Shown here in pieces: positions 1-64,000 of a stretch of DNA of 64,000 nucleotides (the stretch's first letter is position 1; each line of letters starts with the position of its first letter). Source of the stretch: an uncultured Syntrophaceae bacterium. GTDB lineage: Bacteria; Desulfobacterota; Syntrophia; Syntrophales; PHBD01. A program made the position numbers and the translations under genes. The notes under the pieces were generated by a model. That model saw only the letters and a list, made by a program, of their open reading frames with translations. It ran no database searches and was not told the origin of the DNA. The stretch is taken from NCBI GenBank assembly GCA_964578535.1, contig CAZODI010000001.1, forward strand, positions 108,338 through 172,337, given 5' to 3'.

Positions 1-2
1 TC

Positions 3-449
3 GTTTCGGACGGGCTGGACTTCTATATCGATGCGGTCCTCCGGGGGCACGGCCTGGAGGATATCCCCGTTCACGCAAACCGGACGGTCTTCCGGGACGG
101 GCTGCCCCCGTCCATCGAATTTCCCTGGGCCGGCGAGGACTGCGGGCGCTGCGGAACCTGCAAGCGGAGAATCCTCCGCTCCCGGCGGGACCGCTATGAC
201 CGCATCGTCTACATCGGGAACGGCCAATCGGACGTCTGTCCCTCCGCGGAAGCGGACCTCGTGTTTGCCAAGGGGGTCCTTCTCGATGTCTGCGGGAAGA
301 GGCGCCATTCCTGCGTGCCTTTCGAGACGTTCGGGGATGTGCTCCATTTCCTGAAACGGAACCCGTTTCCGTTCCCCGGGAAAGATCAATCATGCCTCCG
401 CGGCGCTCGCGCCTCGGATCAAATCGAAGAAAATTCAACTGGGAGGTAG
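3..449 (+). CDS. HAD-superfamily phosphatase, MtnX-like (3' part; 5' end outside window)
   Basis: Frame 3 is open from the window edge to TAG 447-449. The translation VSDGLDFYIDAVL...GEDCGRCGTCKRRIL...RIVYIGNGQSDVCPSAEADLVFAKG has the G(D/N)GxSD...D..FAK HAD motif and a CxxCxxCK cluster, as in MtnX-type phosphatases. The ORF track only shows the 261..449 tail. Confidence 0.55.
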   Translation, partial: VSDGLDFYIDAVLRGHGLEDIPVHANRTVFRDGLPPSIEFPWAGEDCGRCGTCKRRILRSRRDRYDRIVYIGNGQSDVCPSAEADLVFAKGVLLDVCGKRRHSCVPFETFGDVLHFLKRNPFPFPGKDQSCLRGARASDQIEENSTGR

Positions 450-455
450 TGTTTC

Positions 456-833
456 ATGGCTTCGAAAGCAAAGGGGATCCGCCAGAGCCAGAAGGAGATC
501 TGGCAGAAAAAACTGGATCAGCGATTGGCCGAACTGGCCGCCAGGGGAGTGGAAGGCACCGCTGCGGCAAGGGACGCCGTCGTGCGGTCCCTGAAAGCAA
601 AGGTCCGGGAGGCCGACGGGCGTCTGGCCGCCATTGACGCCAAGGACAAGAAGACCGCCGAAAAGAAGGAGACGAAGGTCCGGAAACTGGCGGAGGCCAA
701 GACTGAGAAGAAGAAGGGGGACGCACCGCCCCCGGTGGAGGAGAAAACCTCCAAGAGCAAGAAGAAGAAAGAGGAAAAGGCGGAGAAGAAAGAAGGCACC
801 GCCAAGGAAAAGAAACCCAAGGCCAAGGAATAA
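456..833 (+). CDS. Lys/Glu-rich small basic protein (hypothetical, histone-H1-like low-complexity tail)
   Basis: 125-aa ORF with GGGAGG 9 nt upstream of the ATG. The C-terminal half is a K/E/A-rich low-complexity tract (KKKKEEKAEKKEGTAKEKKPKAKE). TAATG stop/start overlap with the next gene. Confidence 0.6.
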   Translation: MASKAKGIRQSQKEIWQKKLDQRLAELAARGVEGTAAARDAVVRSLKAKVREADGRLAAIDAKDKKTAEKKETKVRKLAEAKTEKKKGDAPPPVEEKTSKSKKKKEEKAEKKEGTAKEKKPKAKE

Positions 834-1825
834 TGAAGGAAACGTGGACAGCCGGACGCCTCCTGGAGGTGTCCGGCTCCTACTGGCAGACCTGTGCACT
901 CCACACCGGGGTGAAGCTGGGCATCTTCACCGCCCTCGGAAGGAGTTCGCTCCCGGCGGAGGATGTGGCGCAAAAGACGGCGTCCAGCCTGCGCGGAACC
1001 GCTGCACTCCTGAACGCCCTCACCGCCATGGGGCTTCTGGCACGGGACGGCGATCGTTACCGGAACACCGAAGAGTCCTGGACGTATCTTGTGGAGGGGT
1101 CGAAGGAATATATCGGGTACATGATCCTCCACCATCACCACCTGATGGAGTCCTGGGCCAGAATGCCCGCAGCCGTGCGGGGGGGCAGGCCGATCCGGAA
1201 GCGCTCGACGTTCCGGAACCGGGAGGTCCGGGAAAGCTTTCTCATGGGGATGTTCAACCTGGCCAGCCGCCTGGCGCCCAAGATCGTACAGGAAGTCGAT
1301 CTGACAGGACGGAAGCATCTGTTGGACCTGGGCGGAGGGCCGGGAACCTATGCGATTCACTTCTGCCGGCGATATGAGGGGCTCCGGGCTACCGTCTTCG
1401 ATCTCAAGACCACCCGGCCCTTTGCAAGGAAGACCATCCGCCGCTTCGGCATGGAGGACCGTATTGCCTTCCGGGCAGGGAACTACCTGGATGACGACCT
1501 GGGAGAAGGGTACGACGCCGCCTGGCTGTCGCACATCCTGCACGGGGAAGGGCCGGAAGATTGCAGGAAGATCGTCTCCAGGGCGACGGCGGCCCTGGAG
1601 CCGGGAGGTGTTTTGGTCGTCCACGAGTTCATCCTGAACGACACGAAGGACGGGCCCCTGCACCCGGCCCTGTTTTCCCTCAACATGCTCCTGGGGACCC
1701 CCGAGGGGCGCTCCTACTCGGATTCGGAGATCCGGGACATGCTCACCGCCGCGGGCCTCCGGGATGTCTGCCGCCTGCCGTTCCGGGCCCCCAACGACTC
1801 TGGCCTCATCGCCGGCTGGAAATGA
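833..1825 (+). CDS. Class I SAM-dependent O-methyltransferase (family 2, with N-terminal dimerisation/winged-helix region)
   Basis: 330 aa with SAM motif I LLDLGGGPGTY and the downstream acidic VFDL and HILHGEG motifs typical of Methyltransf_2 O-methyltransferases. Confidence 0.8.
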   Translation: MKETWTAGRLLEVSGSYWQTCALHTGVKLGIFTALGRSSLPAEDVAQKTASSLRGTAALLNALTAMGLLARDGDRYRNTEESWTYLVEGSKEYIGYMILHHHHLMESWARMPAAVRGGRPIRKRSTFRNREVRESFLMGMFNLASRLAPKIVQEVDLTGRKHLLDLGGGPGTYAIHFCRRYEGLRATVFDLKTTRPFARKTIRRFGMEDRIAFRAGNYLDDDLGEGYDAAWLSHILHGEGPEDCRKIVSRATAALEPGGVLVVHEFILNDTKDGPLHPALFSLNMLLGTPEGRSYSDSEIRDMLTAAGLRDVCRLPFRAPNDSGLIAGWK

Positions 1826-2155
1826 ACTGCATCATGTCTGGCAAGATTCACGGCGCCTGCTCCCGGTGAGGCAGGAATCGAATCACGTACCTGTTTCCCC
1901 GGAAAATTCCTGTCCCTCTCCAATCAGGCTGTGAGGCTCCACTTTCGCTCACCGGCGCGAATCGTCTTCCCCCCTTTCCAGAGTAGACATTTTCCCCCTT
2001 TCCTCACGACGGATCCCCGTCGAACACAATGGGACAGAGTGTCTCAAAGAGACGCGACAACCTGGTTCGCCGGGAAGGCGGCCGCCGTCCTCTGTATTCA
2101 TTTAATAAATAAGCAAAACAGTATGTTGCAGTAAGCCAGCCCGTGGGAGCGTTCA

Positions 2156-2170
2156 TGGTACGCCTGTTGC
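2156..2170 (+). promoter_or_regulatory. sigma-54 (-24/-12) promoter candidate
   Basis: TGGTACGCCTGTTGC matches TGGCACG-N4-TTGC at 14 of 15 specified/spaced positions with correct GG-to-GC spacing. It lies about 58 nt upstream of ATG 2228 (RBS AGGAGG), and a sigma-54 activator gene lies at the end of the operon. Confidence 0.6.
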
Positions 2171-2227
2171 TCAACGGGAGAGCGCGGCAGTTCATAACCT
2201 CATCAACCCTTTTTCAGGAGGGCAGCC

Positions 2228-3202
2228 ATGGACATCAGCACCGTTTCCGGCGTCGTTTCTTCCGAGAACCTGGGCATGACCCTGATGCACGAACACTTCC
2301 TGTTCGGATTTCCCGGCTGGCAGGGCGACGTCACCATGGGCCCCTTCGACCGGCAGGCCTGCGTGGAGGCCGGCTTGAAGATGGCTGGAAGAGTCATGGA
2401 GCAGGGCGTGAAAACCGTTGTCGACGTCACGCCGAACGAGTGTGGAAGGGATGTGGAGCTGCTCCGGGAAATCTCGGAAAAGAGCGGCCTCAACATTCTC
2501 TGCTCCAGCGGATACTACTTCGAGGGTGAGGGGGCGCCGCCCTATTTCAAGCTGCGGAGCCAGTTCGGGCAGGGTGTGGAGCAGGTGTACGAGATGTTCA
2601 AGACAGAGGTGGAGAAGGGTGTCGGAGCTACCGGCATCCGGCCCGCCGTTTTCAAGGTTGCCTCCGGCAAAGATGCCATCACGGACTACGAGGCGATGTT
2701 CTTCCGGGCGGCCGCCCGGGTCTCGAAGGAGAACGGCATCCCGATCATCACGCATACCCAGGAGGGGAAACTCGGACCCGAGCAGGCCGATCTGCTCATC
2801 GCCGAGGGGGTCGACCCGAAGCGGATCATGATCGGGCATATCGACGGATCGACGGATATGGACTACCTCCTCCGGGTCCTCGAAAAAGGCGTATACATCG
2901 CCTTCGACCGTTTCGGCGTGGAAAATGTCGGCGGAGCGCCGCCGGATTCCCGCAGGGTTGCCTGCCTCATCGGCCTTCTCGGTCTCGGCTGGGCCGATAA
3001 AATCATGATTTCAAACGACTACGTGAATTACTGGCTGGGCCGGCAGGGGGTTTCGGAGATCGTGAGCCTGGTCATGCCGAATTACAACATCACCCACATT
3101 TTCCAGGACATCATCCCGGCGCTGAAGAAGGCCGCTGTCAGCAGCGGGCAGATCGAGACGATGCTGATCGCCAATCCGCGACGGTTCCTTGAGGGAGTCT
3201 GA
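2228..3202 (+). CDS. Phosphotriesterase-family amidohydrolase (phosphotriesterase-like lactonase / PHP type)
   Basis: 324 aa. The binuclear metal ligand set is recognisable: MHEHF (HxH), FKVAS (carboxylated Lys position), ITHTQ, IGHID, ISNDY. Confidence 0.8.
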   Translation: MDISTVSGVVSSENLGMTLMHEHFLFGFPGWQGDVTMGPFDRQACVEAGLKMAGRVMEQGVKTVVDVTPNECGRDVELLREISEKSGLNILCSSGYYFEGEGAPPYFKLRSQFGQGVEQVYEMFKTEVEKGVGATGIRPAVFKVASGKDAITDYEAMFFRAAARVSKENGIPIITHTQEGKLGPEQADLLIAEGVDPKRIMIGHIDGSTDMDYLLRVLEKGVYIAFDRFGVENVGGAPPDSRRVACLIGLLGLGWADKIMISNDYVNYWLGRQGVSEIVSLVMPNYNITHIFQDIIPALKKAAVSSGQIETMLIANPRRFLEGV

Positions 3203-3262
3203 TGGTGCCGCGAACCGTCCGGGACAGAAGGAGAACATCGCCATTTCACACAAGGAGGGACC

Positions 3263-4915
3263 ATGCCCGAATACGTGCCGATCACGTTTGAGAAAAACAA
3301 CCTGCTCGAACACCTGACGCAGGTCATCGGGGACTATCCGGAACGGACAGCCGTCGTCACCGCGGATGGAACGGTCCGGAAGACCTACAGGGAGATCGAC
3401 CGCCGCTCGAACCGGCTGGCGCATTATCTTGCCCGGCTCGGCGTCGGCAAGGGCGACCGTGTCGCCATCTTCCAGAACAACGGCTGGCAGTACCCGGAGC
3501 AGTATCTGGCGATCCTCAAGCTCGGCGCGATCTGCGTTCCCATGAACTTCCGCCTGAAGAGTCCCGAGGCACTGTTCATCCTGACGGAATCGGGGGCCAA
3601 GGCGCTGATCCTGGAAAGCCGGTATGCCGCCGTTTTTGAGCCGACCCTCACCTATCAACTGGGGGTGAAGCACTATCTCTGCACCAACGGAGAGGCCCCC
3701 GAATGGGCGGTCGATTACGAGACGGCGCTGGCCGGGGAGCCGGACGAGGCGGTCGAAGCGCCGGATATGACCCTGGACGACGTTCTGGCCATCTGCTTCA
3801 CCAGCGGTACGACGGGCCTCCCCAAGGGCTCCATGGCGACGCACCGGCAGATCATGACGAACTTCTACGGCGAGATGGGGAATCTCATCGAGAGCACCAT
3901 GCATCCGGACCGGGGATATCATGTCGTCATGATGATCATTCCCGTGTACCACATCGCAGGCATCATGACGCTCTATGCGGGCATGAAATTCGGATCCACC
4001 ATCGTCGTATCGTCGGATTTTGCGCCGGAAGGATTCATGCAGACGGTGGAGCGGGAGCAGGTCTCCCTGTGCTACCTGGTGCCGATCATGTTCTTCTTCA
4101 TCCTCCACGATCCCTCCTTCGGGAAGTATGACCTCGGCAGCCTGCGTTTCGTTCCCTACGGCGCGATGCCGATGGACCCCGCCCTCCTCCAGGACATCCT
4201 GAAGAAATTTCCGCCGGGCATCCGCTACATGGACGCCTTCGGCTCGACGGAGGTGTGCATCAACATCGCCAAGCTTCCCGAGGATCACGATCTGACGGGA
4301 TCTCCCGAAGAAGTTGAAAAGAAGATCGCCCGACTGAAGAGCATCGGCCGTCCTTTCCGTTACGGCATCGAGAGCACGATTCTGGATCCCTTCGGCAAGG
4401 AGGTTCCTCCCGGGGTCGTGGGCGAGATCGCCTCCCGGGGCGAGAAAGTGACCGTCGGATACTGGCGGAATGCGGAAGAGACGGCACGGACGATCGACCG
4501 GAACGGCTGGTTCCACACCGGCGACGCCGGATGGATGGACGAAGACGGCTATGTGTACTTCGCCGACCGGGCCAAGGACATGATCAACCGGGGCGGCGAG
4601 AACATCTTCCCCGCCGAGGTCGAGCGCCGGCTCAATCAGCACCCCAGGGTCCTGGAATCGGCCGTCTTCGGCGTTCCCGATCCGGCCTGGGGAGCCCGCG
4701 TCGTGGCGGCCGTCGTCCTGGCGCCGGGACAGACGGCGGAGACGGTGCCCGCGGAGGAGCTCATCGGCTTCTGCAAGGAGCAGATGGCAAGCTACAAGGC
4801 CCCGTCGGCGATCTGGTACATCGACCAGCTCCCCAGGCGGTTCGAGCTCGGCAAGGTGATGCGGTTCGTGCTGCGAGACGAATACATGAAGAAAAGGGAG
4901 GACATTGTTTCATGA
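3263..4915 (+). CDS. AMP-dependent acyl-CoA synthetase/ligase
   Basis: 550 aa with the AMP-binding signature FTSGTTGLPKG, a later GEI..RG...GYW motif and a C-terminal K in the SYKAP region. Confidence 0.9.
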   Translation: MPEYVPITFEKNNLLEHLTQVIGDYPERTAVVTADGTVRKTYREIDRRSNRLAHYLARLGVGKGDRVAIFQNNGWQYPEQYLAILKLGAICVPMNFRLKSPEALFILTESGAKALILESRYAAVFEPTLTYQLGVKHYLCTNGEAPEWAVDYETALAGEPDEAVEAPDMTLDDVLAICFTSGTTGLPKGSMATHRQIMTNFYGEMGNLIESTMHPDRGYHVVMMIIPVYHIAGIMTLYAGMKFGSTIVVSSDFAPEGFMQTVEREQVSLCYLVPIMFFFILHDPSFGKYDLGSLRFVPYGAMPMDPALLQDILKKFPPGIRYMDAFGSTEVCINIAKLPEDHDLTGSPEEVEKKIARLKSIGRPFRYGIESTILDPFGKEVPPGVVGEIASRGEKVTVGYWRNAEETARTIDRNGWFHTGDAGWMDEDGYVYFADRAKDMINRGGENIFPAEVERRLNQHPRVLESAVFGVPDPAWGARVVAAVVLAPGQTAETVPAEELIGFCKEQMASYKAPSAIWYIDQLPRRFELGKVMRFVLRDEYMKKREDIVS

Positions 4916-5946
4916 GGAATATGCTCGACACCCTGTCTTTCCGGGTATCCCCGGAGGACGAATACAACCATCCCGTTGACGATGCGAAGAACTTCAATGA
5001 AAGCATGTATATCAACCTGTTCGATTTCAACCGGGCCATGGGGGGATGGTTTCGTGTGGGAAACCGTCCGAACGAGGGGAACGCGGAGGTCACCTGCTGC
5101 CTGTATCTTCCCGACGGGAGCGTGGGATTCATCTTCAGCCGTCCGAACATCTCGTCGAACGAGTCTCTCAACGCGGCGGGGCTGAAATTCGAGGTCCGGG
5201 AGCCGCTGAAGCGGATCCGGGTCACTTACAGCGGACCGGTGTGCCTCCTGAAGAACCCGCACGAGATGGCGAAACCGATGAAGGCCTTCGCGGAGAATCC
5301 CATTGTCGATTGCTCGGTGGCCCTGGATTTCCAGGCGGTCGGACCGGTCTTCGGCGGTGAGATGGTCAACAAGGATGGCAGTCCTTTCCAGGAGCCTCCG
5401 GAGGAGGCGTTTGCGAAGGCGCATTACGAGCAGCACATGAGCGGTGCAGGAACCATCCGCGTCCAGGAGCATGAATGGAAAATCGACGGCTTCGGACTGC
5501 GGGACCACTCCTGGGGCCCACGGTACTGGCAGAACATCTACTGGTACCGTTGGCTGCCGATGAATTTCGGCCCCGATCTCGGGTTCATGTTCATGATCAT
5601 GGGCAAGGAAGACGGAAACCACCAGATGATGGGGATCATGCTGGAGAACGGCCGGTACGTTCCCTTCCGGGACGTGGAGCTGCAGACGGAGTGGGACGAA
5701 AACTACTATCAGACCGCCCTCAAGGTGAAGGCCAGGACAGACGACAGCGAGCACGAGATCGAGGGGCGGGTCCTGTCCCTCATCCCGCTTCGCAACCGGA
5801 GAAAGAACGAGGCGGGCGACGTGCTCGAGACGCGCATCACCGAGGGGATGACAGAATACCGGTACCGGGGCAGGGTAGGGTACGGAATGTCGGAATACCT
5901 CGACCAGATCATCCACGGCGAACCGGCGGGAAAGGAGAAGGGATGA
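4912..5946 (+). CDS. Uncharacterised conserved protein (344 aa, DHSWGPRYW motif; possible AttH/CrtC-like beta fold)
   Basis: The ORF-track ORF 4531..5946 was trimmed to ATG 4912, which overlaps the ligase stop (ATGA). The N-terminal 127 codons of the long ORF are Arg/Gly-rich overlap with the ligase gene. I recognise no catalytic family with confidence. Confidence 0.7.
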   Translation: MRNMLDTLSFRVSPEDEYNHPVDDAKNFNESMYINLFDFNRAMGGWFRVGNRPNEGNAEVTCCLYLPDGSVGFIFSRPNISSNESLNAAGLKFEVREPLKRIRVTYSGPVCLLKNPHEMAKPMKAFAENPIVDCSVALDFQAVGPVFGGEMVNKDGSPFQEPPEEAFAKAHYEQHMSGAGTIRVQEHEWKIDGFGLRDHSWGPRYWQNIYWYRWLPMNFGPDLGFMFMIMGKEDGNHQMMGIMLENGRYVPFRDVELQTEWDENYYQTALKVKARTDDSEHEIEGRVLSLIPLRNRRKNEAGDVLETRITEGMTEYRYRGRVGYGMSEYLDQIIHGEPAGKEKG

Positions 5947-5947
5947 T

Positions 5948-6940
5948 ATGAAGCAGGAAGAACTCGCCGGCTGTCTCACCCGCGCCGCTTCGCGGCATCT
6001 CGGGAAACCGGTGGTGATCGAAGACCTCCGGCCTCTCTCCGGCGGCGCTTCCGCGGAGACGTGGCATTTCGACGCCCTCTGCGGCGCTGAGCGCCACGAG
6101 TTGATCCTCAGGCTGTCGCCCCCGGGAGGGAAGAAGGACAAGAACCGCCTCGACCGGGGAACGGAGGCGCTAGTGCTGGCAAACGTGCAGAAGGCGGGCG
6201 TTCCCGTTCCTCCCGTCCATTTCGTTCTCGATGACGAGGACGGGATCGGTCCCGGGTATGCCATGCAGCGCATACCGGGGGAGACCATCGCGCGGAAGAT
6301 CCTGCGCGACGACGAATACGCGGAGGCGCGGGACGTCATGGCCCGGCAGTGCGGAAGGATCCTTGCCGGCATCCACACCGTCGATCCCGGCCTTCTGCCG
6401 CCCCTGAAGAAGCAGCCGGCGGAGGCCGGGCTGAAGCAGCTGTACACGTTTTACGACGCCTTCGGCGACAGGCACCCCGTTTTCGAGTACGCCCTGCGCT
6501 GGCTTCAGGACCACATCCCGAAGCAGGGGGATTTGCGTCTGGTACACGGCGATTTCCGGAACGGAAATTTCATTGTCGGCCCCGAGGGTGTCCGGGCCGT
6601 CCTCGACTGGGAGCTTGCCCATCTCGGCGATCCCATGGAGGACCTTGGCTGGATATGCGTCAATTCCTGGCGCTTCGGCAACATCGACCACCCCGTCGGC
6701 GGCTTTGGAAGCCGGGAGGACCTGTTCGCCGGGTACGAGGGAGCGGGAGGCGTTCCCGTCGATCCCGCCGCGGTCCATTTCTGGGAGGTGTTCGGAACGC
6801 TGAAGTGGGGAATCATCTGCATCGTCCAGGCCTTCACCCATCTGATGGGAATGAAGCGCTCCGTTGAGCTGGCCGCCATCGGCCGGCGGACCTCGGAAAC
6901 GGAGATCGATCTGCTGCGTCTGCTGAGAGAGGGAAAGTGA
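5948..6940 (+). CDS. APH/choline-kinase-family phosphotransferase (LvaA / ACAD10-11 kinase-domain-like)
   Basis: 330 aa with catalytic loop LVHGDFRNGNF and DWELAHLGDP motifs. The ATG lies 1 nt after the upstream stop. Confidence 0.85.
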   Translation: MKQEELAGCLTRAASRHLGKPVVIEDLRPLSGGASAETWHFDALCGAERHELILRLSPPGGKKDKNRLDRGTEALVLANVQKAGVPVPPVHFVLDDEDGIGPGYAMQRIPGETIARKILRDDEYAEARDVMARQCGRILAGIHTVDPGLLPPLKKQPAEAGLKQLYTFYDAFGDRHPVFEYALRWLQDHIPKQGDLRLVHGDFRNGNFIVGPEGVRAVLDWELAHLGDPMEDLGWICVNSWRFGNIDHPVGGFGSREDLFAGYEGAGGVPVDPAAVHFWEVFGTLKWGIICIVQAFTHLMGMKRSVELAAIGRRTSETEIDLLRLLREGK

Positions 6941-6941
6941 C

Positions 6942-7334
6942 ATGGCTCCATCACGACCGACTGTTTTAGAGCTGCTGGAGGCCGTTCAGGAATTTCTGGA
7001 AAAGAGAATCGTGAAGTCCGTCGATTCGCACCGGGCCTTTCACACGCGGGTCGCCATCAACGCCCTGGCGCTGGTGCGGAGGGAACTCCAGCTGGGTCCG
7101 GGATTCGCAAGCGAGGAACAGGGGCGGCTCCGCTCGCTGCTCGGCATCGAAGGCGGAATTGCGGAACTGAACGACGAATTGTGCCGCCGCCTGCGGAACG
7201 TCGAGCTGGACTGCCGCGAAGGGGATCTTTTCCGACACCTGTTCGAGACGACGATGGCGCAGCTGGCTATTGATAATCCCGAGTACTCCGGGTACCGGAA
7301 AGCCTTGGAGGAATCGACGGGCACGGAAGGCTGA
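6942..7334 (+). CDS. Small helical protein, DUF6285-like partner of APH-type kinases
   Basis: 130 aa starting 1 nt after the kinase stop. The pattern PTVLELLEAVQEFLEKRIV...RVAINALALVRREL matches my recollection of proteins that follow such kinases in actinobacterial clusters. Confidence 0.6.
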   Translation: MAPSRPTVLELLEAVQEFLEKRIVKSVDSHRAFHTRVAINALALVRRELQLGPGFASEEQGRLRSLLGIEGGIAELNDELCRRLRNVELDCREGDLFRHLFETTMAQLAIDNPEYSGYRKALEESTGTEG

Positions 7335-7356
7335 AAAACGGAGTCCCTTTCCCCCG

Positions 7357-9000
7357 TTACGCATTCGCCCTGGAAATGCCGTACCGTGCCATCTTCCGGT
7401 ACAGCGTCGAGCGGGCCATGCCCAGCGAACGGGAAGCGCGGGAGAGGTTCCACTTGCACATCCCGAGGGCGGCCCGGATGCGGCGCCGCTCCCTGGAGTC
7501 GAGCGATTCCGTGTGGCAGCCGCCGGCGATATCCTCCTTGAGGTCCCCGGCTTCGATCACCCGCCCTTCCGAGAAGATGCAGGCCGTCTCGATCGCGTTT
7601 TCCAGTTCCCGCACGTTGCCGGGCCAGGAATAGTCAAGCAGCGCATCCATGGCCCGGCTCGACATCTCCTTCGCTTCCCCTCCGTGTCTGTCGCTCATTT
7701 TCCGGAGGAAATGGCTCACCAGCCGGGGGATGTCCTCCCGGCGCTCCCGCAGGGGCGGGATGTGAAAGGATATCACGTTGAGGCGATGGTACAGGTCGCC
7801 CCGGAACCGTTTTTGTTCCACCATCTCCTTCAAGTCCCGGTTCGTCGAGGCGACGACCTGGACATCGACCCGCTGAGGCCTGCCGCCGCCGAGAGGGATC
7901 ACCGTCTTGTCCTCGATGACCCGCAGCAGATAGGCCTGAAGGTTCATGCTCATTTCGCTGATCTCGTCGAGATAGATGGTTCCGCCCGCCGCCTGTTCGA
8001 AACGGCCCGGGCTTCCCCCCCGCCTGGCTCCCGTGAAGGCCCCCGCTTCATAGCCGAAGAGTTCGCTCGCCGTCAGATCGGGTGGGATGGCCGCACAGTT
8101 GACGGCCACGAAGGGGTGTCGCCGTCGCGGGCTGTTCTCGTGAATGAAGCTTGCCAGAACCTCCTTGCCCACGCCGCTTTCCCCCGTGATCAGCTTGGTC
8201 GAATCGTATTGCGCGGCCTTCCGGGCCTTCCCGAGGAGCCGGCCGATGCCGGCGGAGCCGAATATGAACTCGCAATGCGTCCGGACCCATGCGGACGGGT
8301 CTTCCCCTCCGGGAAAACGGACACCCGCGGCGGTCCTTGCGCCCGCCCGGGGTATGGACGGAAGGGAAGGCCTTGGCGTCCAGTTCGTTCGAACGGCCGG
8401 CTCCGGGGCGTATCTCAGTCTTTCTTCGATCATGCCGGCGATGGACTGCACGATGCCCAGTGCAAATATGTGAAAATGCTTGATGAAACAGGTAAGGCAC
8501 ACGGCTCCGGCGATTTCCCCCGTGAAGGGGTCCCGGATCACCGTTGCCGCATTGGCCGAGTCCTGCCACTGCTTGACGAAATTCTCCTCTCCGATGACAC
8601 AAATGGGTTCACCGGTGGCAAGAGAGGTTCCGATCGCGTTGGTTCCGATGTATTCCTCGCTGCAGCTTGTTCCGATATTGAAGCCGCAGCGCATCCCGCT
8701 CTCGGACCACCGGTCGTTTCCCGTGCCGGCGACGATGACGGCCTTCTCGTCGGCGATGGCCACCACGAAGCGCGACAGTTCGAGCATGGGGTGGAATTTT
8801 TCCAGGATGGGCGTTGCCGCGTCGACAAGTCTCCTCACCTGCTGGGACCGGTCGTTGATGTATTCTTTGCTGAATGTGACGGGAGCTTGCTTGATGTCCT
8901 GATTGATGCCGACGGCGATGCTCCTCTCCAGGGAACAATCAATCTGCCGACGAAACATGCGCCTCAGGTACGGCATGGTGTCCCGAACTGTCACGGACAT
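7357..9000 (-). CDS. sigma-54-dependent transcriptional activator, AcoR-type GAF sensor + AAA+ + Fis-type HTH
   Basis: Motifs seen: Walker A GESGVGKE, the GAFTGA loop (YEAGAFTGA), GTNAIGTSL in the sensor domain, and a C-terminal HTH (RSTLYRKMARYGI). Start set at ATG 9000 (MSVTV...), preceded by AGGGGGA; the longer ORF to 9177 has no RBS. Confidence 0.85.
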   Translation of the reverse strand: MSVTVRDTMPYLRRMFRRQIDCSLERSIAVGINQDIKQAPVTFSKEYINDRSQQVRRLVDAATPILEKFHPMLELSRFVVAIADEKAVIVAGTGNDRWSESGMRCGFNIGTSCSEEYIGTNAIGTSLATGEPICVIGEENFVKQWQDSANAATVIRDPFTGEIAGAVCLTCFIKHFHIFALGIVQSIAGMIEERLRYAPEPAVRTNWTPRPSLPSIPRAGARTAAGVRFPGGEDPSAWVRTHCEFIFGSAGIGRLLGKARKAAQYDSTKLITGESGVGKEVLASFIHENSPRRRHPFVAVNCAAIPPDLTASELFGYEAGAFTGARRGGSPGRFEQAAGGTIYLDEISEMSMNLQAYLLRVIEDKTVIPLGGGRPQRVDVQVVASTNRDLKEMVEQKRFRGDLYHRLNVISFHIPPLRERREDIPRLVSHFLRKMSDRHGGEAKEMSSRAMDALLDYSWPGNVRELENAIETACIFSEGRVIEAGDLKEDIAGGCHTESLDSRERRRIRAALGMCKWNLSRASRSLGMARSTLYRKMARYGISRANA

Positions 9001-9130
9001 AGGATGTTCCCCCTTTGGTCTCTGCGATTCGCGTCCCGGATATGGCAGGGGATGCCGCTCCATGCCGGCGCCGCTCTCATGGTTTTGCTTCCGTCGGCTG
9101 GAAGACTGTAAATGCCCTGGAAGTGAAAAG

Positions 9131-9697
9131 TCAAGGAGCTGCCGAACCGGCAATCTGAGGATCTCCGAGCACGACAAGGGCGTCCACCGCGACGGGGAGA
9201 TCGCCTTGAATGATCAGGGGATTGATGTCGATTTCGGCGATCTCCGTGATCTCCAGCCCGATCCTGCTCAGGTTCCGGAGAATCTCCGCCAGCCGGTCCC
9301 GGTTGACAGCCGGCTCCCCCCGGAACGGTTCCAGGAGCCTCCAGGCCCTGATCTCGGCGATCATTTCCAGGGCATCTTCGAGATCGAGGGGCGCGGTCCG
9401 GAATGCGACGTCCCCGAGCGCCTCCGTGAAGATCCCGCCGAGGCCGAACATGACGCACGGCCCGAGCTGCGGGTCCCGGATCAGGCCGGCGACGAACTCC
9501 CTCTTCCCCCGGATCATCTGCTGAACGAGAATGCCGTCGATCCGGCCTTTCCCGCGCTCCTCCATGGAGGCATAGGTCTCATCCAGAGCCTTTTCATCGC
9601 GGATGTCGAACGCGACCATGGTCACGATCGACTCGCTGGCCGCGCCGCTCTGGCCCAGGATCCCAATCGTCCCGGGGAGGCGGTGTCTTTCGCGGGG
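9131..9697 (-). pseudogene. Remnant of an ADP-forming acyl/acetyl-CoA synthetase family gene (internally deleted, N-terminally truncated)
   Basis: The 164-aa ORF matches only the C-terminal part of the ATP-grasp domain. The 25 codons upstream in the same frame read PGTIGILGQSGAASESIV, which resembles the SucD-type CoA-ligase motif PGxIGIVSxSGTL and normally lies hundreds of residues away. That frame runs directly into the stop codon of the caspase gene. Confidence 0.5.
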
Positions 9698-12600
9698 TTA
9701 CTGCCGCCGCACGACGTAGACGGATATGTCCTTGCCGAAATGGTTGATCACCGGCGTCTGCGTGTGGCCGGACTCTTTCGAATATCTTGCCGTACGCTCC
9801 CTGGCGTAGGCTCCCAGTTCGCGGATGCTCACCCGGCTGTCCCCGTCCGCATCGGCTGCCCGATTGTTGTCCAGTCCCTCCAGAAGGCTGTACGTGAAGA
9901 CCCCGTTCCTGCCCCGGTAGCCGTCCAGCGCCGCCTGCGTGGAGCTTGCCGATGCGAACATGTGCAGGCCCATGTTCCTCGCCATGACGGTCATTCGTGC
10001 ATCGTAAAGCCCGCTCACAAAGCGGTCGAGGCCGCCCGCGTGACAGGTGTCGAGAATGTAGATCTGCGTCAGTGACTTGATGTTCTTTGAAATTTCCATG
10101 ATCTCGTTTGAGCTGAGGAGGCTGCCACTGTCGAGCGTGCCGTTGTAGTCGTGGGTGACGATGGAGTAGAGGCCCGATTGAATGACCCCGTGGCTGGCCA
10201 TGAAGAGCACGAATACGTCGCCGGGTTTTACGGTCCGGGACAGCTCATGGATCCTGTCCTGAATGTTCCTCTTGGTCGCGTCGCCGTTGATCAGCGAGCT
10301 GATATGGATGTTTTCGCGACGGTATTGTGTCCGCGACTGCTCCTGAATTCTCCTGGCGAAGCTCTCCGCGTCCTTGACGGCGAACCGGAGATTGCTTTCC
10401 CGGGATTTGAATTCGTCGATCCCGACGGCCAGGATGTACATGCGGGGATCATCCGCCTTGAGGGTGGATCGGAACGTGGCCGTCTTCAGGATGCTCTGCA
10501 CGGAATTGCTCCTGTTGAAGGCCGCGAGGCTGACGTCGTTTTCTCCCGGGATGGCGTCCACGGTGATCGATCCTTCGTACACGTCGCCTTTCGGCACGGT
10601 TCTCATGAGGCCCAACCCGCTTTCCTGCCTGGCGACGAGGTTGATGCTGCGCAGGTCCTCCCGGATGGCCCGCGCGTTGTAGGAAAGAAGGGTCGCATTG
10701 CCTGCCGGTGCCGCCTTTGCCTGCCGGTAAAAACCGTCGGACTGGATGAGCTTGCCGTTGTGGAACAGGCGGACCTCGCCGATTCCGCCGCCGGCAGCCG
10801 TGATTCTGTAGCCGATGGTGACTTTTGTCTCCGCGGTTTCCTTCGGAACGCTCTGGAACGCAACCTGAGGCGGAGGATTTCGGAGGGCTTCCTCGATGTT
10901 CGTCGCATCCAGCGCGGCGGTGTCCTCACCCTTCAGTTTCGCCTCCACGATGTCAGGCCTGTAGAAGACATCGTAGAATTGCTCGAGGCCGAACACCCGG
11001 TTGCCCTGCCTGACATTGAGGAACGCGGGGCCATACCTGGACCCCTTGAAGGGACCCTCCGGAGTGATGACAACCCAGTCGTCGTCCATCAGACTGATGA
11101 ATTGGGCGATCTCCCTGCCGTTGGAAACGTCCCAGAGGCGGATCGTGCTGTCCCCGCCGCTGCCGTGATAGGAAATGGGCCGTATTCCAACGCCGCTCGC
11201 GGAAAGAACGTGCCGTCCGTCCGGATGGAAGGCCACGGAATTGACATTGCCCGTATGCCCCCGGAACGTCCTGATCTCGGAGCCGGTCACCGCATCCCAG
11301 AGCTTCAGGGTGGTGTCCTCGCTTCCCGATAGCACCTGCCGTCCGTCCGGGCTGAACGCCACGGACGTGACCCAGTCCGTGTGACCCCGGAATGTCCGGA
11401 TCTCCTTGCCGCTTTTGGCGTCCCAGAGCCTCAGGGTCCTGTCCAGGCCTCCCCCTCCGGACAGGATCTGCCGGCCGTCGGGGCTGAACGCCACGGCATG
11501 CACGAAATCCGAATGTCCTTTCATGATGACCGGCTCCCCGCCGGAGGCCAGATCCCGGAGCTTCAGAACGTAGTCCTCTCCCGCCGACACGGCGAACCGG
11601 CCGTCCGGGCTGAAGGCCTGAACGGCCATAGAGCCGGTTTTAACCTTGAAGGTTCGAATTTCCCGGCCGCTTTGCACGTCCCAGAGCCGCTGGGTGTCGT
11701 CCAGGCCCGTCGAAAGGGCCCGCTGCTTCCCGTCCGGGCTGAATAAAACGGAATTGATGCCCTTGGAGTGCCCCTTGAAGACCCGGATCTCACGGCCCGT
11801 CTTCACGTCCCAGAGCCGGATGGTCGTGTCTTCGCTTCCCGACAGGGCGAGCCTTCCGTCGGGGCTGAACGTCGTGGCGGTAACGGGGCCGGAATGTCCC
11901 GTGAACTTCCTGATCTCGACACCGCCGGCCAGATCCCAGAGCTTCAGGGTACGATCCGGGCCTCCCGACAGTGCAAGGCTTCCGTCCGGGCTGAAGGCCG
12001 TGCATGCCGCCTCTCGTGCAAATCCGATGAACACCTGCAATCGCCTGCCGTCGGCCGCGTCCCAGAGCAGCACGGCAAAATCGGCGCCGCCCGACAGGAT
12101 CTGCCGGCCGTCGGGGCTGAAGACGGCGGAGTGGACCCGGAAGGAATGCCCCTTGAACGTTCTCAACACGTTTCCGTCGGCATCCCAGAGCTTCAGGGTG
12201 TTGTCGAAGCTGCCGGACAGGAGTTGCCGGCCGTCCGGGCTGAACGCAACCGTCTGCACCCAGTCCGAGTGACCCCTGAACACCCGGATCTGCCGGCCGC
12301 TGGATGCATCCCAGAGCCTCATCGTTTTGTCGATGCTCCCCGAGAGGATGTACCGTCCGTCCGGGCTGAACGCCGCGGACCTCACCTCGTCGGAATGCCC
12401 CGTGAAGACCTTCATCTCACGGCCGCTGTAAGCATCCCGGAGCGTCAGGGTGTTGCTGAGACCGATGGACAGAACGGATCGGTGATCCGGACTGAGGGCG
12501 ACGACATCGCGCGAGTATCCCTGGATTTTCCCGATCTCCGCGCCGGTGGCGATGTCCCAGCGTGTCAGCGTGCCGTTCACGCTTCCCGCCAGGGCGTGCC

Positions 12601-13021
12601 TGCCGTCGGGGCTGAAGGCGGCGAAGGTGATCCAGTCGGCGCGGAACGTCCTGAGGGGCGCGCCGCTTGCCATGTCCCAGAGCCTCAGGGTATTGTCCCT
12701 GCTTCCCGACAGGGCGTACTTTCCGTCGGGGCTGAAGGCCACGGACGTGACCCAGTTCCGGTGTCCCCTGAAGGTCCTGATCTCCATGCCGCTGGACACT
12801 TCCCAGAGCTTCAGGACGTAATCTTCGCCCCCCGAGAGGGCATACCGGCCGTCCGGGCTGAAGGCCACGGCGTTCACTTTTCCCGAGTGCCCCATCTGTA
12901 CGAAAATGTCCGGCCTTTCATCGGCGGAGACGGCCTCCTCCGGCATCGCCCATGCCAGCACGGCGGCAAGCAGCAGGAGGATCAAGGGTCCGGTTCCCGT
13001 CCTGAAATCCGCAGATTTCAT
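9698..13021 (-). CDS. Secreted WD40-repeat (14 blades) protein with C-terminal peptidase C14 (caspase/orthocaspase) domain
   Basis: Start set at ATG 13021 (MKSADFRTGTGPLILLLLAAVLAWA, a signal peptide; AGGAAG RBS). There are 14 repeats of the form AFSPDGRxxLSGSxDxTLxLWD. The C-terminal domain has the His (FMASHGV) and Cys (ILDTCHAGG) dyad motifs. Confidence 0.85.
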   Translation of the reverse strand: MKSADFRTGTGPLILLLLAAVLAWAMPEEAVSADERPDIFVQMGHSGKVNAVAFSPDGRYALSGGEDYVLKLWEVSSGMEIRTFRGHRNWVTSVAFSPDGKYALSGSRDNTLRLWDMASGAPLRTFRADWITFAAFSPDGRHALAGSVNGTLTRWDIATGAEIGKIQGYSRDVVALSPDHRSVLSIGLSNTLTLRDAYSGREMKVFTGHSDEVRSAAFSPDGRYILSGSIDKTMRLWDASSGRQIRVFRGHSDWVQTVAFSPDGRQLLSGSFDNTLKLWDADGNVLRTFKGHSFRVHSAVFSPDGRQILSGGADFAVLLWDAADGRRLQVFIGFAREAACTAFSPDGSLALSGGPDRTLKLWDLAGGVEIRKFTGHSGPVTATTFSPDGRLALSGSEDTTIRLWDVKTGREIRVFKGHSKGINSVLFSPDGKQRALSTGLDDTQRLWDVQSGREIRTFKVKTGSMAVQAFSPDGRFAVSAGEDYVLKLRDLASGGEPVIMKGHSDFVHAVAFSPDGRQILSGGGGLDRTLRLWDAKSGKEIRTFRGHTDWVTSVAFSPDGRQVLSGSEDTTLKLWDAVTGSEIRTFRGHTGNVNSVAFHPDGRHVLSASGVGIRPISYHGSGGDSTIRLWDVSNGREIAQFISLMDDDWVVITPEGPFKGSRYGPAFLNVRQGNRVFGLEQFYDVFYRPDIVEAKLKGEDTAALDATNIEEALRNPPPQVAFQSVPKETAETKVTIGYRITAAGGGIGEVRLFHNGKLIQSDGFYRQAKAAPAGNATLLSYNARAIREDLRSINLVARQESGLGLMRTVPKGDVYEGSITVDAIPGENDVSLAAFNRSNSVQSILKTATFRSTLKADDPRMYILAVGIDEFKSRESNLRFAVKDAESFARRIQEQSRTQYRRENIHISSLINGDATKRNIQDRIHELSRTVKPGDVFVLFMASHGVIQSGLYSIVTHDYNGTLDSGSLLSSNEIMEISKNIKSLTQIYILDTCHAGGLDRFVSGLYDARMTVMARNMGLHMFASASSTQAALDGYRGRNGVFTYSLLEGLDNNRAADADGDSRVSIRELGAYARERTARYSKESGHTQTPVINHFGKDISVYVVRRQ

Positions 13022-13064
13022 ATGTCCGCTTCCTTTCCAGATACCGGCCGGGCCGGCGAAGGTT

Positions 13065-13496
13065 CTACAGCAGCAGGATGATATCGACAATGATCATCCC
13101 GATCAGCGCGATTCCGGCCAGAAAATTCAGGACTTCACTCATCCACCCCAGGCGCTGGACCCAGAGCCCGCCGAAGATGCCCAGGATATAACCCGCCAGC
13201 GCCCCGGCCAGCCCGCACAGCAGCCGTACCCCGTAAGCCGTCTTGTATGCGTGTCCGGTTCCCAGCCCCGCCGTGAATCCGAGAAAAACCAGAAAGAAAA
13301 AGATGCCCACGCGGAAGTCGTCAAAGGACGGCTTGATCCCCGCGTGAGAACGGATTCCGTGGACAACCAGAAACAGGACACCGCCCGTTCCCGCCAGGGC
13401 GAAGATCCAGCCGAGGATGGAACCCTTTCCCAGTGCCTCGGCGTACCCGGTGACGGAGGCCACGAGCGAGACTGCCAGGAGGATCGACAGTTCCAT
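13065..13496 (-). CDS. Small integral membrane protein (about 4 TM), hypothetical
   Basis: Trimmed to MELSILLAVSLVASV... The sequence is hydrophobic and Gly-rich with helix-like segments. It is co-oriented with and 43 nt upstream of the WD40-caspase gene. Confidence 0.5.
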   Translation of the reverse strand: MELSILLAVSLVASVTGYAEALGKGSILGWIFALAGTGGVLFLVVHGIRSHAGIKPSFDDFRVGIFFFLVFLGFTAGLGTGHAYKTAYGVRLLCGLAGALAGYILGIFGGLWVQRLGWMSEVLNFLAGIALIGMIIVDIILLL

Positions 13497-13700
13497 CTTG
13501 GCGTGGCCGGCAAAGGGCGATTCGACGATTTTATATTTAGGGAAAACGATGCGATACAGGAGAGAAGGGAAGAACTGGAAATGAAAAGACCACGAAAGCA
13601 GGCTGGGTGGCTGACTTGATCCGGGCATGCCGTCCCTCCTTTATGATCCGCCGGGGAGCCTTTCCAGGCGGAACCCGGCCGGACGATAATCTGATGCCGG

Positions 13701-14489
13701 TTATCCGAGCACTCCAAGGAACCAGTCCCGGAAATCGGACAGGGGCCCCAGCGGCGGCGAAGCGGGGGTGTTCTTCGAACCGGCTGTCTCTTGGATCCAG
13801 AATACGTTGATGCCGACTTCCATGGCAGGCTCCATGTCGTTGATCCAGTCGTCGCCCACCATGACGCACTCCTCCGGGCGCCGGCCGATGAGTTTCAGAA
13901 TTTCCCGGTAATAAAAAGGATTCGGCTTGGCCGAGTGCATGATTTCGTAAGATGTCACGAGCCGAAAGGGAAGGTCGGAGATGCCGGCCCAGTCCATGCG
14001 CTGCCTCATGGCCGTCTCCGGGAAGATCGGGTTTGTAGCAACGACCACCTCGCAGCCCGTGTCGATGGCGGTCTTGACAGCCAGGCGCGCCGCGGGGTTG
14101 GGACGGGTCAGCGAGCGCAGGCTGCCGAACCGCGACTCGTAGAATTCGTCGAAGAGGGGCATCATCTCCTCCGCCGTCCGCCCGACGCTCGGGAAGAAGT
14201 GATCCATGAACACCTGTTGATTGGTAAAGGCCGGATTCCGATTCTTCATCATCGCGTACGTTGCCCCGAGAAGCGCGGTGATGAACTTTTTCGGAGGGAC
14301 CAGGTGGGCCATGCCGGGGGTCAGCAGGTCAAAATACTCTTTTACGAAGCGCCTCATGTCGTTCACGAGGAGGGTGTCATCCAGGTCGAACAGTACTGCG
14401 CGAATCGTCTTGTCCACGTCACGATATCCTGTCTCCGCTCTCTTCCTCTCGATGTCCAAGGTTTTCCCCATATCTTGTGGAACGGTCAT
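13701..14489 (-). CDS. HAD-IA family hydrolase
   Basis: Motif I is VLFDLDDTLL and motif IV is VMVGDDWINDM. The start is uncertain (ATG at 14489, 14471 or 14594, none with a clear RBS). Confidence 0.7.
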   Translation of the reverse strand: MTVPQDMGKTLDIERKRAETGYRDVDKTIRAVLFDLDDTLLVNDMRRFVKEYFDLLTPGMAHLVPPKKFITALLGATYAMMKNRNPAFTNQQVFMDHFFPSVGRTAEEMMPLFDEFYESRFGSLRSLTRPNPAARLAVKTAIDTGCEVVVATNPIFPETAMRQRMDWAGISDLPFRLVTSYEIMHSAKPNPFYYREILKLIGRRPEECVMVGDDWINDMEPAMEVGINVFWIQETAGSKNTPASPPLGPLSDFRDWFLGVLG

Positions 14490-14774
14490 GGATTGGAGGA
14501 TTTCGGAAGGCGGCGTTTCGGTTTGATCCGGAAAAGATCTCCATTTTTCAGTGGGTTGAAGATACGGGATGGAGTCTTGAAAGTCAACGTCCATTCTGCA
14601 GATTCCGGAAATACCGGCCGTGCAGAAACAAAGGGGAGTCCGATGGCTCCGACGGTCAGGGTGGGGGAGGGGGCTCATGTTTTTGAGATTTCAAAACAAC
14701 CGGTTGGATGATAAAATGAGAACAAAGCGGATTCATTTGTCCTTTACAGCGGACCAGCCGGAGGGGGGAACACC

Positions 14775-15161
14775 ATGGGCGGCTTATTGGACGATCTCCG
14801 GAAGTTTTTCAGGAAGGGCCGTGCACAGGAACGGTTCTCGGTGACGGGCACAGCCATGGTCATCGTTGCCCCGGGTGAAGATGGGGAAAGGAAGGTGCGG
14901 ATTCTGGACATCAGCAAGGGAGGTTTGGCTTTCATTTATGATGGACCGAAGGAAAAACTGGTAGAATCGGGAATCATTCAGCTTCTTGCGAATAACGTAG
15001 TATTTGTGGACAAGGTTCAATTCGACACGGCTTATGACATTCCCCTGCAGGAAACAGAAGGTCAATATCGCCGCCGTGGGGTGAAATTCAGGTTCATGGG
15101 GATCTTGGATGACACCAAACTGGACTCTTTTATTAGAGAAATCAAGTCATTCGAATTGTAG
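14775..15161 (+). CDS. PilZ domain protein (c-di-GMP receptor family)
   Basis: 128 aa with an RxxxR-like region (RAQERF) and a D/NxSxxG motif (ILDISKGGLAF). Confidence 0.65.
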   Translation: MGGLLDDLRKFFRKGRAQERFSVTGTAMVIVAPGEDGERKVRILDISKGGLAFIYDGPKEKLVESGIIQLLANNVVFVDKVQFDTAYDIPLQETEGQYRRRGVKFRFMGILDDTKLDSFIREIKSFEL

Positions 15162-15253
15162 TTCAGATTTGTCGTTCGATTCTTTTGCGCATACCGGCCA
15201 GGTACATATCCGGGAACAACAAGCAAGAGGGAATTTCATGTCTTGAGCATCTG

Positions 15254-16195
15254 TCAGGCATGGAGCCCGCGCATCTTGATTTTTTCTACGATCCCTCCCC
15301 GTCTCAATAAGGAAGTAAATTCTTCATGGCTGATGACCTGTTTCAGGTATTCTATGTTGTTGTTGATGCTTTCTATATATAAATCATGATCGATTCCCCA
15401 CCTCACTTGAAAGTGTGACTTCATGTGCTTATGGACGCTTCCAAGGTCATATTCCAGCCGATTTAGTGTAGCATGATAAAACTGGAGAGTCTTCAAGAGC
15501 AGATCATATTCATTTTCATAATCGGCAATGCCCGCTTCCTTGAATTCATAATAAAGAAAGAGGAGTTTTTCGAGATAAAGACGATCGGCCATCTGTCCCA
15601 AAAGGTCTGCCGCACCGAGAATATTGCCAGCCGTTGCAACCTCTTGGTTGAGAAATCGTATTTCGTTGATTCTTTCGGTGAACCCTGTGCAAAGGAGGAT
15701 ATCACGGAATGTTTTCGATTCGTCAGCGAAACGGGGATGACCGGCAAAGTAATGGTTACAGAAATCGATGCTTCTCAGGATATGATCAATCGTATATTTT
15801 GCACCGGTACCGCTTGTATCATCGAGGGTTTGATTATAACCCGTATCGTGCATCAGCGCGCTGATGATGTCGATGTTGATCATTTTTTCTGAAAGTGGTT
15901 GATGATCGACAAAAGCACCATGAATCAGTCGTGCCGTCGCCAGAAATACTTCCATTGTATGACGCAAGTCATGGTATTCCGTGTTGCATGCCTGATATCC
16001 CGGATAACTGCCCTCAAAGAGCCTTATGATGTCTTCGAATACACGCGAGATTTCCCTTATCGAAAAAGAAGGGTCGATGCTGTGCAGAATGATTTCGACC
16101 TCATGAAATACACTTTCCGGATCGTTCATATCAACGAGGCCGATCAGTTTTTGTGTGCTGTTTTCCATTATTCCAATATTTTTCCTGCCATTCAT
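15254..16195 (-). CDS. HD-domain metal-dependent phosphohydrolase family protein
   Basis: 313 aa with H...HD...D signature residues (YHDLRHTMEV, ALMHDTGY). The gene is low in GC. Confidence 0.6.
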   Translation of the reverse strand: MNGRKNIGIMENSTQKLIGLVDMNDPESVFHEVEIILHSIDPSFSIREISRVFEDIIRLFEGSYPGYQACNTEYHDLRHTMEVFLATARLIHGAFVDHQPLSEKMINIDIISALMHDTGYNQTLDDTSGTGAKYTIDHILRSIDFCNHYFAGHPRFADESKTFRDILLCTGFTERINEIRFLNQEVATAGNILGAADLLGQMADRLYLEKLLFLYYEFKEAGIADYENEYDLLLKTLQFYHATLNRLEYDLGSVHKHMKSHFQVRWGIDHDLYIESINNNIEYLKQVISHEEFTSLLRRGGIVEKIKMRGLHA

Positions 16196-16798
16196 CGCCC
16201 AAACATCGTCGCGGGATGAATGGCATCTCCTGGGGAGTGAGGATGGAGGAAACTGAAATTCTCCTGATTGTTTATGCCGTCAGGTTCTATGCTGGATATG
16301 AGTCCTCCGGGTGGCACCTGACGCTCGGTGCAGAGAGCAGTTGCCCTGGCACAAGCGGAAAGAATTGACCGTTTCTGTCGGATCCCGAACGGGGTTGCCC
16401 GCCTGTTTTGAAGAGGGACGTTGGGACGAATATTCGGAGCGTTATACACTCTTCATCTGCGACGCCGCTGAAAAACCTCCCTTACCGTATTGGTAATCAG
16501 TCTATATCGATGGAGAAAAAAAGCACAATATACCGAAGGGTTTATTTTTCTATGCTTTTCGGTATAGATTGGGGCATGTTGAGTTCTCCCCCACGGAAAA
16601 TGGATCGGTTTCTGTGGGGCAGGTCTGTCAATATCAATAGATTCCAAATATTAAACAGCAGGAAGTGTGGTGGGCAATCGGATCGGAACAATCCCTGAAC
16701 AATGGAGCTTTTTAAATCGTCTATGCTCCAATTGAATCTGAAATCAATTACTCTAAGCAGCTGATGAAAAATTATGGACGTTTTTTAGTTGAATACCG

Positions 16799-17290
16799 CT
16801 ATTTGGCATAGAGTTTTTGAACCAAGTCGGGAAGTCGTTTAAGTAATTTATCTTCCTTCCCGAGATTGGTACGGATCGAACCTTGTGAGAGGATTGTCAT
16901 TACCTGCAAGTCCATCACTCTTGAATGAACAATGATGGCACTACCTATGATCCCAAGATTGCCTGTGATCATTTGATTGGCTATTAGCTACTTCCCGACC
17001 GGCAGGGCCTTTTGATCATCGCTCAATCCCGCCTTCTGAAGCTTCATCTCCTGGATAGCATGAATAATGTCCGCTCTGTTGATTAAGTCAAATTTGGCTG
17101 AGTTTAAGAACTCTTCACGAAGAGCTTCGGATAGAATCAACACCACATTATCCAATCGGGAGGACGAAGACAGGTCATGAATGACCAACCGTTGTCTTGA
17201 TACGGTCTTTTCATTTCTTTTTCCTGTCTCCATCTGTTGCATATGAGTTTTATCTGCCGCAACTGTTTGCTGGTTCTTCATGTTTTGCAC
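16799..17290 (-). pseudogene. CsgG/LpoB-like periplasmic protein gene interrupted by an in-frame TAG and lacking a signal peptide
   Basis: The ORF 16988..17290 (RLVIHDLSS...FDLINRADIIHAIQEMKLQKAGL...VGK) stops at TAG. The same frame continues as LIANQMITGNLGIIGSAIIVHSRVMDLQVMTIL... to TAG 16799, reproducing the family pattern GKxLGAxxVVTGxxxxLGxxxxIxxRxxDxxTGxI. Confidence 0.5.
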
Positions 17291-17333
17291 TGCGCACGCT
17301 TAGCGATCGGCTGTGTTGCTTTTGTTGGGTAAA

Positions 17334-17831
17334 TCATTTCTGAGGAATAACCGCAACAGCATCGATCTCAACAAGAAAATCGGGGTGTGCCAATGCAGGA
17401 ACAAAGATTGCGCTAATGACGGGTGGATTCGGACGTTGGCCCCACACCTTTTGAAAAGCTTCGAATCCGGTTTGTGCCGATTGGCCATGAAGGATATAAA
17501 CGTTCCACTTTACGACGTGTTGAAGTCCTGCCCCGCCTGCCGCCAGAGCTGTTTCCAAATTCTGTAGCGCCTTTTCCGTTTGCGCTCTCATGTCGCCTTT
17601 CCCGACAATTTTGCCAGAAGCATCCACGGCATTCTGGCCACCGACATAGATTGTCGTTGTATTGCCGCTGACGACAATAGCCTGAGTATATGCGGGATTC
17701 TTGTGCAGGCCCGCCGGATTGAGATGCTGCACATTTCTATTCACTTGCATTTGCGCCTCCTTTGGTGCGAGAGCCTGACAGCCCAAGATTAATACTGCGG
17801 ATACGATCACTACCAATCGATGCACTGTCAT
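17334..17831 (-). CDS. RidA/YjgF/Endoribonuclease L-PSP family protein with lipoprotein-type signal peptide
   Basis: 165 aa. The N-terminus MTVHRLVVIVSAVLILGCQ has a lipobox-like LILGC, and the remainder matches the RidA fold pattern (IYVGGQ...GDMRAQTEKALQNLE...VEIDAVA). Confidence 0.7.
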   Translation of the reverse strand: MTVHRLVVIVSAVLILGCQALAPKEAQMQVNRNVQHLNPAGLHKNPAYTQAIVVSGNTTTIYVGGQNAVDASGKIVGKGDMRAQTEKALQNLETALAAGGAGLQHVVKWNVYILHGQSAQTGFEAFQKVWGQRPNPPVISAIFVPALAHPDFLVEIDAVAVIPQK

Positions 17832-17974
17832 TCTTCTACCCCCAACGACGAGGTGAGCCGGAGCAGCGCCCCTGGTGTTGCGATCGGCTCTACCAATTTG
17901 TTCTCTTAAGATGGCATATCATTGAAATATTTATCGCTTAGCAGTACATACTCAAGCCATCTTAATGTCAACAA

Positions 17975-18253
17975 TTGATTTCCTGGTTGATCTTTGGCAT
18001 AAGGCCTGCCGTGCAGTCGGGGAAGACATTGATATGTACTCCGGACTTAAAACATTCGTCGTGCTCCCAATACGTCAACGAGAAAGGGTTGTCGGTTGAC
18101 GAGCTCCAAATCATCACTGATCACGCACGAAAGGAAAGTGTGTTTAAGTATGCAGCTGTCCAGGCGGAAGCAAAGCGGAAAATAATGACAAGAGGGGGCA
18201 AGTTTGGGGACAGTCGGGGTACAGAGAAAAAGGCGGATGAATGCAGATATTAA
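17975..18253 (+). pseudogene. Tyrosine recombinase (phage integrase family) C-terminal remnant
   Basis: TPDLKHSSCSQYVNEKGLSVDELQIITDHARKESVFKYA aligns to the integrase pattern tpHdLRHsfaSxlvxxGxsxxxlqxllGHxsxxxtxxYa, with R->K and G->D substitutions. There is no N-terminal part, and it ends 8 nt from the selC 3' end. Confidence 0.5.
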
Positions 18254-18260
18254 TGAAAAA

Positions 18261-18358
18261 TGGCGGAAGTGCATGGGAATCGAACCCACCTGAGAGGTGT
18301 CTAGCCCCTCACTCCGGATTTGAAGTCCGGGAGGCCCACCAGTGACCTTGGCACTTCC
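18261..18358 (-). tRNA. selC: tRNA-Sec (anticodon UCA)
   Basis: The reverse complement reads GGAAGTGC-CA-AGGTC..GGCCT-..CCGGA-CTTCAAA-TCCGG-long variable arm (GAGGGG..CCTCTC)-GTGGG-TTCGATT-CCCAT-GCACTTCC-G-CCA. It has the 8-bp acceptor stem, long extra arm and UCA anticodon typical of bacterial selC, and is very similar in layout to E. coli selC. Confidence 0.9.
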
Positions 18359-18393
18359 GCGCGTTCGGGCTTATAGCAGAATCGAGTCTGTTT

Positions 18394-19635
18394 TTAAAGA
18401 TATTCCGGCCGCTCCACCGCCCACCAGCCGTCGTCGATGACCTGAACCGTGACCTCACTACCGGCCTTGACCAGCGTGACATCCTCCGGGACGACGACGA
18501 GGCCGTTCGCCTGGACCATCGATTTGAGGATCCCCGACCCCTGCTCGCCGGTCGTCCGGACGACAACACGGGAGTCTTCCCGCTCCAGGCGGGCCCGCAG
18601 GAACGTCCGCACCCCCTTGCCTTTCTTGATGTCCTCCATTGTGACGGCCTGGACGGTCTTGCGGAAGATGCGCCGGTGGCCCGCCATTTTCAGGAGGGAC
18701 GGCCGGACGAACTGCTCGAAGGAGACCATGGAAGAAACCGGATTGCCGGGGAGGCCGAACAGAGGGACGCTCCCCATCTCGCCGAAGGCCAGGGGCTTGC
18801 CCGGCCTCATGGCTACCTGCCAGAACTCGATCCGGTTGCCCTCGCTCCGCAGGATGTCCTTCACCAGGTCGTAGTCTCCCATGGATACGCCGCCCGATGA
18901 CAGGATCACGTCGGCCCGGAGGGCCATGCGGAACTTGGCCGTGAGGTCCTCCCGGGTGTCGCGGGCGATGCCGATCATCAGCGGAACAGCGCCGCAGGCC
19001 GCCACCTGGGCGGCCGAGGAGTAACTGTTGCTGGAGATAATTTTCCAGGGCGTTACGGGTTCGTCGATGTCCGCCAGTTCATCGCCCGTCGCCAGGATGG
19101 CCACAAGGGGCCGCTGGTGGACGGAGACGAAGGAGCGCCCCAGGGAGGCCAGCATGCCGATCTCGGCGGGGCGGATGACCTCTCCCCGCTGGATGACCGT
19201 CTCGCCCTCCCTGACGTCTTCGCCGGCCCGGCGGATGTCCTGGCCATTCTGGACGGGCACCAGGATGCGGACGTTCTTCCCGTCTTTCTCTGTGTCCTCC
19301 ACGCGAAGCACCGCGTCGGCCCCCGCGGGCAGAGGGGCACCCGTCATGATCCGCGTCGCCTGTCCCGGGCCGACCTTCTTCTTCGGAACGGCCCCCGCCG
19401 GGAGGTCCTCGACCACCTTCAGGATGACGGGATTTTTCAGGGAGGCGCCGAACGTGTCCTGCCATCGCAGGGCGTAGCCGTCCATGGCGGAGTTGTCTTT
19501 CGGCGGGATGTTGCGGGGGGCCGCCACGTCTTCTCCGAGGACCCGTCCCAGGGCGTCGAGGATGCCGACCCTCTCCAGGCCCAAGGGCGCTATCGAATTC
19601 AGGATGCGATGGAGAGCTTCATTAACGGTTATCAT
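18394..19635 (-). CDS. moeA: Molybdopterin molybdenumtransferase MoeA
   Basis: MoeA N, MoCF-binding and C-terminal domain patterns are present (NSAMDGYA, GGVSMGDYD, LPGNPVS). Start set at MITVNEAL...; the upstream ATG 19701 is possible. Confidence 0.85.
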   Translation of the reverse strand: MITVNEALHRILNSIAPLGLERVGILDALGRVLGEDVAAPRNIPPKDNSAMDGYALRWQDTFGASLKNPVILKVVEDLPAGAVPKKKVGPGQATRIMTGAPLPAGADAVLRVEDTEKDGKNVRILVPVQNGQDIRRAGEDVREGETVIQRGEVIRPAEIGMLASLGRSFVSVHQRPLVAILATGDELADIDEPVTPWKIISSNSYSSAAQVAACGAVPLMIGIARDTREDLTAKFRMALRADVILSSGGVSMGDYDLVKDILRSEGNRIEFWQVAMRPGKPLAFGEMGSVPLFGLPGNPVSSMVSFEQFVRPSLLKMAGHRRIFRKTVQAVTMEDIKKGKGVRTFLRARLEREDSRVVVRTTGEQGSGILKSMVQANGLVVVPEDVTLVKAGSEVTVQVIDDGWWAVERPEYL

Positions 19636-19718
19636 ATGGCTGACATGGGTATGGATTCCGCACGAGAGAGGGAGCACCTGCGGGATTCGTCTCTTCTCCA
19701 TGGTTGATGAATTGGTGT

Positions 19719-20603
19719 TCAGCTCTGACTATAGTGTATCCCTGTGCGTTGAATGAGCCCCCGCTTCAGCAGATACTCCAGGTGCTTCCTGATCAGGGCA
19801 CTTTCGGCAAAGTCGAAAAATGCCTTGGGAGTTCTTGGTCTGCCATAACAGATCCAGGTGTTCGTGATTTCCTGGAACGTTCTTTTCTGCTTCAGAAGAG
19901 CCAGGATTTTCCGCTCCCGTTCGAAGATCACTTCTTCGTAACGATGCCACAGAGGGCCCGGCGGGCTGTTGAATATGCCCGCCTCATGGCTGGCCAGCCA
20001 TACCTTGGCAGGAATCCCCTGAAGCCGGTGAATGGAATCAAGGGTCTGCTCGATGCTGGAGTAGCGGTCTCCATACCAGGGGCCGAACGGGGTCAGGTCG
20101 TAATCGCCGACAAAGAGGATCTTCGAATTCAGGAAGAAGAAAGAAAGATTGCCCGGTGTATGGCCCGGCGTGGCGATCACTTCCACCTGTTCCGTCTCCA
20201 GGTCGATCACCTCTCCGTCCTGAAAGTAGCGGGAGGGCTGGCGCGGGCGATAATGGAACTGCTCCTCCATGAAGCGCTGCCAGTAGTCCCTCTCTTCCAT
20301 TCCTTCGATTCCATACCAGTCCAGAAAGACGGAGATGCTGCTCATCGGCGGGGCATCCCGCTCGGAAATCCAGATGGGAAGGCCATCGAAGACGTCAATC
20401 TCCCCGAAGTGGTCCTCGTGGAAATGGCTGAGCCAGACTGCCTTTACCTTCCCTTTTTTGTGAAGATCCTCAAGGATCTCGCGGTCGGAGCACGGATCGA
20501 TGATGATCCCCGCCTCCTCGATAAAAAGGGAGTGGCAGTAGGGATACTTGCCCCCGTCCCGGCCGGGGATGAACTGTATCGGACCAATCTGTTTCGGTTC
20601 CAT
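19719..20603 (-). CDS. MBL-fold metallo-hydrolase
   Basis: HxHxDH motif (SHFHEDHFG). Start trimmed to MEPKQIGPIQFIPG. Confidence 0.7.
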   Translation of the reverse strand: MEPKQIGPIQFIPGRDGGKYPYCHSLFIEEAGIIIDPCSDREILEDLHKKGKVKAVWLSHFHEDHFGEIDVFDGLPIWISERDAPPMSSISVFLDWYGIEGMEERDYWQRFMEEQFHYRPRQPSRYFQDGEVIDLETEQVEVIATPGHTPGNLSFFFLNSKILFVGDYDLTPFGPWYGDRYSSIEQTLDSIHRLQGIPAKVWLASHEAGIFNSPPGPLWHRYEEVIFERERKILALLKQKRTFQEITNTWICYGRPRTPKAFFDFAESALIRKHLEYLLKRGLIQRTGIHYSQS

Positions 20604-20793
20604 AATGCGTATGATTATATAGATGGCACATGGGATGCTGTCAAGGACCGACTGCCATTCGATATCTCTCAATGGGTGGAGGGGTGTCCCTTGCCATTTT
20701 TCTTGACCGCTCCTCTGTTCATCCGTTATAGGGGGCTCCTGTTTCGGGATCTGGAAGAGTCAACATTATGAAAAAATATCGGGAGGTTGTATT

Positions 20794-21441
20794 ATGAGGA
20801 TCATATTGCTGGGCGCCCCCGGGGCCGGCAAGGGAACGGTGGCCAAGCTGCTGACGGAGTTCGACGGCTCCGTGCAGATCTCCACGGGTGACATCCTGCG
20901 GGCCGCCGTGAAGGAGGGGACACCCCTCGGGAAAGAGGCCAAGGGCTATATGGATCGCGGTGATCTGGTTCCGGACAGCCTCATCATGAAGCTCATGGAG
21001 GTCCGCCTGCAGGAGCCCGACTGCGCCAGGGGATTCATCCTCGACGGCTTCCCCCGCACGATTCCCCAGGCGGAGGCCCTGAAGACCCTGCTGGCGAACC
21101 TGAAGATCCGCCTCGACTTCGTGGCGAACCTGGATGTGCCCCGGGACGTCATCCTGGACCGCCTCACCACCCGGCGGACCTGCTCGAATCCCGACTGCCA
21201 GGAGATCTACAACATCAAGAGCAATCCCCCCGGCCCGGACGGTGCCTGCAAGAAATGCGGCAGCCCCACCATCCAGCGGGCCGACGAGACGGAGGAGGCC
21301 ATCTCCTTCCGCCTGGAGACCTACAATTCCAAGACGGCTCCCCTGATCGGCTTCTACGAGAAGGAGGGGCTCCTGAAGACCTTTCTGTCCCTGAGCAGCA
21401 AGGACACCGTGGAGGCCGTCAAGAAGGCCCTGAAGGCCTGA
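20794..21441 (+). CDS. adk: Adenylate kinase (long form with Zn-binding lid CxxC...CxxC)
   Basis: MRIILLGAPGAGKGT P-loop, plus lid cysteines CSNPDC...CKKCG. Confidence 0.95.
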   Translation: MRIILLGAPGAGKGTVAKLLTEFDGSVQISTGDILRAAVKEGTPLGKEAKGYMDRGDLVPDSLIMKLMEVRLQEPDCARGFILDGFPRTIPQAEALKTLLANLKIRLDFVANLDVPRDVILDRLTTRRTCSNPDCQEIYNIKSNPPGPDGACKKCGSPTIQRADETEEAISFRLETYNSKTAPLIGFYEKEGLLKTFLSLSSKDTVEAVKKALKA

Positions 21442-21517
21442 TTTCGAGTCGCCGGGAAGGGAGAGAGAAGCGGAAGTCCTGCGTCCGTCCGGACGGCTCC
21501 GCTTGCGGGAGGCGCCG

Positions 21518-23482
21518 GTGTCCAGGAAGATCGACTACGGGAAGGAACTCAACGAAGAACAGCGAGGGGTCGTCCTCGAAGATGCCGGACCGCTGCTCGT
21601 CATTGCCGGTGCCGGGAGTGGAAAGACCCGGACGCTGACTTACCGGGTGGCCCGCCTCATCGAAACGGGCGTGCCGCCCAACCGGATCCTCCTGGCCACC
21701 TTCACGAACAAGGCCGCCTGGTCCATGCTCTCCCGGGTCCGGTCCCTTCTCGGGCTGGAGCTGGAACGCTTCTGGGGGGGCACGTTCCACTCCGTAGCGC
21801 ACCGGATTCTCCGTCGCCACGCCGACCGCTTAGGTTACGAACGAAGTTTCTCCATCCTGGACGCCGAGGACGCGGTCTCCCTCGTCAAGGCCTGCATCGC
21901 CGAGCTGGACCTGAAGAAAAGCTCCGAGAAGTTTCCCAAGGCGGAAGTCGTCCAGGGAATCCTGAGCTTTTCGGCCAATACCGACACCCCCGTCGGGGAC
22001 GTCATCTTCAGCCGCCATCCGTACTTCATCTCCCGGGCGGACGACATCGCCGCCGTGGCCGGGCGCTACCGCGAGCGCAAACGGAAGCTCCAGGCCATGG
22101 ACTTCGACGATCTCCTCCTCAACGTCCGGCAGCTCCTGGCGGAGCATCCGGAGGCACTCGAGGAATACCGGGACCGGTTCCTCCACGTCCTGGTGGACGA
22201 GTACCAGGACACGAACGTCATCCAGGCGGACCTGGTGGATCTCCTGGCTTCGGGCCACCGGAACCTGATGGTGGTGGGCGACGACTCGCAGAGCATCTAT
22301 TCCTTTCGGGGGGCCGACTTCCACAACATCCTCCGTTTCCCGGAGCGCTACCCCGACTGCCGGGTGTTCCGCCTGGAGACGAACTACCGCAGCACGCCGG
22401 AGATCCTGAACCTGGCGAACCTGAGCATCCGGAACAACGAGAAGCAGTTCGAGAAGACCTTGCGGGCCGTCCGCACGGAGGGGGTGAAGCCTGTTCTGGC
22501 GACGGCGTCTTCGGTTCTCCAGCAGGCGCAATTCGTCGTCCAGCGCATCCTCGAGCTGGAAAGCACCGTGCGGCTCCGGGACATCGCCGTCCTGTACCGC
22601 GCCCATTACCACTCCATGGAGCTGCAGATGGAGATGACCCGGCGGGGGATCCCCTTCGAGATCCGCTCGGGCATCCGGTTCTTCGAGCAGGCCCACATCA
22701 AGGACGTGACGGCATACCTGCGGATCCTGGCCAACCCGGGGGACGAGCTGGCCTGGAAGCGGGTTCTGCCGTTGTACGGCGGGCTCGGGAAAGTCGCGGC
22801 GGAGAAGGTCTGGCGCTTCGTTTCGTCCCAGTCGGAGCCGCTTGCGGCACTGGACTCGGAGGCCTTCCTCAAGGGGGCCACCCGGACGGCCCTGCCGGGG
22901 TTGAAGCGATTCCGGGAGGTCATGCGGCGGCTCCGGGAGCAGGCCGGTGACGCCACGGTGGCTGACCTCATCGGCCTCGTCCTGGAGGAGGGATACCGGG
23001 ACCATCTGTACGAGCTGTACCCGGAGGCGAATTTTCGGGAAGAGGACCTGCAGCAGCTGGCGAACTTTTCCGGGGGATTCGAGCGGCTGGAGGATTTCCT
23101 GAACGAACTGGCGCTCCTGACGAACCTGGAGAAAGAGGATGTGGCCGCTTCGTCCGATGCGGACAAGGTGACCCTGAGCACCATCCACCAGGCCAAGGGG
23201 CTCGAGTGGTCTTCCGTGTTCCTGATCTGGTGCGCCGAGGGCATGCTTCCCCTGGCCCGGGCCCTGAACGACGAGGGCGGGGTGGAGGAGGAGCGGCGGC
23301 TCTTTTACGTGGCCTCCACCCGGGCGAAGGACCAGCTCTACCTCTGCTACCCCGTGTCGGACTACCGGCGCGGCATGGGCTCTATGATCGTTCAGCCCTC
23401 CCGTTTCATCCGGGAGCTGGCCCCCCGGTATCAGGGGATGCGGGAGAGGCCGTATGAGGAGTGGCTGGTGGACGAAGCGTAG
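21518..23482 (+). CDS. UvrD/Rep/PcrA-family ATP-dependent DNA helicase
   Basis: Motif I AGAGSGKTRTL, motif II VDEYQDTN and later helicase motifs (TIHQAKGLEW, YVASTRAK). GTG 21518 is preceded by GGGAGG; TTG 21503 is an alternative start. Confidence 0.9.
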   Translation: MSRKIDYGKELNEEQRGVVLEDAGPLLVIAGAGSGKTRTLTYRVARLIETGVPPNRILLATFTNKAAWSMLSRVRSLLGLELERFWGGTFHSVAHRILRRHADRLGYERSFSILDAEDAVSLVKACIAELDLKKSSEKFPKAEVVQGILSFSANTDTPVGDVIFSRHPYFISRADDIAAVAGRYRERKRKLQAMDFDDLLLNVRQLLAEHPEALEEYRDRFLHVLVDEYQDTNVIQADLVDLLASGHRNLMVVGDDSQSIYSFRGADFHNILRFPERYPDCRVFRLETNYRSTPEILNLANLSIRNNEKQFEKTLRAVRTEGVKPVLATASSVLQQAQFVVQRILELESTVRLRDIAVLYRAHYHSMELQMEMTRRGIPFEIRSGIRFFEQAHIKDVTAYLRILANPGDELAWKRVLPLYGGLGKVAAEKVWRFVSSQSEPLAALDSEAFLKGATRTALPGLKRFREVMRRLREQAGDATVADLIGLVLEEGYRDHLYELYPEANFREEDLQQLANFSGGFERLEDFLNELALLTNLEKEDVAASSDADKVTLSTIHQAKGLEWSSVFLIWCAEGMLPLARALNDEGGVEEERRLFYVASTRAKDQLYLCYPVSDYRRGMGSMIVQPSRFIRELAPRYQGMRERPYEEWLVDEA

Positions 23483-23608
23483 CAGCGGGTCCGGAGAAAG
23501 CCCGGATGCTGCGTTGCGCTTCATCCATCGTCATTCGACGTACGAAAGTGCACGCCTCATTCCTCCGGACGTGCGCGCCTCGCCTGCGGGCGTTTTGCGG
23601 ACCCGCTG

Positions 23609-23643
23609 AAAAGACAAAAGGGGACAGGCTCATGCCCGTCCCC
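23609..23643 (-). terminator. Rho-independent terminator candidate for the 23676..25565 gene
   Basis: On the minus strand, GGGGACGGGC-ATGA-GCCTGTCCCC is followed by TTTTGTCTTTT, about 30 nt after the stop codon. Confidence 0.6.
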
Positions 23644-23675
23644 CTTCCTGCGCAAACTCAAATCCGAATTTTCTT

Positions 23676-25565
23676 TCAGAGCCAGCGGTCGCTCTTCATC
23701 TTTTCCTCGTACTCGGCCTTCAGGGCGATCTGCGTCGCCTCGGCCATGTCCTCGGCCCGCTTGACCCAGTCCTCGAACTTGATGTCCAGCCCGAAGACGC
23801 CCACCATCTCGTCCTGGTCATCGACGATGGGAGCCGACACGGTGATGCACAGCGCGCCGGTCAGCTTGGAGATGTAGAAGTTCGTCACGTGGCTCTTGCC
23901 TGTCTGGATAGGCCGGATGAACCACTCCCGGTCGGACTGGTCCGTCCCGACGCCGTAGTGCTCGAACCGTGTGCGGTCCGCCAGGGCGGTGATGTTCCGG
24001 GTCGTCTTCCGGCCGTTCATGTCCACCACGTAGGCGAACTGGATGGATGGATGGTCTTCCAGGACCTTCTCCATGACGGGCTCCTGGAGCTCCGGCTTCA
24101 TGGTCTTCATGGCCGGATCCTCGAGGGCCTGCCGGACCACCGCCATGGCCGCCTGGGCGGCCCGATGCTTGATCTTGTCCAGGTCCGACATGAACAGCTC
24201 CGGCAGGTACTTCCGCACCAGCCGGTCCATCTCCTCGTGGGAGATGCTGGTCACGCGCCCGGCCTCGTACTGGTCGGCGATCCACTTGTGAATCCTGGAG
24301 ACGCCCGGGTGGCGCTTGTCGACGGCGCTGTCCCCCTCCAGCCCCAGGGTGGAATTGATCCAGAAGGCGACTCCCGACTTTCCGGAGACGTCCGAGACCA
24401 TGGGTGTGATCGGCCGCTTGAGGAGCTTTGCCGTGTCGAAGATGTTGTAGATCTCCTCGCACTTGATCAGGCCGTCGGCGTGGATCCCCGCCCGGGTCAC
24501 GTTGAAGTCGGCTCCCACGAAGGGGTAGTTGGCGGGGATCTTGTACCCCACCTGCTTGTCAAAGTACTGGGCGATCTCCGTGATCACCGTGGTGTCGATG
24601 CCATCGGTGCCGCCCGTGAGGGAGAGGTACTCGATGATGAGGGCCTCGACAGGCGGATTGCCCGTCCGCTCACCCAGCCCGAGGAGCGTACCGTTGGCGG
24701 CGCTGCAGCCGTATAGCCATGCCGTGGTGGCGTTGATCAGGGCCTTGTGGAAGTCGTTGTGGCCGTGCCATTCCAGGAGTTCCCCGGGCACGCCCGCGTC
24801 CTCGATGAAGGCCCGGACGAGCTTTTCGACACTCCGGGGCAGGGAGGCGCCGGGATAGGTCACGCCGTATCCCATGGTGTCGCAGAGCCGGATCTTGATG
24901 TCGATGCCCGATTCCTCCCGGAGCTTCATCAGCTCGATGGCGAAGGGGATGCAGAATCCATAGATATCCGCCCGGGTGACGTCCTCGAAATGACAGCGGG
25001 GCTTGATCCCCGCATCGAGGATGGCCTTCACGATGCCCAGGTAGCCGTCCATGGCCTGACGCCTGGTTTTGTTGAGTTTCAGGAAGATATGGTAATCCGA
25101 CACGGAGGTCAGGATTCCCGTCTCCCGAAGCCCGGCCTGTTTCACGAGATGCACGTCGTCGATGGCTGCCCGGATCCATCCGGTCACCTCCGGGAAGGGA
25201 AACCCCAGGGCCTGGCACCGCTCCACCGCCTCCCGGTCCCGGTTGCCGTAAAGGAAGAACTCTGTCTGCCGGATGACGCCGCGGGGTCCCCCGAGGCGGT
25301 GCATGAACGTGAAGAGGTCGACGATCTGCTGGACCGTGTAGGGCGGCCTGGACTGCTGGCCGTCCCGGAAGGTCGTGTCGGTGATGAAGATGTCGTCCGC
25401 CGGGTTGATCGTCACGATCTTGTGGTCGAAGTCGATCCGGCAGACCTCTTCGTAGGGGAACACCTCCTTCTGGAGGTTGGGCTCGTCGATGTCCTTCAGC
25501 TCGTACTTCCAGAATTTCGAGTGCTCGTGATCCAGCACCTTCCTGTATTTGTTCCATTTTGCCAT
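23676..25565 (-). CDS. HMGL-like (isopropylmalate/homocitrate/Re-citrate synthase family) enzyme fused to a C-terminal Cache/PDC-like sensor domain
   Basis: 629 aa. The N-terminal part has a TIM-barrel signature (ITDTTFRDGQQ, HGHNDF). The C-terminal 200 aa reads VVDMNGRKT...DREWFIRPIQTGKSHVTNFYISKLTGALCITVSAPIVDD..MVGVFGLDI, a typical Cache-like pattern. Confidence 0.75.
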   Translation of the reverse strand: MAKWNKYRKVLDHEHSKFWKYELKDIDEPNLQKEVFPYEEVCRIDFDHKIVTINPADDIFITDTTFRDGQQSRPPYTVQQIVDLFTFMHRLGGPRGVIRQTEFFLYGNRDREAVERCQALGFPFPEVTGWIRAAIDDVHLVKQAGLRETGILTSVSDYHIFLKLNKTRRQAMDGYLGIVKAILDAGIKPRCHFEDVTRADIYGFCIPFAIELMKLREESGIDIKIRLCDTMGYGVTYPGASLPRSVEKLVRAFIEDAGVPGELLEWHGHNDFHKALINATTAWLYGCSAANGTLLGLGERTGNPPVEALIIEYLSLTGGTDGIDTTVITEIAQYFDKQVGYKIPANYPFVGADFNVTRAGIHADGLIKCEEIYNIFDTAKLLKRPITPMVSDVSGKSGVAFWINSTLGLEGDSAVDKRHPGVSRIHKWIADQYEAGRVTSISHEEMDRLVRKYLPELFMSDLDKIKHRAAQAAMAVVRQALEDPAMKTMKPELQEPVMEKVLEDHPSIQFAYVVDMNGRKTTRNITALADRTRFEHYGVGTDQSDREWFIRPIQTGKSHVTNFYISKLTGALCITVSAPIVDDQDEMVGVFGLDIKFEDWVKRAEDMAEATQIALKAEYEEKMKSDRWL

Positions 25566-25610
25566 GGTATGGGTCTCCTGTCGGAAAAAAGGGTTCTGCG
25601 CCCGGCTGCC

Positions 25611-27381
<1,771 letters not shown>

Positions 27382-27389
<8 letters not shown>

Positions 27390-28665
27390 GGTCTTCTGCT
27401 CCTCTTTGCAATGCTTCCATTTTCCCGGTGATGCCCGCAAGATCGAGGGGAACCGGGGTCTGCGAACTGTTCTTCAAGTCCCGGAAGACGCCGGTATGTT
27501 CGGCGATCTCGCGGTCTCCGATAATCAATGCGTAACGGCAGCCGAGCTTGTCGGCCCGCTTCATCTGGCTCTTCAGGCTCTTCCCGGCGTAGTCTATCTC
27601 GACCTCGACGCCCTCCAGGCGCAGGCGGTTCGCCAGTTCGAAGGCGATTTTCTGGGCCTCGGCGCCCAGGGCGGCAATGAACAGCGCCGGCTCGCGGCGG
27701 AAGTCCTCCGCTCCCCCCGGCATCAGCGATACCAGGCGCTCGAAGCCGATGGCGAAGCCGATTCCCGGGATGTCCGGCCCACCCAACTGCTGCACGAGCC
27801 CGTCGTAGCGGCCGCCGCCCACGACGGCGTTCTGCGCGCCCAGGACGTCGGTGGTCACCTCGAAGGTGGTCCGGGTATAGTAATCGAGGCCTCGCACCAT
27901 GCGGTTGTTGATGGAGAACGGCACGCCGAACAGGCCGAGGGATTCCTGGACGGTTCCGAAGTGTGCACGGCAGTCGTCGCAGAGGAAATCGGCCAGGCGG
28001 GGCGCATGCTCGACGGCGGCCCGGCAGGACTCGATCTTGCAGTCGAAGACCCGCAGGGGATTGGTCTGGATCCGCCGGCGGCAATCCCCGCAGAGCTCTT
28101 CTTCCCGCCCCTGAAGGTGGGCGACCACGGCCGACCGGAAGGCGGGGCGGCACAGGGGGCATCCCAGGGAGTTGATCTCGACATGGGAGTTCGTGAGGCC
28201 CACCGCCTTGAGAAAGTGGGTCAGCATCAGGATCAGCTCCGCGTCCACCCGCGCATCGTCCAGGCCCAGGATCTCGGCGTCGATCTGGTAAAACTGGCGG
28301 TAGCGTCCCTTCTGGGGCCGCTCGCGGCGGAACATGGGGCCGATCGTGTAGAGCCGGGCCACCGGTTCGGAGGCGAACAGGGCGTGTTCGATGTAGGCCC
28401 GGACGACCCCGGCGGTCGCCTCCGGCCGCAGGGTCAGGGACTCGTCCCCCCGGTCGGTGAAGGTGTACATCTCCTTCTCCACGACGTCGGTGGTCTCGCC
28501 GATTCCCCGGGCGAAAAGCTCCGTCTTTTCAAGGATCGGAATGCGGATGTCCCGGAAGCCGAAGGCGTGGAAGACCCGACGGGCCTGCTCTTCGACGAAC
28601 AGCCACTGGCCTGCCTCGGCGGGCAGGATGTCTTTGAAGCCCCGGATGGCGCTGATGGTTTCCAT
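27382..28665 (-). CDS. hisS: Histidine--tRNA ligase
   Basis: [15 protein letters not shown] start, with class IIa motifs ([25 protein letters not shown]). Confidence 0.95.
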
Positions 28666-28869
28666 GGCGTAAACAAACCCTTTTTCTCAAAGAGCGGATT
28701 CCTAACACAGATGCCAGGGAAAGGCAACCGCATTATAGGCCGGGCCGGGACAGGAGGGGCGTTCGACGGACGTTCCTCCCGTTCGATGCACCGACCCGGC
28801 GCGCTGTTCCTCCACTCCCCCCTGGCCGGACCGGGTTCAAGGCTTTTCCGCGAACGGGGCGCCGCAGGC

Positions 28870-31422
28870 TCAGGAAGTCCCTCCGGCCCTCGGGCCGTCC
28901 TTCAGAAACGTGTCGACCTCGATCTTCCGCCCGTCCGTTGTGACCGTCACGGCACCGGAGCGGTCCGTCCGGTAGACCGCCGACCCGACGGCCCGGCAGC
29001 GCGCCAGCAGGTCCGGATGGGGATGACCGAAGAGGTTATCCCGGCCGGCGCTGGCGATGACGACCTTCGGGGCGATGCTCTGGAGGAAGGGGAGTGTGCC
29101 GGAGGTGCGGGCGCCATGGTGGGGGGCCAGCAGGATCGATGCGGACAGGTCCCGTCCCGACCGGGCGAGTTCCTCCTCCACCCGGCCCGAGATGTCCCCG
29201 GGAAGCAGCATGCCGACCTCGCCCATGGTCAGGCGAAGGACGAGGGAAGAATCGTTGGCATCCCCGTAATCGGTCACGCCGGCTGCCGATTTTGGGGACC
29301 GGGGGGACGGGTGGAGGAACTCGAACCGTACGCCATCGAGGAAGATCGGCTCCGAGGCGTTGTTGACGGTCCGGAGGGCAATGCCCCGGTCCTCCAGGAT
29401 CCTACGGAGCGGCTGGAACTCCGGGGAGGAGGCGGCCTCGGCGGTTGTCCAGAATTCGCCGACCCGGAAGTTTTTCAGGACAAAGGGGATGCCCCCCATG
29501 TGGTCCGGGTGGGGATGGGACAGGACGACGGCATCGATCCGGAGGATCCTTTCATGCCAGAGAAACGGGGCGAGGACCTGTTCCCCCGTATCGAAACGGG
29601 AGATCCCGTGCACGCCGCCGCCGTCCACGAGAACGCGGCTTCCCCGAGGCAGGCGGAGGAGGGTGGCGCTTCCCTGCCCGACGTCGACGGCGGTGACCCG
29701 GAGCGTTCCGGGACGGCGGTCCGTCAGCAGGAGATATGTGCTCTGGACGACAAGGAACAGGACGCAGGCCCCCGCGATCCAGGCGAAGGGGGCGAACGGA
29801 CGTTTGCTTCGTTCTTCCCGGCCGTCCGTTGTGTCGCGAGTACCCCGCCCCCGCCGTTCGGCCAGGACCTCGATGCACAGGACCGAAGCGACAAGGAGGA
29901 TGTAAAAGACGGCCAACTGCAGGATGCCGGGCGTCGGCACATAGAGAGACGCCCAGGGAAGGGAGGCCAGCGAGGACAGGAGATCCAGGGAGACCTTGAC
30001 GAGCAGGGCCGCCGCGGAGGTGAGGACGGACGCAAGGCCGTTGGAGAACAGCCAGGCCAGGATCAGGAGCGTGCACAGAGGGATCGCCAGGAGCCCCAGG
30101 ATCGGAACGACCAGCAGGTTGGCCGCCAGCGCGATCAGGGAGATCCGGTTGAAATGGAAGGCCACCAGCGGCAGGGTCCCCAGCGTGGCGGCCAGGGTCA
30201 CGACGACGAACAGGGCGGCCTGGTGGAGGGCCTTCCGGAAGAGGCGTGCCGCGGGCGGACCCTTGTCCGGATCCGGCCTGGGAATCCAGAGGGCGAGCCG
30301 CGGCGCGATGAAAAGAAGGGAGGCGACGGCGGCGAAGGAGAGCTGAAAGGACACGTCGAAGAGCGAGCCCGGCGAGACCATCAGGATGACCATGGCCGCC
30401 AGGGCCAGGACGTTGTACAGGTCCCGCTCCCGGCCGATCAGGAGGGCGGCCATCAGGGCCAGCACCATGATGGCCGCCCGGAGGACCGAGATCCCCGCGC
30501 CGGCGACCAGCGTAAAGGCGAGAACGGGAACGACCGCCAGGGCCATGGCCAGGGGACGGACCGGAAAGGCCAGGAGGATCGTTTCCGACCGGGACAGCGC
30601 CGCCCGGAACAGGAAAAAGAAGAACGCGGCGATGATCCCGATGTTGAACCCGGAGATGGCGATGATGTGGGACGTCCCCGTACGGTTGAAGTCTTCCGTG
30701 ACGCTTTCCGGGATCTCCTTCGCGTCGCCCAGGATGACGGACTGGATCACCTCCCGCTCGGGAGAAGGCGCATGCCCGTAAATGAACCGCTTCAGCCCTT
30801 CCCGGAAGGATTCCAGCCCGGCGCGGGCGGGATTGCCCGTGTCCTTCCGGATGAGGATGACCGCCGACGGGTCCGCCAGGGAGGCCCGGAGCCGGATGCC
30901 CTGCAGGCGCAGATGCCGCTCCGCGTCGAATCCTCCGGGATTGTGAAAGGAGGAGGGAACCCGGAGGCGGGCGCGAAAGCGCAGAAGGTCGCCGTAGACG
31001 AAATCGCGGGGCGCCGGATCCTTCAGGGAGAGCAGCACCTTTCCCGTCGCGGGCTCCCAGTTTCCGCCGCGGAGGGCCTGAGAGGAGCAGACGGTCAGGT
31101 CCGCCCTGTCGGGGGAGCGCCGGGGATGCTCGCAGACCGTCCCCTGGACGGTCACCGGGTCCCGCCCCGAAAAACGGGACACCGAATCCGGGGGCGGGGG
31201 GCCATACAGGGAGCTCTGCGTGAGGATCGCCGCCGTGACGGCCATCCCGGCGCAGACCATCCAGATTGCCGCCCGGCTCCGGCGGCGGATCCGGAAGGCA
31301 AGCAGAAGCAGGAGAACCGCGGCCAGCGCGGCCGGCAGGATTGCCCCGGGCAGATGCAACCATGACCCGATGAGGATTCCCGCGATCTGGAACGCCAGCA
31401 GCGGCAAGAGCGGTCGCTTCAT
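28870..31422 (-). CDS. comEC: DNA internalisation-related competence protein ComEC/Rec2 (with C-terminal MBL domain)
   Basis: Multi-TM competence domain followed by a metallo-beta-lactamase motif (LSHPHPDHMGG). The start is MKRPLLPLLAF, or 18 nt upstream. Confidence 0.85.
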   Translation of the reverse strand: MKRPLLPLLAFQIAGILIGSWLHLPGAILPAALAAVLLLLLAFRIRRRSRAAIWMVCAGMAVTAAILTQSSLYGPPPPDSVSRFSGRDPVTVQGTVCEHPRRSPDRADLTVCSSQALRGGNWEPATGKVLLSLKDPAPRDFVYGDLLRFRARLRVPSSFHNPGGFDAERHLRLQGIRLRASLADPSAVILIRKDTGNPARAGLESFREGLKRFIYGHAPSPEREVIQSVILGDAKEIPESVTEDFNRTGTSHIIAISGFNIGIIAAFFFFLFRAALSRSETILLAFPVRPLAMALAVVPVLAFTLVAGAGISVLRAAIMVLALMAALLIGRERDLYNVLALAAMVILMVSPGSLFDVSFQLSFAAVASLLFIAPRLALWIPRPDPDKGPPAARLFRKALHQAALFVVVTLAATLGTLPLVAFHFNRISLIALAANLLVVPILGLLAIPLCTLLILAWLFSNGLASVLTSAAALLVKVSLDLLSSLASLPWASLYVPTPGILQLAVFYILLVASVLCIEVLAERRGRGTRDTTDGREERSKRPFAPFAWIAGACVLFLVVQSTYLLLTDRRPGTLRVTAVDVGQGSATLLRLPRGSRVLVDGGGVHGISRFDTGEQVLAPFLWHERILRIDAVVLSHPHPDHMGGIPFVLKNFRVGEFWTTAEAASSPEFQPLRRILEDRGIALRTVNNASEPIFLDGVRFEFLHPSPRSPKSAAGVTDYGDANDSSLVLRLTMGEVGMLLPGDISGRVEEELARSGRDLSASILLAPHHGARTSGTLPFLQSIAPKVVIASAGRDNLFGHPHPDLLARCRAVGSAVYRTDRSGAVTVTTDGRKIEVDTFLKDGPRAGGTS

Positions 31423-31507
31423 GCGTCCATTGTACACCATTCCCCGGAAAAGTTCCTGTTGATCGGGAGATCCCTCCCATAGTAATCAGGAGCACCGCCG
31501 GATTCCG

Positions 31508-33253
31508 ATGAAAACTCGACGGCGGACGCCCCCGGACGGGCGGGAAGGATCCACCCGGATGACCGAACCGTTTGCGCTCAACGACGAGAACACACCGACC
31601 CGGCTTCGGATCCTCCTGCTGTCCCGCCTCCTCATCACGACGCTTCTCCTGGCGATTTACCTCTACCTGCAGTTTCAGGAGGAGGAGCTGCTCCCGGAGA
31701 TCTCCATCCCCGGGTTCGGGGCGGCCATCTTTGCCGGTTTCGCGCTTGCGGCCGTGTACACGGTTTTCAGGTACTTTGTTGCCGACGCCCGCCTGAATGT
31801 TTATCTGCAGGGTGTGGGAGACGTTTTCCTGGTGACCGGGCTGGTTCATGCCACCGGCGGCGTCGTCAGCGTCTACGCCGTGTTCTACCCCCTGATCGTC
31901 ATCTACAGCGTGTTCTTTCTCGGGCGGGGCGGAGGGATGATCATCGCCTCGCTGTGCAGTGTCTGCTACGGTCTCCTGCTCGACCTGGAGTACTATCGCA
32001 TCGTTCCCGTCGGGGACTACGTCCACTTCCAGTTCTACGATCAGCGGGCGGGGCATGTCTTCACCCGGATCGTGACCTACATTGTTTCCTTCTACATCAT
32101 TGCCTTCCTGGCGAGCTTCGTCGTGGAGCGCGAGCGGCGGGCCCGGACTCTCCTGGCGGAAAAGGAGACGGCCTTCGACCAGCTCGACCTGCTCCACCGG
32201 AGCATCATCGAATCCGTGGATGCCGGAATCGTGACCACGAACCTTTTGCAGCAGGTCAAGTCGTTCAACCGGGCGGCCACGCAGCTGACGGGCTTCTCTT
32301 TCCGGACCGTGGAGAACCGGAACATCAACGAGGTGTTTCCCGGTTTTGCCCGCGCCGCCGGCCTCGCGGATGACCGGGATCCCGGCGGCGTTCCCCGCAG
32401 CCGCTTCGAGATGCCCTTCCGGGGCAACGACCGGGAAGAGATGATCCTCGGGTGCGCCGTCTCCCCGCTCAAGGACAAGAGAGACCGGAGAATCGGCCAT
32501 ATCCTCGTTTTCCAGGACCTGACGGCCATCAGGCGCATGGAGGAGTCCGTCGAGAAGAGCAGGCGCCTGGCCTTCATCGGTGAAATGGCCGCCGGGCTGG
32601 CCCACGAAATCCGAAACCCCCTGGCCTCCATCTCCGGGTCCATCCAGGTCCTCAAAAACAGCCTGGTCCTGCCCGATGCGGACCACCGGCTCATGCAGAT
32701 CATCCTGCGGGGCCGGGAGCAGCTTGAGAACGTCGTCCGGGATTTTCTTCTCCTCGCGCGCCCGAGTACCGGCATTCCCGAGTCCTTCGATCCCCGGGCG
32801 GTGATCGACGACGTCATCGAGTCGCTGCGCTACGTGGCGGACTGGAATGAGGGCGTCCAGGTTGTCAGGAATTACCGCCATTCCGGCTTCATGTCGGCCA
32901 ACCGGACGGAATTCCGGCAGGTCCTGTGGAACCTGCTCCTCAATGCGGTTCAGGCGATGCCCGAGGGAGGCACGCTTACGGTGGAGACGGACATGGCGGA
33001 AACGGCGGACGAAAAGCGGTTTCTCCAGTTGAGAATCACTGACTCCGGGCCGGGCATCGGCTCATCGGACCTTGAAAAAATATTCGAACCTTTCTATACG
33101 ACCAAGGAGCGTGGAACGGGGCTGGGACTGGCCATCGTCAACCGCATCGTGGAGGGGATGGAGGGGAGCATCGCCCTGGATACCCTTCCCGGGCGAGGGA
33201 CGACGTTTCGGATCCGGCTGCCCCTTCCGGAGAGCAAGGCAGGGGCACCGTAA
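31508..33253 (+). CDS. Membrane sensor histidine kinase (multi-TM N-terminus, PAS, HisKA, HATPase_c)
   Basis: H-box LAHEIRNPLASI, plus N and G boxes (LLNAVQAM, DSGPGI, GTGLGLAI). ATG 31559 is an alternative start. Confidence 0.85.
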   Translation: MKTRRRTPPDGREGSTRMTEPFALNDENTPTRLRILLLSRLLITTLLLAIYLYLQFQEEELLPEISIPGFGAAIFAGFALAAVYTVFRYFVADARLNVYLQGVGDVFLVTGLVHATGGVVSVYAVFYPLIVIYSVFFLGRGGGMIIASLCSVCYGLLLDLEYYRIVPVGDYVHFQFYDQRAGHVFTRIVTYIVSFYIIAFLASFVVERERRARTLLAEKETAFDQLDLLHRSIIESVDAGIVTTNLLQQVKSFNRAATQLTGFSFRTVENRNINEVFPGFARAAGLADDRDPGGVPRSRFEMPFRGNDREEMILGCAVSPLKDKRDRRIGHILVFQDLTAIRRMEESVEKSRRLAFIGEMAAGLAHEIRNPLASISGSIQVLKNSLVLPDADHRLMQIILRGREQLENVVRDFLLLARPSTGIPESFDPRAVIDDVIESLRYVADWNEGVQVVRNYRHSGFMSANRTEFRQVLWNLLLNAVQAMPEGGTLTVETDMAETADEKRFLQLRITDSGPGIGSSDLEKIFEPFYTTKERGTGLGLAIVNRIVEGMEGSIALDTLPGRGTTFRIRLPLPESKAGAP

Positions 33254-33283
33254 GATCCGGTTCCCCGGACAGGAGATACGGAC

Positions 33284-34651
33284 ATGGCGAAGATCCTGAT
33301 CGTGGATGACGACCAGGGCGTGCGGGAGCTGCTCGAGATCATGCTCACCCGGGAGGGGTATGTGGTGACCTGCGCCTCCGATGCCGACAAGGCGCTGAGC
33401 CGCTGCCGCAAGACGGCGTACGACCTTGTCATCACCGATCTGAAAATGCCCAAGATCGACGGCATCGAGTTCATCCGCCGCCTCAAGGACGTCGCCCCCG
33501 CCACCATGGTCATCCTCATTACCGCGTATGCGTCCCCGGAGACCGCTCTCCTGGCCATGAAGGAGGGGGCGTATGATTACGTCGAAAAGGGGTTCGACTT
33601 CGAGGATCTCAAGACGATCATCCGCAACGCCCTCGACAAGAAGGGTGTGCGGACCGAGGACGCCCGCTTTCTCCAGCAACTCGAGGACGTCGTTTCCTTC
33701 GGCGAGATGATCGGGAAAAGCCGGGAGATGCTCAAGATCTACGGGACCATCAAGAAGGTCGGCGAGACCTCCGCCAACATCCTGATTTTGGGGGAGAGCG
33801 GGACGGGCAAGGAGCTGGTGGCGAAAGCGATTCACGAGCACAGTCCCCGCAGGAAGCTACCCTTCGTGGTGATCAACTGCGGCGGCATTCCCGAGAACCT
33901 GCTGGAGTCGGAGCTGTTCGGGCACATGAAGGGCACCTTCACGGGCGCCCTGACGGACAAGCCGGGGCTCTTCGAGATCGCCCGCGGGGGGACCGTCTTT
34001 CTGGACGAGATCGCCGAGCTGTCCCCCTTTCTCCAGGTCAAGCTGCTCAGGGTCGTTCAGGAAAAGACCTTCCGGCGCATCGGGGGAGCCGAGGAGATCC
34101 GGGTGGACGTCCGGATCATTTCCGCAACCAACCAGGACCTGGCAAAGAAGGTTGGGGAGGGGACCTTCCGGGAAGACCTCTTTTACCGGCTCAATGTGAT
34201 TCCCATTCACCTGCCGCCGCTCCGGGAACGGAAGGAAGACATCCCGGCGCTGACCCAGTTCTTCATCGAGAAGTACTCCAGGGCCTTCGGGAAGCAAGTG
34301 CAGCGGATCTCCACGTATGCCATGGAGCTCTTGATGGGCTACCCCTTTCCGGGGAACGTCCGCGAGCTGGAGAACATCATCGAGCGCAGCATCGCCCTGG
34401 AGACGTCGAACATCATCCTCCCGGAAAACCTGGTGCTGTCCGGGAGCGCCTCCGCACAGACTCCTCCGGTCATCGACATCGATATCCCCCCGGAGGGAAT
34501 TCTGCTGAATGATGAGCTGGCGGAGGTCGAGCGCCGGATCATCCGGAAGGCGCTCCTCCAGACAGAGGGATCCAAGACGAAAGCCGCCGAGCTTCTGCAC
34601 GTGAGTTTCGATTCCCTGCGGTACCGCATGGAAAAACTGGGAATCGCCTGA
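33284..34651 (+). CDS. sigma-54-dependent response regulator (NtrC family: REC + AAA+ + HTH)
   Basis: REC residues (DDDQGV...ITDLKMP), Walker A GESGTGKE, GAFTGA-type loop (KGTFTGA) and a C-terminal HTH. Confidence 0.9.
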   Translation: MAKILIVDDDQGVRELLEIMLTREGYVVTCASDADKALSRCRKTAYDLVITDLKMPKIDGIEFIRRLKDVAPATMVILITAYASPETALLAMKEGAYDYVEKGFDFEDLKTIIRNALDKKGVRTEDARFLQQLEDVVSFGEMIGKSREMLKIYGTIKKVGETSANILILGESGTGKELVAKAIHEHSPRRKLPFVVINCGGIPENLLESELFGHMKGTFTGALTDKPGLFEIARGGTVFLDEIAELSPFLQVKLLRVVQEKTFRRIGGAEEIRVDVRIISATNQDLAKKVGEGTFREDLFYRLNVIPIHLPPLRERKEDIPALTQFFIEKYSRAFGKQVQRISTYAMELLMGYPFPGNVRELENIIERSIALETSNIILPENLVLSGSASAQTPPVIDIDIPPEGILLNDELAEVERRIIRKALLQTEGSKTKAAELLHVSFDSLRYRMEKLGIA

Positions 34652-34677
34652 CCCGAAACCACGATCGAGGATAACCG

Positions 34678-36231
34678 ATGCCGGAAGCCCCTTTCATTCT
34701 TGCCATCGACAACGGGACGCAGAGCGTCCGGGCCCTGCTGTTCGATCTGAGAGGGAACCTCGTCGCCAAGTCGAGGGTTCTCCTGGAGCCCTACTACTCC
34801 GAGAAGCCGGGCTGGGCGGAGCAGGATCCCCGCTACTACTGGGACAGCCTGTGCCGGGCCTGCCAGGAGCTGTGGGGCCAACAGGCCGTTCCGAAGGAAG
34901 CCGTCCGGGCCGTCGCCTTGACGACGCAGCGGTGCACGGTGATCAACGTCGACAGGGAGGGACGTCCGCTCCGGCCCGCCATTGTCTGGCTGGACCAGCG
35001 CCGCACCGAGGGACTCAAACCCATCGGCGGGTTGTGGGGAGCCGCCTTCCGCGTTGCCGGCATGAGCGAGACCGCCGCCTATCTGCAGGCGGAGGCCGAG
35101 GCCAACTGGATCAAGACCCATCAGCCGGACATTTGGAAGAAGACCCACAAGTTCCTCTTCCTCTCGGGATACCTGACCCACTGTCTGACGGGGCGATTCG
35201 CGGATTCCGTGGGCTGCCAGGTGGGGTACGTGCCCTTTGACTACAAGCGGCTCCGATGGGCGGCCTCGTGGGACTGGAAGTGGCGCATCCTGCCGGTGGA
35301 GCCATCCATGCTGGTGGACCTGGTTCCCGCCACCGGCACCCTGGGGGAAATCACCCCGGAGGCCGCGGAGGCGACGGGCATCCCGGCGGGCCTTCCCCTC
35401 ATCGCCGCGGCGGCCGACAAGGCCTGCGAGGTGATCGGCGCGGGATGCCTGGAGCCCGACGTCGCCTGTCTGAGTTACGGGACGACCGCCACCATCAACA
35501 CGACCCACCGGAAATACCTGGAGGCCATTCCCCTGATCCCTCCCTATCCGTCTGCCGTACCGGGGGCCTACAGCCAGGAGATCATGGTGTACAGGGGCTA
35601 CTGGATGGTGAGCTGGTTCAAGCGCGAATTCGCCGACCGTGAACAGGCCCTGGCCCTGGAGCGGGGCGTGGAGCCCGAGGCCCTCTTCGACGAACTGCTC
35701 CGGCAGTCGCCTCCCGGATCTCAGGGGCTGGTGCTTCAGCCGTACTGGTCGCCGGGTGTCAAGGTGCCCGGACCGGAGGCGCGGGGAGCCATCATCGGTT
35801 TCGGCGACGTTCACAATCGGGCCCACGTCTACCGGGCCATCCTGGAGGGTGTCGCCTATGCCCTCCGGGAAGGGAAGGAGCGGACGGAAAAGCGGAACGG
35901 CATCCCCATCACGGCCCTGCGGGTGGCGGGAGGCGGATCCCAGAGTGACGGGGCCATGCAGCTGACGGCGGACATCTTCGGCATTCCTTCGGCCAGGCCT
36001 CACATCTATGAGACATCGGGACTCGGCGCCGCCATGGATGCCGCCGTGGGCACGGGACTGCATCCGGACTTCGCGACGGCGTGCCGGGAAATGACCCGGG
36101 TGGGCCGGGTCTTCGAGCCCGATCCGGCCACGCACCGTCTGTACGACGATCTGTATCGACGGGTGTACTGCCAGATGTACGGGAAGCTGAAGCCCCTTTA
36201 CGAGGAAATCCGAAAGATATCCCGGTCCTGA
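34678..36231 (+). CDS. FGGY-family carbohydrate kinase
   Basis: N-terminal [13 protein letters not shown] motif and FGGY_N/FGGY_C architecture. The substrate is not assignable. Confidence 0.8.
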
Positions 36232-36348
36232 CCGGACCGGGAGCGGGCGGCCGACGGAGGTGGGAGAAAAATATTCTTGTCTTTTTGCGGGGGGCCGCTA
36301 TAATCCAGCGCCGGTCCGGCATGGTTGAAGGGGCCGGGAAAGGGTCCG

Positions 36349-36840
36349 ATGGACGTTCAGTTTGCCCCCTGGAGAATGGCCTACATCAAGGGAGAAAAAC
36401 CGAAAGGGTGTGTCTTCTGCAGGGAGGAAGCCCGCGACGACGAGCTCCTGCTCTGGGAGGGGGCGACCTGCCTCGTGATGCTGAACCGCTACCCTTACAA
36501 CAACGGCCATCTGCTGGTAATGCCGTCCCGCCATGTGGCGAACCTCGACGATCTGACGGGAGAGGAAAGAGCGGAGCTGTTCGATCTGCTGGACTGTTCC
36601 GTGCGGGTCCTTCGAGAGGCTCTCTGCCCGGAGGGGATCAACGTCGGCATCAACCTCGGCCGGGCGGCCGGCGCCGGCGTGGAGGACCACCTGCACATCC
36701 ACGTGGTTCCCCGCTGGTCCGGAGATACGAATTCCATGACCGTGGTGGGAGGAGTCCGGGTGATTCCGGACAGCCTCACCGGAACCCGGGATGAACTGAA
36801 GCCCCGTTTTCAAAAAGCCGCTTCCGGAGGCCTGAGATGA
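36349..36840 (+). CDS. HIT-family nucleotide hydrolase/transferase
   Basis: Histidine triad HLHIHVVPRW and an N-terminal CxxC-like GCVFCRE. Start trimmed to MDVQFAPW. Confidence 0.8.
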   Translation: MDVQFAPWRMAYIKGEKPKGCVFCREEARDDELLLWEGATCLVMLNRYPYNNGHLLVMPSRHVANLDDLTGEERAELFDLLDCSVRVLREALCPEGINVGINLGRAAGAGVEDHLHIHVVPRWSGDTNSMTVVGGVRVIPDSLTGTRDELKPRFQKAASGGLR

Positions 36841-37151
36841 AGGTAGTCTATATCGTCCTTGTCATGCTGATCATGCTGTTTGTGATCACCTTTGCCCTGC
36901 AGAACCAGACGGACGTCGTCATCCAGTACTACGAGCTGTTTCCGAGGGTCGCGGTGGCCGCCTACATGCTCATCTTCCTGTCCTTCCTGGTGGGCGTCAT
37001 CTTCACGGGGTTCCTGGGAGTCATCGAGCGCTTCCAGCTCAACCGCACCATCACGAGGCTGAACAAGCAGATCCGGGAGCTCCGGCGTGAGATCCGCGCC
37101 GGCGAAGCCCCACCGGTCATCGAGGAGGGGACGGCCGAGAAGCAGTCGTAG
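36837..37151 (+). CDS. LapA-domain (DUF1049) small inner-membrane protein
   Basis: Two TM segments followed by a coiled-coil tail (LNKQIRELRREI). ATGA overlap with the HIT gene. Confidence 0.65.
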   Translation: MKVVYIVLVMLIMLFVITFALQNQTDVVIQYYELFPRVAVAAYMLIFLSFLVGVIFTGFLGVIERFQLNRTITRLNKQIRELRREIRAGEAPPVIEEGTAEKQS

Positions 37152-37206
37152 AACCACGAGAACAACGGAGACGGACTTCCATCCGATCTCGTTTCCGAAA
37201 AAAAGA

Positions 37207-37233
37207 GGGGGGCAGATCTGAAATCCGCCCCCC
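37207..37233. terminator. Palindromic element copy / bidirectional terminator between convergent genes
   Basis: GGGGGGCAGATCTGAAATCCGCCCCCC, flanked by A-run upstream and TTTCT downstream. It is a member of the GGGGGCGGATTTC..AAATCCGCCCCC family. Confidence 0.6.
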
Positions 37234-37269
37234 TTTCTGCGTCCGGGGAAAAAGCGACTCCTCCGCGAT

Positions 37270-39297
37270 CTACAGCCCGATCTGCTCGTGGACGCCGCAC
37301 ATCGCCGCGAGGGACAGCTCGACGAATTCGGGCAGCGGGATCCCGATCTGCTCGCACTCCAGGATGTTCTCCCGCCGAACCGAGGCCGCAAAGGCCTTCT
37401 CCTTCATCCGCTTCACCACCGACTTCACCTTGACGCTTGCTACCTTTCGGTCGGGCTGAACCAGGGCCGTCGCGGTGATGAGGCCGGTGATCGTCTCGCC
37501 CGCCGCCAGGGCGTGATGAAAATCCGTCTCCCGGGGGAGCTTCGAGGCCGTTTCGTTGTGCCGGAGAATGGCGTCGATCATCTCCGGATCATATCCCCAA
37601 TCGCGAAGGATCCGCTCCGCCTCGATGCCGTGGCGGGTGAGGTCGCCCTCCACCCGTTCGATGTCCAGGTCGTGAAGCAGGCCGGCCATGGCCCACAGTT
37701 CCTCGTTTTTTCCCAGGCGCCGGGCAAGGGAACGCATCACCGCCTCGGATGCAAAGCTGTGGGCGAGCATCCGTTCGTCCGTCACATGGGCCTTGAGCAG
37801 GGCAACCGCTTCTTCACGATCCGGAATCATCGCTTCACCTCCTGTGGTGGGCTTCCTTCCTTTGCCGGCCTTTGATGGCCTGGACGGGCCTGTGTTTGGC
37901 GGCGTCGTGCAGACCCGGTTTTTCCCCCGGCGTTTCGCCTCATACATCAGCGAATCGGCCCGGGTGATGAAGGACCGGGACCCCTCTTCCTCATCGCATT
38001 GGGAGATGCCGATGCTGATGGTCTTGTGAACCTTCTCGCCGTTCCGGGGATGGAAGGGATGGGCCTGGAACACCTCCCGCATTCGCTCGGCCATGATGGT
38101 GGCCTGAACGGTTGACGTCTCCGGCAGGAGGACCACGAACTCCTCGCCTCCGTAGCGGCAGGCAATGTCGGATTTCCGGGTGCACCGGCGGATCGCCGCG
38201 CCAAGGTGCTCGATGACGCGGTCCCCCTCCATGTGGCCGTAGGTGTCGTTGAAGACCTTGAAATCGTCGATGTCGATCATCATCAGGGACAGGGACCGGC
38301 CGTAGCGCTGCGAGCGGGTCATTTCAAGGGTCAGCGCGTTGTAGAAGTGCCGCTGGTTGTAGAGACCCGTCAGGCCGTCGGTGATGCTCAGTTCCTCCAG
38401 GCGCTGGACGCTGTCCCGCAGGGCCTCCTCCATCTGGCGCCGCTTTGTGATGTCCCTCGACATGCCCTGGAGGGCGATGACCTCCCCTCTTTCGTTGCGG
38501 ATGGCCCGGAGCACGTTCTCGAGCCAGAGGACGGAGCCGTTCTTGTGGCAGTATTCCAGCTCAAGCGTCACGGACCGGTCCGGATCGACGCCGGGCAGGC
38601 CGTCGATTTCCAGTTCGTGGGCCAGGCGCTCATAGGCCACCTTGAGCGATTCCGGGGTGAGCTGCTCCTCGACGGTCTGCCGGTAGCGCTCCTCCGGCGT
38701 ATAGCCGAGGACGCGGAAAATCGAGGGGCTGACATATGTTGTCTTCAGGTCCAGTCCCTGCGTCCAGAGGATGTCCCCCATGTTCTCCACCAGGAAACGG
38801 AGCCTCTCCTCGTTTTCCCGGAGGGCATGCTCCGTTTTCAGCCGCTCCGTGATGTCCCGGCCCACGGCCTGATAACCGGCCAGGTTCTGCTCCTCGTCGA
38901 AGACGGCAATGAGCATCCACTGGTACCAGCGAATCTCACCATCCGGATCGGCAATCCGGTACTCCGTCGTAACGACCGGTTTTTCCGGCGTCAGGGCTTT
39001 GTGCTGCGATCTTGCCTGGGTTTGGCTTTCCTGCGGGATGATGTCGTAGATGCTTCTCCCGAGCAAGTCCCCGGGGGACAGGGAAAACCGGGAGCAGAGG
39101 GCTTCGTTGACAAACGACACCGTGCCGTCGGGCAGGCAGCAGATGATGAAATCGAGGGACGTCGACATGGAAATGTGGCGATTCTCGATCCGCCGTTTCA
39201 GGTCATTTCCCCTGACGGGCTGCCGGAAGGTCGATTCCACCGTCGACTCGCCCTCCGGGGCTCCTGAAGGCCCGGGTATGTCGTGCCGATCGCTCAT
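37270..39297 (-). CDS. PAS-PAS-GGDEF diguanylate cyclase fused in frame to a C-terminal HDIG/HD-domain module
   Basis: Active-site GGEEF, an RxxD-like site upstream and two PAS modules. The last 186 aa (from ATG 37830) have the HD signature LLHDLDIE. Confidence 0.8.
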   Translation of the reverse strand: MSDRHDIPGPSGAPEGESTVESTFRQPVRGNDLKRRIENRHISMSTSLDFIICCLPDGTVSFVNEALCSRFSLSPGDLLGRSIYDIIPQESQTQARSQHKALTPEKPVVTTEYRIADPDGEIRWYQWMLIAVFDEEQNLAGYQAVGRDITERLKTEHALRENEERLRFLVENMGDILWTQGLDLKTTYVSPSIFRVLGYTPEERYRQTVEEQLTPESLKVAYERLAHELEIDGLPGVDPDRSVTLELEYCHKNGSVLWLENVLRAIRNERGEVIALQGMSRDITKRRQMEEALRDSVQRLEELSITDGLTGLYNQRHFYNALTLEMTRSQRYGRSLSLMMIDIDDFKVFNDTYGHMEGDRVIEHLGAAIRRCTRKSDIACRYGGEEFVVLLPETSTVQATIMAERMREVFQAHPFHPRNGEKVHKTISIGISQCDEEEGSRSFITRADSLMYEAKRRGKNRVCTTPPNTGPSRPSKAGKGRKPTTGGEAMIPDREEAVALLKAHVTDERMLAHSFASEAVMRSLARRLGKNEELWAMAGLLHDLDIERVEGDLTRHGIEAERILRDWGYDPEMIDAILRHNETASKLPRETDFHHALAAGETITGLITATALVQPDRKVASVKVKSVVKRMKEKAFAASVRRENILECEQIGIPLPEFVELSLAAMCGVHEQIGL

Positions 39298-39405
39298 AGT
39301 GAATCTTCAATGCATTCGGATGGTTGATAATTGTCTGGTCCATCACGGCCGTTCTTCTTAGCGTGGCGGCCGGTTGCCGTCAACGGAAAAAGATGCCGCC
39401 GACGA

Positions 39406-40015
39406 TCAGGAAACGGCACCGTGTTTCCGCAGCAGCTGCACCACGGCACCGGCGACCCTTCGGTAGCCTTCCGCGTTGGGATGAATCGGGTCCCCCTTGA
39501 GGCCTCCGTCGGACAGGACGTCTGTAAGCACCCGATCTTCCAGGGGGACTTTCATCTCGCCGGCGATCTCCCGGTAGAGAGCGGGCGGCTTGAGGAGGAG
39601 ACCCGGTGCGGGAACGGCCAGCAGAACCACGGCCGCGCCCTTTTCCCGGGCGAGGACGATCATGGCGCGCAGGTTCCTCGCCGTTTCGCGGGTGTCCATC
39701 CGCCTCAGGAAGTCGTTGCCGCCGTGGCAGAGAATCACCACATCCGGCCTTGTCTCGGCGAGGACGGCGGGGAGCCTCCGGAGTCCCTCCGCGGACACCT
39801 CGCCCGGCACGCCGGATCGGACAACCCGGATCTTCAGGAGCCCTTCCAGGACCTCCGGGTAGCTTTGTCCGGGACCCGCCCCGTTGCCGGCGGTCAGGCT
39901 GTCGCCGAAGGCCAGGATGGTTTTCCCGGAATCGAGCCGCGGCAGCCGCTCCCGGTCGGAGCAGCCGGCAAGGAAGGCCAGGAGTAGAAGAAGGAGAACC
40001 AGCCCGCCGGCGCAT
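39406..40015 (-). CDS. SGNH/GDSL hydrolase (TesA-like arylesterase/lysophospholipase), probable lipoprotein; N-terminus needs a 1-nt frame correction
   Basis: Block I ILAFGDSLTAGNG, block III CHGGNDF and block V DPIHPNAEGY. The hydrophobic lipobox LLLLAFLAGCS is in frame, but the only nearby ATG (40015, MRRRAG) is in the +1 frame. Confidence 0.7.
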
Positions 40016-40146
40016 CGGCGGGACGGGGTGCGAAGGCTATCCGTTGCAGAGACAGGGTCGTTTCGGGTAGAGGAAGAAAGCGCCGCCCCGGCCGTGCGGG
40101 GGTGCGAAACACCGGCCACCGGAAGGCGGGGAAGAAGGAGGGGACG

Positions 40147-40785
40147 ATGATCCTGTATGCCGTGGCGGACATTCATGGAAAAAAGGAGAACCTCGATCGA
40201 ATCGAGAGGACCGTTCGGGAACGCAGGCCCGACGCCGTCATCGCCGCCGGGGACGTGGCAACGCGGCGGGATGCCGCTCCCGTCCTGGAGCGGTTGGACG
40301 GCCTGGCCGTTCCGGTCATGCTTGTCCGCGGCAACATGGACCCTCCCGGCCTGGACGCCGAGGCGGAGAGATACGGGAACATCCGGTCTCTCCACCACAG
40401 CGAGATCGTGATCGGAGGCGTTCCGTTCACCGGGATCAGCGGTACGATCCCCGTTCCCTTTCGCACCCGCATTACGTTCCGGGAAGACCGGGAGCTCGCG
40501 GTCCTGATGCCGCGGGTCCGTCGGGATACGGTCCTGGTCGCCCATCCCCCGCCGCTGGGCATTCTCGACCGGGCCTTCGGGATGCTTCACGCCGGTTCGC
40601 CGGGCCTTCGGGACTTCATCCGGCAGACGGAGCCGCGCCTCCTTGTCTGCGGTCACATTCACGAGGCGGCCGGAGCGGAGCGGATGGGGCGTACCCTGGT
40701 CGTCAACGCCGCCATGGGGAGAAGGGGAGGAGGAGCGTTGATCCACCTGGGGCAGGATGACGACATCCGCCTGGAATGGCCATAA
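40147..40785 (+). CDS. Metallophosphoesterase (calcineurin-like)
   Basis: Motifs DIHG, GDV, GNMD and GHIHE. The ATG is preceded by GAAGGAGGGG. Confidence 0.8.
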   Translation: MILYAVADIHGKKENLDRIERTVRERRPDAVIAAGDVATRRDAAPVLERLDGLAVPVMLVRGNMDPPGLDAEAERYGNIRSLHHSEIVIGGVPFTGISGTIPVPFRTRITFREDRELAVLMPRVRRDTVLVAHPPPLGILDRAFGMLHAGSPGLRDFIRQTEPRLLVCGHIHEAAGAERMGRTLVVNAAMGRRGGGALIHLGQDDDIRLEWP

Positions 40786-40846
40786 GGCGGAACGGCCACG
40801 GATTTCTCCGGTCCACAAACGGCCGGAGACCCTCCGGGGATTCCGC

Positions 40847-41761
40847 TTATTCCTCCGGCATCCTCTCGTGCGGTACGTCCAGCCAGTTGCCCGAGGGGAT
40901 GGGGCTCATGCCGGCCGGCGTTCCGTCGTAGAGGTACGCCCAGGCCGTATAGGAGTTCCCGTCTTCCGCCCGGACCCGGACGATGGCGCGCCGGAAGAGG
41001 GAGCCGGTGGATCCGTAGCGCCGGACGGTCTCGACGATGTCCAGCATCTCGAAGGCCTTTTTCAGGTCCACCAGGGGATAGATCTCACCCTGAATCTCCT
41101 GGCCCTCGCGTTCCGCCGGAAACATGGCCGGAAACCCCTTTCCACTCGCGTAGAGCGTTCCCGGAGCCTTTGCCCGCATACCCGCACTCTGGTTGCACCA
41201 GTGCTCCAGGATGTGATGCCGGACCTCTCCTTCCATCAGGGTGCCGTATACAAAGAGCTTGTCGATGTACCACGGTGGTTCCTTCCCTTGGGAAACCGGC
41301 CGAAGCATGAGGTCGGTGAATCCGTGTGCCGTGAGCCCCTCCTTGACGATCCCGACATACTCCGCCGTGGGCTTGACGAATCCGCCCTCCGTCAGGGAGG
41401 TGTCGACCTGGTATGTGACGGCGGAATGCTCCCGCCCGTCCTCCGTCAGGGCGACGACGTCGAGATGCTTGTAGTCCCTGGGGGCGCTTACCCTCCGGTC
41501 CATGATCTTCCAGCCCTCGGACGTCATGTGGTATAAGACGCCCGGGGTGGCCTGGCCGAGCCGGTGTCGGATGTTGAGGGAACCGCCCTCCCGGACGGGA
41601 GAGGGGAGATTGAAAACGATCTGCGTGTCCGGCAGGTAGGCCCGGGCGAAAACCGGTCCCAGCGGGTAGGGCTGGTCGTTTTCCCGGCACCATTGGCGGA
41701 CATCCGCCTCATTCATGTTCGTACCGTACGAAAAGTAAAAAATGTCCTGACCGGGTTCCAT
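40847..41761 (-). CDS. Tandem gamma-glutamylcyclotransferase (GGCT/AIG2-like) domain protein
   Basis: Two copies of the YGTxM signature (FYFSYGTNMN and LFVYGTLMEGE). Start trimmed to MEPGQDIF, with a GGGGGAAG RBS. Confidence 0.7.
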   Translation of the reverse strand: MEPGQDIFYFSYGTNMNEADVRQWCRENDQPYPLGPVFARAYLPDTQIVFNLPSPVREGGSLNIRHRLGQATPGVLYHMTSEGWKIMDRRVSAPRDYKHLDVVALTEDGREHSAVTYQVDTSLTEGGFVKPTAEYVGIVKEGLTAHGFTDLMLRPVSQGKEPPWYIDKLFVYGTLMEGEVRHHILEHWCNQSAGMRAKAPGTLYASGKGFPAMFPAEREGQEIQGEIYPLVDLKKAFEMLDIVETVRRYGSTGSLFRRAIVRVRAEDGNSYTAWAYLYDGTPAGMSPIPSGNWLDVPHERMPEE

Positions 41762-41860
41762 GTGCTTCCCCCTGTTGAAGGGCTCCCGCCCATGATGGAG
41801 GGGGAATATAGCACAAGGCAAAACGGATTGGAAACGACTTCCCTTCGCGGAGGTGCGGGC

Positions 41861-42346
41861 GTGGAAGCAGACGGCGTTGTGAAGCTGATTGTCGACGGGA
41901 ACCTGGGGAAACTGGCCCGATGGCTGCGGGCCCTGGGGTGCGACGCGGTCAGCCATGCGGGCCGCGCGGACCGCTTTCTGCTCCGGAGGGCGCTTCTGGA
42001 AGAGCGGATTGCGGTCACGAAGAGCCGGACCCTGGCGACGAGGCCGTTCCGGGGGCGGCTGGTCCTGATCACGGCGGACCGCTGGGAGGAGCAGCTTGCG
42101 GAAGCGGCGGCCGCTCTCGATCTGTCATTCGATCCCCGCGCCGTCCTGGGGCGATGCCTGGACTGCAACGAGGTGCTGTCGGACGTGGAGAAGGGAGCGG
42201 TGGAGGGGCTGGTCCCCGCCTACGTCCTGGAGACGCAGCCGAACTTCCGGAGATGCGGACATTGCGGGCGGGTCTACTGGGCCGGGAGCCACGCGGAGAG
42301 GATGCTCCGTGTCATGAGGAGCCGCATTCCGTCTCGTCCCCCTTGA
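41861..42346 (+). CDS. Mut7-C RNase-domain protein (PIN-like + C-terminal zinc ribbon, DUF82)
   Basis: LIVDGNLGKLARWLRALGCD plus CLDCN...CGHCGRVYWAGSH. GTG 41861 is preceded by GGAGGTG. Confidence 0.75.
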   Translation: MEADGVVKLIVDGNLGKLARWLRALGCDAVSHAGRADRFLLRRALLEERIAVTKSRTLATRPFRGRLVLITADRWEEQLAEAAAALDLSFDPRAVLGRCLDCNEVLSDVEKGAVEGLVPAYVLETQPNFRRCGHCGRVYWAGSHAERMLRVMRSRIPSRPP

Positions 42347-42806
42347 TCTTTTCGACGGCGTGGGGAATGGCCGGCAGGAGCACCTCGAGATTCTCCCGGG
42401 CACCCCTCGGGCTGCCGGGGAGATTGACGATCAGCGAGGTGCCGCGGATGCCCACGATGGCTCGGGAAATCATGGCATGGGGCGTCTTCGCGGCGCTGGC
42501 CCTGCGCATGGCCTCCGCCATGCCGGGGATCTCCTTCTGAATGACGGCGAGCGTCGCGTCCGGCGTCACGTCGCGGGGGCTGACCCCCGTTCCGCCGGTC
42601 GTGACGATCAGGTCCAGCTTTTCCTCATCGGCGAAGCGGACCAGGATCTCTCGGATCCGGTCCGTCTCGTCGGGCACGATCGCCGCCTGCTCGATCCGGC
42701 AGCCGATCCCCTGAAGCAGGCGGGCCACCTCGGGTCCGCTCAAGTCCTCCCGGGCTCCCTGGGATCCACGGTCGCTGACCGTGATGACGCCGGCACGGAT
42801 GATCAT
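42312..42806 (-). CDS. MogA/MoaB-family molybdenum cofactor biosynthesis protein
   Basis: MIIRAGVITVSDRGS...TTGGTGVSPRDVTPDAT...PGSP motifs. The ATG overlaps the upstream EF-G-like stop (ATGA). Confidence 0.85.
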   Translation of the reverse strand: MIIRAGVITVSDRGSQGAREDLSGPEVARLLQGIGCRIEQAAIVPDETDRIREILVRFADEEKLDLIVTTGGTGVSPRDVTPDATLAVIQKEIPGMAEAMRRASAAKTPHAMISRAIVGIRGTSLIVNLPGSPRGARENLEVLLPAIPHAVEKIKGDETECGSS

Positions 42807-44899
42807 TTTTCCGCCGCTTCTTTCTCCTTCTTCGCCTCGGCGATCACCTTCTCGGCGATCTGCGCCGGGACTTCCTCGTAGTGGGAGAACTCGTAGGTGA
42901 AGGTTCCCCGGCCGCTCGTCATGGAGCGCAGGTCCGGGGCGTATTTCAGGATCTCCGCCAGCGGGATGCTGGCCTTGACGATCTGGTTCGATCCCTTCGA
43001 GTCCATGCCGAGGACGCGGCCCCGGCGGGAGTTCAGGTCGCCGATGATGTCGCCCATGTACTCGTCGGGGATCTCGATGTCGATGTTGACGATGGGTTCC
43101 AGCAGGGTGGGCTGGCATTCCAGGACGGCCTTCTTGAAGCCCATGGACCCGGCGATCTTGAAGGCCATTTCCGACGAGTCCACCGTGTGGTACGAGCCGT
43201 CCACGAGGGCGACCTTCAAATCCACCGTCGGATAGCCTGCCAGGACCCCTTCCTCCATCGCCTCCACGATGCCCTTTTCCACGGCCGGCCGGTACTGCTG
43301 GGGAACGACGCCGCCGACGATCTTGTCGGCAAACTCAAAGCCGCCGCCCCGGGGAAGGGGCTCCACGTCCAGCCAGACGTCGCCGAACTGGCCCCGCCCG
43401 CCGGACTGCTTCTTGTACCGTCCCTGGATGCCCATCTTCGCCTTCTTGATGGTTTCCTTGTAGGGGACCTTGGGCGTCTTGAGGTTCACTTCGACGCCGA
43501 ACTTCCGCTTCATCTTCTCGACGGTGACCTCGATGTGGACCTGGCCGGTCCCGGAGAGGATCATCTCTTTGGTCTGCTCGTCGCGCCGGTAGGTCAGGGT
43601 CGGGTCTTCTTCGATGAGCCGGTTGATGGACGAGACGATCTTTTCCTCGTCGCCCCGGGAGCGGGGCTCGATGGCAAAGGACATGACCGCTGCCGGCGTC
43701 GGAATCCGCGGCAGAACGATGGGAGCCTTCTCGAAGCAGAGCGTATCTCCCGTCAGGGTTTCCTTGAGCTTCGCAACGGCTGCGATGTCGCCCGGAACCA
43801 GGGGATCATCCGTGGGTTTCTGGATCTTGCCTTCGAGGAAGAAGATGTTTCCGAACCGCTCCGTGGTCTTGTGGGTCGGGTTGAAGAACGTGGCGTCGGA
43901 GGTCACCGTGCCCGAGTAGACGCGGAAGATGGTTACCCGGCCGGCGTAGGGATCGGCGATGGTCTTGAACACACGGGCCGCGAAGGGGGCCGAGGGATCG
44001 GGAAGCCTTTCCTCCAGTTCCTCCGTCCCGGGTTTCGTGCCCGTGACGGCGCCCCGGTCCACCGGGGAGGGGAACAGCCGGACCATCAGGTCCATCACGA
44101 GGGAGGTGCCGATGTTCTTGAGGGCGGACGTGCAGACGACCGGGACCACGGAACCCGAGAGCACGCCTTTCCGCAGCCCCTGCTGGAGCTCTTCGGCGCT
44201 GAGCTCTCCCGATTCCAGGTACTTGTCCATCAGGGTTTCGTCCGTTTCGGCGATGTCCTCGACCATGGTGCCCCGGTATTTTTCCACCTGGGCGGCCAGG
44301 TCGGCGGGGATGTCCGCCGGCTTGAAGGTGCCTTTCCCTTCGTCGAAGAGGAAGGCCTTTCCCGCCACCAGGTCCACCACACCCTTGAATTCGGCCTCCT
44401 TGCCGATGGGCAGCATCAGGGGGGTGACCTTCCGGCCGAGCTTGGCCCCGATGCTCTCGACGGCCTTCCCGAAATCCGCCCGCTCGCGATCCAGCCGGTT
44501 GATGACGGCGATCCGGGGCAGTGTATAGGAATCGGCGGCTTCCCAGGCCTTGATCGTCTGAAACTCGACGCCGCTGACGGCGTCGACGACCACGAGAACC
44601 GCATCGGCGTGGGCCAGGCAGCCCATCATGTCGTAGGCAAAATTGGAGTCTCCCGGGGAGTCGAGCAGATTCACCTTGTGCTTGTCCCACTCGAAAAAAT
44701 TCACCGCGGTGTTGATGGAGCTGCGCCGTTTGTGCTCCTCCGGCTCGAAGTCCATCGATGAGCTTCCGTCGTCCACGCGGCCGAGGCGCTCCGTCTTGCC
44801 GGAAACGAACAGGAAAGACTCGCACAGCGTCGTCTTGCCCGTTCCTCCGTGACCTGCAACGGCAACGTTCCTCAAGGCTTGTGACTCGTATTTTGCCAT
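42803..44899 (-). CDS. Elongation factor G paralogue (EF-G2-type translational GTPase)
   Basis: G1 AGHGGTGKTT (non-canonical relative to AHIDAGKTT), G3 DSPGDSNF, G4 NRLD, and EF-G domains II-V. The ATG is preceded by AAGGAG. Confidence 0.85.
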   Translation of the reverse strand: MAKYESQALRNVAVAGHGGTGKTTLCESFLFVSGKTERLGRVDDGSSSMDFEPEEHKRRSSINTAVNFFEWDKHKVNLLDSPGDSNFAYDMMGCLAHADAVLVVVDAVSGVEFQTIKAWEAADSYTLPRIAVINRLDRERADFGKAVESIGAKLGRKVTPLMLPIGKEAEFKGVVDLVAGKAFLFDEGKGTFKPADIPADLAAQVEKYRGTMVEDIAETDETLMDKYLESGELSAEELQQGLRKGVLSGSVVPVVCTSALKNIGTSLVMDLMVRLFPSPVDRGAVTGTKPGTEELEERLPDPSAPFAARVFKTIADPYAGRVTIFRVYSGTVTSDATFFNPTHKTTERFGNIFFLEGKIQKPTDDPLVPGDIAAVAKLKETLTGDTLCFEKAPIVLPRIPTPAAVMSFAIEPRSRGDEEKIVSSINRLIEEDPTLTYRRDEQTKEMILSGTGQVHIEVTVEKMKRKFGVEVNLKTPKVPYKETIKKAKMGIQGRYKKQSGGRGQFGDVWLDVEPLPRGGGFEFADKIVGGVVPQQYRPAVEKGIVEAMEEGVLAGYPTVDLKVALVDGSYHTVDSSEMAFKIAGSMGFKKAVLECQPTLLEPIVNIDIEIPDEYMGDIIGDLNSRRGRVLGMDSKGSNQIVKASIPLAEILKYAPDLRSMTSGRGTFTYEFSHYEEVPAQIAEKVIAEAKKEKEAAEK

Positions 44900-45010
44900 G
44901 GTTGCTCCTTTCAGATTCAATGGAAGGGTCCTGTCCGAAGACCCTGGTGTTTAGCCAAGATCGGCGCGCCAAGTCAAGACAATTTTCGGCATCGGAGAGG
45001 GAAGGGAACA

Positions 45011-45038
45011 TTGACAATTTGACGCTGCGGCTTATGTT
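45011..45038 (+). promoter_or_regulatory. sigma-70-like promoter candidate for the ferritin gene
   Basis: TTGACA-N16-TATGTT, about 75 nt upstream of ATG 45112. Confidence 0.35.
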
Positions 45039-45111
45039 TATTCGACAAGGGAAAATGAGGCGGAAACCATTTGTCCCGGACGGTCCGGAAACGAGAAAAG
45101 GAGGCACGGCG

Positions 45112-45648
45112 ATGATCGGAAAGAAAGTTCACCAGGCAATGAATGAGCAGATCCGTCACGAATTGGAGTCCTATTATATCTATCTGTCCATGGCTGCCTG
45201 GTTCCACGCGCAGAACCTGGACGGGATGGCCCACTGGATGCGTTGCCAGGCCCACGAGGAGATGATCCACGCGATGAAGTTCATGGACCACATCCTGGAT
45301 CGCGGCGGAGCGGTGAAGCTTCAGGACCTCAAGCAGATCAAGACGTCCTGGAACTCCGTCCCGGAGATCTGGCAGGATACCCTGGCCCATGAGCAGTTCA
45401 TCACCGGCAAGATCCACGGGATCGTCAAGACAGCCCGGGCGGAAAGCGATTACGCCTCCGACACGCTTCTGAACTGGTTCACGAAGGAGCAGGTGGAGGA
45501 GGAGGCGACGGCGGAGAAGATCCTCCGGCAGATCGAAATGATCGGTCACACGAAGGAGGGGTTGTTCATGCTGGACAAGGAACTGGGAGCGAGAATGTTT
45601 CCGGCCGGCTCCCCGCTGGACCCGGCTGCGTACAACCTGGCGACCTGA
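45112..45648 (+). CDS. ftn: Ferritin (non-haem, Ftn type)
   Basis: Ferroxidase-centre residues lie in NEQIRHELESYYIYLSMA...HEEMIHAMKF...EQVEEE. RBS AAAGGAGG. Confidence 0.85.
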   Translation: MIGKKVHQAMNEQIRHELESYYIYLSMAAWFHAQNLDGMAHWMRCQAHEEMIHAMKFMDHILDRGGAVKLQDLKQIKTSWNSVPEIWQDTLAHEQFITGKIHGIVKTARAESDYASDTLLNWFTKEQVEEEATAEKILRQIEMIGHTKEGLFMLDKELGARMFPAGSPLDPAAYNLAT

Positions 45649-45674
45649 ACGGGCAAAGTGCCACACGGCAATGA

Positions 45675-45701
45675 GGGGGGCGGATTTCCGATCCGTCCCC
45701 C
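45675..45701 (+). terminator. Palindromic element copy / terminator after the ferritin gene
   Basis: GGGGGGCGGATTTCCGATCCGTCCCCC followed by TTCCTTTGTTTTTT. Confidence 0.6.
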
Positions 45702-46208
45702 TTCCTTTGTTTTTTCCCTTTTTTAGAAAATCAGATGTGGATGGGGGGCCGGCATGTGGGAGATGGGCTTCCCTCGCGCTCAGGAGCGTTTTTTCGACCC
45801 TGCAGCGTCTCGCTCCGCTGCAAAGTCATAACTCGCGCCTGGCGGCGCTCAGACAGATGACTTTGCGGGCGCTTCGCTGCGACGGCAGGGTGCCCCGAAA
45901 AAGCCGCTATTCGCGCTCCGGGAAGCCCCTCCTCCCGGACCAACGTTCGCGGGGGCGCGACCGGGGGTTCCCAGAGGAGCGATCAGGACGCCCTTGTGGG
46001 AGCAGTTGGCGGGCTGTTCAAAAACGACCGGATGCAAGGCCCCCGAAATCCTGAGCCATGAGTCGTACCCTTTTCGGTACGTCGAATGGCGAAGGATGAG
46101 GGAAACGCCGCAGACGGGTGTTTTTCAACAGCTCGTCCGGAAACGTTTCCGCGACGGCGGCCGCCCCCGTGGCAGCCCCCGTGCCCTGATGCGAAGTCAA
46201 AGAAAATA

Positions 46209-46235
46209 GGGGGGCGGATTCGAAATCCGTCCCCC
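46209..46235 (-). terminator. Palindromic element copy / terminator after the PMM/PGM gene
   Basis: GGGGGGCGGATTCGAAATCCGTCCCCC. On the minus strand it is followed by TATTTTCTTT and lies 36 nt after the stop at 46271. Confidence 0.6.
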
Positions 46236-46270
46236 TATCCATTCTGGACCTGTTTTCCTGTGAAGCGACG

Positions 46271-47626
46271 TCAGGAAATCGTCCGCTTCACTTCTGCGAG
46301 CGTTCCCTCGACGAGGCTGCGGATTTCCCGGAGGCGGTCCTCTGTCACCGCCTCAAAGCGCAGGACGAGGACCGGCTGGGTGTTGGAGGCGCGGATCAGG
46401 CCCCAGCCGTCGGGAAAGGGGATGCGCACGCCGTCGATGTCGATGATCTTGTGCGTCCTGGAAAAACGGGCCTTCACCTCCTCGACGACCCGGAACTTCA
46501 GCTCGTCCGGGCAGTCCACACGGATCTCCGGCGTGGTGAAGGTTTTTGGAACGTCCGCCAGCAGGGCGCTCAGGGTGACATCGGAGGAGGAGACGATTTC
46601 CAGGAGGCGGACCGCCGCGTAGATCGCATCGTCGTACCCGAAGTAGCGGTCTGCAAAAAACAGGTGGCCGCTCATCTCCCCGGCCAGGACGGCGTTTTCT
46701 TCCTTCATTTTCCCCTTGATCAGGGAATGGCCGGCCTTCCACATGATGGGCCGCCCGCCGTGCCGGGCGATGTCGTCGTAAAGGTTCTGGGAGCACTTCA
46801 CCTCGCCGATGATCGCCGCGCCGGGACGCTCCTTGAGGATGAACCGGGAAAACAGGAGCAGAAGCTCGTCGCCCCAGAGAATACGCCCCTCGTCGGTGAC
46901 GGCTCCGATGCGGTCGGCGTCCCCGTCGAAGGCGATGCCGAGATCGGCTCCTTCCTTCTTTACAAGGGCGATCAGGTCCTTCAGGTTTTCCGGCACCGTC
47001 GGATCGGGAAAATGGTTCGGGAATCGGCCGTCGGGCTCGCAGTAGATATCGGTGACACGGCAGCCCAGGCGCCGGAACAGGGGCAGGACGAAGAGGCCGC
47101 CGACCCCGTTTCCCCCGTCGACGACGACGGAGATACCCTTCCGGACCGCTACGTTCCCGAACAGAAGGTCCTCGTAAGCGCCCGAGACATCCTGAGTCGT
47201 CATGCGGCCCTCACCCCGTTCATAGCGGCCCTTCTCCATGATCCGGCGGACTTCCTGGATGTCGTCGCCATAGATCGTGTCGGGACCGATGCAGATTTTG
47301 AAACCGTTGAATTCCGGAGGGTTGTGGCTTCCGGTGACCATGACGCCGCCGTCCGTTTCCAGGTGGCGGATGGAGTAATAGAGAACGGGCGTCGCGCACA
47401 TGCCCACGTCGATGACGTCGATGCCGGTGCTCCGGAGACCCCGGGCCATCTCCCCGGCGTAGGATTCGGAGCTGAGCCGGCAGTCCCGGCCCAGGGTCAT
47501 GGTCCGGACTCCCCGCTGCCGGGCGTAGGTTCCGATGGCCTGCCCGAGTTCCCGGACGAAATCGGGATTCAGGTCCCTGTCCACCAGGCCCCTGACGTCG
47601 TATTCCCGGAAAATCTCTGGGTTCAT
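46271..47626 (-). CDS. Phosphomannomutase/phosphoglucomutase (alpha-D-phosphohexomutase family)
   Basis: MNPEIFREYDVRG start, active-site TGSHNPPEFNG and metal loop FDGDADR. RBS AAGGAGG. Confidence 0.9.
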   Translation of the reverse strand: MNPEIFREYDVRGLVDRDLNPDFVRELGQAIGTYARQRGVRTMTLGRDCRLSSESYAGEMARGLRSTGIDVIDVGMCATPVLYYSIRHLETDGGVMVTGSHNPPEFNGFKICIGPDTIYGDDIQEVRRIMEKGRYERGEGRMTTQDVSGAYEDLLFGNVAVRKGISVVVDGGNGVGGLFVLPLFRRLGCRVTDIYCEPDGRFPNHFPDPTVPENLKDLIALVKKEGADLGIAFDGDADRIGAVTDEGRILWGDELLLLFSRFILKERPGAAIIGEVKCSQNLYDDIARHGGRPIMWKAGHSLIKGKMKEENAVLAGEMSGHLFFADRYFGYDDAIYAAVRLLEIVSSSDVTLSALLADVPKTFTTPEIRVDCPDELKFRVVEEVKARFSRTHKIIDIDGVRIPFPDGWGLIRASNTQPVLVLRFEAVTEDRLREIRSLVEGTLAEVKRTIS

Positions 47627-47831
47627 GATGGCCTCCTTGTTGATTCGGCGGGTTATGGAAGGCGGCCTCCCCGGCAAGCTGCGGGGAAGCACGTGCAGTA
47701 CATTGAAAGTACGGCGTTCTATGTTAAAAAGGGCGGCCCTGTCAAGAAGGATTTGAGGGCCGATAGACCTTGACAACGGCAGGTGAATCCATTAGCGTAG
47801 CGCCCCTAAACGGTACTGGCTGGAGTGCATC

Positions 47832-48242
47832 ATGATCGGTGTTCTGATTACAACCCATGGCGATCTTGGCAAGGAGCTGATCAAGGCCGCGGAAATGATC
47901 AAAGGTCCCATGAAGGGCGTCCTCCACATTCCCATCGACCAGAGCAAGGGCGTCGAAGAGATCAAAAAGGAAATCAGCACCGCCATCAAGAAGCTCGACC
48001 AGGGCAATGGGGTCCTCATCATGACGGACCTCTTCGGCGGAACGCCTTCCAACATTTCCCTTTCCTTCATGAAGGACGGGAAGATCGAGGTCGTCACCGG
48101 CGTCAATCTCCCCATGATGCTGAAGCTCGCCGATGTCCGCGAGACCATGAACCTGAAGGACTTCTCCTGCTTCATCAAGGATTACGGACGGAACAACATC
48201 TCCCTCGCCAGCGAGATCCTCAACAGGAAGGTCGGCACATGA
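47832..48242 (+). CDS. PTS mannose/fructose/sorbose-family EIIA component
   Basis: MIGVLITTHGDLGKEL contains the active-site His region typical of EIIA-Man. Confidence 0.8.
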   Translation: MIGVLITTHGDLGKELIKAAEMIKGPMKGVLHIPIDQSKGVEEIKKEISTAIKKLDQGNGVLIMTDLFGGTPSNISLSFMKDGKIEVVTGVNLPMMLKLADVRETMNLKDFSCFIKDYGRNNISLASEILNRKVGT

Positions 48243-48255
48243 CGGGTTCCCGGAC

Positions 48256-48744
48256 ATGGACATCGCCCTGGTGAGAATCGACAACCGTCTGGTCCACGGC
48301 CAGATCATCGAGGCATGGGTTCCCTATGCCAGGGCCAACTGCATCATCGTTGTCGACGACCACGTGGCGAGCGACTTTTTCCGGGAGACCGTCATCAAGA
48401 TGTCCGTCCCCCGGGAAATCGAGACCCTGATCAGCAGCGTCGACGAGTTTCCGACCAACATCCGGAGCATCGAGAGAAAAGGCCGCAAGGCCATCATCCT
48501 CTTCTCATCCATGAAGGATGCCCTGCGGGCGTATCGGGGCGGATTTCACTTCGACCGCCTGAACATCGGGAACATCCACAACGAGGAGTGCATCCAGCAG
48601 TGCGCTCCCTCGGTCCTGCTGGGGGAAGAGGACATCAGCGCCATTCGGGAGCTGGTGAAGGACGGCGTCCACGTGGACGTCCGCCGCGTCCCGCGGGAGA
48701 AACCCGTTGACCTCCGGGACGTCCTCGGCGACGAGGTCCGATAG
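48256..48744 (+). CDS. PTS mannose/fructose/sorbose-family EIIB component
   Basis: VRIDNRLVHGQI phosphorylation-site motif. Confidence 0.8.
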   Translation: MDIALVRIDNRLVHGQIIEAWVPYARANCIIVVDDHVASDFFRETVIKMSVPREIETLISSVDEFPTNIRSIERKGRKAIILFSSMKDALRAYRGGFHFDRLNIGNIHNEECIQQCAPSVLLGEEDISAIRELVKDGVHVDVRRVPREKPVDLRDVLGDEVR

Positions 48745-48785
48745 CGCCGTCCCGACCGCCCCGAGGACACCCGCCGGAGGGACCC

Positions 48786-49484
48786 GTGCACTGGAAAATC
48801 CTTGTCATTGCCGCAGCCGGAGGGTTGATGTGCCTGGACCGGGTCGTACTCCAGGCCATGATCTCCCGCCCCGTCGTGGCAGGGACCCTTACGGGCTGGA
48901 TGCTGGGGGATCCGGCGACGGGACTGCTCGTGGGAGCCCTGATCGAGCTGTTCTGGATCGACCACCTGCCCATCGGGACCTACATTCCCCCCAACGAAAC
49001 CATCGTGACCGTTCTTGCCGTTTCCGCCGCGGCCCTGAACAGCCCGGGCCTGTCCGGGAACGTTCCCAGGGAGGCCGTCGCCCTTTCCCTTTTGTTGTTT
49101 CTGCCCGTTGCCCACCTCGCCCAGAAGGGGGAGCAGGTTCTCGTCATGTTGAACGAGCGCCTGGCGCGGCAGGCCGTTGCGGCCGGTGAGGCGGGCGATC
49201 TCGGGGCCGTCTCCCGGTTGCACGTACGGGCGATCGGCCGCTACTGGCTGTCGTCGGCGGGGCTGCTGGCCGTCCTTTTGGCGGTTGGCGTCCCTCTCCT
49301 GGGCTGGCTTCTGGAGCATCTATCCCATTCGGTCCGCATGGCCCTGCAGCTGACGTATTTCATGTTTCCCGTCGTGGGAATCGCCGCCGCCCTGAAGGCC
49401 TTTTCCCAGAAGAGGGCGCTGCACGTATTCTGCGGCGTGTACCTGGCGGCCGTTTTCTTCCTTGAGCTGTTCCAGGGATCATGA
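48786..49484 (+). CDS. PTS mannose/sorbose-family EIIC membrane component
   Basis: Multi-TM protein with the pattern LDRVVLQAMISRPVVAGTLTGWMLGDPATGLLVGALIELFWI, typical of EII-Sor. GTG start. Confidence 0.7.
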   Translation: MHWKILVIAAAGGLMCLDRVVLQAMISRPVVAGTLTGWMLGDPATGLLVGALIELFWIDHLPIGTYIPPNETIVTVLAVSAAALNSPGLSGNVPREAVALSLLLFLPVAHLAQKGEQVLVMLNERLARQAVAAGEAGDLGAVSRLHVRAIGRYWLSSAGLLAVLLAVGVPLLGWLLEHLSHSVRMALQLTYFMFPVVGIAAALKAFSQKRALHVFCGVYLAAVFFLELFQGS

Positions 49485-49497
49485 CCCGGAGTCCCGG

Positions 49498-49956
49498 ATG
49501 AGCCCGTCCATCGAACTTTCCCCGGTGACGGAAGCGGACCTGGAGGAGATCCTGGCCATCGAGCGGGCCTCCTTTCCGACCCCCTGGTCCCGGGAGCTGT
49601 TCCTGCGGGAGCTGGACCTGGCCATCTCCAGGAGTCTTGCGGCGCGGGAGACGGGAAGACCGGGGGCCGTCTGCGGGTATTTGTTCTTCTGGTTCGTGGC
49701 CGGCGAGGGACAGCTGCAGCGGATCGCCGTGCGGCAGGACCTCCGGCGCGCCGGCATCGCCGACTGCCTCATGAAGGGAATGCTGGATCTGTGCACCCGG
49801 GAGGACGTGGCGCGGGTGGTTCTGGAGGTGCGGAGAAGCAACGCGGCGGCCATCGGGCTGTACCGGAAATGGGGGTTTCAACGCACCGGCACCCGGCGCG
49901 GCTATTATCCCGAAACCGGCGAAGACGCGCTGCTCATGGAGTGGAATGCTCCGTGA
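49498..49956 (+). CDS. rimI: Ribosomal-protein-alanine N-acetyltransferase (GNAT)
   Basis: ILAIERASFPTPWSRE and QRIAVRQDLRRAGIA (acetyl-CoA site) motifs. Confidence 0.75.
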   Translation: MSPSIELSPVTEADLEEILAIERASFPTPWSRELFLRELDLAISRSLAARETGRPGAVCGYLFFWFVAGEGQLQRIAVRQDLRRAGIADCLMKGMLDLCTREDVARVVLEVRRSNAAAIGLYRKWGFQRTGTRRGYYPETGEDALLMEWNAP

Positions 49957-50060
49957 CGGGGAGCGGGCCGGAATTGTCGTTGCAATTGCCGGTCTCCTGT
50001 GAGAAAAGAGACGGGACCATTCAAGCATTCAGGATCGTTCAAGAAATCGAATTGGGAATC

Positions 50061-50900
50061 ATGGCGGACCAGGCGAAGCAGGGAATGGAGCGAAATGTCG
50101 AGGGAGTGGTGCTGTCGAATCGCGAGACAACGCCCGGCCATTTCCACATGGTCCTGGGGCTCCCGATTCCCATCGCCGACCCCGTTCCGGGCCAGTTCGT
50201 CATGGTGCGGATGCACGACCGGTCGGACCCCCTCCTGGCCCGGCCCCTCGGAATCTACGGCTTCTCGCGGCGCAGGGGGGAGGCCCGCCTGGAGCTTCTC
50301 TACCGGGTGGCCGGGAAGGGTACGGCCCTCCTCTCAGGCCTCCCGACGGGCCGGGTGCTGCAGGTCCTGGGCCCACTGGGCCGCGGCTTCCGCATGGTCC
50401 CGGAACTCCGGACCATCGTGCTTGTCTCCGGCGGCATCGGCATCGCTCCCCTGACCTTCCTGGCGGAGCATTACCGGGGACTCCCGGACGGGGCGGAAAG
50501 AGAGATTGTCTGCTACGCCGGCGCCCGCTGCGCCGACGCCCTCGTCGGGCTGGAGCGGATGGAGGCGCTGTGCTCGCGCGTGGTCGTCACCACGGACGAC
50601 GGCACCTGCGGTTCATGCGGCATCGTGACGGACCCCCTCGGCCTGGATCTGCCCTCGTTCCGTCCCGAAGAGGCGGCCCTCTACGCCTGCGGTCCCCGGC
50701 CGATGCTGTTGTGCCTGGCGGACATGCTCCGGGACTCGCCGGTTCCGTGCCAGGTATCCGTGGAGGAGCGCATGGCCTGCGGGCTCGGGGCATGCCTGGG
50801 CTGCGCCGTCGCGGTCCGCGGCCGGGACAATGCCTTGTCATACGTGCGGGTCTGCAGGGAAGGACCGGTTTTCGACATCCATGAACTCGACTGGCAATAG
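50061..50900 (+). CDS. pyrK: Dihydroorotate dehydrogenase (class 1B) electron-transfer subunit
   Basis: FAD/NAD-binding ferredoxin-reductase fold and a C-terminal 2Fe-2S cysteine cluster (CGLGACLGC...VCREGP). It lies directly upstream of pyrD. Confidence 0.85.
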   Translation: MADQAKQGMERNVEGVVLSNRETTPGHFHMVLGLPIPIADPVPGQFVMVRMHDRSDPLLARPLGIYGFSRRRGEARLELLYRVAGKGTALLSGLPTGRVLQVLGPLGRGFRMVPELRTIVLVSGGIGIAPLTFLAEHYRGLPDGAEREIVCYAGARCADALVGLERMEALCSRVVVTTDDGTCGSCGIVTDPLGLDLPSFRPEEAALYACGPRPMLLCLADMLRDSPVPCQVSVEERMACGLGACLGCAVAVRGRDNALSYVRVCREGPVFDIHELDWQ

Positions 50901-51825
50901 ACTTCCGTCGCTCGCCGTCTCGATCGGCGGCCTGAACCTGAGAAACCCGGTCATGCCCGCGTCGGGCACCTTCGGGTACGGAGAGGAGTATGCCCCCTTC
51001 GCGGATCTGAACCGCCTGGGGGCCGTCGTCACCAAGGGTATTTCCCTCCGGCCCCGGGCCGGCAACCCGCCGCCCCGGATCATGGAGACGCCCGCGGGGA
51101 TGCTCAACGCCGTGGGGCTGCAGAACGTGGGCGTAAAGGCATTCATCTCGGAAAAGCTCCCTTATCTCAAGAAGTTCGACGTCCCCGTCATCGTCAACAT
51201 CTTTGGAGAAGCCGTCGACGAATACGCCGCCGTGGCGGAGGCCCTGAGCCGGGCCGGCGGCGTGCACGCCCTGGAGGTGAACATCTCCTGCCCCAACGTG
51301 AAGAAGGGCGGGATCGCCTTCGGGGCGCGGCCGGAGTCCGCGGCGGAGGTGACGGCGGCGGTCCGGGGAAGCACGGACCTGCCGGTGATCGTGAAGCTCA
51401 CCCCCAACGTCACAGATATCGTCGAGATCGCCCTCGCCGCCGAATCCGCCGGAGCCCATGCCCTCTCGCTCATCAACACCCTCCTGGGCATGTCCGTGGA
51501 CGTGGAGCGGCGCGTTCCCCATCTCGCGAATGTCACCGGAGGGCTCTCCGGACCGGCCGTGCGGCCCGTGGCGGTGCGCATGGTCTGGCAGGTCGCCGGC
51601 CGGGTGAAGGTCCCCGTCATCGGGGTCGGCGGCATCGCCGATGCAGCCGGCGCCCTGGAATTCCTCATCGCCGGGGCCTCCGCCGTCCAGGTGGGGACGG
51701 GGCAGTTCATGAATCCCCGGACCATCCTCGACGTCATCGAGGGGATCGGGGCCTACCTTGTGCGGCACGGCATGAAGGATGTCCGGGATCTGGTCGGCTC
51801 GCTCACGTGCAACAACGTACGGTAA
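50881..51825 (+). CDS. pyrD: Dihydroorotate dehydrogenase catalytic subunit (class 1B)
   Basis: NPVMPASGTFGYG, NISCPN and GGI motifs. ATG 50881 overlaps the pyrK 3' end by 20 nt. Confidence 0.9.
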   Translation: MNSTGNRLPSLAVSIGGLNLRNPVMPASGTFGYGEEYAPFADLNRLGAVVTKGISLRPRAGNPPPRIMETPAGMLNAVGLQNVGVKAFISEKLPYLKKFDVPVIVNIFGEAVDEYAAVAEALSRAGGVHALEVNISCPNVKKGGIAFGARPESAAEVTAAVRGSTDLPVIVKLTPNVTDIVEIALAAESAGAHALSLINTLLGMSVDVERRVPHLANVTGGLSGPAVRPVAVRMVWQVAGRVKVPVIGVGGIADAAGALEFLIAGASAVQVGTGQFMNPRTILDVIEGIGAYLVRHGMKDVRDLVGSLTCNNVR

Positions 51826-51835
51826 GGAGAACGTC

Positions 51836-52708
51836 ATGAAGAAAGCAATCCTGTTGGCTGCAGTCCTGCTCCTGGCGGCCCTGCCGGCGTTCGCCGCCTC
51901 CTCCGCCATCACCGAGGCGGAGGGCTACTCCTGCATGGGCTATGACAAGTCCCGGAAGGCCACGGAAGACGACGCGCTGGCCAATGCCCGGCGGCAGGCG
52001 CTGGAGTACGCCGCGACGTACGTGAAGAGCGAGACGAAAGTCGAGGATGCGACGGTCCTCAAGGACCTTATCGAGGCCTATGCCAACGGCACCGTCCGGA
52101 TCCTCCAGGAACTCCAGCGGACCTGGTACACCGATCCCAAGACCGGAGAGTGCTTCCGGATCCGGGTCAAGGCCGAGATCCTTCCCGACACGAAGGCCAT
52201 GGACCGGGTCGCCGCAAAGCCCGCCCTGGCGGATGACCCCGGAGCCCCGCTGAACGTTCGCGTCTGGACGGACAGGCAGACGTACCGGCAATCGGAGCAG
52301 ATCCGGATTTTCCTGAAGGGGAACCGGCCGTTCTTCGCCCGGGTGATCTACCGCGACACGAAGGGGCAGATCCTCCAGTTGCTTCCGAATCCCTACCGGT
52401 CGGACAACTATTTCCAGGGTGGCGTGGTCTACGAGATCCCGTCCGGAAACGACCGGTTCCAGCTCGAAGTGGTCCCGCCCTTCGGTGAGGAGAAGATCAT
52501 GGTGTACGCCAGTTCCTCTCCCATCGGCGACCTCCAGCTCGAGGCGGCGGGCGGAGTCTATGAGGTGCGGACGAAGGCGGCGGACATGGATGTAAAGGTC
52601 CGGGGAGTGAGTGTGGTCAAAGCGCCCGTGAAGAACGCAAAGCCGGACGGGCCGGTCCCCGGGGCGGGCTTTTTCGAGACCTCGGCGACGCTGCGGACGA
52701 GCCGCTGA
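51836..52708 (+). CDS. Secreted DUF4384-domain protein
   Basis: Signal peptide MKKAILLAAVLLLAALPAFA (RBS AAGGAGA). The C-terminal region DRQTYRQSEQIRIFLKGNRPFFARVIY...LLPN follows the DUF4384 pattern. Confidence 0.6.
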   Translation: MKKAILLAAVLLLAALPAFAASSAITEAEGYSCMGYDKSRKATEDDALANARRQALEYAATYVKSETKVEDATVLKDLIEAYANGTVRILQELQRTWYTDPKTGECFRIRVKAEILPDTKAMDRVAAKPALADDPGAPLNVRVWTDRQTYRQSEQIRIFLKGNRPFFARVIYRDTKGQILQLLPNPYRSDNYFQGGVVYEIPSGNDRFQLEVVPPFGEEKIMVYASSSPIGDLQLEAAGGVYEVRTKAADMDVKVRGVSVVKAPVKNAKPDGPVPGAGFFETSATLRTSR

Positions 52709-52725
52709 ACGAAAGGGGGAGGGCC

Positions 52726-53409
52726 ATGGGCAGGGCGGAGGCCGTCTGGGACGGCATCTGGCTCGTGGGGGGACCGGACGTCTCCCGGTCCGACGACGCC
52801 ACGGTGTTCGTCATCGATTTCCACGGGGAGCTGGTCATGATCGACTCCGGGGCTGGCGGCAGCTCGAAAGCCCTCCTGCGGAACATCGAGGAGGCGGGGC
52901 TGGATCCCAAGGCCATCTCCACCCTGATCCTGACCCACTGCCACATCGACCACATCGGGTCGGCACCCTTCTTCCGCGACCGGTTCGGCTGCCGGATCCT
53001 GATCCACGAACTGGACGCGGAGGCGATCGAGGCGGGGGACCCCGTCCGGACGGCGGCCAACTGGTACGAGACGGACTTCCCGCCCACCCGGGTGGACCGG
53101 CGCCTCAAGGGGGAGGAGGAGATCCTGGCCTTCGGCGACGAGGAGCTGCACTGCCTTCACACGCCGGGCCACACGCCCGGCTCCATCGTGGTCTGGCTCG
53201 ACCGGAACGGGAAGCGGATTCTTTTCGGGCAGGACATCCACGGCCCCTTCATGTCGGCCTTCCGCTCCAACATCAGCGACTGGCGGGCCTCCATGAAGAA
53301 GATCCTGGCTTTGGAGCCGGACATTCTCTGCGAGGGGCACTTCGGAATCTTCGAGCCGAAGGAACAGGCCGCCGCCTACATCCACCGCTACCTGCGCATG
53401 AACGGCTGA
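52726..53409 (+). CDS. MBL-fold metallo-hydrolase
   Basis: THCHIDHIG and a later HTPGHTPGS motif. Confidence 0.8.
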   Translation: MGRAEAVWDGIWLVGGPDVSRSDDATVFVIDFHGELVMIDSGAGGSSKALLRNIEEAGLDPKAISTLILTHCHIDHIGSAPFFRDRFGCRILIHELDAEAIEAGDPVRTAANWYETDFPPTRVDRRLKGEEEILAFGDEELHCLHTPGHTPGSIVVWLDRNGKRILFGQDIHGPFMSAFRSNISDWRASMKKILALEPDILCEGHFGIFEPKEQAAAYIHRYLRMNG

Positions 53410-53422
53410 CGCGGAGGCTCCC

Positions 53423-53878
53423 GTGAAGACACTGAAACAGTTCGAGAAGGCCACGGTTTACGCCCTCATCGGCATGATGGCCCTGACGGTCTTCCTGGCA
53501 ACCGTCGAGGTGGCCTGGCTCCTGGTCCGGGATATTTTCAGTCCTCCCCTTTTCCTCCTGGAGATCGACGAACTCCTGGAGATCTTCGGCATGTTTCTCC
53601 TGGTTCTCATCGGGCTGGAGCTCATTCACACCCTCAAGAGTTACCTCTCCGCCGAGCCGGTCCACCTGGAAGTCGTCCTGATGCTGGCGATCATCGCGGT
53701 GGCCCGGAAGGTGATCGTTCTGGACGTGAAGGAGGCCTCCGGCATGACCCTGGTCGGGATCGCCGCCATCGTCCTCGCCCTGTCCATCGGGTACTATCTT
53801 GTGACCTGCGGGGTGAAGCAGCGGATGGCCGCCTGTGCCGCTGCAAGGGAAGCCGGAAAGCCGGAAGACGGAGCATGA
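53423..53878 (+). CDS. PsiE-like (phosphate-starvation-inducible E family) membrane protein
   Basis: 151 aa with 4 predicted TM segments and the motif pattern ELIHTLKSYL. GTG start. Confidence 0.5.
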   Translation: MKTLKQFEKATVYALIGMMALTVFLATVEVAWLLVRDIFSPPLFLLEIDELLEIFGMFLLVLIGLELIHTLKSYLSAEPVHLEVVLMLAIIAVARKVIVLDVKEASGMTLVGIAAIVLALSIGYYLVTCGVKQRMAACAAAREAGKPEDGA

Positions 53879-53890
53879 AAAGGTCTTGCG

Positions 53891-55039
53891 TCACTCAACC
53901 GGTTTCCGGACCAGTTCGAGGAAGCGGTCAACCAGGTAGGGGTTAAAGGTCGTTCCCTTTTCCTTGATCAGGATCTGCTCGATCTTTTCCTGCGGCATCG
54001 GGTCGCGGTAGGGCCGGGCCGTCCGGAGGGCGTCGAAGACGTCGGCAACCGAGATCATCTGGCTGACGATGTTGGTCCTCCAGTTCTGTTTCAAATGGGG
54101 ATAGCCGGTGCCGTCGAACTTGATGTGATGCTCCATGGCGGCCAGGACGGCGAGGTTGGTCACCCCCTTGATCTTCATCAGGTACATGGCCCCGTTGATG
54201 GTGTGGTTTTCCATGACGGCCCGTTCTTCCGAGGTCAGGCTCCCCGGTTTCATAAGGATCTCTTCCGGCGTGGTGATCTTGCCGATATCGTGCAGGGTGG
54301 CGGCCACCCCGATGTTCTTCAGGTGAGGGGCTTTGAATCCCACGTACTCCGCAAGGTACATGGTCAGGATCCCCACGTTTGCCGTGTGGGTGAAGGTGTA
54401 CTCGTCGCTGGACTTGAGTTCCGAGAGGAGCTTCAGGGGGTTCACTTCCTTGCGGAGACCGTCCATGAAGTTGACGACCATGTCGTCCACCCGATCCATG
54501 TCCAGGTTGCTTCCCTTGGCGATGCTGCGGTAGATGTTGCGGACGAGCTGGTCCGGGGTCTCGATCTCCAGCTCGACGAATTCGTCGAGGTCCAGCTCGG
54601 AAGAGACGATGCCGGTCCCGTCATCGACTTCTCCCTTTTCCGCTTCTTTCAGCTTGATCTTCCCGATGCGGATCTGGGGCAGGGAGTGAACGGATTTTGC
54701 CTCCGGATCCGACAGATTGCGCACGAATGTCTCCAACTGGGAGAGCGGGAGTCCCCGGACAAAGGTGATCCGCTCGACGGACCGTTTCCTGAGGATGCGG
54801 ATCAGCGCGGCTTCCGTCGCCCCCGCCAGCAGGAGGGGCCGGTTGTCGACGGTGAGGTGCTCCCCCAGGAGCAGGATGGTCGTGTCCAGCCGGATGCTCA
54901 TGAGATATTTGAAGTGCTCGTAGGCGCCCTGGATATGCGAGAGAACCAGAGGGTGGTCCGACGGATAGATACCGGAGTTCTGGACGGCAGCTGTCAGCTG
55001 TGTAACCGCTTCGCCGATGGAATCCTGGTATGTCGCCAT
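53891..55039 (-). CDS. HD-GYP domain c-di-GMP phosphodiesterase with N-terminal uncharacterised domain
   Basis: LHDIGK and HH..FDGTGYP motifs. Confidence 0.85.
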   Translation of the reverse strand: MATYQDSIGEAVTQLTAAVQNSGIYPSDHPLVLSHIQGAYEHFKYLMSIRLDTTILLLGEHLTVDNRPLLLAGATEAALIRILRKRSVERITFVRGLPLSQLETFVRNLSDPEAKSVHSLPQIRIGKIKLKEAEKGEVDDGTGIVSSELDLDEFVELEIETPDQLVRNIYRSIAKGSNLDMDRVDDMVVNFMDGLRKEVNPLKLLSELKSSDEYTFTHTANVGILTMYLAEYVGFKAPHLKNIGVAATLHDIGKITTPEEILMKPGSLTSEERAVMENHTINGAMYLMKIKGVTNLAVLAAMEHHIKFDGTGYPHLKQNWRTNIVSQMISVADVFDALRTARPYRDPMPQEKIEQILIKEKGTTFNPYLVDRFLELVRKPVE

Positions 55040-55121
55040 GGGTCAAGACCTCCGACGTGTCTCCGGCTTCTGCCGGCCGTCCATTGTCGATGACGACCGG
55101 GCCCGGTCTTCCGGTTCATTC

Positions 55122-57251
55122 TTATCCAGCTGAGGGGAGCGTCTCCCGGATCAGGCGTTTCATGCGGCCCAGCCGGCGCGGCGAAAGCGTCCAGCGGATC
55201 TTCACGAGGCCTTCCATGTGGGGGATGACCGCGGGATCCCGGCTGGCGGCGATTTCCCGGATGATCCATTCGTTCCGGACGGCATCTTCCTCCCGGATCA
55301 GAAAAGTCTTCACAAGCGCCAGCACATCGCCGATCATGTCCCAGATCCGATGCCGGCCGATCAGGCTTATGATCCCCGCCTTTTCCTCCCAGTTCTCCCT
55401 CCTGATTCCGTCCCGCAGGAGATCCGTCGCCAGAGGATCCTTGAACTGCAGGAGCGTCTCCAGCACTTCCATCCTGACGTCCCAGCTGCCCTGGTCATAC
55501 AGCTCCTTCAGGGCCTTGGAGACATTGTAGTGCGCTGTGTCCCGGATGAACGTCAACAGGCGCGAGATTCCCAGCGAGTCCTGTCCCTTCAGCCTTCGGT
55601 AGGCCTCATCGCCGGCCGCCTTCCCGTAACTGTTGAGGATGCCGAGAAAGAAGGGCGAGGGGGTGAACGAGCGGTCCAGGTACAGGTCGAAGAGCCAGGG
55701 CAGGGTATCTTCCCCGCAGGCCTTGAGATACGCCTTCAGGGCATCGGATTGTCCTATGTCGACCTGCAGGAACGGCTCCACGAGGGACATCATCCGGCGG
55801 CTGGTGAAGGCCTTGATAGTCCAGAGAGCCCTCTGGCGCACGGACTCCGACGGCTTCGTCCGGGTATGCGTCTGCAGGGTCTCCAGGACTTCGGTCAGGA
55901 GGGAAAACCGTCCCGCGCTGACGAGCCCCATGGCGGAATTCACCAGGTGTTCGCTCAACAGGCGATATTCCTCGTCCGAGATTTCCTCTTCCATCATGAC
56001 GAGGCTGAAATAGGTGATGCGATACTGGATCTCGTCATCCTGCAGGGATTGGAGGTGCCACCGGAGAGGAAACGCTTCTTCCTCGGATGCAGTTGTCCCG
56101 GGGGTTTCCGCGGCATCCCGCAGCAGATTCTCGTATTCCACCGGAACGTACTTCTCGTAGTTTTCCCGCTTGATCAGGTCCCGAACGCTTCCCACCGAGA
56201 AGTCCTCTTCGGGGGTGACGCCCGTGGCCGCTATTTCCTGGCGGTGAACGGTGGTCATTTTCTGCATCAGGAGAATCAGGGTGGGGGAGATCCGGTTCTT
56301 TCGCTCCTGGTTGAGCTGGATGATCTGCTGGAAAACGTCCTTTGGAAAACACTTGAGGTTTTCGAGCTCCAGCACCGTCTCCGGCTGCAGGCAGACCTGG
56401 CGCTCCAGGGAATCCAGGAGCTGCGCCCTCAACTCCGGGGTCAGGCTCTTCAGCATGTTGCTGATATTCGCCAGGGCCTCGAAGCGGATGGCCGAGCCGG
56501 CATTTCCATGGCGCAGGTCCAGGAAGTACTCGCGGACGAGTTTTTCATAGCTGTCGACGGCCCCTTGCCACAGGTCCGGTCTTTCGTTGAGGGCGCGTGC
56601 CTGGAAAGAGGGATCCAGGAACGGTGAAAGGGCGGGATCGGCGATCGTCAGCGAGAGCTCCTTGGAGCGCGCCAGGAAGTCGAGCCAGAAGTCTCCCTTC
56701 TTGTTTTCCTTGTTCTCCGGTGTGAAGAAGATCTCCCGTTCGTCGGTGATCTGAAAGTCATCCGCGTCCAGGGACTTGACGCGGATGCGTGTAATCCCGG
56801 CCTGGGCGATGGCGCGAGGCACCGTTGTCTTCATCCACACGTCCGACGGCTTCTGGGCGAGGAACTTGTGGAAATCGACGATCTCCTGCTTGTTCACGCC
56901 GGCCATGAAGCTGAGCGAGACCAGGCGGAAAGAGGAGAGCGTCCGGAGATAGTCCCGAACGGAGGAATTGTTCGGATCGAGAGGGATCTCGCCCGATGCC
57001 ATCATGGGCCCGTCGATGATGAAGTTGAGCTCCATCCTCCCTTGGAGTGATTTCTGGAGGAGGTCGCCGGCCTGATCCGTGGCTTCCTGGATTCTCACAT
57101 GGCCGGGCGGGTACATGTTGAGGCTGAGCCGGAGCAGGTTCAGCGCCGTGACCAGAGCGGAGAGCCGCTGTGAAACCATGAGCGCGGTTTCGGGTGCCGG
57201 ACGATCCAGACCTGGCCTGGCATTCTGTTCCAAGGGGATAGTTCCATTCAT
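55122..57251 (-). CDS. Large hypothetical protein (709 aa); the N-terminal domain is paralogous to the N-domain of the downstream HD-GYP protein, and the C-terminus is HEAT/ARM-like
   Basis: It is the only convincing frame across this region. The N-terminus (LNMYPPGHVRIQEATDQAGDLL...LVSLSFMAGV...EIVDF) parallels the HD-GYP N-terminus (SGIYPSDHPLVLSHIQGAYEHF...VERITFVRGL...QLETF). Confidence 0.6.
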   Translation of the reverse strand: MNGTIPLEQNARPGLDRPAPETALMVSQRLSALVTALNLLRLSLNMYPPGHVRIQEATDQAGDLLQKSLQGRMELNFIIDGPMMASGEIPLDPNNSSVRDYLRTLSSFRLVSLSFMAGVNKQEIVDFHKFLAQKPSDVWMKTTVPRAIAQAGITRIRVKSLDADDFQITDEREIFFTPENKENKKGDFWLDFLARSKELSLTIADPALSPFLDPSFQARALNERPDLWQGAVDSYEKLVREYFLDLRHGNAGSAIRFEALANISNMLKSLTPELRAQLLDSLERQVCLQPETVLELENLKCFPKDVFQQIIQLNQERKNRISPTLILLMQKMTTVHRQEIAATGVTPEEDFSVGSVRDLIKRENYEKYVPVEYENLLRDAAETPGTTASEEEAFPLRWHLQSLQDDEIQYRITYFSLVMMEEEISDEEYRLLSEHLVNSAMGLVSAGRFSLLTEVLETLQTHTRTKPSESVRQRALWTIKAFTSRRMMSLVEPFLQVDIGQSDALKAYLKACGEDTLPWLFDLYLDRSFTPSPFFLGILNSYGKAAGDEAYRRLKGQDSLGISRLLTFIRDTAHYNVSKALKELYDQGSWDVRMEVLETLLQFKDPLATDLLRDGIRRENWEEKAGIISLIGRHRIWDMIGDVLALVKTFLIREEDAVRNEWIIREIAASRDPAVIPHMEGLVKIRWTLSPRRLGRMKRLIRETLPSAG

Positions 57252-57379
57252 ATCGTCTGTGCATTTACGCGAGAAGCCCCTGGGGAGTCAAGTCGCCTTT
57301 TGAAATCAAAGGTTTCAGCCGTTAGTGCCGGCGGAGTCCGGTGGAAGGGACGGGAATCGCCGTTGTTAATTGCTCGGCC

Positions 57380-58834
57380 TCAGCAAGATTCCAGCCGGTC
57401 CTTCTCCCGGTAGCCCTCCAGGAGGAGGGTGCAGACGTTTTGGACTCGTCTGCCGGTGTGCTCTCTCAGGTGAAACTCGCAGAAGGGGCAGACGCTGACC
57501 ACCAAGCCTGCTCCGGTTTTTTCGATCTCCTCACGGCGCTTCTTGGCCAGGGCCTTCGCCTCTTCAGGAAACGCCGCCCGGACGCCGCCCCCGGAGCCGC
57601 AGCACCAGGCGGGCATCTCCACGAGCTCCGCCGCCTGCCGGATCAGCGCCCTCGGCTCTTCCCGGACCCCCTGGCCGCGGAGCAGGTGGCAGGGATCGTG
57701 GTACGTCACCTTTACGGGCAGCCGGGCCGGGGGCTCGATTCCCTGCCGCACCAGGAGTTGGGTGATGTCCAGGACCTCGAACGGCGTCTCGTAGTCGTTT
57801 TTCAGCGTGGTCCCGCAACCGGCGCACATAGTGACGACCGCGTCGACGCCGAGCCTTGCAAAGATCCCGATGTTTTTTTCCTTCAGGCCTGCGACCAGAT
57901 CCGTCTGTCCCGTCCGGATCAGCGGCGAGCCGCAGCAGACCTGGTCCTTCGGGATGACCACCCGGATGCCGTTGCGCCGCATGACCTCCACGGCGTCGAG
58001 GGCGGTCTCGGGCATCACCAGGTCGTACAGGCAGCCCGTGAAGAGGGCGACGGTGCAGCGGGCGGCGGTCTCCGGCTCGACCACTTCGGGGACGCGCTCC
58101 AGGAAACGGGAGCCCGGGAACGAGATGCTCCGGCCGGTCTCCCGGACGAGCCGGGCGAATTCGAGGTGCTTCGGAAACGTAACGCCCTGCTCGACGGCCA
58201 GGGCGCGCAATGTCTCGATCGCCAGGGCGGGGGTCGCGATCTCCTCGGGGCAGGCGGTCCGGCAGGCCTGGCAGGAGGTGCAGTGAAAGAGCCCGGCCTC
58301 CACGGCCTCGGGAATGCGGTCCCCGGCGTCGCGAGGATCGAGGGCGAGGCGCATCTTCTGCCGCATGGCCGTCGGCCCGGCGTATTCCGCCACGTCCAGC
58401 ATCGGGCAGACGGAGACGCAGGAGAAGCACTGCAGGCAGTGGCGGAGCGGCTTGATGGATTCCGTTTCCTCCCTCGTTGGTGCATCCGCATCCCCGCGGG
58501 GCGCGAAGGAGGCGACAGATTCCAGAAGCGGCGCCAGGTCTGTGACGAGGTCCTTGATCACGGGCAGCCGGAGCGGCTCCACGACCATGCCGTCGATCGC
58601 CTCCTCCTTGCAGGCCAGGACGGGCTCGCCGTTCACCCGGACGGCGCAGCTTCCGCACTGTCCCACGTTGCAGGAATGGCGATAGGAGAGCGTCGGGTCG
58701 ATATCGTCGCGGACGGCCTGGAGGGCGTTGAGGACCCGCGCGCCCTCGTTGATCGCCACGGTGCAGGATTCGAGCCGCGGGCAGTCGTCCAACTCCGGGT
58801 CGAACCGGGAGATCGTGAGGCGGACGGTCTTCAT
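57380..58834 (-). CDS. Fumarate reductase/succinate dehydrogenase Fe-S subunit fused to two CCG (HdrD/GlpC-like) domains (TfrB-like)
   Basis: N-terminal 2Fe-2S motif (CNVGQCGSCAV), two 4Fe-4S motifs (CLQCFSCVSVCP, CTSCQACRTACP) and two CCG motifs (VCCGSP, WCCGSGGG). Confidence 0.8.
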   Translation of the reverse strand: MKTVRLTISRFDPELDDCPRLESCTVAINEGARVLNALQAVRDDIDPTLSYRHSCNVGQCGSCAVRVNGEPVLACKEEAIDGMVVEPLRLPVIKDLVTDLAPLLESVASFAPRGDADAPTREETESIKPLRHCLQCFSCVSVCPMLDVAEYAGPTAMRQKMRLALDPRDAGDRIPEAVEAGLFHCTSCQACRTACPEEIATPALAIETLRALAVEQGVTFPKHLEFARLVRETGRSISFPGSRFLERVPEVVEPETAARCTVALFTGCLYDLVMPETALDAVEVMRRNGIRVVIPKDQVCCGSPLIRTGQTDLVAGLKEKNIGIFARLGVDAVVTMCAGCGTTLKNDYETPFEVLDITQLLVRQGIEPPARLPVKVTYHDPCHLLRGQGVREEPRALIRQAAELVEMPAWCCGSGGGVRAAFPEEAKALAKKRREEIEKTGAGLVVSVCPFCEFHLREHTGRRVQNVCTLLLEGYREKDRLESC

Positions 58835-60459
58835 GATCGGTCCCTCCTCTCGATCCCCTCCCGGGACAGCGAAAGGAAGGTGTGTCCGAAGGGCGACGGC
58901 TCATCGTTCCGCGGCGCGTCGGCGTCCGTTCTCATGTGCGCTCCCCGGGATTCCCTCCGCAGAAGGGCGGCCCGGCAGACGAGCATGGCCGTCGTGCAGG
59001 CGTTCCGGACGGAGCAGCAGTCGGCCAGATTCCGGGGCGCCGCGGCCCGGAGCCGCTCCCGGGAAAGCCCGTCGATCTCTAGGAGCGCCTTTTTCAGGCC
59101 GGCCTCATTCCGGAAGATCCTGGCGCCTTCCCTCATGATCTCATGAAGTTTCTTGAGCAAAGCGTAAGGGTTCGCGTCGCCCGTCCGAAAGGCGTCCAGC
59201 CTTCTCCGCTGGTCGTCCACCTGCTTGTCCGGGATGGAGGATGCCCGGGGCTTTGCCTTTCCCGCCGCCTCGCCCGCGATGGCCCCGAAGACCTGGGTCT
59301 CGGCGAGGGCGTTTCCCCCGAGGCGGTTCGCCCCGTGGACGCCGCCCGCCGTCTCGCCGCAGGCGTAGAGCCCCTCGACGGTCGTCCGGCAGGTGAGGGG
59401 ATCGATTCGCAGGCCGCCCATGACGTGGTGCGCCGCCGGCGCGACCTCCACGGGCCCGCGCCGGATGTCGATGCCGAAGCGGAGGCACTGCTCCAGCATC
59501 ACGGGCAGGCGCTCCTCGATCACCGCCGGCCCCAGGCGGGAGACGTCGAGATACACGCCGCCGTTTGCCGTCCCTCTTCCCTCCTGGATCTCCGTGACAA
59601 TTGCCCGGGACAGGACGTCCCGGGGGGCAAGCTCCATGCGTACGGGGTCGTAGCGCACTATGAAGCGCTCTCCCAACCGGTTCAGCAGGATTCCTCCCTC
59701 GCCCCGGGCCGCCTCCGTAATCAGCCTCCCCTTTGCGTCAGGGGGATGGACGGCCCCGGTGGGGTGGAACTGCACCATCTCCATGTCGATCAGCTCCGCG
59801 CCGGCCTTGTAGCCCAGGGCGTAGCCCTCGCCGGTGCCGCTCGCCGAATTCGTCGAAGAGGCGTAGATTTTCGCGCCTCCGCCCGCCGCCAGGATCACGC
59901 TGTCAGACCGGAACAGGAGGAGCCCGCCGCTGTGGTCCAGGGCGAGGGCTCCCGTCACGGAGCCGTTACGTTTCAGGAGGGCGATGGCGGATGTCTCGTG
60001 AAACACCCGGACCGGGGTCGAGCGGAGCCATTCCATCAGGGTGGTCATGATCTCGTGGCCTGTGCGGTCGCCGGCGTAGCAGGTCCGGGGGAACTTCTGG
60101 CCGCCGAAATAGCGCTGGGCGACCTTGCCCTCTTCCGTGACATCGAAAACGGCCCCCCGGCGCAGCAGGTCCCGGAGGCGCTCCGGGGCATTTCGGACCA
60201 GCGTCTGCGCGAGAACCGGATCATTCAGGAAGGCGCCGCTCTCGAGGGTCTCCCGGAGATGGTCCTCAACGGAGTCCTGCTCCCGGAGGACCGCGTTGTA
60301 CCCCCCTTCGGCCATGGGGGTGCAGCCGCCCTTGCCGGCGATGGCCTTCGAGAGCAGCACGGTCTCGCCGTACCGGGACGCCTCGATGGCCGCCCGGACC
60401 CCGGCGCCGCCGGCCCCGATCACGAGAACGTGGCAGTCTATCGTCTCCGGTGAGGTCAA
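58831..60459 (-). CDS. Fumarate reductase/succinate dehydrogenase/L-aspartate oxidase-family flavoprotein (TfrA-like)
   Basis: FAD dinucleotide fold VLVIGAGGAGVRAA and the RSESRGAH-type motif RRESRGAHMR. Start set at TTG 60459 with AGGAGGAAGAGGG upstream, overlapping the preceding stop (TTGA). Confidence 0.8.
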   Translation of the reverse strand: MTSPETIDCHVLVIGAGGAGVRAAIEASRYGETVLLSKAIAGKGGCTPMAEGGYNAVLREQDSVEDHLRETLESGAFLNDPVLAQTLVRNAPERLRDLLRRGAVFDVTEEGKVAQRYFGGQKFPRTCYAGDRTGHEIMTTLMEWLRSTPVRVFHETSAIALLKRNGSVTGALALDHSGGLLLFRSDSVILAAGGGAKIYASSTNSASGTGEGYALGYKAGAELIDMEMVQFHPTGAVHPPDAKGRLITEAARGEGGILLNRLGERFIVRYDPVRMELAPRDVLSRAIVTEIQEGRGTANGGVYLDVSRLGPAVIEERLPVMLEQCLRFGIDIRRGPVEVAPAAHHVMGGLRIDPLTCRTTVEGLYACGETAGGVHGANRLGGNALAETQVFGAIAGEAAGKAKPRASSIPDKQVDDQRRRLDAFRTGDANPYALLKKLHEIMREGARIFRNEAGLKKALLEIDGLSRERLRAAAPRNLADCCSVRNACTTAMLVCRAALLRRESRGAHMRTDADAPRNDEPSPFGHTFLSLSREGIERRDRS

Positions 60460-60800
60460 GAACCCTCTTCCTCCTGTTTGTTCCCCCGGAACTGGGGGCA
60501 GATCTCCGAGGAGCCGGGCCGGAACTCCCGGCAGACCCGCGGGCGGGTTTCGTAGATGGCGCAGCGGGTGAGGCCGTTCTCCCATTCCAGGAAGGGGCAG
60601 CCCCGGAATGTGTGGCCGTCGTCCGCCGAGACGATGTGATCGCCCATCCAGACACCGTGGTGCTGCTCGATGATCCCGAGGATTTCGTCGCGGCCCTCCC
60701 GCAGCCAGCGCTCCTTCTCCTCCTCGGCGGCGTAGTCGAGCATGTCGGCAAGGCAGCACTTGCCGCAGCGTCTGCATTCTATTTCGTCCGGGTTGCTCAT
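60456..60800 (-). CDS. YkgJ-family CxxCxxCC cysteine-cluster protein
   Basis: CRRCGKCC motif and a second Cys pair (RGCPF...RCAIY..RPRVCREF). Start trimmed to MSNPDEIE so that the palindromic element is excluded. Confidence 0.7.
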   Translation of the reverse strand: MSNPDEIECRRCGKCCLADMLDYAAEEEKERWLREGRDEILGIIEQHHGVWMGDHIVSADDGHTFRGCPFLEWENGLTRCAIYETRPRVCREFRPGSSEICPQFRGNKQEEEGS

Positions 60801-60823
60801 GGTTTTTACGATTGCCCTGGAGA

Positions 60824-60848
60824 CGGGGGCGGATTTCAAATCCGCCCC
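60824..60848. repeat. Perfect palindromic element GGGGGCGGATTTCAAATCCGCCCCC (family consensus copy)
   Basis: 12-bp perfect stem with a 1-nt centre. It lies in the 61-nt gap between two co-oriented minus-strand genes. Confidence 0.8.
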
Positions 60849-60861
60849 CGCTTTCGTCACT

Positions 60862-61860
60862 TCACGGGGACGGAATCAACTCCGTTCCCTTCTGAAGCAT
60901 CATGTACTCGTACTGGTACAGGTCCTCCAGGAAATGCCGGAGGACTTCCTCCTCGTCGCTCCGCGCCGCCGGGGCGCGCAGGATCGCCCGGAGGCGGTCC
61001 GTCCAGGCCACGGACAGGAAATCAGCCAGGGGACCCCGGTGGACCCGATAACCGTGATACCGGGCGATCGCCTCCAGGTGCGAGAATTTGATGGTGAACT
61101 CGTCGTGGCCTTTCAGGGGGATCCGCTCCGGCCGTCCCGGGGCGGAGACGCGGATCAGCCCGGCCAGCTCCTCCGGCACGCGGGCCTCGCAGCTGTGCTC
61201 GCTCAGGAAGATCGACGAAACGCCCGCCAGGCAGAGCTTCTCCAGGGCCTCGCAGGCTCCGAGGTTGAAGGGAAACAGGGGGGCTTCCGGCGCCTCCAGG
61301 CCGTAGTGCATGAAGAATCGAAACACCCGCTCCATCAGGCGATCGGAGACAGGCACCGCTTCCGGCTGCAGCCATCGCGCCGGGTCTTCGATTTCCCTCG
61401 GCATGTCCAGGACCACGGGGAAATCGCCGAGGTTCTCGTTCAGGAGGGCCAGGCCGAATCCCGCCAGGACCTCCGGCGGCGTCTCCAGGAAATCCTCGTG
61501 GCGGAAGTCCGCGGGGAATCCCGCCAGGGCCTCCCTCTGCTTCTCGAGGAGCACCGGCGACAGGTCGATGCAGAGGGACGACCATTCCGGACGGGCTGCC
61601 AGGAAATCCCGCTTCAGGACGCCGTATCCCCCGCCGACCTCGAGTATCCGCCGCACACGGCCCAGGTCGAAATGGCGCTCCAGGAAATGGCGGAGGAGAT
61701 TCCCGTAAGAATCGGGGCGCACGAGAACCGTGCGGCAGAGGCTCTCGGGATGGGCGAGGCTGTTGCAGACGGTCCACTCCCAGCCGAGGGTCGTCAGGTC
61801 CTGCAGGTGATAGTCCCGCGTGGTGTGCAGATTCCAGGTCGGAAGCGGGTCTCCCGTCAT
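60862..61860 (-). CDS. Putative SAM-dependent methyltransferase (MidA/DUF185-like)
   Basis: Motif I ILEVGGGYGVL and a later LLNENLGDFP, resembling the MidA-type anElxDAlP. Confidence 0.5.
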   Translation of the reverse strand: MTGDPLPTWNLHTTRDYHLQDLTTLGWEWTVCNSLAHPESLCRTVLVRPDSYGNLLRHFLERHFDLGRVRRILEVGGGYGVLKRDFLAARPEWSSLCIDLSPVLLEKQREALAGFPADFRHEDFLETPPEVLAGFGLALLNENLGDFPVVLDMPREIEDPARWLQPEAVPVSDRLMERVFRFFMHYGLEAPEAPLFPFNLGACEALEKLCLAGVSSIFLSEHSCEARVPEELAGLIRVSAPGRPERIPLKGHDEFTIKFSHLEAIARYHGYRVHRGPLADFLSVAWTDRLRAILRAPAARSDEEEVLRHFLEDLYQYEYMMLQKGTELIPSP

Positions 61861-61865
61861 GGGTC

Positions 61866-62564
61866 TTATTTGCCGGCCGTCCGGGACGCCCGGTCTTCGA
61901 CGGCCTCCCGCTCGAAGTTTCCTCCGATGGCAGGGCTGCCGTCGGGCTTGAAGAAGGTCGGGTAGTAGACCCGGAAGGACTCCTTGATCATCTCCAGGGG
62001 CACATCATTGAAGGGTCCGTGGTCCTGGACGTACTCCATGTGGCGGTTCCCTTTCTGATCGTAGGGATGGAGGAGGGCATCGTGGACGCCGTCGAAGTCG
62101 AGGGGCTTCACGCCGAAGCGGTCGCAGAGGTCCATGTTGAACGTCGGGGTGGCCTTGATCCAGCGGCCGCCCAGGTAGAGCTCCGAGTAGCCGTGGCCGG
62201 TGAAGAGGTCCGTCTTCATGAGGCTCTTGAGGCGCTCCGTGGTCAGGTGGTTCCGGACGTCGGCGAGGCCGATGCGGCCGGGAATCCCGTGGACCCGGGC
62301 GCACGCCGCCAGGAGGACTGCCTTCACGACGCAGTACCCGTACCCCTTCTCCAGGGTCGTGCTCGCCCGCATCCCCTCGACGGAGAGGACGATCCGGTAG
62401 GGGTCGTAGCGGATCCCGTCCCGCACGGCATAGAAGAGCCGGACGGCCTTGTCTTTCTCGGTTGCCGCGTCTCCCGCCGCCTCCAGGGCGAACTTCCGCA
62501 CCGCCGGATGATCGCTGTTGATGAATGGGGTCGGGACCAGACAGGCCTGCACGTCATCACTCAC
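61866..62564 (-). CDS. Transglutaminase-like cysteine peptidase-fold protein
   Basis: Core motif GYGYCVVKAVLLAACARVHGIPGR, with His and Asp candidates downstream. GTG 62564 is preceded by AAGGAGG at 6-nt spacing, and a strong promoter lies inside the longer ORF-track ORF. Confidence 0.7.
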   Translation of the reverse strand: MSDDVQACLVPTPFINSDHPAVRKFALEAAGDAATEKDKAVRLFYAVRDGIRYDPYRIVLSVEGMRASTTLEKGYGYCVVKAVLLAACARVHGIPGRIGLADVRNHLTTERLKSLMKTDLFTGHGYSELYLGGRWIKATPTFNMDLCDRFGVKPLDFDGVHDALLHPYDQKGNRHMEYVQDHGPFNDVPLEMIKESFRVYYPTFFKPDGSPAIGGNFEREAVEDRASRTAGK

Positions 62565-62601
62565 GGGAACCCTCCTTGGCTGAAACGTTGAAAAGTATCG
62601 C

Positions 62602-62630
62602 ACTATAGGAAATGGGGGGCCGGGTGTCAA
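62602..62630 (-). promoter_or_regulatory. sigma-70 promoter candidate (TTGACA-N17-TATAGT)
   Basis: On the minus strand, TTGACACCCGGCCCCCCATTTCCTATAGT has consensus -35 and near-consensus -10 boxes with 17-nt spacing, about 38 nt upstream of GTG 62564. Confidence 0.55.
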
Positions 62631-63106
62631 TCGGGGAAAGGGAAAGGGAGAGGGAGAGGAGCGGAAAATGGATGCCGCGGCATCCGGGTCACTCATCCAT
62701 CCATCCGTCCTGACACCTGAGGAAAGGGATTTCAGGGATTGGTGCCGGGATTCTCCCCGATGCCCCCATTGCCCCCCGATACCCCCCATGTCGCCCTGAT
62801 GACCCCAGAAATGAGGAAATGACCCATTTCGGGTTCATTGTGAAAACACATTTGTAACATACTGATATAAGGCATGCTTTACAAATATTAATACTTTTGG
62901 CTTAGCCAAACTAATACTTTTTTAAGCCATAAAACACCTGATTTTTAATACCAACGCCTTATTCACAACTTCCCTCCCGATCGCTTACGAAGTGGCCCAT
63001 CAGCGGCAGACCGACCCTTTGGGCAGGTTTGCCGTTGAGGGGGTCTCCCCCCGGTGGTCGTCAGCAATCTCCAGAAAAAATCGCTTCGTGAGTGCGGAGG
63101 TGAGGG

Positions 63107-64000
63107 ATGAGATCGAGATCGTTCGCCGGTTGTCTAGTTGCCCTGATGGTTCTTCTGAGTATCCCCTTTTGCATCTCCATATCCCATGCCGAGACCGCTG
63201 AATACGGGGATATCGTCAAGGCGATCGGGGAACGGAAGGCCTCCTGGAAAGCGAAAGAGACAACAATCTCCAAACGGAGCGCAGAAGCTCGAAAAAACAT
63301 CCTGGCGGCGGAGCCCCTTGGAGCCGCGGGCGATGAGAATGTCCTGGCGACAACCGGCAAGGCCCTGCCTTCCCGGCTGGACTGGAGGAGTTACAGCGGC
63401 GGCAGCTACGTAACTCCGGTGAAGGAACAGGGATTGTGTGCCTCCGGGTGGTCGTTCGCAGCCACGGCAGCCCTCGAATCCAACCTCCTCATCTCGCAGA
63501 ACACCCCCGGCTCGACCCTCGATCTTTCGGAACAGGCCCTGATTGCCTGCAGCGGCGCCGGCGGCTGCCAGGGCGGCTGGCTCAACACGGCATCGGAATT
63601 TCTCCGCAGCGTGGGATTGCCCGCGGAGGGCTGCTATCCCTACACGGCAACGGACGGGTTATGCTCGAACGCCTGCGCCGAGTGGCCGGGCAGCTCCAGC
63701 CGGATCTCCAACTGGTTCAACGTTTCTCCCACGGTACAATCCCTCAAGTACGCCCTTTACAACTTCGGTCCTGCGGTTGCGCTCATGGAAATCCGCACGG
63801 ACTTCCTGTTCTACGGGACGGGGATTTATTCGCCCGTATGGGGCGGCCGCGAGGGGTACCATGCCGTGCTGATCGTCGGATACGACGATGCGGGGCAGTA
63901 TTTCATCGTCAAGAACAGCTGGGGCACCGACTGGGGCGAAGACGGCTATGCGCGGATCTCCTACAGTGAAATCCCGGCTCTGGTTTCGATCATAGCCTAT
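63107..64000 (+). CDS. Secreted papain-family (C1A-like) protein with catalytic Cys replaced by Gly (3' end outside window)
   Basis: This ORF is not in the ORF track because it runs off the window. The ATG is preceded by GGAGGTG, and the signal peptide is MRSRSFAGCLVALMVLLSIPFCISISHA. VTPVKEQGLCASGWSFAAT aligns with papain VTPVKNQGSCGSCWAFSAV. His (GYHAVLIVGYDD) and Asn (VKNSWGTDWGEDGY) motifs are present. Confidence 0.8.
   Translation, partial: MRSRSFAGCLVALMVLLSIPFCISISHAETAEYGDIVKAIGERKASWKAKETTISKRSAEARKNILAAEPLGAAGDENVLATTGKALPSRLDWRSYSGGSYVTPVKEQGLCASGWSFAATAALESNLLISQNTPGSTLDLSEQALIACSGAGGCQGGWLNTASEFLRSVGLPAEGCYPYTATDGLCSNACAEWPGSSSRISNWFNVSPTVQSLKYALYNFGPAVALMEIRTDFLFYGTGIYSPVWGGREGYHAVLIVGYDDAGQYFIVKNSWGTDWGEDGYARISYSEIPALVSIIAY

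Follow-up and report, generated by a model that had tools for sequence, protein, structure and literature searches.

In the lva pathway of Pseudomonas putida (LvaR, LvaE, LvaD, LvaA/LvaB, and LvaC), a keto acid is reduced, a phospho-hydroxyacyl-CoA is made, and the phosphate is then eliminated to give an enoyl-CoA. The mammalian proteins ACAD10 and ACAD11 fuse a kinase to a flavin-dependent acyl-CoA dehydrogenase (ACAD), and, in 4-hydroxy acid catabolism, likewise phosphorylate the hydroxyl of a hydroxyacyl-CoA before the phosphate is eliminated. In particular, the ACAD11 kinase domain phosphorylates 4-hydroxyacyl-CoA, and the ACAD10/11 kinases require the CoA moiety. In Sterolibacterium denitrificans, 25-hydroxysteroid kinase (25-HSK) and 25-phosphosteroid lyase (25-PSL) dehydrate the tertiary C25 alcohol of free steroids at the expense of ATP. 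Here, a separate phosphotransferase-family kinase is followed by a cofactor-free phosphate-eliminating C-O lyase, the structure of which is solved. The 2021 paper that identified 25-HSK, written when the lyase gene was still unknown, reports that the surroundings of the kinase gene hold no candidate for the lyase. The phosphotriesterase-like lactonases (PLLs) GkL, GsP, and Dr0930 (DrOPH) act on gamma/delta-lactones with medium alkyl chains and have only trace phosphotriesterase activity (PMC3468530). They were studied alone, with quorum quenching and the promiscuous hydrolysis of organophosphates in view.

The window, which is the whole 64-kb stretch of DNA analysed, contains five co-directional genes on the plus strand (2228–7334, from ORF calls). 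They encode a PLL (2228–3202), an AMP-forming acyl-CoA ligase (3263–4915), a 344-residue DUF7065+DUF7064 protein (4912–5946), an APH-family small-molecule kinase (5948–6940), and a DUF6285 protein (6942–7334). A 60-nt gap separates the lactonase and ligase genes, an ATGA overlap joins the ligase gene to the gene of the 344-residue protein (seen in TTTCATGAGG), and 1-nt gaps precede the kinase and DUF6285 genes, exactly as an earlier note on this DNA had described. The domain calls of that note (PTE, AMP-binding, APH, DUF6285, and sigma-54 activator) agree with a Pfam profile search. Reading of the sequence places the ribosome-binding site of the first gene, AGGAGG, at 2216–2221 (plus strand). 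Three further Syntrophales loci (L007, L086, and L088) have the identical five genes and identical junctions; AGGAGG is kept in L007 and L086 and is degenerate (GGAGGG) at that position in L088.

The locus resembles the lva system in its sigma-54-type regulator, its acyl-CoA ligase, and its APH-family kinase with a small partner protein (~12 kDa), and it is predicted to form a phospho-hydroxyacyl-CoA and eliminate its phosphate to an enoyl-CoA. In contrast to lva, it has neither an LvaC-type ACAD nor an LvaD reductase, its entry is via a lactonase instead of keto-acid reduction, the sensor domain of its activator is of the GAF/MimR_N type, and the elimination is putatively assigned to a non-flavin protein modelled with the AttH fold. 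Compared with 25-HSK/25-PSL, the genes are translationally coupled and are accompanied by those of a DUF6285 partner, a lactonase, and a CoA ligase.

The first gene product (324 residues; Pfam PTE, 7e-58) matches GsP (3f4c), GkL (3ojg/4h9u), and Dr0930 (3fdk) over its full length with E ~1e-106. In the alignment with these proteins, all six metal ligands (HxH, Lys, His, His, and Asp) are conserved. These matches to characterised gamma/delta-lactonases strengthen the reading of the protein as a probable lactonase. Unlike its studied relatives, it is encoded by the first gene of a putative CoA-dependent catabolic operon. The ligase (550 residues; Pfam AMP-binding, 6e-79, plus AMP-binding_C) finds its best PDB matches in fatty-acyl- and feruloyl-CoA synthetases (1e-72), and scores 442 bits against NCBIfam PRK06187 (fatty-acid-CoA ligase), slightly under the cut-off.

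The 344-residue protein (Pfam DUF7065, 1e-15; DUF7064, 6e-30) appears to belong to an unnamed family related to 25-PSL, and is predicted to be a cofactor-free phosphate-eliminating lyase. The top five Foldseek matches of its AlphaFold (AF2) model (pLDDT 93, pTM 0.91) are all 25-PSL (9fzn/9g4c/9g2i; E 1e-14, TM 0.62–0.65), followed by AttH, kievitone hydratase, and Diels-Alderases. The DUF7064 family profile also finds 25-PSL by sequence (E 1.3e-7, three collinear motifs), and the 344-residue protein shares the motifs RDxSWGxR and GYGxxE with 25-PSL. The first of these (R197-D198-x-S200-W201-G202-x-R204) is invariant across the family; Arg197 and Arg204 are present in 25-PSL but absent from AttH (2ich). 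Two 25-PSL sequences are deposited, and a D-to-N exchange in RDRSWG, at the Asp to which the invariant Asp198 aligns, sets them apart. Of these, the N form gave the crystals with phosphate and product, indicating that this Asp is functionally critical. Further family-invariant arginines (R48, R52, R77, R213, R294, R297, and R308) could bind CoA phosphates; R48 and R52 at least have no aligned arginine in the inspected part of 25-PSL. The identity to 25-PSL is only ~16%, and the AttH-type fold also houses hydratases and pericyclases, both of which count against the proposed pathway.

The kinase (330 residues; Pfam APH, 2e-36) has a catalytic loop, H200-G-D202-F-R-N-G-N207, that fits HxDx4N. In the PDB, its profile matches 3dxp (5.5e-27), 9o56 (8e-22), the ACAD11 kinase domain (8e-20), 3ats (1e-15), and 9fsg (2.5e-12), the last of which may be 25-HSK. 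The kinase is thus closer to ACAD11-type kinases than to 9fsg, and shares their superfamily and catalytic motif. It differs in its HGDFRNGN loop and separate DUF6285 protein, whereas ACAD11, 3dxp, and the fusions described below have HGD(F/Y)(K/R)xDN. In Thermus thermophilus pTT27, a kinase with an HGDFRxGN loop, 41% identical to that of the window, is followed by DUF6285 beside an ACAD10/11-like dehydrogenase. The DUF6285 protein (130 residues; Pfam 4e-29) is predicted to be a small helical kinase partner; its AF2 model is all-helical (pLDDT 74), and it has no fold or sequence match in the PDB.

We sampled the loci of the 80 closest DUF7064 orthologues, from 80 species genomes. APH lies within 5 kb of DUF7064 in 31 of these genomes and DUF6285 in 26, so that the synteny of DUF7064, kinase, and partner recurs in about 26–31 of the 80, across several phyla. 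The order DUF7064>APH>DUF6285 is found in Syntrophales, Parvibaculaceae, Pseudomonadales, Porticoccaceae, and Actinomycetota. The DUF6285 gene comes after the kinase gene in 26 of the 80 loci, and likewise in Thermus, Sulfitobacter pontiacus, and Variovorax. Acyl-CoA enzymes (crotonase, ligase, SDR, thiolase, and CoA-transferase) are neighbours elsewhere; in several Parvibaculum loci, a crotonase gene directly follows DUF6285. Locus L023 reads DUF7064-ligase-SDR, and its relative L021 reads DUF7064-APH-DUF6285-ligase-SDR. Single polypeptides of 725–784 residues with the order APH-DUF7065-DUF7064 retain both catalytic motifs. They share the domain order of ACAD10/11, kinase first and elimination enzyme second, with a beta-barrel DUF7065/7064 in place of the flavin-dependent ACAD.

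Distant paralogous APH/DUF7064 pairs (27–42% identity) occur in L045, Mycobacterium branderi, and Novosphingobium. The 344-residue protein matches the NCBIfam 'Rv3169 family' (E 7e-11, under the cut-off), and 3ats, matched by the kinase, is presumably Rv3168, an APH-like kinase encoded beside Rv3169 in Mycobacterium tuberculosis. In M. branderi, the order APH>DUF7064-like is as in Rv3168/Rv3169, and a ligase and two ACADs follow. The mycobacterial pair, which has no known function, differs from that of the window in its distant subfamily (~29% identity in M. branderi), its lack of DUF6285, and its reverse gene order.

On balance, and with little more than even confidence, we read the locus as an operon that serves to break down gamma/delta-lactones or their hydroxy-acid counterparts, with kinase-lyase phosphate-elimination steps. 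All steps are proposed from homology and comparative genomics. The binuclear-metal lactonase would open a lactone to a 4- or 5-hydroxy acid, and the ligase would convert this to a hydroxyacyl-CoA. The APH kinase, helped by the DUF6285 protein, would use ATP to phosphorylate the unactivated hydroxyl. The two-lobed beta-barrel of the DUF7065/DUF7064 protein (AttH/CrtC fold) would then eliminate the phosphate to give an enoyl-CoA, with Asp198 probably serving as catalytic acid/base and the phosphate probably held by Arg197 and Arg204, and the enoyl-CoA would enter beta-oxidation by enzymes encoded elsewhere. This sequence from lactone to hydroxy acid, CoA thioester, and phosphate elimination, suggested by the earlier note, gains computational support. 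Its proposal that the 344-residue protein is a non-flavin elimination enzyme is backed by four independent computational lines: the relation to 25-PSL, the synteny with the kinase, the kinase-DUF7064 fusions, and the coupling of the DUF6285-partnered kinase type to an ACAD10/11-like dehydrogenase elsewhere. The kinase and the cofactor-free lyase together are best read as an ATP-dependent dehydratase of an unactivated hydroxyacyl-CoA. If true, the pair would do the job of LvaC or of the ACAD domain of ACAD10/11, and would provide a flavin-independent route beside the known 4-hydroxy-acid pathway. The operon would be a new combination and not a new principle, because 25-HSK/25-PSL already set the kinase-plus-lyase precedent. 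The substrate of 25-PSL is a tertiary phosphoester, which leaves easily. Cofactor-free elimination from a secondary 4- or 5-phosphoester without an acidic neighbouring hydrogen is chemically harder, which counts against the proposal.

The 344-residue protein could instead be a cofactor-free hydratase or isomerase (similar to CrtC, kievitone hydratase, or AttH) that acts on a C=C bond or alcohol with no phosphoester, while the kinase serves another step or substrate. We consider this unlikely. Hydratases share the fold (AttH 2ich and kievitone hydratase 7a0t score Foldseek E 4e-9 to 1e-7), and in some clusters DUF7064 is accompanied only by PTE, P450, luciferase-like monooxygenase, or crotonase. 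In addition, 50 of the 80 closest orthologues, L023 and L001/L008 among them, have no adjacent kinase, which also counts against the proposed pathway. However, 25-PSL is the best match both by structure and by sequence profile, and has both RDxSWGxR arginines that AttH is missing. The APH-DUF7064 fusions and the tightly coupled APH/DUF7064 pairs recur in at least four divergent subfamilies, indicating consecutive steps. Moreover, the lactonase already provides a hydroxyl, and a hydratase therefore has no obvious role in the operon.

It is quite improbable that the kinase and lyase take the hydroxy acid in its free form, or some other alcohol without CoA, with the ligase activating the alkenoic acid afterwards. 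The sole characterised lyase relative, 25-PSL, takes a non-CoA substrate, the reactions need not follow the order of the genes (ligase first, then lyase and kinase), and the DUF2889-DUF7064-PTE clusters (L001/L008) have no ligase. However, profile comparison places 3dxp and the ACAD11 kinase domain nearest to the kinase among solved relatives, and CoA is required by ACAD10/11 kinases. The kinase subtype is also found in CoA-dependent beta-oxidation-type clusters (ligase, ACAD, crotonase, and thiolase), and the many extra invariant arginines might suit a CoA substrate.

A further reading, which we regard as similarly doubtful, is that an LvaC- or ACAD10/11-type flavoenzyme encoded elsewhere in the genome eliminates the phosphate, and DUF7064 has an accessory role (acting on the other enantiomer or regio-isomer, on a by-product, or further along the pathway). 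In Sulfitobacter alexandrii, one operon encodes a kinase, a ligase, DUF7064, and a dehydrogenase of the ACAD10/11 type (E 2.6e-126 to ACAD11); therefore, DUF7064 is not always a flavoenzyme replacement. In L004, a His-phosphatase, an LvaC-type ACAD, TetR, and DUF7064 lie side by side, and genome inspection covered the 64 kb of the window. On the other side, tblastn finds no ACAD, SDR, crotonase, or thiolase homologue in the 64-kb window, in line with the earlier observation that the operon has no ACAD or SDR. In one search, none of the 80 sampled DUF7064 loci has an LvaC-type ACAD within 10 kb. The exclusion of ACAD from the cluster stands for the window and 77 of the 80 sampled loci but, given S. 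alexandrii, is not universal. The kinase-DUF7064 fusions have no ACAD domain, and the kinship with a genuine phosphate lyase speaks for direct involvement of DUF7064.

A detoxification or resistance island of organophosphate hydrolase and antibiotic (aminoglycoside or macrolide) phosphotransferase, suggested by the family names PTE and APH and by weak NCBIfam matches to APH(3') and Mph, is extremely improbable, because those matches are far under their cut-offs (27 bits vs 205), the PTE protein is a lactonase of the PLL type, and resistance is a poor fit to the ligase, the sigma-54 control, and the acyl-CoA neighbourhoods.

Regulation of the putative lactone operon probably involves sigma-54. 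A near-consensus -24/-12 promoter, TGGTACGCCTGTTGCT (2156–2171, plus strand), has one mismatch to TGGCAC-N5-TTGCW and lies on the correct strand 57 nt upstream of the first ATG (2228). The pattern by itself lacks significance (counting both strands, 1.02 such sites are expected in 64 kb), but its position supports it, as does the core TGGxAxxxxTGTTGC, which is unchanged across the window, L007, L086, and L088, four orthologous loci with otherwise poorly conserved intergenic DNA. An imperfect palindrome, AATGGGACAGAGTGTCTCA (2028–2046), is centred ~119 nt upstream of the -24 GG. AATG(G/A)GACAnAGTGT(C/T)TC is kept in the window, L007, and L086, the three loci reaching that far, and the flanking intergenic DNA is divergent; this conservation makes the palindrome a candidate binding site of the activator.

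The activator gene (7357–9000, minus strand) is convergent, with its stop at 7357, 22 nt from the DUF6285 gene. Pfam agrees with the GAF-AAA+-HTH architecture noted earlier (Sigma54_activat, 8e-63; AAA_lid_14; HTH_8), the GAF match being weak. The ORF encodes 606 residues and extends to 9177, but translation probably starts at Met60 to give 547 residues, because GGGGGA precedes Met60 and the L086 orthologue likewise has 547 residues. The activator would sense an effector via its GAF/MimR_N-type domain, bind the palindrome ~120 nt upstream, and open the -24/-12 promoter. The convergent activator, which together with the promoter core points to sigma-54 control, is also present in two of the three further Syntrophales loci; orthologues of 547 and 530 residues, in L086/L087 and L088, respectively, are convergent and have the arrangement MimR_N/GAF, Sigma54_activat, and HTH_8.

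The operon comprises five co-directional genes on the forward strand. The phosphotriesterase-like (PTE) lactonase gene (2228-3202) is followed, after a 60-nt gap, by the acyl-CoA ligase gene (3263-4915), which overlaps the gene for a 344-aa protein (4912-5946) by ATGA; the APH kinase (5948-6940) and DUF6285 (6942-7334) genes each begin after a 1-nt gap. A convergent gene for a sigma-54 activator (7357-9000, reverse strand) ends at 7357, 22 nt from DUF6285; its start is taken as Met60, as comparison with orthologous proteins suggests. The ORF list and the junction sequences bear out this arrangement as described in the earlier note, and its family calls are all matched by Pfam in a profile check of each product. 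The activator matches Sigma54_activat (8e-63), AAA_lid_14, and HTH_8. The product previously called unknown consists of DUF7065 and DUF7064 (DUF7064 for short) and matches the NCBIfam 'Rv3169 family' below threshold; the closest database protein to the window's, from a Syntrophaceae MAG, is 97% identical.

The five genes occur with identical junctions in three other Syntrophales loci (L007, L086/L087, and L088), so the synteny that was in question is conserved. L086/L087 and L088 also encode the convergent activator (MimR_N/GAF, AAA+, HTH_8; 530-547 aa), which L007 lacks. A -24/-12 element, TGGTACGCCTGTTGCT (2156-2171, forward strand; TGGTAC-N5-TTGCT), is positioned 57 nt 5' of the first ATG. 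The bare pattern carries no significance, 1.02 such sites being expected per window. The core TGGxAxxxxTGTTGC (GG, GC, and spacing) is invariant in four orthologous loci, and the rest of the intergenic DNA is poorly conserved. Therefore, we accept the match because of its position and conservation, not the pattern alone. The palindrome AATGGGACAnAGTGTCTCA (2028-2046), a candidate site for the activator ~120 nt 5' of the element, is conserved in all three loci whose sequence extends to it. We infer that the -24/-12 promoter is under the control of the convergent activator. Elsewhere in the window, a second near-consensus -24/-12 match, TGGCACATGGGATGCT, is found at 20624-20639 (forward strand), and a second sigma-54 activator (33284-34651, forward strand) is a paralogue with 40% identity to the operon activator over the AAA+ core.

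Searching PDB sequences with the 344-aa protein or DUF6285 as a single query returns nothing meaningful; the relationship of the 344-aa protein to 25-phosphosteroid lyase (25-PSL) surfaces only with a family profile and a fold search. The AlphaFold (AF2) model of the protein is nearly all-beta (pLDDT 93, pTM 0.91), and its five best Foldseek matches in the PDB are all 25-PSL (E 1e-14, probability 1.00, TM 0.62-0.65), represented by apo, phosphate-bound, and phosphate- and product-bound structures (9fzn/9g4c/9g2i). 25-PSL is also recovered at the sequence level, where three collinear motifs link it to the family profile (E 1.3e-7). The central one, G-x-R-D-x-S-W-G-x-R, aligns LRDHSWGPR of the 344-aa protein with GSRDRSWGVR of 25-PSL (RNRSWG in 9g4c). 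Many charged residues are invariant in an alignment of 27 family members, and the motif residues R197, D198, S200, W201, G202, and R204 are invariant in all 27. The two deposited 25-PSL sequences differ by an Asp-to-Asn change within this motif. Because it is the Asn form that was crystallised together with phosphate and product, the motif Asp is probably important for catalysis.

The same fold search places the 344-aa model near the AttH/CrtC-type hydratases, which have a two-lobed beta-barrel fold (E 4e-9 for AttH, 2ich, and 9e-9 for kievitone hydratase), but 25-PSL outranks AttH, kievitone hydratase, and the fungal Diels-Alderases. By sequence, the protein does not belong to the AttH/CrtC family: the profile gives E 0.19 to 2ich, there is no Pfam CrtC or AttH match, and 2ich shares just two motif residues with the 344-aa family, Asp and Trp, and lacks both arginines. 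Carbocation-like chemistry is usual for the two-lobed beta-barrel fold. In the steroid system, 25-hydroxysteroid kinase (25-HSK) makes a phosphoester, from which a separate C-O lyase eliminates phosphate to give an alkene. The likeness of the window to this system includes the fold, the active-site motif, and a dedicated kinase gene, with the APH gene 1 nt downstream.

The family is large and highly conserved: a search of 90%-identity clusters gives 5,388 matches, and one of 50%-identity representatives gives 2,300 at E<=1e-3, of which 1,174 reach E<=1e-10. Every named match listed from the 90%-identity clusters is a 'hypothetical protein', and our literature search finds no mention of DUF6285, DUF7064, or DUF7065 and incidental mentions of Rv3169. 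The ~2,300 clusters at 50% identity come from Desulfobacterota, Alpha- and Gammaproteobacteria (SAR86 among them), Actinomycetota, where the M. tuberculosis Rv3169 group falls, and apparent microbial eukaryotes.

The catalytic loop of the APH kinase, HGDFRNGN (residues 200-207), fits HxDx4N. When a profile built from 28 orthologues is ranked against solved structures, the best match is 3dxp (E 5.5e-27), followed by 9o56 (E 8e-22), the ACAD11 kinase domain (E 8e-20), 3ats (E 1e-15), and 9fsg (E 2.5e-12), with antibiotic kinases far behind. The loop and the matches to 3dxp and ACAD11 point to a kinase of the LvaA and ACAD10/11 type. LvaA and the kinase domains of ACAD10/11 phosphorylate 4-hydroxyacyl-CoA, and the CoA moiety is needed.

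The lactonase aligns over its full length with GsP (3f4c), GkL (3ojg, 4h9u), and Dr0930 (3fdk) at E ~1e-106 and with true parathion hydrolases at only ~1e-46, and is thus closer to characterised lactonases. Phosphotriesterase-like lactonases (PLLs) are (beta/alpha)8 amidohydrolases whose metals are bound by four His, one Asp, and a carboxylated Lys, a ligand set described in PMC3468530. The HEH, VFKVAS, THTQEG, IGHIDG, and SNDYV segments align with the metal-ligand positions of GsP (3f4c), all ligands included. PLLs of the GkL/GsP/Dr0930 type act naturally as lactonases, preferring gamma- and delta-lactones whose alkyl chains are of medium length; their phosphotriesterase activity is no more than a trace (PMC3468530). 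The ligase has AMP-binding and AMP-binding_C domains (Pfam) and is a generic relative of fatty-acyl-CoA synthetases. An organophosphate or antibiotic resistance island was also weighed as an explanation of the operon and is rejected.

In the pathway we propose, a lactone would be opened to a hydroxy acid, activated to a hydroxyacyl-CoA, and phosphorylated to a phospho-acyl-CoA, from which a 25-PSL-like cofactor-free lyase would form the enoyl-CoA instead of an ACAD, the whole being induced through sigma-54. Such a sigma-54-induced lactone-to-enoyl-CoA pathway with a 25-PSL-like last step is, in our judgement, the most likely function, favoured by somewhat more than an even chance. There is good support for a functional link between DUF7064 and the kinase, which we regard as very probable, and phosphate-lyase chemistry, a CoA-bound substrate, and an origin from lactones are predicted. 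25-PSL removes phosphate from a tertiary carbon, and a secondary phosphoester would be harder chemistry. The kinase coupling and the 25-PSL relationship of the 344-aa protein support the Lva-like pathway proposed in the earlier note. As in the Pseudomonas putida levulinate (lva) pathway, an acyl-CoA ligase, LvaE-like by its domains, is part of the operon. Unlike in the Lva pathway, the 64-kb window encodes no LvaC/ACAD10/11-type phosphate-eliminating ACAD and no LvaD-type SDR, and the hydroxy acid would come from the lactonase instead. The operon has no ACAD and no SDR, as had been noted, and searches of the 64-kb window for homologues of ACAD, SDR, crotonase, and thiolase find none (ACADs being searched by tblastn with generic and ACAD10/11-type queries).

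A scan of one genome per species yields 589 relatives of the 344-aa protein, and for the best 80 of them (52-81% identity) we compare gene neighbourhoods as labelled gene-order strings. An orthologue of the kinase lies within 5 kb of DUF7064 in 31 of these 80 loci and DUF6285 in 26; the order is almost always DUF7064>APH>DUF6285, with gaps near zero. The trio is carried by Syntrophales, Parvibaculaceae, Pseudomonadales, Porticoccaceae, and Actinomycetota, and its flanking genes belong to acyl-CoA metabolism (crotonase, ligase and SDR, aldo-keto reductase and SDR, thiolase, CoA-transferase), with a crotonase directly 3' of DUF6285 in several Parvibaculum loci. More distant APH/DUF7064 pairs follow the same orientation logic, as in L045 (42%/32% identity), Novosphingobium, and Mycobacterium branderi, where a TetR gene precedes APH > DUF7064-like > ligase > ACAD > ACAD.

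An adjacent kinase is absent from 50 of the 80 closest DUF7064 orthologues. The kinase-less contexts include DUF7064-ligase-SDR, DUF7064-P450, DUF7064-luciferase-like monooxygenase in SAR86, and a DUF2889-DUF7064-PTE operon that a further sigma-54-like promoter precedes. In this last architecture, which also has no ligase (L001, 7611-12065; also L002, L003, and L008), a sigma-54-type promoter match precedes a 77-aa ORF, an M24 peptidase/creatinase-like gene, DUF2889, DUF7064, and PTE. DUF2889 overlaps DUF7064 by 22 nt; DUF7064 is 63% identical to the window's, and the PTE lactonase 52% (L008). In L005/L011 (7471-11035), DUF7064 is divergent from an APH kinase gene that overlaps a class-III aminotransferase gene, a pair resembling the known kinase/phospho-lyase pairs for hydroxylysine and ethanolamine phosphate.

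DUF6285 of the window, 130 aa long, is encoded 1 nt after the kinase gene. Its profile finds chance matches only in the PDB, and its AF2 model, small and helical (pLDDT 74, pTM 0.46), has no Foldseek match below E 2, leaving it without a solved relative. A word-indexed homologue search gives 18 close relatives, and in the cultured bacteria examined the DUF6285 gene invariably comes after that of a kinase whose loop reads HGDFRxGN. On plasmid pTT27 of Thermus thermophilus HB8 (L091, record 5044-9889), the cluster comprises an AMP-binding ligase, an SDR, an ACAD, APH, DUF6285, and a histidine phosphatase, and the ACAD scores 249 bits to the ACAD10/11-type reference vs 134 to the generic one. Sulfitobacter pontiacus has a ligase, APH, DUF6285, a generic ACAD, two crotonases, and a thiolase, and Variovorax paradoxus has a kinase-DUF6285-ACAD unit beside a ligase-SDR-DUF7064-crotonase unit. 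The window kinase shares 41% identity with its Thermus counterpart and 52% with that of S. pontiacus. These clusters and kinase identities argue that the kinase and DUF6285, its putative helper, constitute one module that pairs either with an LvaC/ACAD10/11-type flavoenzyme or with DUF7064. In the Lva system, LvaB (PP_2792 in P. putida), a 12-kDa hypothetical protein, binds LvaA, and both are required together.

The earlier note had raised the question of whether DUF7064 clusters exclude an ACAD. In the best 80 of the 589 loci, an ACAD lies within 5 kb of DUF7064 in only three, and none of those within 10 kb belongs to the ACAD10/11 type, but strict exclusion fails in a Sulfitobacter alexandrii plasmid (L095, 2646-8014), where one operon encodes a TRAP transporter, APH, a 157-aa protein, a ligase, an ACAD10/11-type ACAD (E 2.6e-126 to ACAD11), and DUF7064. 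The 157-aa protein has no Pfam match and is not DUF6285. Further downstream, a gene annotated as SMP-30/gluconolactonase-family encodes a transporter permease domain and strictosidine-synthase/SGL-like domains. Locus L004 (7329-11038) likewise contains a histidine phosphatase, an LvaC-type ACAD, TetR, and DUF7064. Therefore, DUF7064 and the flavoenzyme are not simply mutually exclusive; where they co-occur, they might act on different isomers or positions. A histidine-phosphatase-family gene recurs beside ACAD10/11-type ACADs and APH kinases in L004, in Thermus, and in the lva cluster published for P. citronellolis (PMC6692424).

Among the 50%-identity representatives are single polypeptides of 725-784 aa with an N-terminal APH domain and a C-terminal DUF7065/DUF7064 region (database proteins P0186, P0189, P0192, and P0270; loci L089, 8001-10217, and L090, 5999-8239). 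The fusions keep HGDYKFDN, RDHSWG, and GYGMSEY. Their domain logic is like that of ACAD10/11, whereas the second domain is different. On two fusion contigs the neighbours look eukaryotic (a PI3/PI4 kinase with a PH domain, 7TM-RGS, a NOX-like ferric reductase with SH3, LRR), and in L089 the genes on either side of the fusion encode a 4HBT thioesterase and a PhyH dioxygenase.

Ordinary beta-oxidation is blocked by unactivated hydroxyls at a gamma, delta, or tertiary carbon. The known solutions are a flavoenzyme route (LvaAB/LvaC in bacteria, ACAD10/11 in mammals) and, in a denitrifier, a kinase-lyase pair that acts on steroid side chains. Coupling a kinase to a phosphate lyase is a principle already known from the steroid system, as is the pathway logic from Lva and ACAD10/11. 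Our results suggest that the two solutions are recombined here, an acyl-CoA-type kinase being joined to a 25-PSL-type lyase, and that the module is widespread, occurring in marine SAR86 relatives, Parvibaculum, Pseudomonadales, Actinomycetota, and Syntrophales and in fused form in apparent microbial eukaryotes. More tentatively, and at slightly under even odds, DUF7065/DUF7064 proteins may be cofactor-free phosphoester lyases that, with APH kinases and often DUF6285, make up an ATP-driven dehydratase of general use, acting on unactivated hydroxyls of acyl-CoA or lipid substrates, a flavin-independent and unrecognised parallel to LvaC/ACAD10/11. The breadth of the finding would be considerable, because three Pfam DUF families (DUF7064, DUF7065, and DUF6285) and thousands of genes would gain a function. 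If true, it would also yield a hypothesis, open to testing, on what the M. tuberculosis Rv3168/Rv3169 pair does, account for the use of lactones and hydroxy fatty acids by strict anaerobes, and offer a cofactor-free biotechnology enzyme that converts hydroxy acids to alkenoic acids. The Lva-like pTT27 cluster of Thermus, a cultured thermophile, would be a convenient experimental system for the kinase-DUF6285 pair. Cultivable carriers of DUF7064 include relatives of Parvibaculum lavamentivorans, Cupriavidus metallidurans CH34, and Variovorax paradoxus.

A lysine/glutamate-rich 125-aa ORF with no Pfam match (456-833, forward strand) lies directly 5' of an O-methyltransferase gene (833-1825, forward strand; Methyltransf_2 and dimerisation domain), and both appear to be outside the operon. 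Just upstream of the activator gene, a 164-aa ORF (9131-9625, reverse strand) matches the C-terminal two thirds only of ATP-grasp_5 (profile positions 67-221, E 1e-44) and looks like what is left of a truncated gene of the ADP-forming acyl-CoA synthetase type. Beyond it, a 1130-aa protein (9698-13090, reverse strand) carries numerous WD40-like repeats and, C-terminal to them, a region that by eye resembles a caspase.

Follow-up and report, generated by a model that had tools for sequence, protein, structure and literature searches.

A DUF7065/DUF7064 protein encoded between an acyl-CoA ligase and an APH-family kinase is a remote homologue of 25-phosphosteroid lyase and a candidate phosphate-eliminating lyase

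The locus and the question it raises

An operon in the 64-kb stretch of DNA analysed here (the window) carries a gene, called X in what follows, between the genes for an acyl-CoA ligase and a small-molecule kinase, and the question is which step of a pathway its product would catalyse. The five genes of the operon, all on the plus strand, encode in order a lactonase-like PTE protein, the ligase, X, the APH-family kinase and a DUF6285 protein. The features of the locus are as follows.

2156..2171, plus strand: sigma-54-type promoter-like element, TGGTACGCCTGTTGCT, placed 57 nt before the first gene of the operon
2228..3202, plus strand: phosphotriesterase-like lactonase (PLL), predicted to hydrolyse gamma/delta-alkyl-lactones to hydroxy acids (Pfam PTE, E 7e-58)
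3263..4915, plus strand: acyl-CoA ligase, fatty-acid type (Pfam AMP-binding and AMP-binding_C)
4912..5946, plus strand: X, a DUF7065+DUF7064 protein with an AttH-like double beta-barrel; predicted phosphate-eliminating C-O lyase
5494..5529, plus strand: motif GLRDHSWGPRYW, X residues 195-206; Arg197 and Arg204 lie on either side of Asp198, the putative catalytic residue
5948..6940, plus strand: APH-family small-molecule kinase, ACAD10/11-kinase-like, of the DUF6285-associated clade (Pfam APH, E 2e-36)
6942..7334, plus strand: small DUF6285 protein, probably an accessory kinase subunit (Pfam DUF6285, E 4e-29)
7357..9177, minus strand: sigma-54-dependent activator (GAF sensor, AAA+ and HTH_8 by Pfam), convergent with the operon

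X is a real gene. Its ATG (4912-4914) overlaps the TGA of the ligase gene (4913-4915) as ATGA, a Shine-Dalgarno sequence, GGGAGG, lies 10 nt upstream, and a single T at 5947 separates its own TGA (5944-5946) from the kinase ATG at 5948. The mechanical open reading frame reaches upstream to 4531; we take 4912 to be the right start because the homologues are 339-348 aa long and align from about residue 8. Coordinates, Shine-Dalgarno sequence and homologues together bear out the first-pass annotation, which had described a 344-aa frame overlapping the ligase stop and ending one nucleotide before the kinase gene, and the overlaps suggest that X is translationally coupled to its neighbours.

The other operon members are more readily placed. 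In the PDB the PLL matches GsP (3f4c), GkL (3orw/3ojg) and Dr0930 (3fdk) by phmmer at E ~1e-106, all lactonases for gamma- and delta-lactones (PMC3468530), and an HxH metal motif (MHEH) is seen in its sequence. The ligase scores 442 bits against NCBIfam PRK06187, its best PDB relatives being fatty-acyl and feruloyl-CoA synthetases and FadD5/FadD13. In the kinase the catalytic motifs HGDFRNGN and DWE are present, and the best PDB matches are 3dxp (E 4e-15) and the kinase domain of ACAD11 (8v3v, E 3.5e-8).

The promoter-like element has one mismatch to TGGCAC-N5-TTGCW and is one of only two such one-mismatch sites in the 64-kb window, where the total number of sigma-54-type matches is not above chance; support for it comes from its placement in a 400-nt intergenic gap and from the adjacent sigma-54 activator. 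That activator adjoins the operon, and given the presence of a sigma-54-type promoter it is probably the regulator. An O-methyltransferase encoded upstream (833-1825) was considered as part of the system by analogy with CrtC/CrtF, and was set aside because a gap of 400 nt, with a separate sigma-54-type promoter, lies between it and the operon and because the gene is not conserved beside X elsewhere. Neither an acyl-CoA dehydrogenase (ACAD) nor any other candidate eliminating enzyme was found in the operon or the window, nor were Mo-hydroxylase or steroid genes found in the window.

A large two-domain family with the fold of 25-phosphosteroid lyase

X passes both gathering thresholds of a two-domain architecture, with DUF7065 (58.6 bits, cutoff 27) followed towards the C-terminus by DUF7064 (104.5 bits, cutoff 24.7, residues 205-332), and both domains are present in 120 of 120 homologues among the matches listed. 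The family is large: its members form 5388 clusters at 90% identity and 1541 representatives at 50%, and relatives occur in at least 588 species genomes, with SAR86, Parvibaculum, Binatia, Acidimicrobiia, Cupriavidus and mycobacteria among the holders. We found no publication on DUF7064, DUF7065 or DUF6285, and Rv3169 appears, judging by titles, only in SNP or expression lists. The NCBIfam Rv3169 family, a set of mycobacterial hypothetical proteins that is itself uncharacterised, matches the central region of X weakly (41.7 bits, E 7e-11); this is below the 150-bit cutoff, and X is not a member.

The first-pass annotation had predicted an all-beta protein, and the AF2 model (pLDDT 93.3) agrees, with 24 strands against just three short helices. 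In a Foldseek search of the PDB the top five matches to this model are all five chains listed for 25-phosphosteroid lyase (25-PSL) of Sterolibacterium denitrificans (9fzn/9g2i/9g4c), at E 7e-15 to 2e-14, probability 1.00 and TM 0.58-0.64; all other families rank below them. The Diels-Alderases CghA, Fsa2 and Phm7 come next, followed by AttH (NE1406, 2ich; E 2e-9, TM 0.61-0.66) and kievitone hydratase (7a0t), the matches to these last two spanning E 2e-9 to 6e-8.

Profile methods lead to the same relative. A profile of the X family searched against PDB sequences (hmmsearch) finds 25-PSL at E 1.2e-7 in three collinear segments, and hhalign between the X and 25-PSL families reports 97.6% probability and E 4e-12 over 201 columns; AttH (2ich) is reached in sequence searches only at E 0.21-1.1. 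Single-sequence phmmer of X against the PDB returned chance-level matches only (Tic12, RuBisCO small subunit), which we rejected because profile and fold searches agree on 25-PSL. X and 25-PSL are no more than about 16-25% identical, and their alignment is poor in the C-terminal half. By profile comparison and by model, then, X is a remote homologue of 25-PSL; since 25-PSL scores 16.5 bits against DUF7065, below the 27-bit threshold, X represents a sister family and not an orthologue. The two have in common a two-domain beta-barrel fold and a series of motifs, NF..Y.N and G..PN.G in the N-terminal part, G.RD.SWG.R in the centre and GYGM.E in the C-terminal part, whereas X carries extra sequence at about residues 107-130 and is without two insertions of 25-PSL.

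The resemblance to AttH and CrtC proposed in the first-pass annotation holds for the fold, which X shares with AttH, CrtC hydroxyneurosporene synthase and kievitone hydratase (TM up to 0.66). It does not hold for the idea that DHxWG is an AttH signature, as AttH has LDREW, and no CrtC, AttH or lipocalin-like Pfam model matched X at E<=0.01.

The central motif

Residues 195-204 of X, GLRDHSWGPR, align with 25-PSL residues 173-182, GSRDRSWGVR. Deposited sequences and entry titles are the basis for residue roles in 25-PSL: entry 9g4c, a product complex according to its title, carries Asn at the aligned Asp (D176N), and the existence of this variant suggests that Asp176 is catalytic. Each of the residues R197, D198, S200, W201, G202 and R204 is shared by 69-75 of 76 representatives of the X family (Asp198 by 72), in kinase-linked and kinase-less members alike, and the motif Asp and both flanking Arg are invariant in the 25-PSL relatives. 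The corresponding region of AttH aligns weakly and keeps only the Asp and Trp (LDREW), without either of the arginines that flank the Asp in X. Three further arginines, R48, R52 and R213, are invariant in X, whereas 25-PSL has other residues there (Gly and Tyr opposite R48 and R52). In the mechanism that we propose, Asp198 would serve as the base while Arg197 and Arg204 would hold the leaving phosphate.

Kinase and partner genes across genomes

The genomic surroundings of X were compiled from tblastn searches, Pfam scans of called neighbours and deposited annotations. A gene for an APH-family kinase lies immediately 3' of X in 26 of 80 species-level loci, spread over several phyla, with a DUF6285 gene in 25. 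Gene orders vary (X-APH-DUF6285; APH-X; APH-small-ligase-ACAD-X), single-chain APH-X fusion proteins exist, and a mycobacterial X-like gene lies 3' of an APH gene in M. branderi. Three different APH clades adjoin genes of the X/25-PSL type; of 80 loci of 25-PSL relatives, 8 have an APH gene at a distance of up to about 6 kb, and in four it is directly adjacent. The tight coupling of X with ligase and kinase proposed in the first-pass annotation is thus upheld by the gene overlaps, by the 26 loci and by the fusions. Taken together, the adjacency, the fusions and the arrangement of the 25-PSL relatives suggest, on genomic grounds, that X would work on the product of an APH-family kinase.

This is also the logic of the closest relative: 25-PSL is partnered with an APH-family 25-hydroxysteroid kinase (PMC8449060), and a kinase step followed by a lyase step would be common to both systems. 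Their settings differ, since X stands among lactonase, ligase and beta-oxidation genes and 25-PSL belongs with Mo-hydroxylase steroid genes. Around the kinase gene of S. denitrificans no candidate lyase gene was found (PMC8449060), whereas X and its kinase are adjacent or even fused.

The kinase of the window points to a second known system. In the levulinate operon of Pseudomonas putida (LvaAB and LvaC) and in mammalian ACAD10/ACAD11, a CoA ligase is followed by an APH-type kinase acting on hydroxyacyl-CoA, with a small partner in bacteria, and phosphate removal then yields enoyl-CoA (PMC12440821, PMC11342911, PMC6692424). The window kinase is most like this type, with 41-45% identity to ACAD-linked APH proteins of Thermus, Variovorax and Cupriavidus, and the APH-X fusions mirror the APH-ACAD fusion of ACAD10/11. 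DUF6285 always follows an APH of this clade (clade 1), and the pair adjoins an ACAD gene in the same three genera; by analogy of size and position, on the strength of synteny and a description of LvaB as a 12-kDa protein (PMC6692424), DUF6285 may be its equivalent.

Proposed reaction and pathway

We consider it probable, with some reserve, that X is a cofactor-independent phosphate-eliminating C-O lyase whose substrate is the product of the APH/DUF6285 pair. Of the two reactions for which the first-pass annotation had made X a candidate, elimination is the better supported and hydration the less so, because fold and profile searches alike place X nearest, among solved proteins, to 25-PSL, an enzyme that takes phosphate off a kinase product and so forms a double bond, and because no other candidate for the elimination is encoded in the 64 kb.

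The pathway would begin with the opening of an alkyl gamma- or delta-lactone by the PLL to give a hydroxy fatty acid, which the ligase would convert to hydroxyacyl-CoA. The kinase with DUF6285 would phosphorylate the hydroxyl, as LvaAB and the kinase domains of ACAD10/11 do (that of ACAD11 acting on 4-hydroxyacyl-CoA; PMC12440821), and X would then remove the phosphate to give an enoyl-CoA for beta-oxidation, so that kinase and lyase together would achieve an ATP-dependent dehydration of an alcohol. The lyase activity and the residue roles are predictions, as are the CoA-thioester nature of the substrate, the position of its hydroxyl and that of the new double bond.

In this pathway X would perform the step of LvaC and ACAD10/11 without a flavin. 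The eliminating enzyme of those systems is a FAD-containing acyl-CoA dehydrogenase homologue, whereas X has no match to the ACAD domains of Pfam (PF02771/PF02770/PF00441) and no nucleotide-binding fold; X would therefore need a different, non-redox mechanism, possibly giving another double-bond isomer. In known cases, loss of phosphate from an unactivated secondary carbon usually needs transient oxidation. One cannot therefore count on X to act on a secondary 4-phosphoacyl-CoA without a cofactor, and its actual substrate may be a tertiary or an allylic phosphoester. The flavin-dependent reaction of ACAD10/11 does use transient oxidation (PMC11342911), and the substrate of 25-PSL is a tertiary phosphoester of very high group-transfer potential (PMC8449060).

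A strict replacement of LvaC-type ACADs by X fits this window, with no ACAD in 64 kb. We rejected it as a general rule because in Sulfitobacter, Variovorax, Cupriavidus and M. branderi the cluster that holds X also encodes an ACAD; X is thus not a plain substitute for LvaC everywhere.

Alternative functions

The question of substrate admits another answer, which we regard as unlikely: X could be a 25-PSL-type lyase with a non-CoA substrate, the kinase phosphorylating a free tertiary or allylic alcohol (isoprenoid-, steroid- or hydroxy-acid-like), X making the alkene, and the ligase acting on an acid that comes later or earlier in the pathway, as happens when the cholesterol side chain is degraded anaerobically. 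The sole characterised relative, 25-PSL, acts on just such a non-CoA tertiary phosphoester, the chemistry favours tertiary or allylic phosphates, some kinase-X pairs, as in Novosphingobium, have P450 and hydrolase genes nearby and no CoA genes, and P450 and luciferase-like monooxygenase genes recur beside kinase-less X genes. However, among solved APH structures it is 3dxp and the ACAD11-type acyl-CoA kinase domain that the window kinase resembles most, DUF6285 is typical of ACAD-linked clusters, and R48, R52 and R213 fit a more anionic substrate. CoA chemistry is also favoured by the genes that surround X across genomes: those for ligases, enoyl-CoA hydratases/isomerases (ECH), SDRs and thiolases dominate, and lactonase-type hydrolases occur as well.

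About two thirds of the 80 X loci have no kinase within 6 kb, and some members of the family may therefore act without phosphorylation or with a distant kinase. The same observation lends something to the view that X is a cofactor-independent hydratase or dehydratase like CrtC or kievitone hydratase, adding or removing water directly while the kinase does separate work; so do the fold common to AttH and kievitone hydratase and the presence of X in SDR-X-ECH-MaoC arrays, where hydration chemistry is expected. We find this somewhat harder to credit than a non-CoA substrate, since 25-PSL outscores the hydratases by 5-6 orders of magnitude in both fold and profile searches, the Arg-Asp-x-Ser-Trp-Gly-x-Arg motif is kept even in kinase-less X proteins, and APH-X fusions are hard to explain if kinase and X are independent. 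AttH lacks the arginines, and enzymes of the AttH/CrtC kind add or remove water without phosphorylation.

It is improbable that X uses phosphate as the leaving group for a cyclisation, isomerisation or pericyclic reaction in the manner of the decalin-forming Diels-Alderases of fungi. CghA, Fsa2 and Phm7 share the fold (E ~1e-10) and rank second in the structural search (E 3e-10 to about 4e-8), yet they are eukaryotic secondary-metabolite enzymes without phosphate chemistry, with TM ~0.5, identity of 10-12% and no sequence-level signal, and the context of X is catabolic beta-oxidation, not polyketide biosynthesis. Least credible of all is a non-catalytic lipid-binding or transport-associated role, which was the first proposal for AttH as part of the AttEFGH transporter. 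The fold of X does resemble that of AttH (2ich), but X has no signal peptide or membrane segment, a Pfam scan found no transporter genes in the operon, X is dense in invariant polar residues (Asp, His, Glu, Arg), and APH-X fusions occur. A match to a characterised but unrelated structural or transport family, which the first-pass annotation had named as evidence against its proposal, did not appear in our searches, and X is linked to kinase and ligase genes across genomes.

Implications for the family

The reading of X as a phosphate-eliminating lyase gives a candidate, testable function to a large DUF family with thousands of sequence clusters, found in abundant marine and soil bacteria and with mycobacterial relatives. 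Its extension to the family at large is more tentative: DUF7065/DUF7064 proteins might be widespread flavin-independent phospho(hydroxy)acyl-CoA lyases, forming with LvaAB-type kinases a second, non-homologous route by which 4-hydroxy acids and gamma-lactones reach beta-oxidation, a possibility that we hold to be real and short of probable. Such a route would take the place of the ACAD10/11/LvaC step and could work in strict anaerobes such as the Syntrophaceae bacterium from which this DNA comes.

If the proposal is right, ATP-dependent dehydration by a kinase and an AttH-fold lyase, known so far from one step of anaerobic cholesterol degradation, would be a general modular strategy, a device assembled repeatedly with three different APH clades. 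A flavin-free alternative to LvaC/ACAD10/ACAD11 would let 4-hydroxy fatty acids enter beta-oxidation, among them lipid-peroxidation products, lactone aroma compounds and levulinate-derived acids. It would also improve the annotation of hydroxy-acid and lactone catabolism and offer a new enzyme for levulinate or lactone engineering.

Operon structure and the boundaries of X

X is a 344-residue protein encoded between an acyl-CoA ligase and a kinase, and its gene is real and under selection. The first-pass annotation had its start codon overlapping the ligase stop and its own stop one nucleotide short of the kinase, exactly as we find: the ATG of X (4912-4914) overlaps the ligase TGA (4913-4915), and its TGA (5944-5946) is separated by a single T from the APH ATG at 5948. 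The X ATG is preceded by a GGGAGG ribosome-binding site at a distance of 10 nt. The mechanical reading frame reaches back to 4531; given that homologues are 339-348 aa long and that the alignment begins at around residue 8, the 344-aa product is correct. The genes of the operon are closely packed, all on the forward strand.

Features of the operon
2228-3202, +, PTE (phosphotriesterase-like lactonase), first gene of the operon
3263-4915, +, AMP-binding ligase of fatty-acid type, 550 aa
4912-5946, +, X
5494-5529, +, motif GLRDHSWGPRYW, X residues 195-206
5948-6940, +, APH-family kinase, 330 aa, HGDFRNGN and DWE motifs intact
6942-7334, +, DUF6285 protein

A sigma-54-type element, TGGTACGCCTGTTGCT, with one mismatch, is located 57 nt 5' of the PTE start within a 400-nt gap, and a convergent sigma-54 activator (GAF-AAA+-HTH) lies just 3' of the operon; a second activator paralogue (33629-34648, +) shares 40% identity with the AAA+/HTH region of this regulator. 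Upstream of the operon is an O-methyltransferase (833-1825, +; Methyltransf_2 plus dimerisation domain) from the broad family of CrtF, whose pathway partner CrtC has the AttH fold. Any tie between this gene and X is probably coincidence: the promoter-containing 400-nt gap lies between them, and the adjacency is not conserved elsewhere.

The PTE is very close to GsP, GkL and Dr0930 (E ~1e-106), phosphotriesterase-like lactonases that in nature act on gamma/delta-lactones bearing alkyl chains of medium length (PMC3468530). Among solved structures the kinase is closest to 3dxp (E 4e-15), an APH domain whose entry is named "putative acyl-CoA dehydrogenase", and to the kinase domain of mammalian ACAD11 (E 3.5e-8). 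4-Hydroxyacyl-CoAs are phosphorylated by the kinase domains of ACAD10/11 and, in bacteria, by LvaA together with the 12-kDa LvaB, after which an ACAD-type enzyme takes the phosphate off (PMC12440821, PMC11342911, PMC6692424). A search of the whole 64-kb window turned up no homologue of ACAD, crotonase, MaoC or histidine phosphatase, nor of a Variovorax-type SDR query, which leaves X as the locus's sole candidate for acting on what the kinase makes.

X belongs to a sister family of 25-phosphosteroid lyase

X consists of consecutive DUF7065 and DUF7064 domains, both exceeding the Pfam threshold; its one NCBIfam match, the uncharacterised Rv3169 family, is sub-threshold. Relatives are named "hypothetical protein" in every case seen, and a literature search on DUF7065/DUF7064 returned no mention and no published function. 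Clustering at 90% identity yields 5388 related clusters, and 1541 representatives remain at 50%; relatives occur in at least 588 species-level genomes, among them Syntrophaceae, SAR86, Parvibaculum, Binatia, Acidimicrobiia and Caulobacteraceae; the closest (97%) comes from a Syntrophaceae MAG.

The AlphaFold2 model (52 homologues; pLDDT 93.3, pTM 0.91) is nearly all beta. Its top five Foldseek matches in the PDB are chains of 25-PSL, the 25-phosphosteroid lyase of Sterolibacterium denitrificans (9g4c, 9fzn, 9g2i; E 7e-15 to 2e-14, TM ~0.6). Next come CghA, Fsa2 and Phm7, which are Diels-Alderases of fungi (E from 3e-10), then AttH (2ich) at E 2e-9 and kievitone hydratase at E 7e-9; no match outside these groups is significant. 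The AttH/CrtC-type fold suggested in the first-pass annotation is thus borne out, with a phosphate lyase as the nearest solved relative.

A single-sequence search of PDB sequences with X was uninformative; the X-family profile, searched against the same sequences, recovered 25-PSL through three collinear segments (E 1.2e-7). For profile-profile comparison, a 25-PSL proxy was taken from a Sterolibacterium MAG (362 aa, equal to the PDB chain length, and 94% identical to a 90-residue fragment of 25-PSL used as query), and 24 of its 79 recovered relatives were aligned; the two families matched with a probability of 97.6% (E 4e-12, 201 columns). Both have an N-terminal D-[DE]-Y...H, a central G-x-R-D-x-S-W-G-x-R and a C-terminal GYGM.E, while NFNES.Y.N and G.RPN.G in X have the counterparts NFYDRYYFN and GQYPN.G in 25-PSL. 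Judged from these alignments, the motif singled out at first pass is the best-conserved block of the superfamily. Among 76 diverse representatives, kinase-fused members included, D16, H20, E30, S31, Y33, R48, R52, E59, H171, R197, D198, S200, W201, G202, R204, W206 and R213 are each conserved in 65-75.

In 9g4c, the 25-PSL complex with its products phosphate and desmost-1,4-diene-3-one, the sequence of the deposited chain is GSRNRSWGVR in place of GSRDRSWGVR, and the altered Asp aligns with Asp198 of X; we take the depositors' change as a hint that this Asp has a catalytic role. AttH keeps the Asp and Trp of the motif and has Leu and Glu where X has two arginines, which fits a predicted phosphate-binding role of these arginines particular to the X and 25-PSL branches. 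X is predicted to act like 25-PSL and probably has its active site in common. It is nevertheless a sister family and no orthologue, since 25-PSL falls below threshold on DUF7065 (16.5 vs 27 bits) and Pfam family, context and likely substrate all differ.

Linkage to kinases and other neighbours

In a non-random sample of 80 species-level loci, those most similar to the query, a same-strand APH gene starts within 250 nt after X in 26, an APH lies anywhere within 6 kb in 29, and DUF6285 is present in 25; only 66 of the loci extend at least 1.2 kb downstream of X. The adjacency holds under varied gene orders.

Gene orders around X
Pseudonocardia: small ORF-APH-X
Novosphingobium: APH-X, overlapping
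M. branderi: APH-X-ligase-ACAD-ACAD
Sulfitobacter: APH-small ORF-ligase-ACAD-X
Cupriavidus metallidurans CH34: ACAD-ACAD-ligase-APH1-DUF6285-(~1.3 kb, unassigned)-SDR-APH2-X-ECH-MaoC, one strand

The CH34 cluster (locus L168; chromid NC_007974.2, 2,260,000-2,282,000) lies in a stretch without annotation in PLSDB.

Natural fusions of 520-784 aa join an APH region at the N terminus to an X domain at the C terminus, paralleling the kinase-ACAD fusion of ACAD10/11; the APH domain is near-complete in at least five (P0164, P0167, P0184, P0238 and P0225; 611-784 aa). P0163 and P0190 resemble forms of these with a truncated N terminus. The fusion kinase domain belongs to a clade other than that of the window kinase, its closest relative being the second APH beside X in CH34.

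Clades of kinases adjoining X or 25-PSL-type genes
Clade 1: DUF6285-associated, including the window kinase; also adjoins ACADs in Thermus pTT27, Variovorax and CH34
Clade 2: CH34 APH2 and the fusions
Clade 3: adjoins 25-PSL relatives

X also recurs beside ligases, enoyl-CoA hydratases/isomerases, SDRs and thiolases, beside hydrolases capable of lactonase activity (PTE, SMP-30, metallo-beta-lactamase, dienelactone hydrolase), and beside P450s and luciferase-like monooxygenases. In deltaproteobacterial-type loci (L084/L085, 8001-10065, where a DUF2889 gene precedes X; L002, 3195-5056), a PTE-family lactonase directly follows X and no kinase is nearby, which suggests that the lactonase-X link is independent of an adjacent kinase. 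In L086/L087 (5180-9038), X is found 3' of His_Phos_1-ACAD-TetR, beside 2-hydroxyacyl-CoA dehydratase (HGD-D/BcrAD) and ETF genes; the phosphatase and ACAD pair is reminiscent of lva-like clusters in Pseudomonas citronellolis and Thermus pTT27.

Other features of the window

A tRNA-Sec gene (18261-18358, -; Rfam 73.8 bits, ARAGORN anticodon TCA) adjoins a ~3-kb low-GC island (15000-18000; GC 0.44-0.48 vs ~0.62 elsewhere), which could be an insertion beside the tRNA and contains a 313-aa ORF without Pfam match (15254-16195, -). An 1130-aa protein (9698-13090, -) has a hydrophobic N-terminal segment, a long WD40 array (nine Pfam WD40 stretches) and, spotted by eye in its C-terminal region, a caspase-like ...DTCHAGG... 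motif, an architecture akin to bacterial WD40-caspase (metacaspase-like) proteins. An unusual 629-aa fusion (23676-25565, -) joins an HMGL-like TIM-barrel (residues 60-333) to Cache/PDC sensor domains (489-599).

Proposed chemistry

The analysis establishes the homology, the fold, the conservation of the motif, the composition of the operon and the linkage to kinases. Beyond that, we infer that X is a lyase which would pair with the kinase in an ATP-dependent dehydration of an alcohol, in this operon most likely a hydroxyacyl-CoA derived from a lactone and reacting at its hydroxyl; Asp198 would act as base and Arg197/Arg204 as phosphate ligands. That the same chemistry is instead performed on a non-CoA alcohol is unlikely: contexts such as Novosphingobium and the 25-PSL precedent itself would accommodate it, but the kinase is ACAD11-like and X carries extra arginines. 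Direct hydration or dehydration by X, as its relatives by fold and the loci lacking a kinase might suggest, has only a slim chance of being correct, set against the far stronger 25-PSL match, the retained Arg-Asp motif and the APH-X fusion proteins. Little speaks for X as a cyclase or pericyclase, or as a binding protein.

For the favoured phosphate-lyase reading, the substrate of 25-PSL is an unusually reactive tertiary phosphoester (PMC8449060), whereas for a secondary 4-phosphoester ACAD10/11 employ flavin (PMC11342911). It may thus be that X acts on a tertiary or allylic substrate, or that its product is a 3-enoyl-CoA, which a crotonase-family isomerase would then shift. An ECH gene often adjoins X, which would be consistent with such isomerisation. 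The CH34 cluster, in a cultivable model organism, offers a handy system for genetics. X is a predicted functional analogue of LvaC (Pseudomonas putida levulinate operon) and ACAD10/11 from outside that group, and we rate it as a predicted case of the logic of 25-PSL and its partner 25-hydroxysteroid kinase (25-HSK) moved into an Lva-like hydroxy-acid/lactone pathway.
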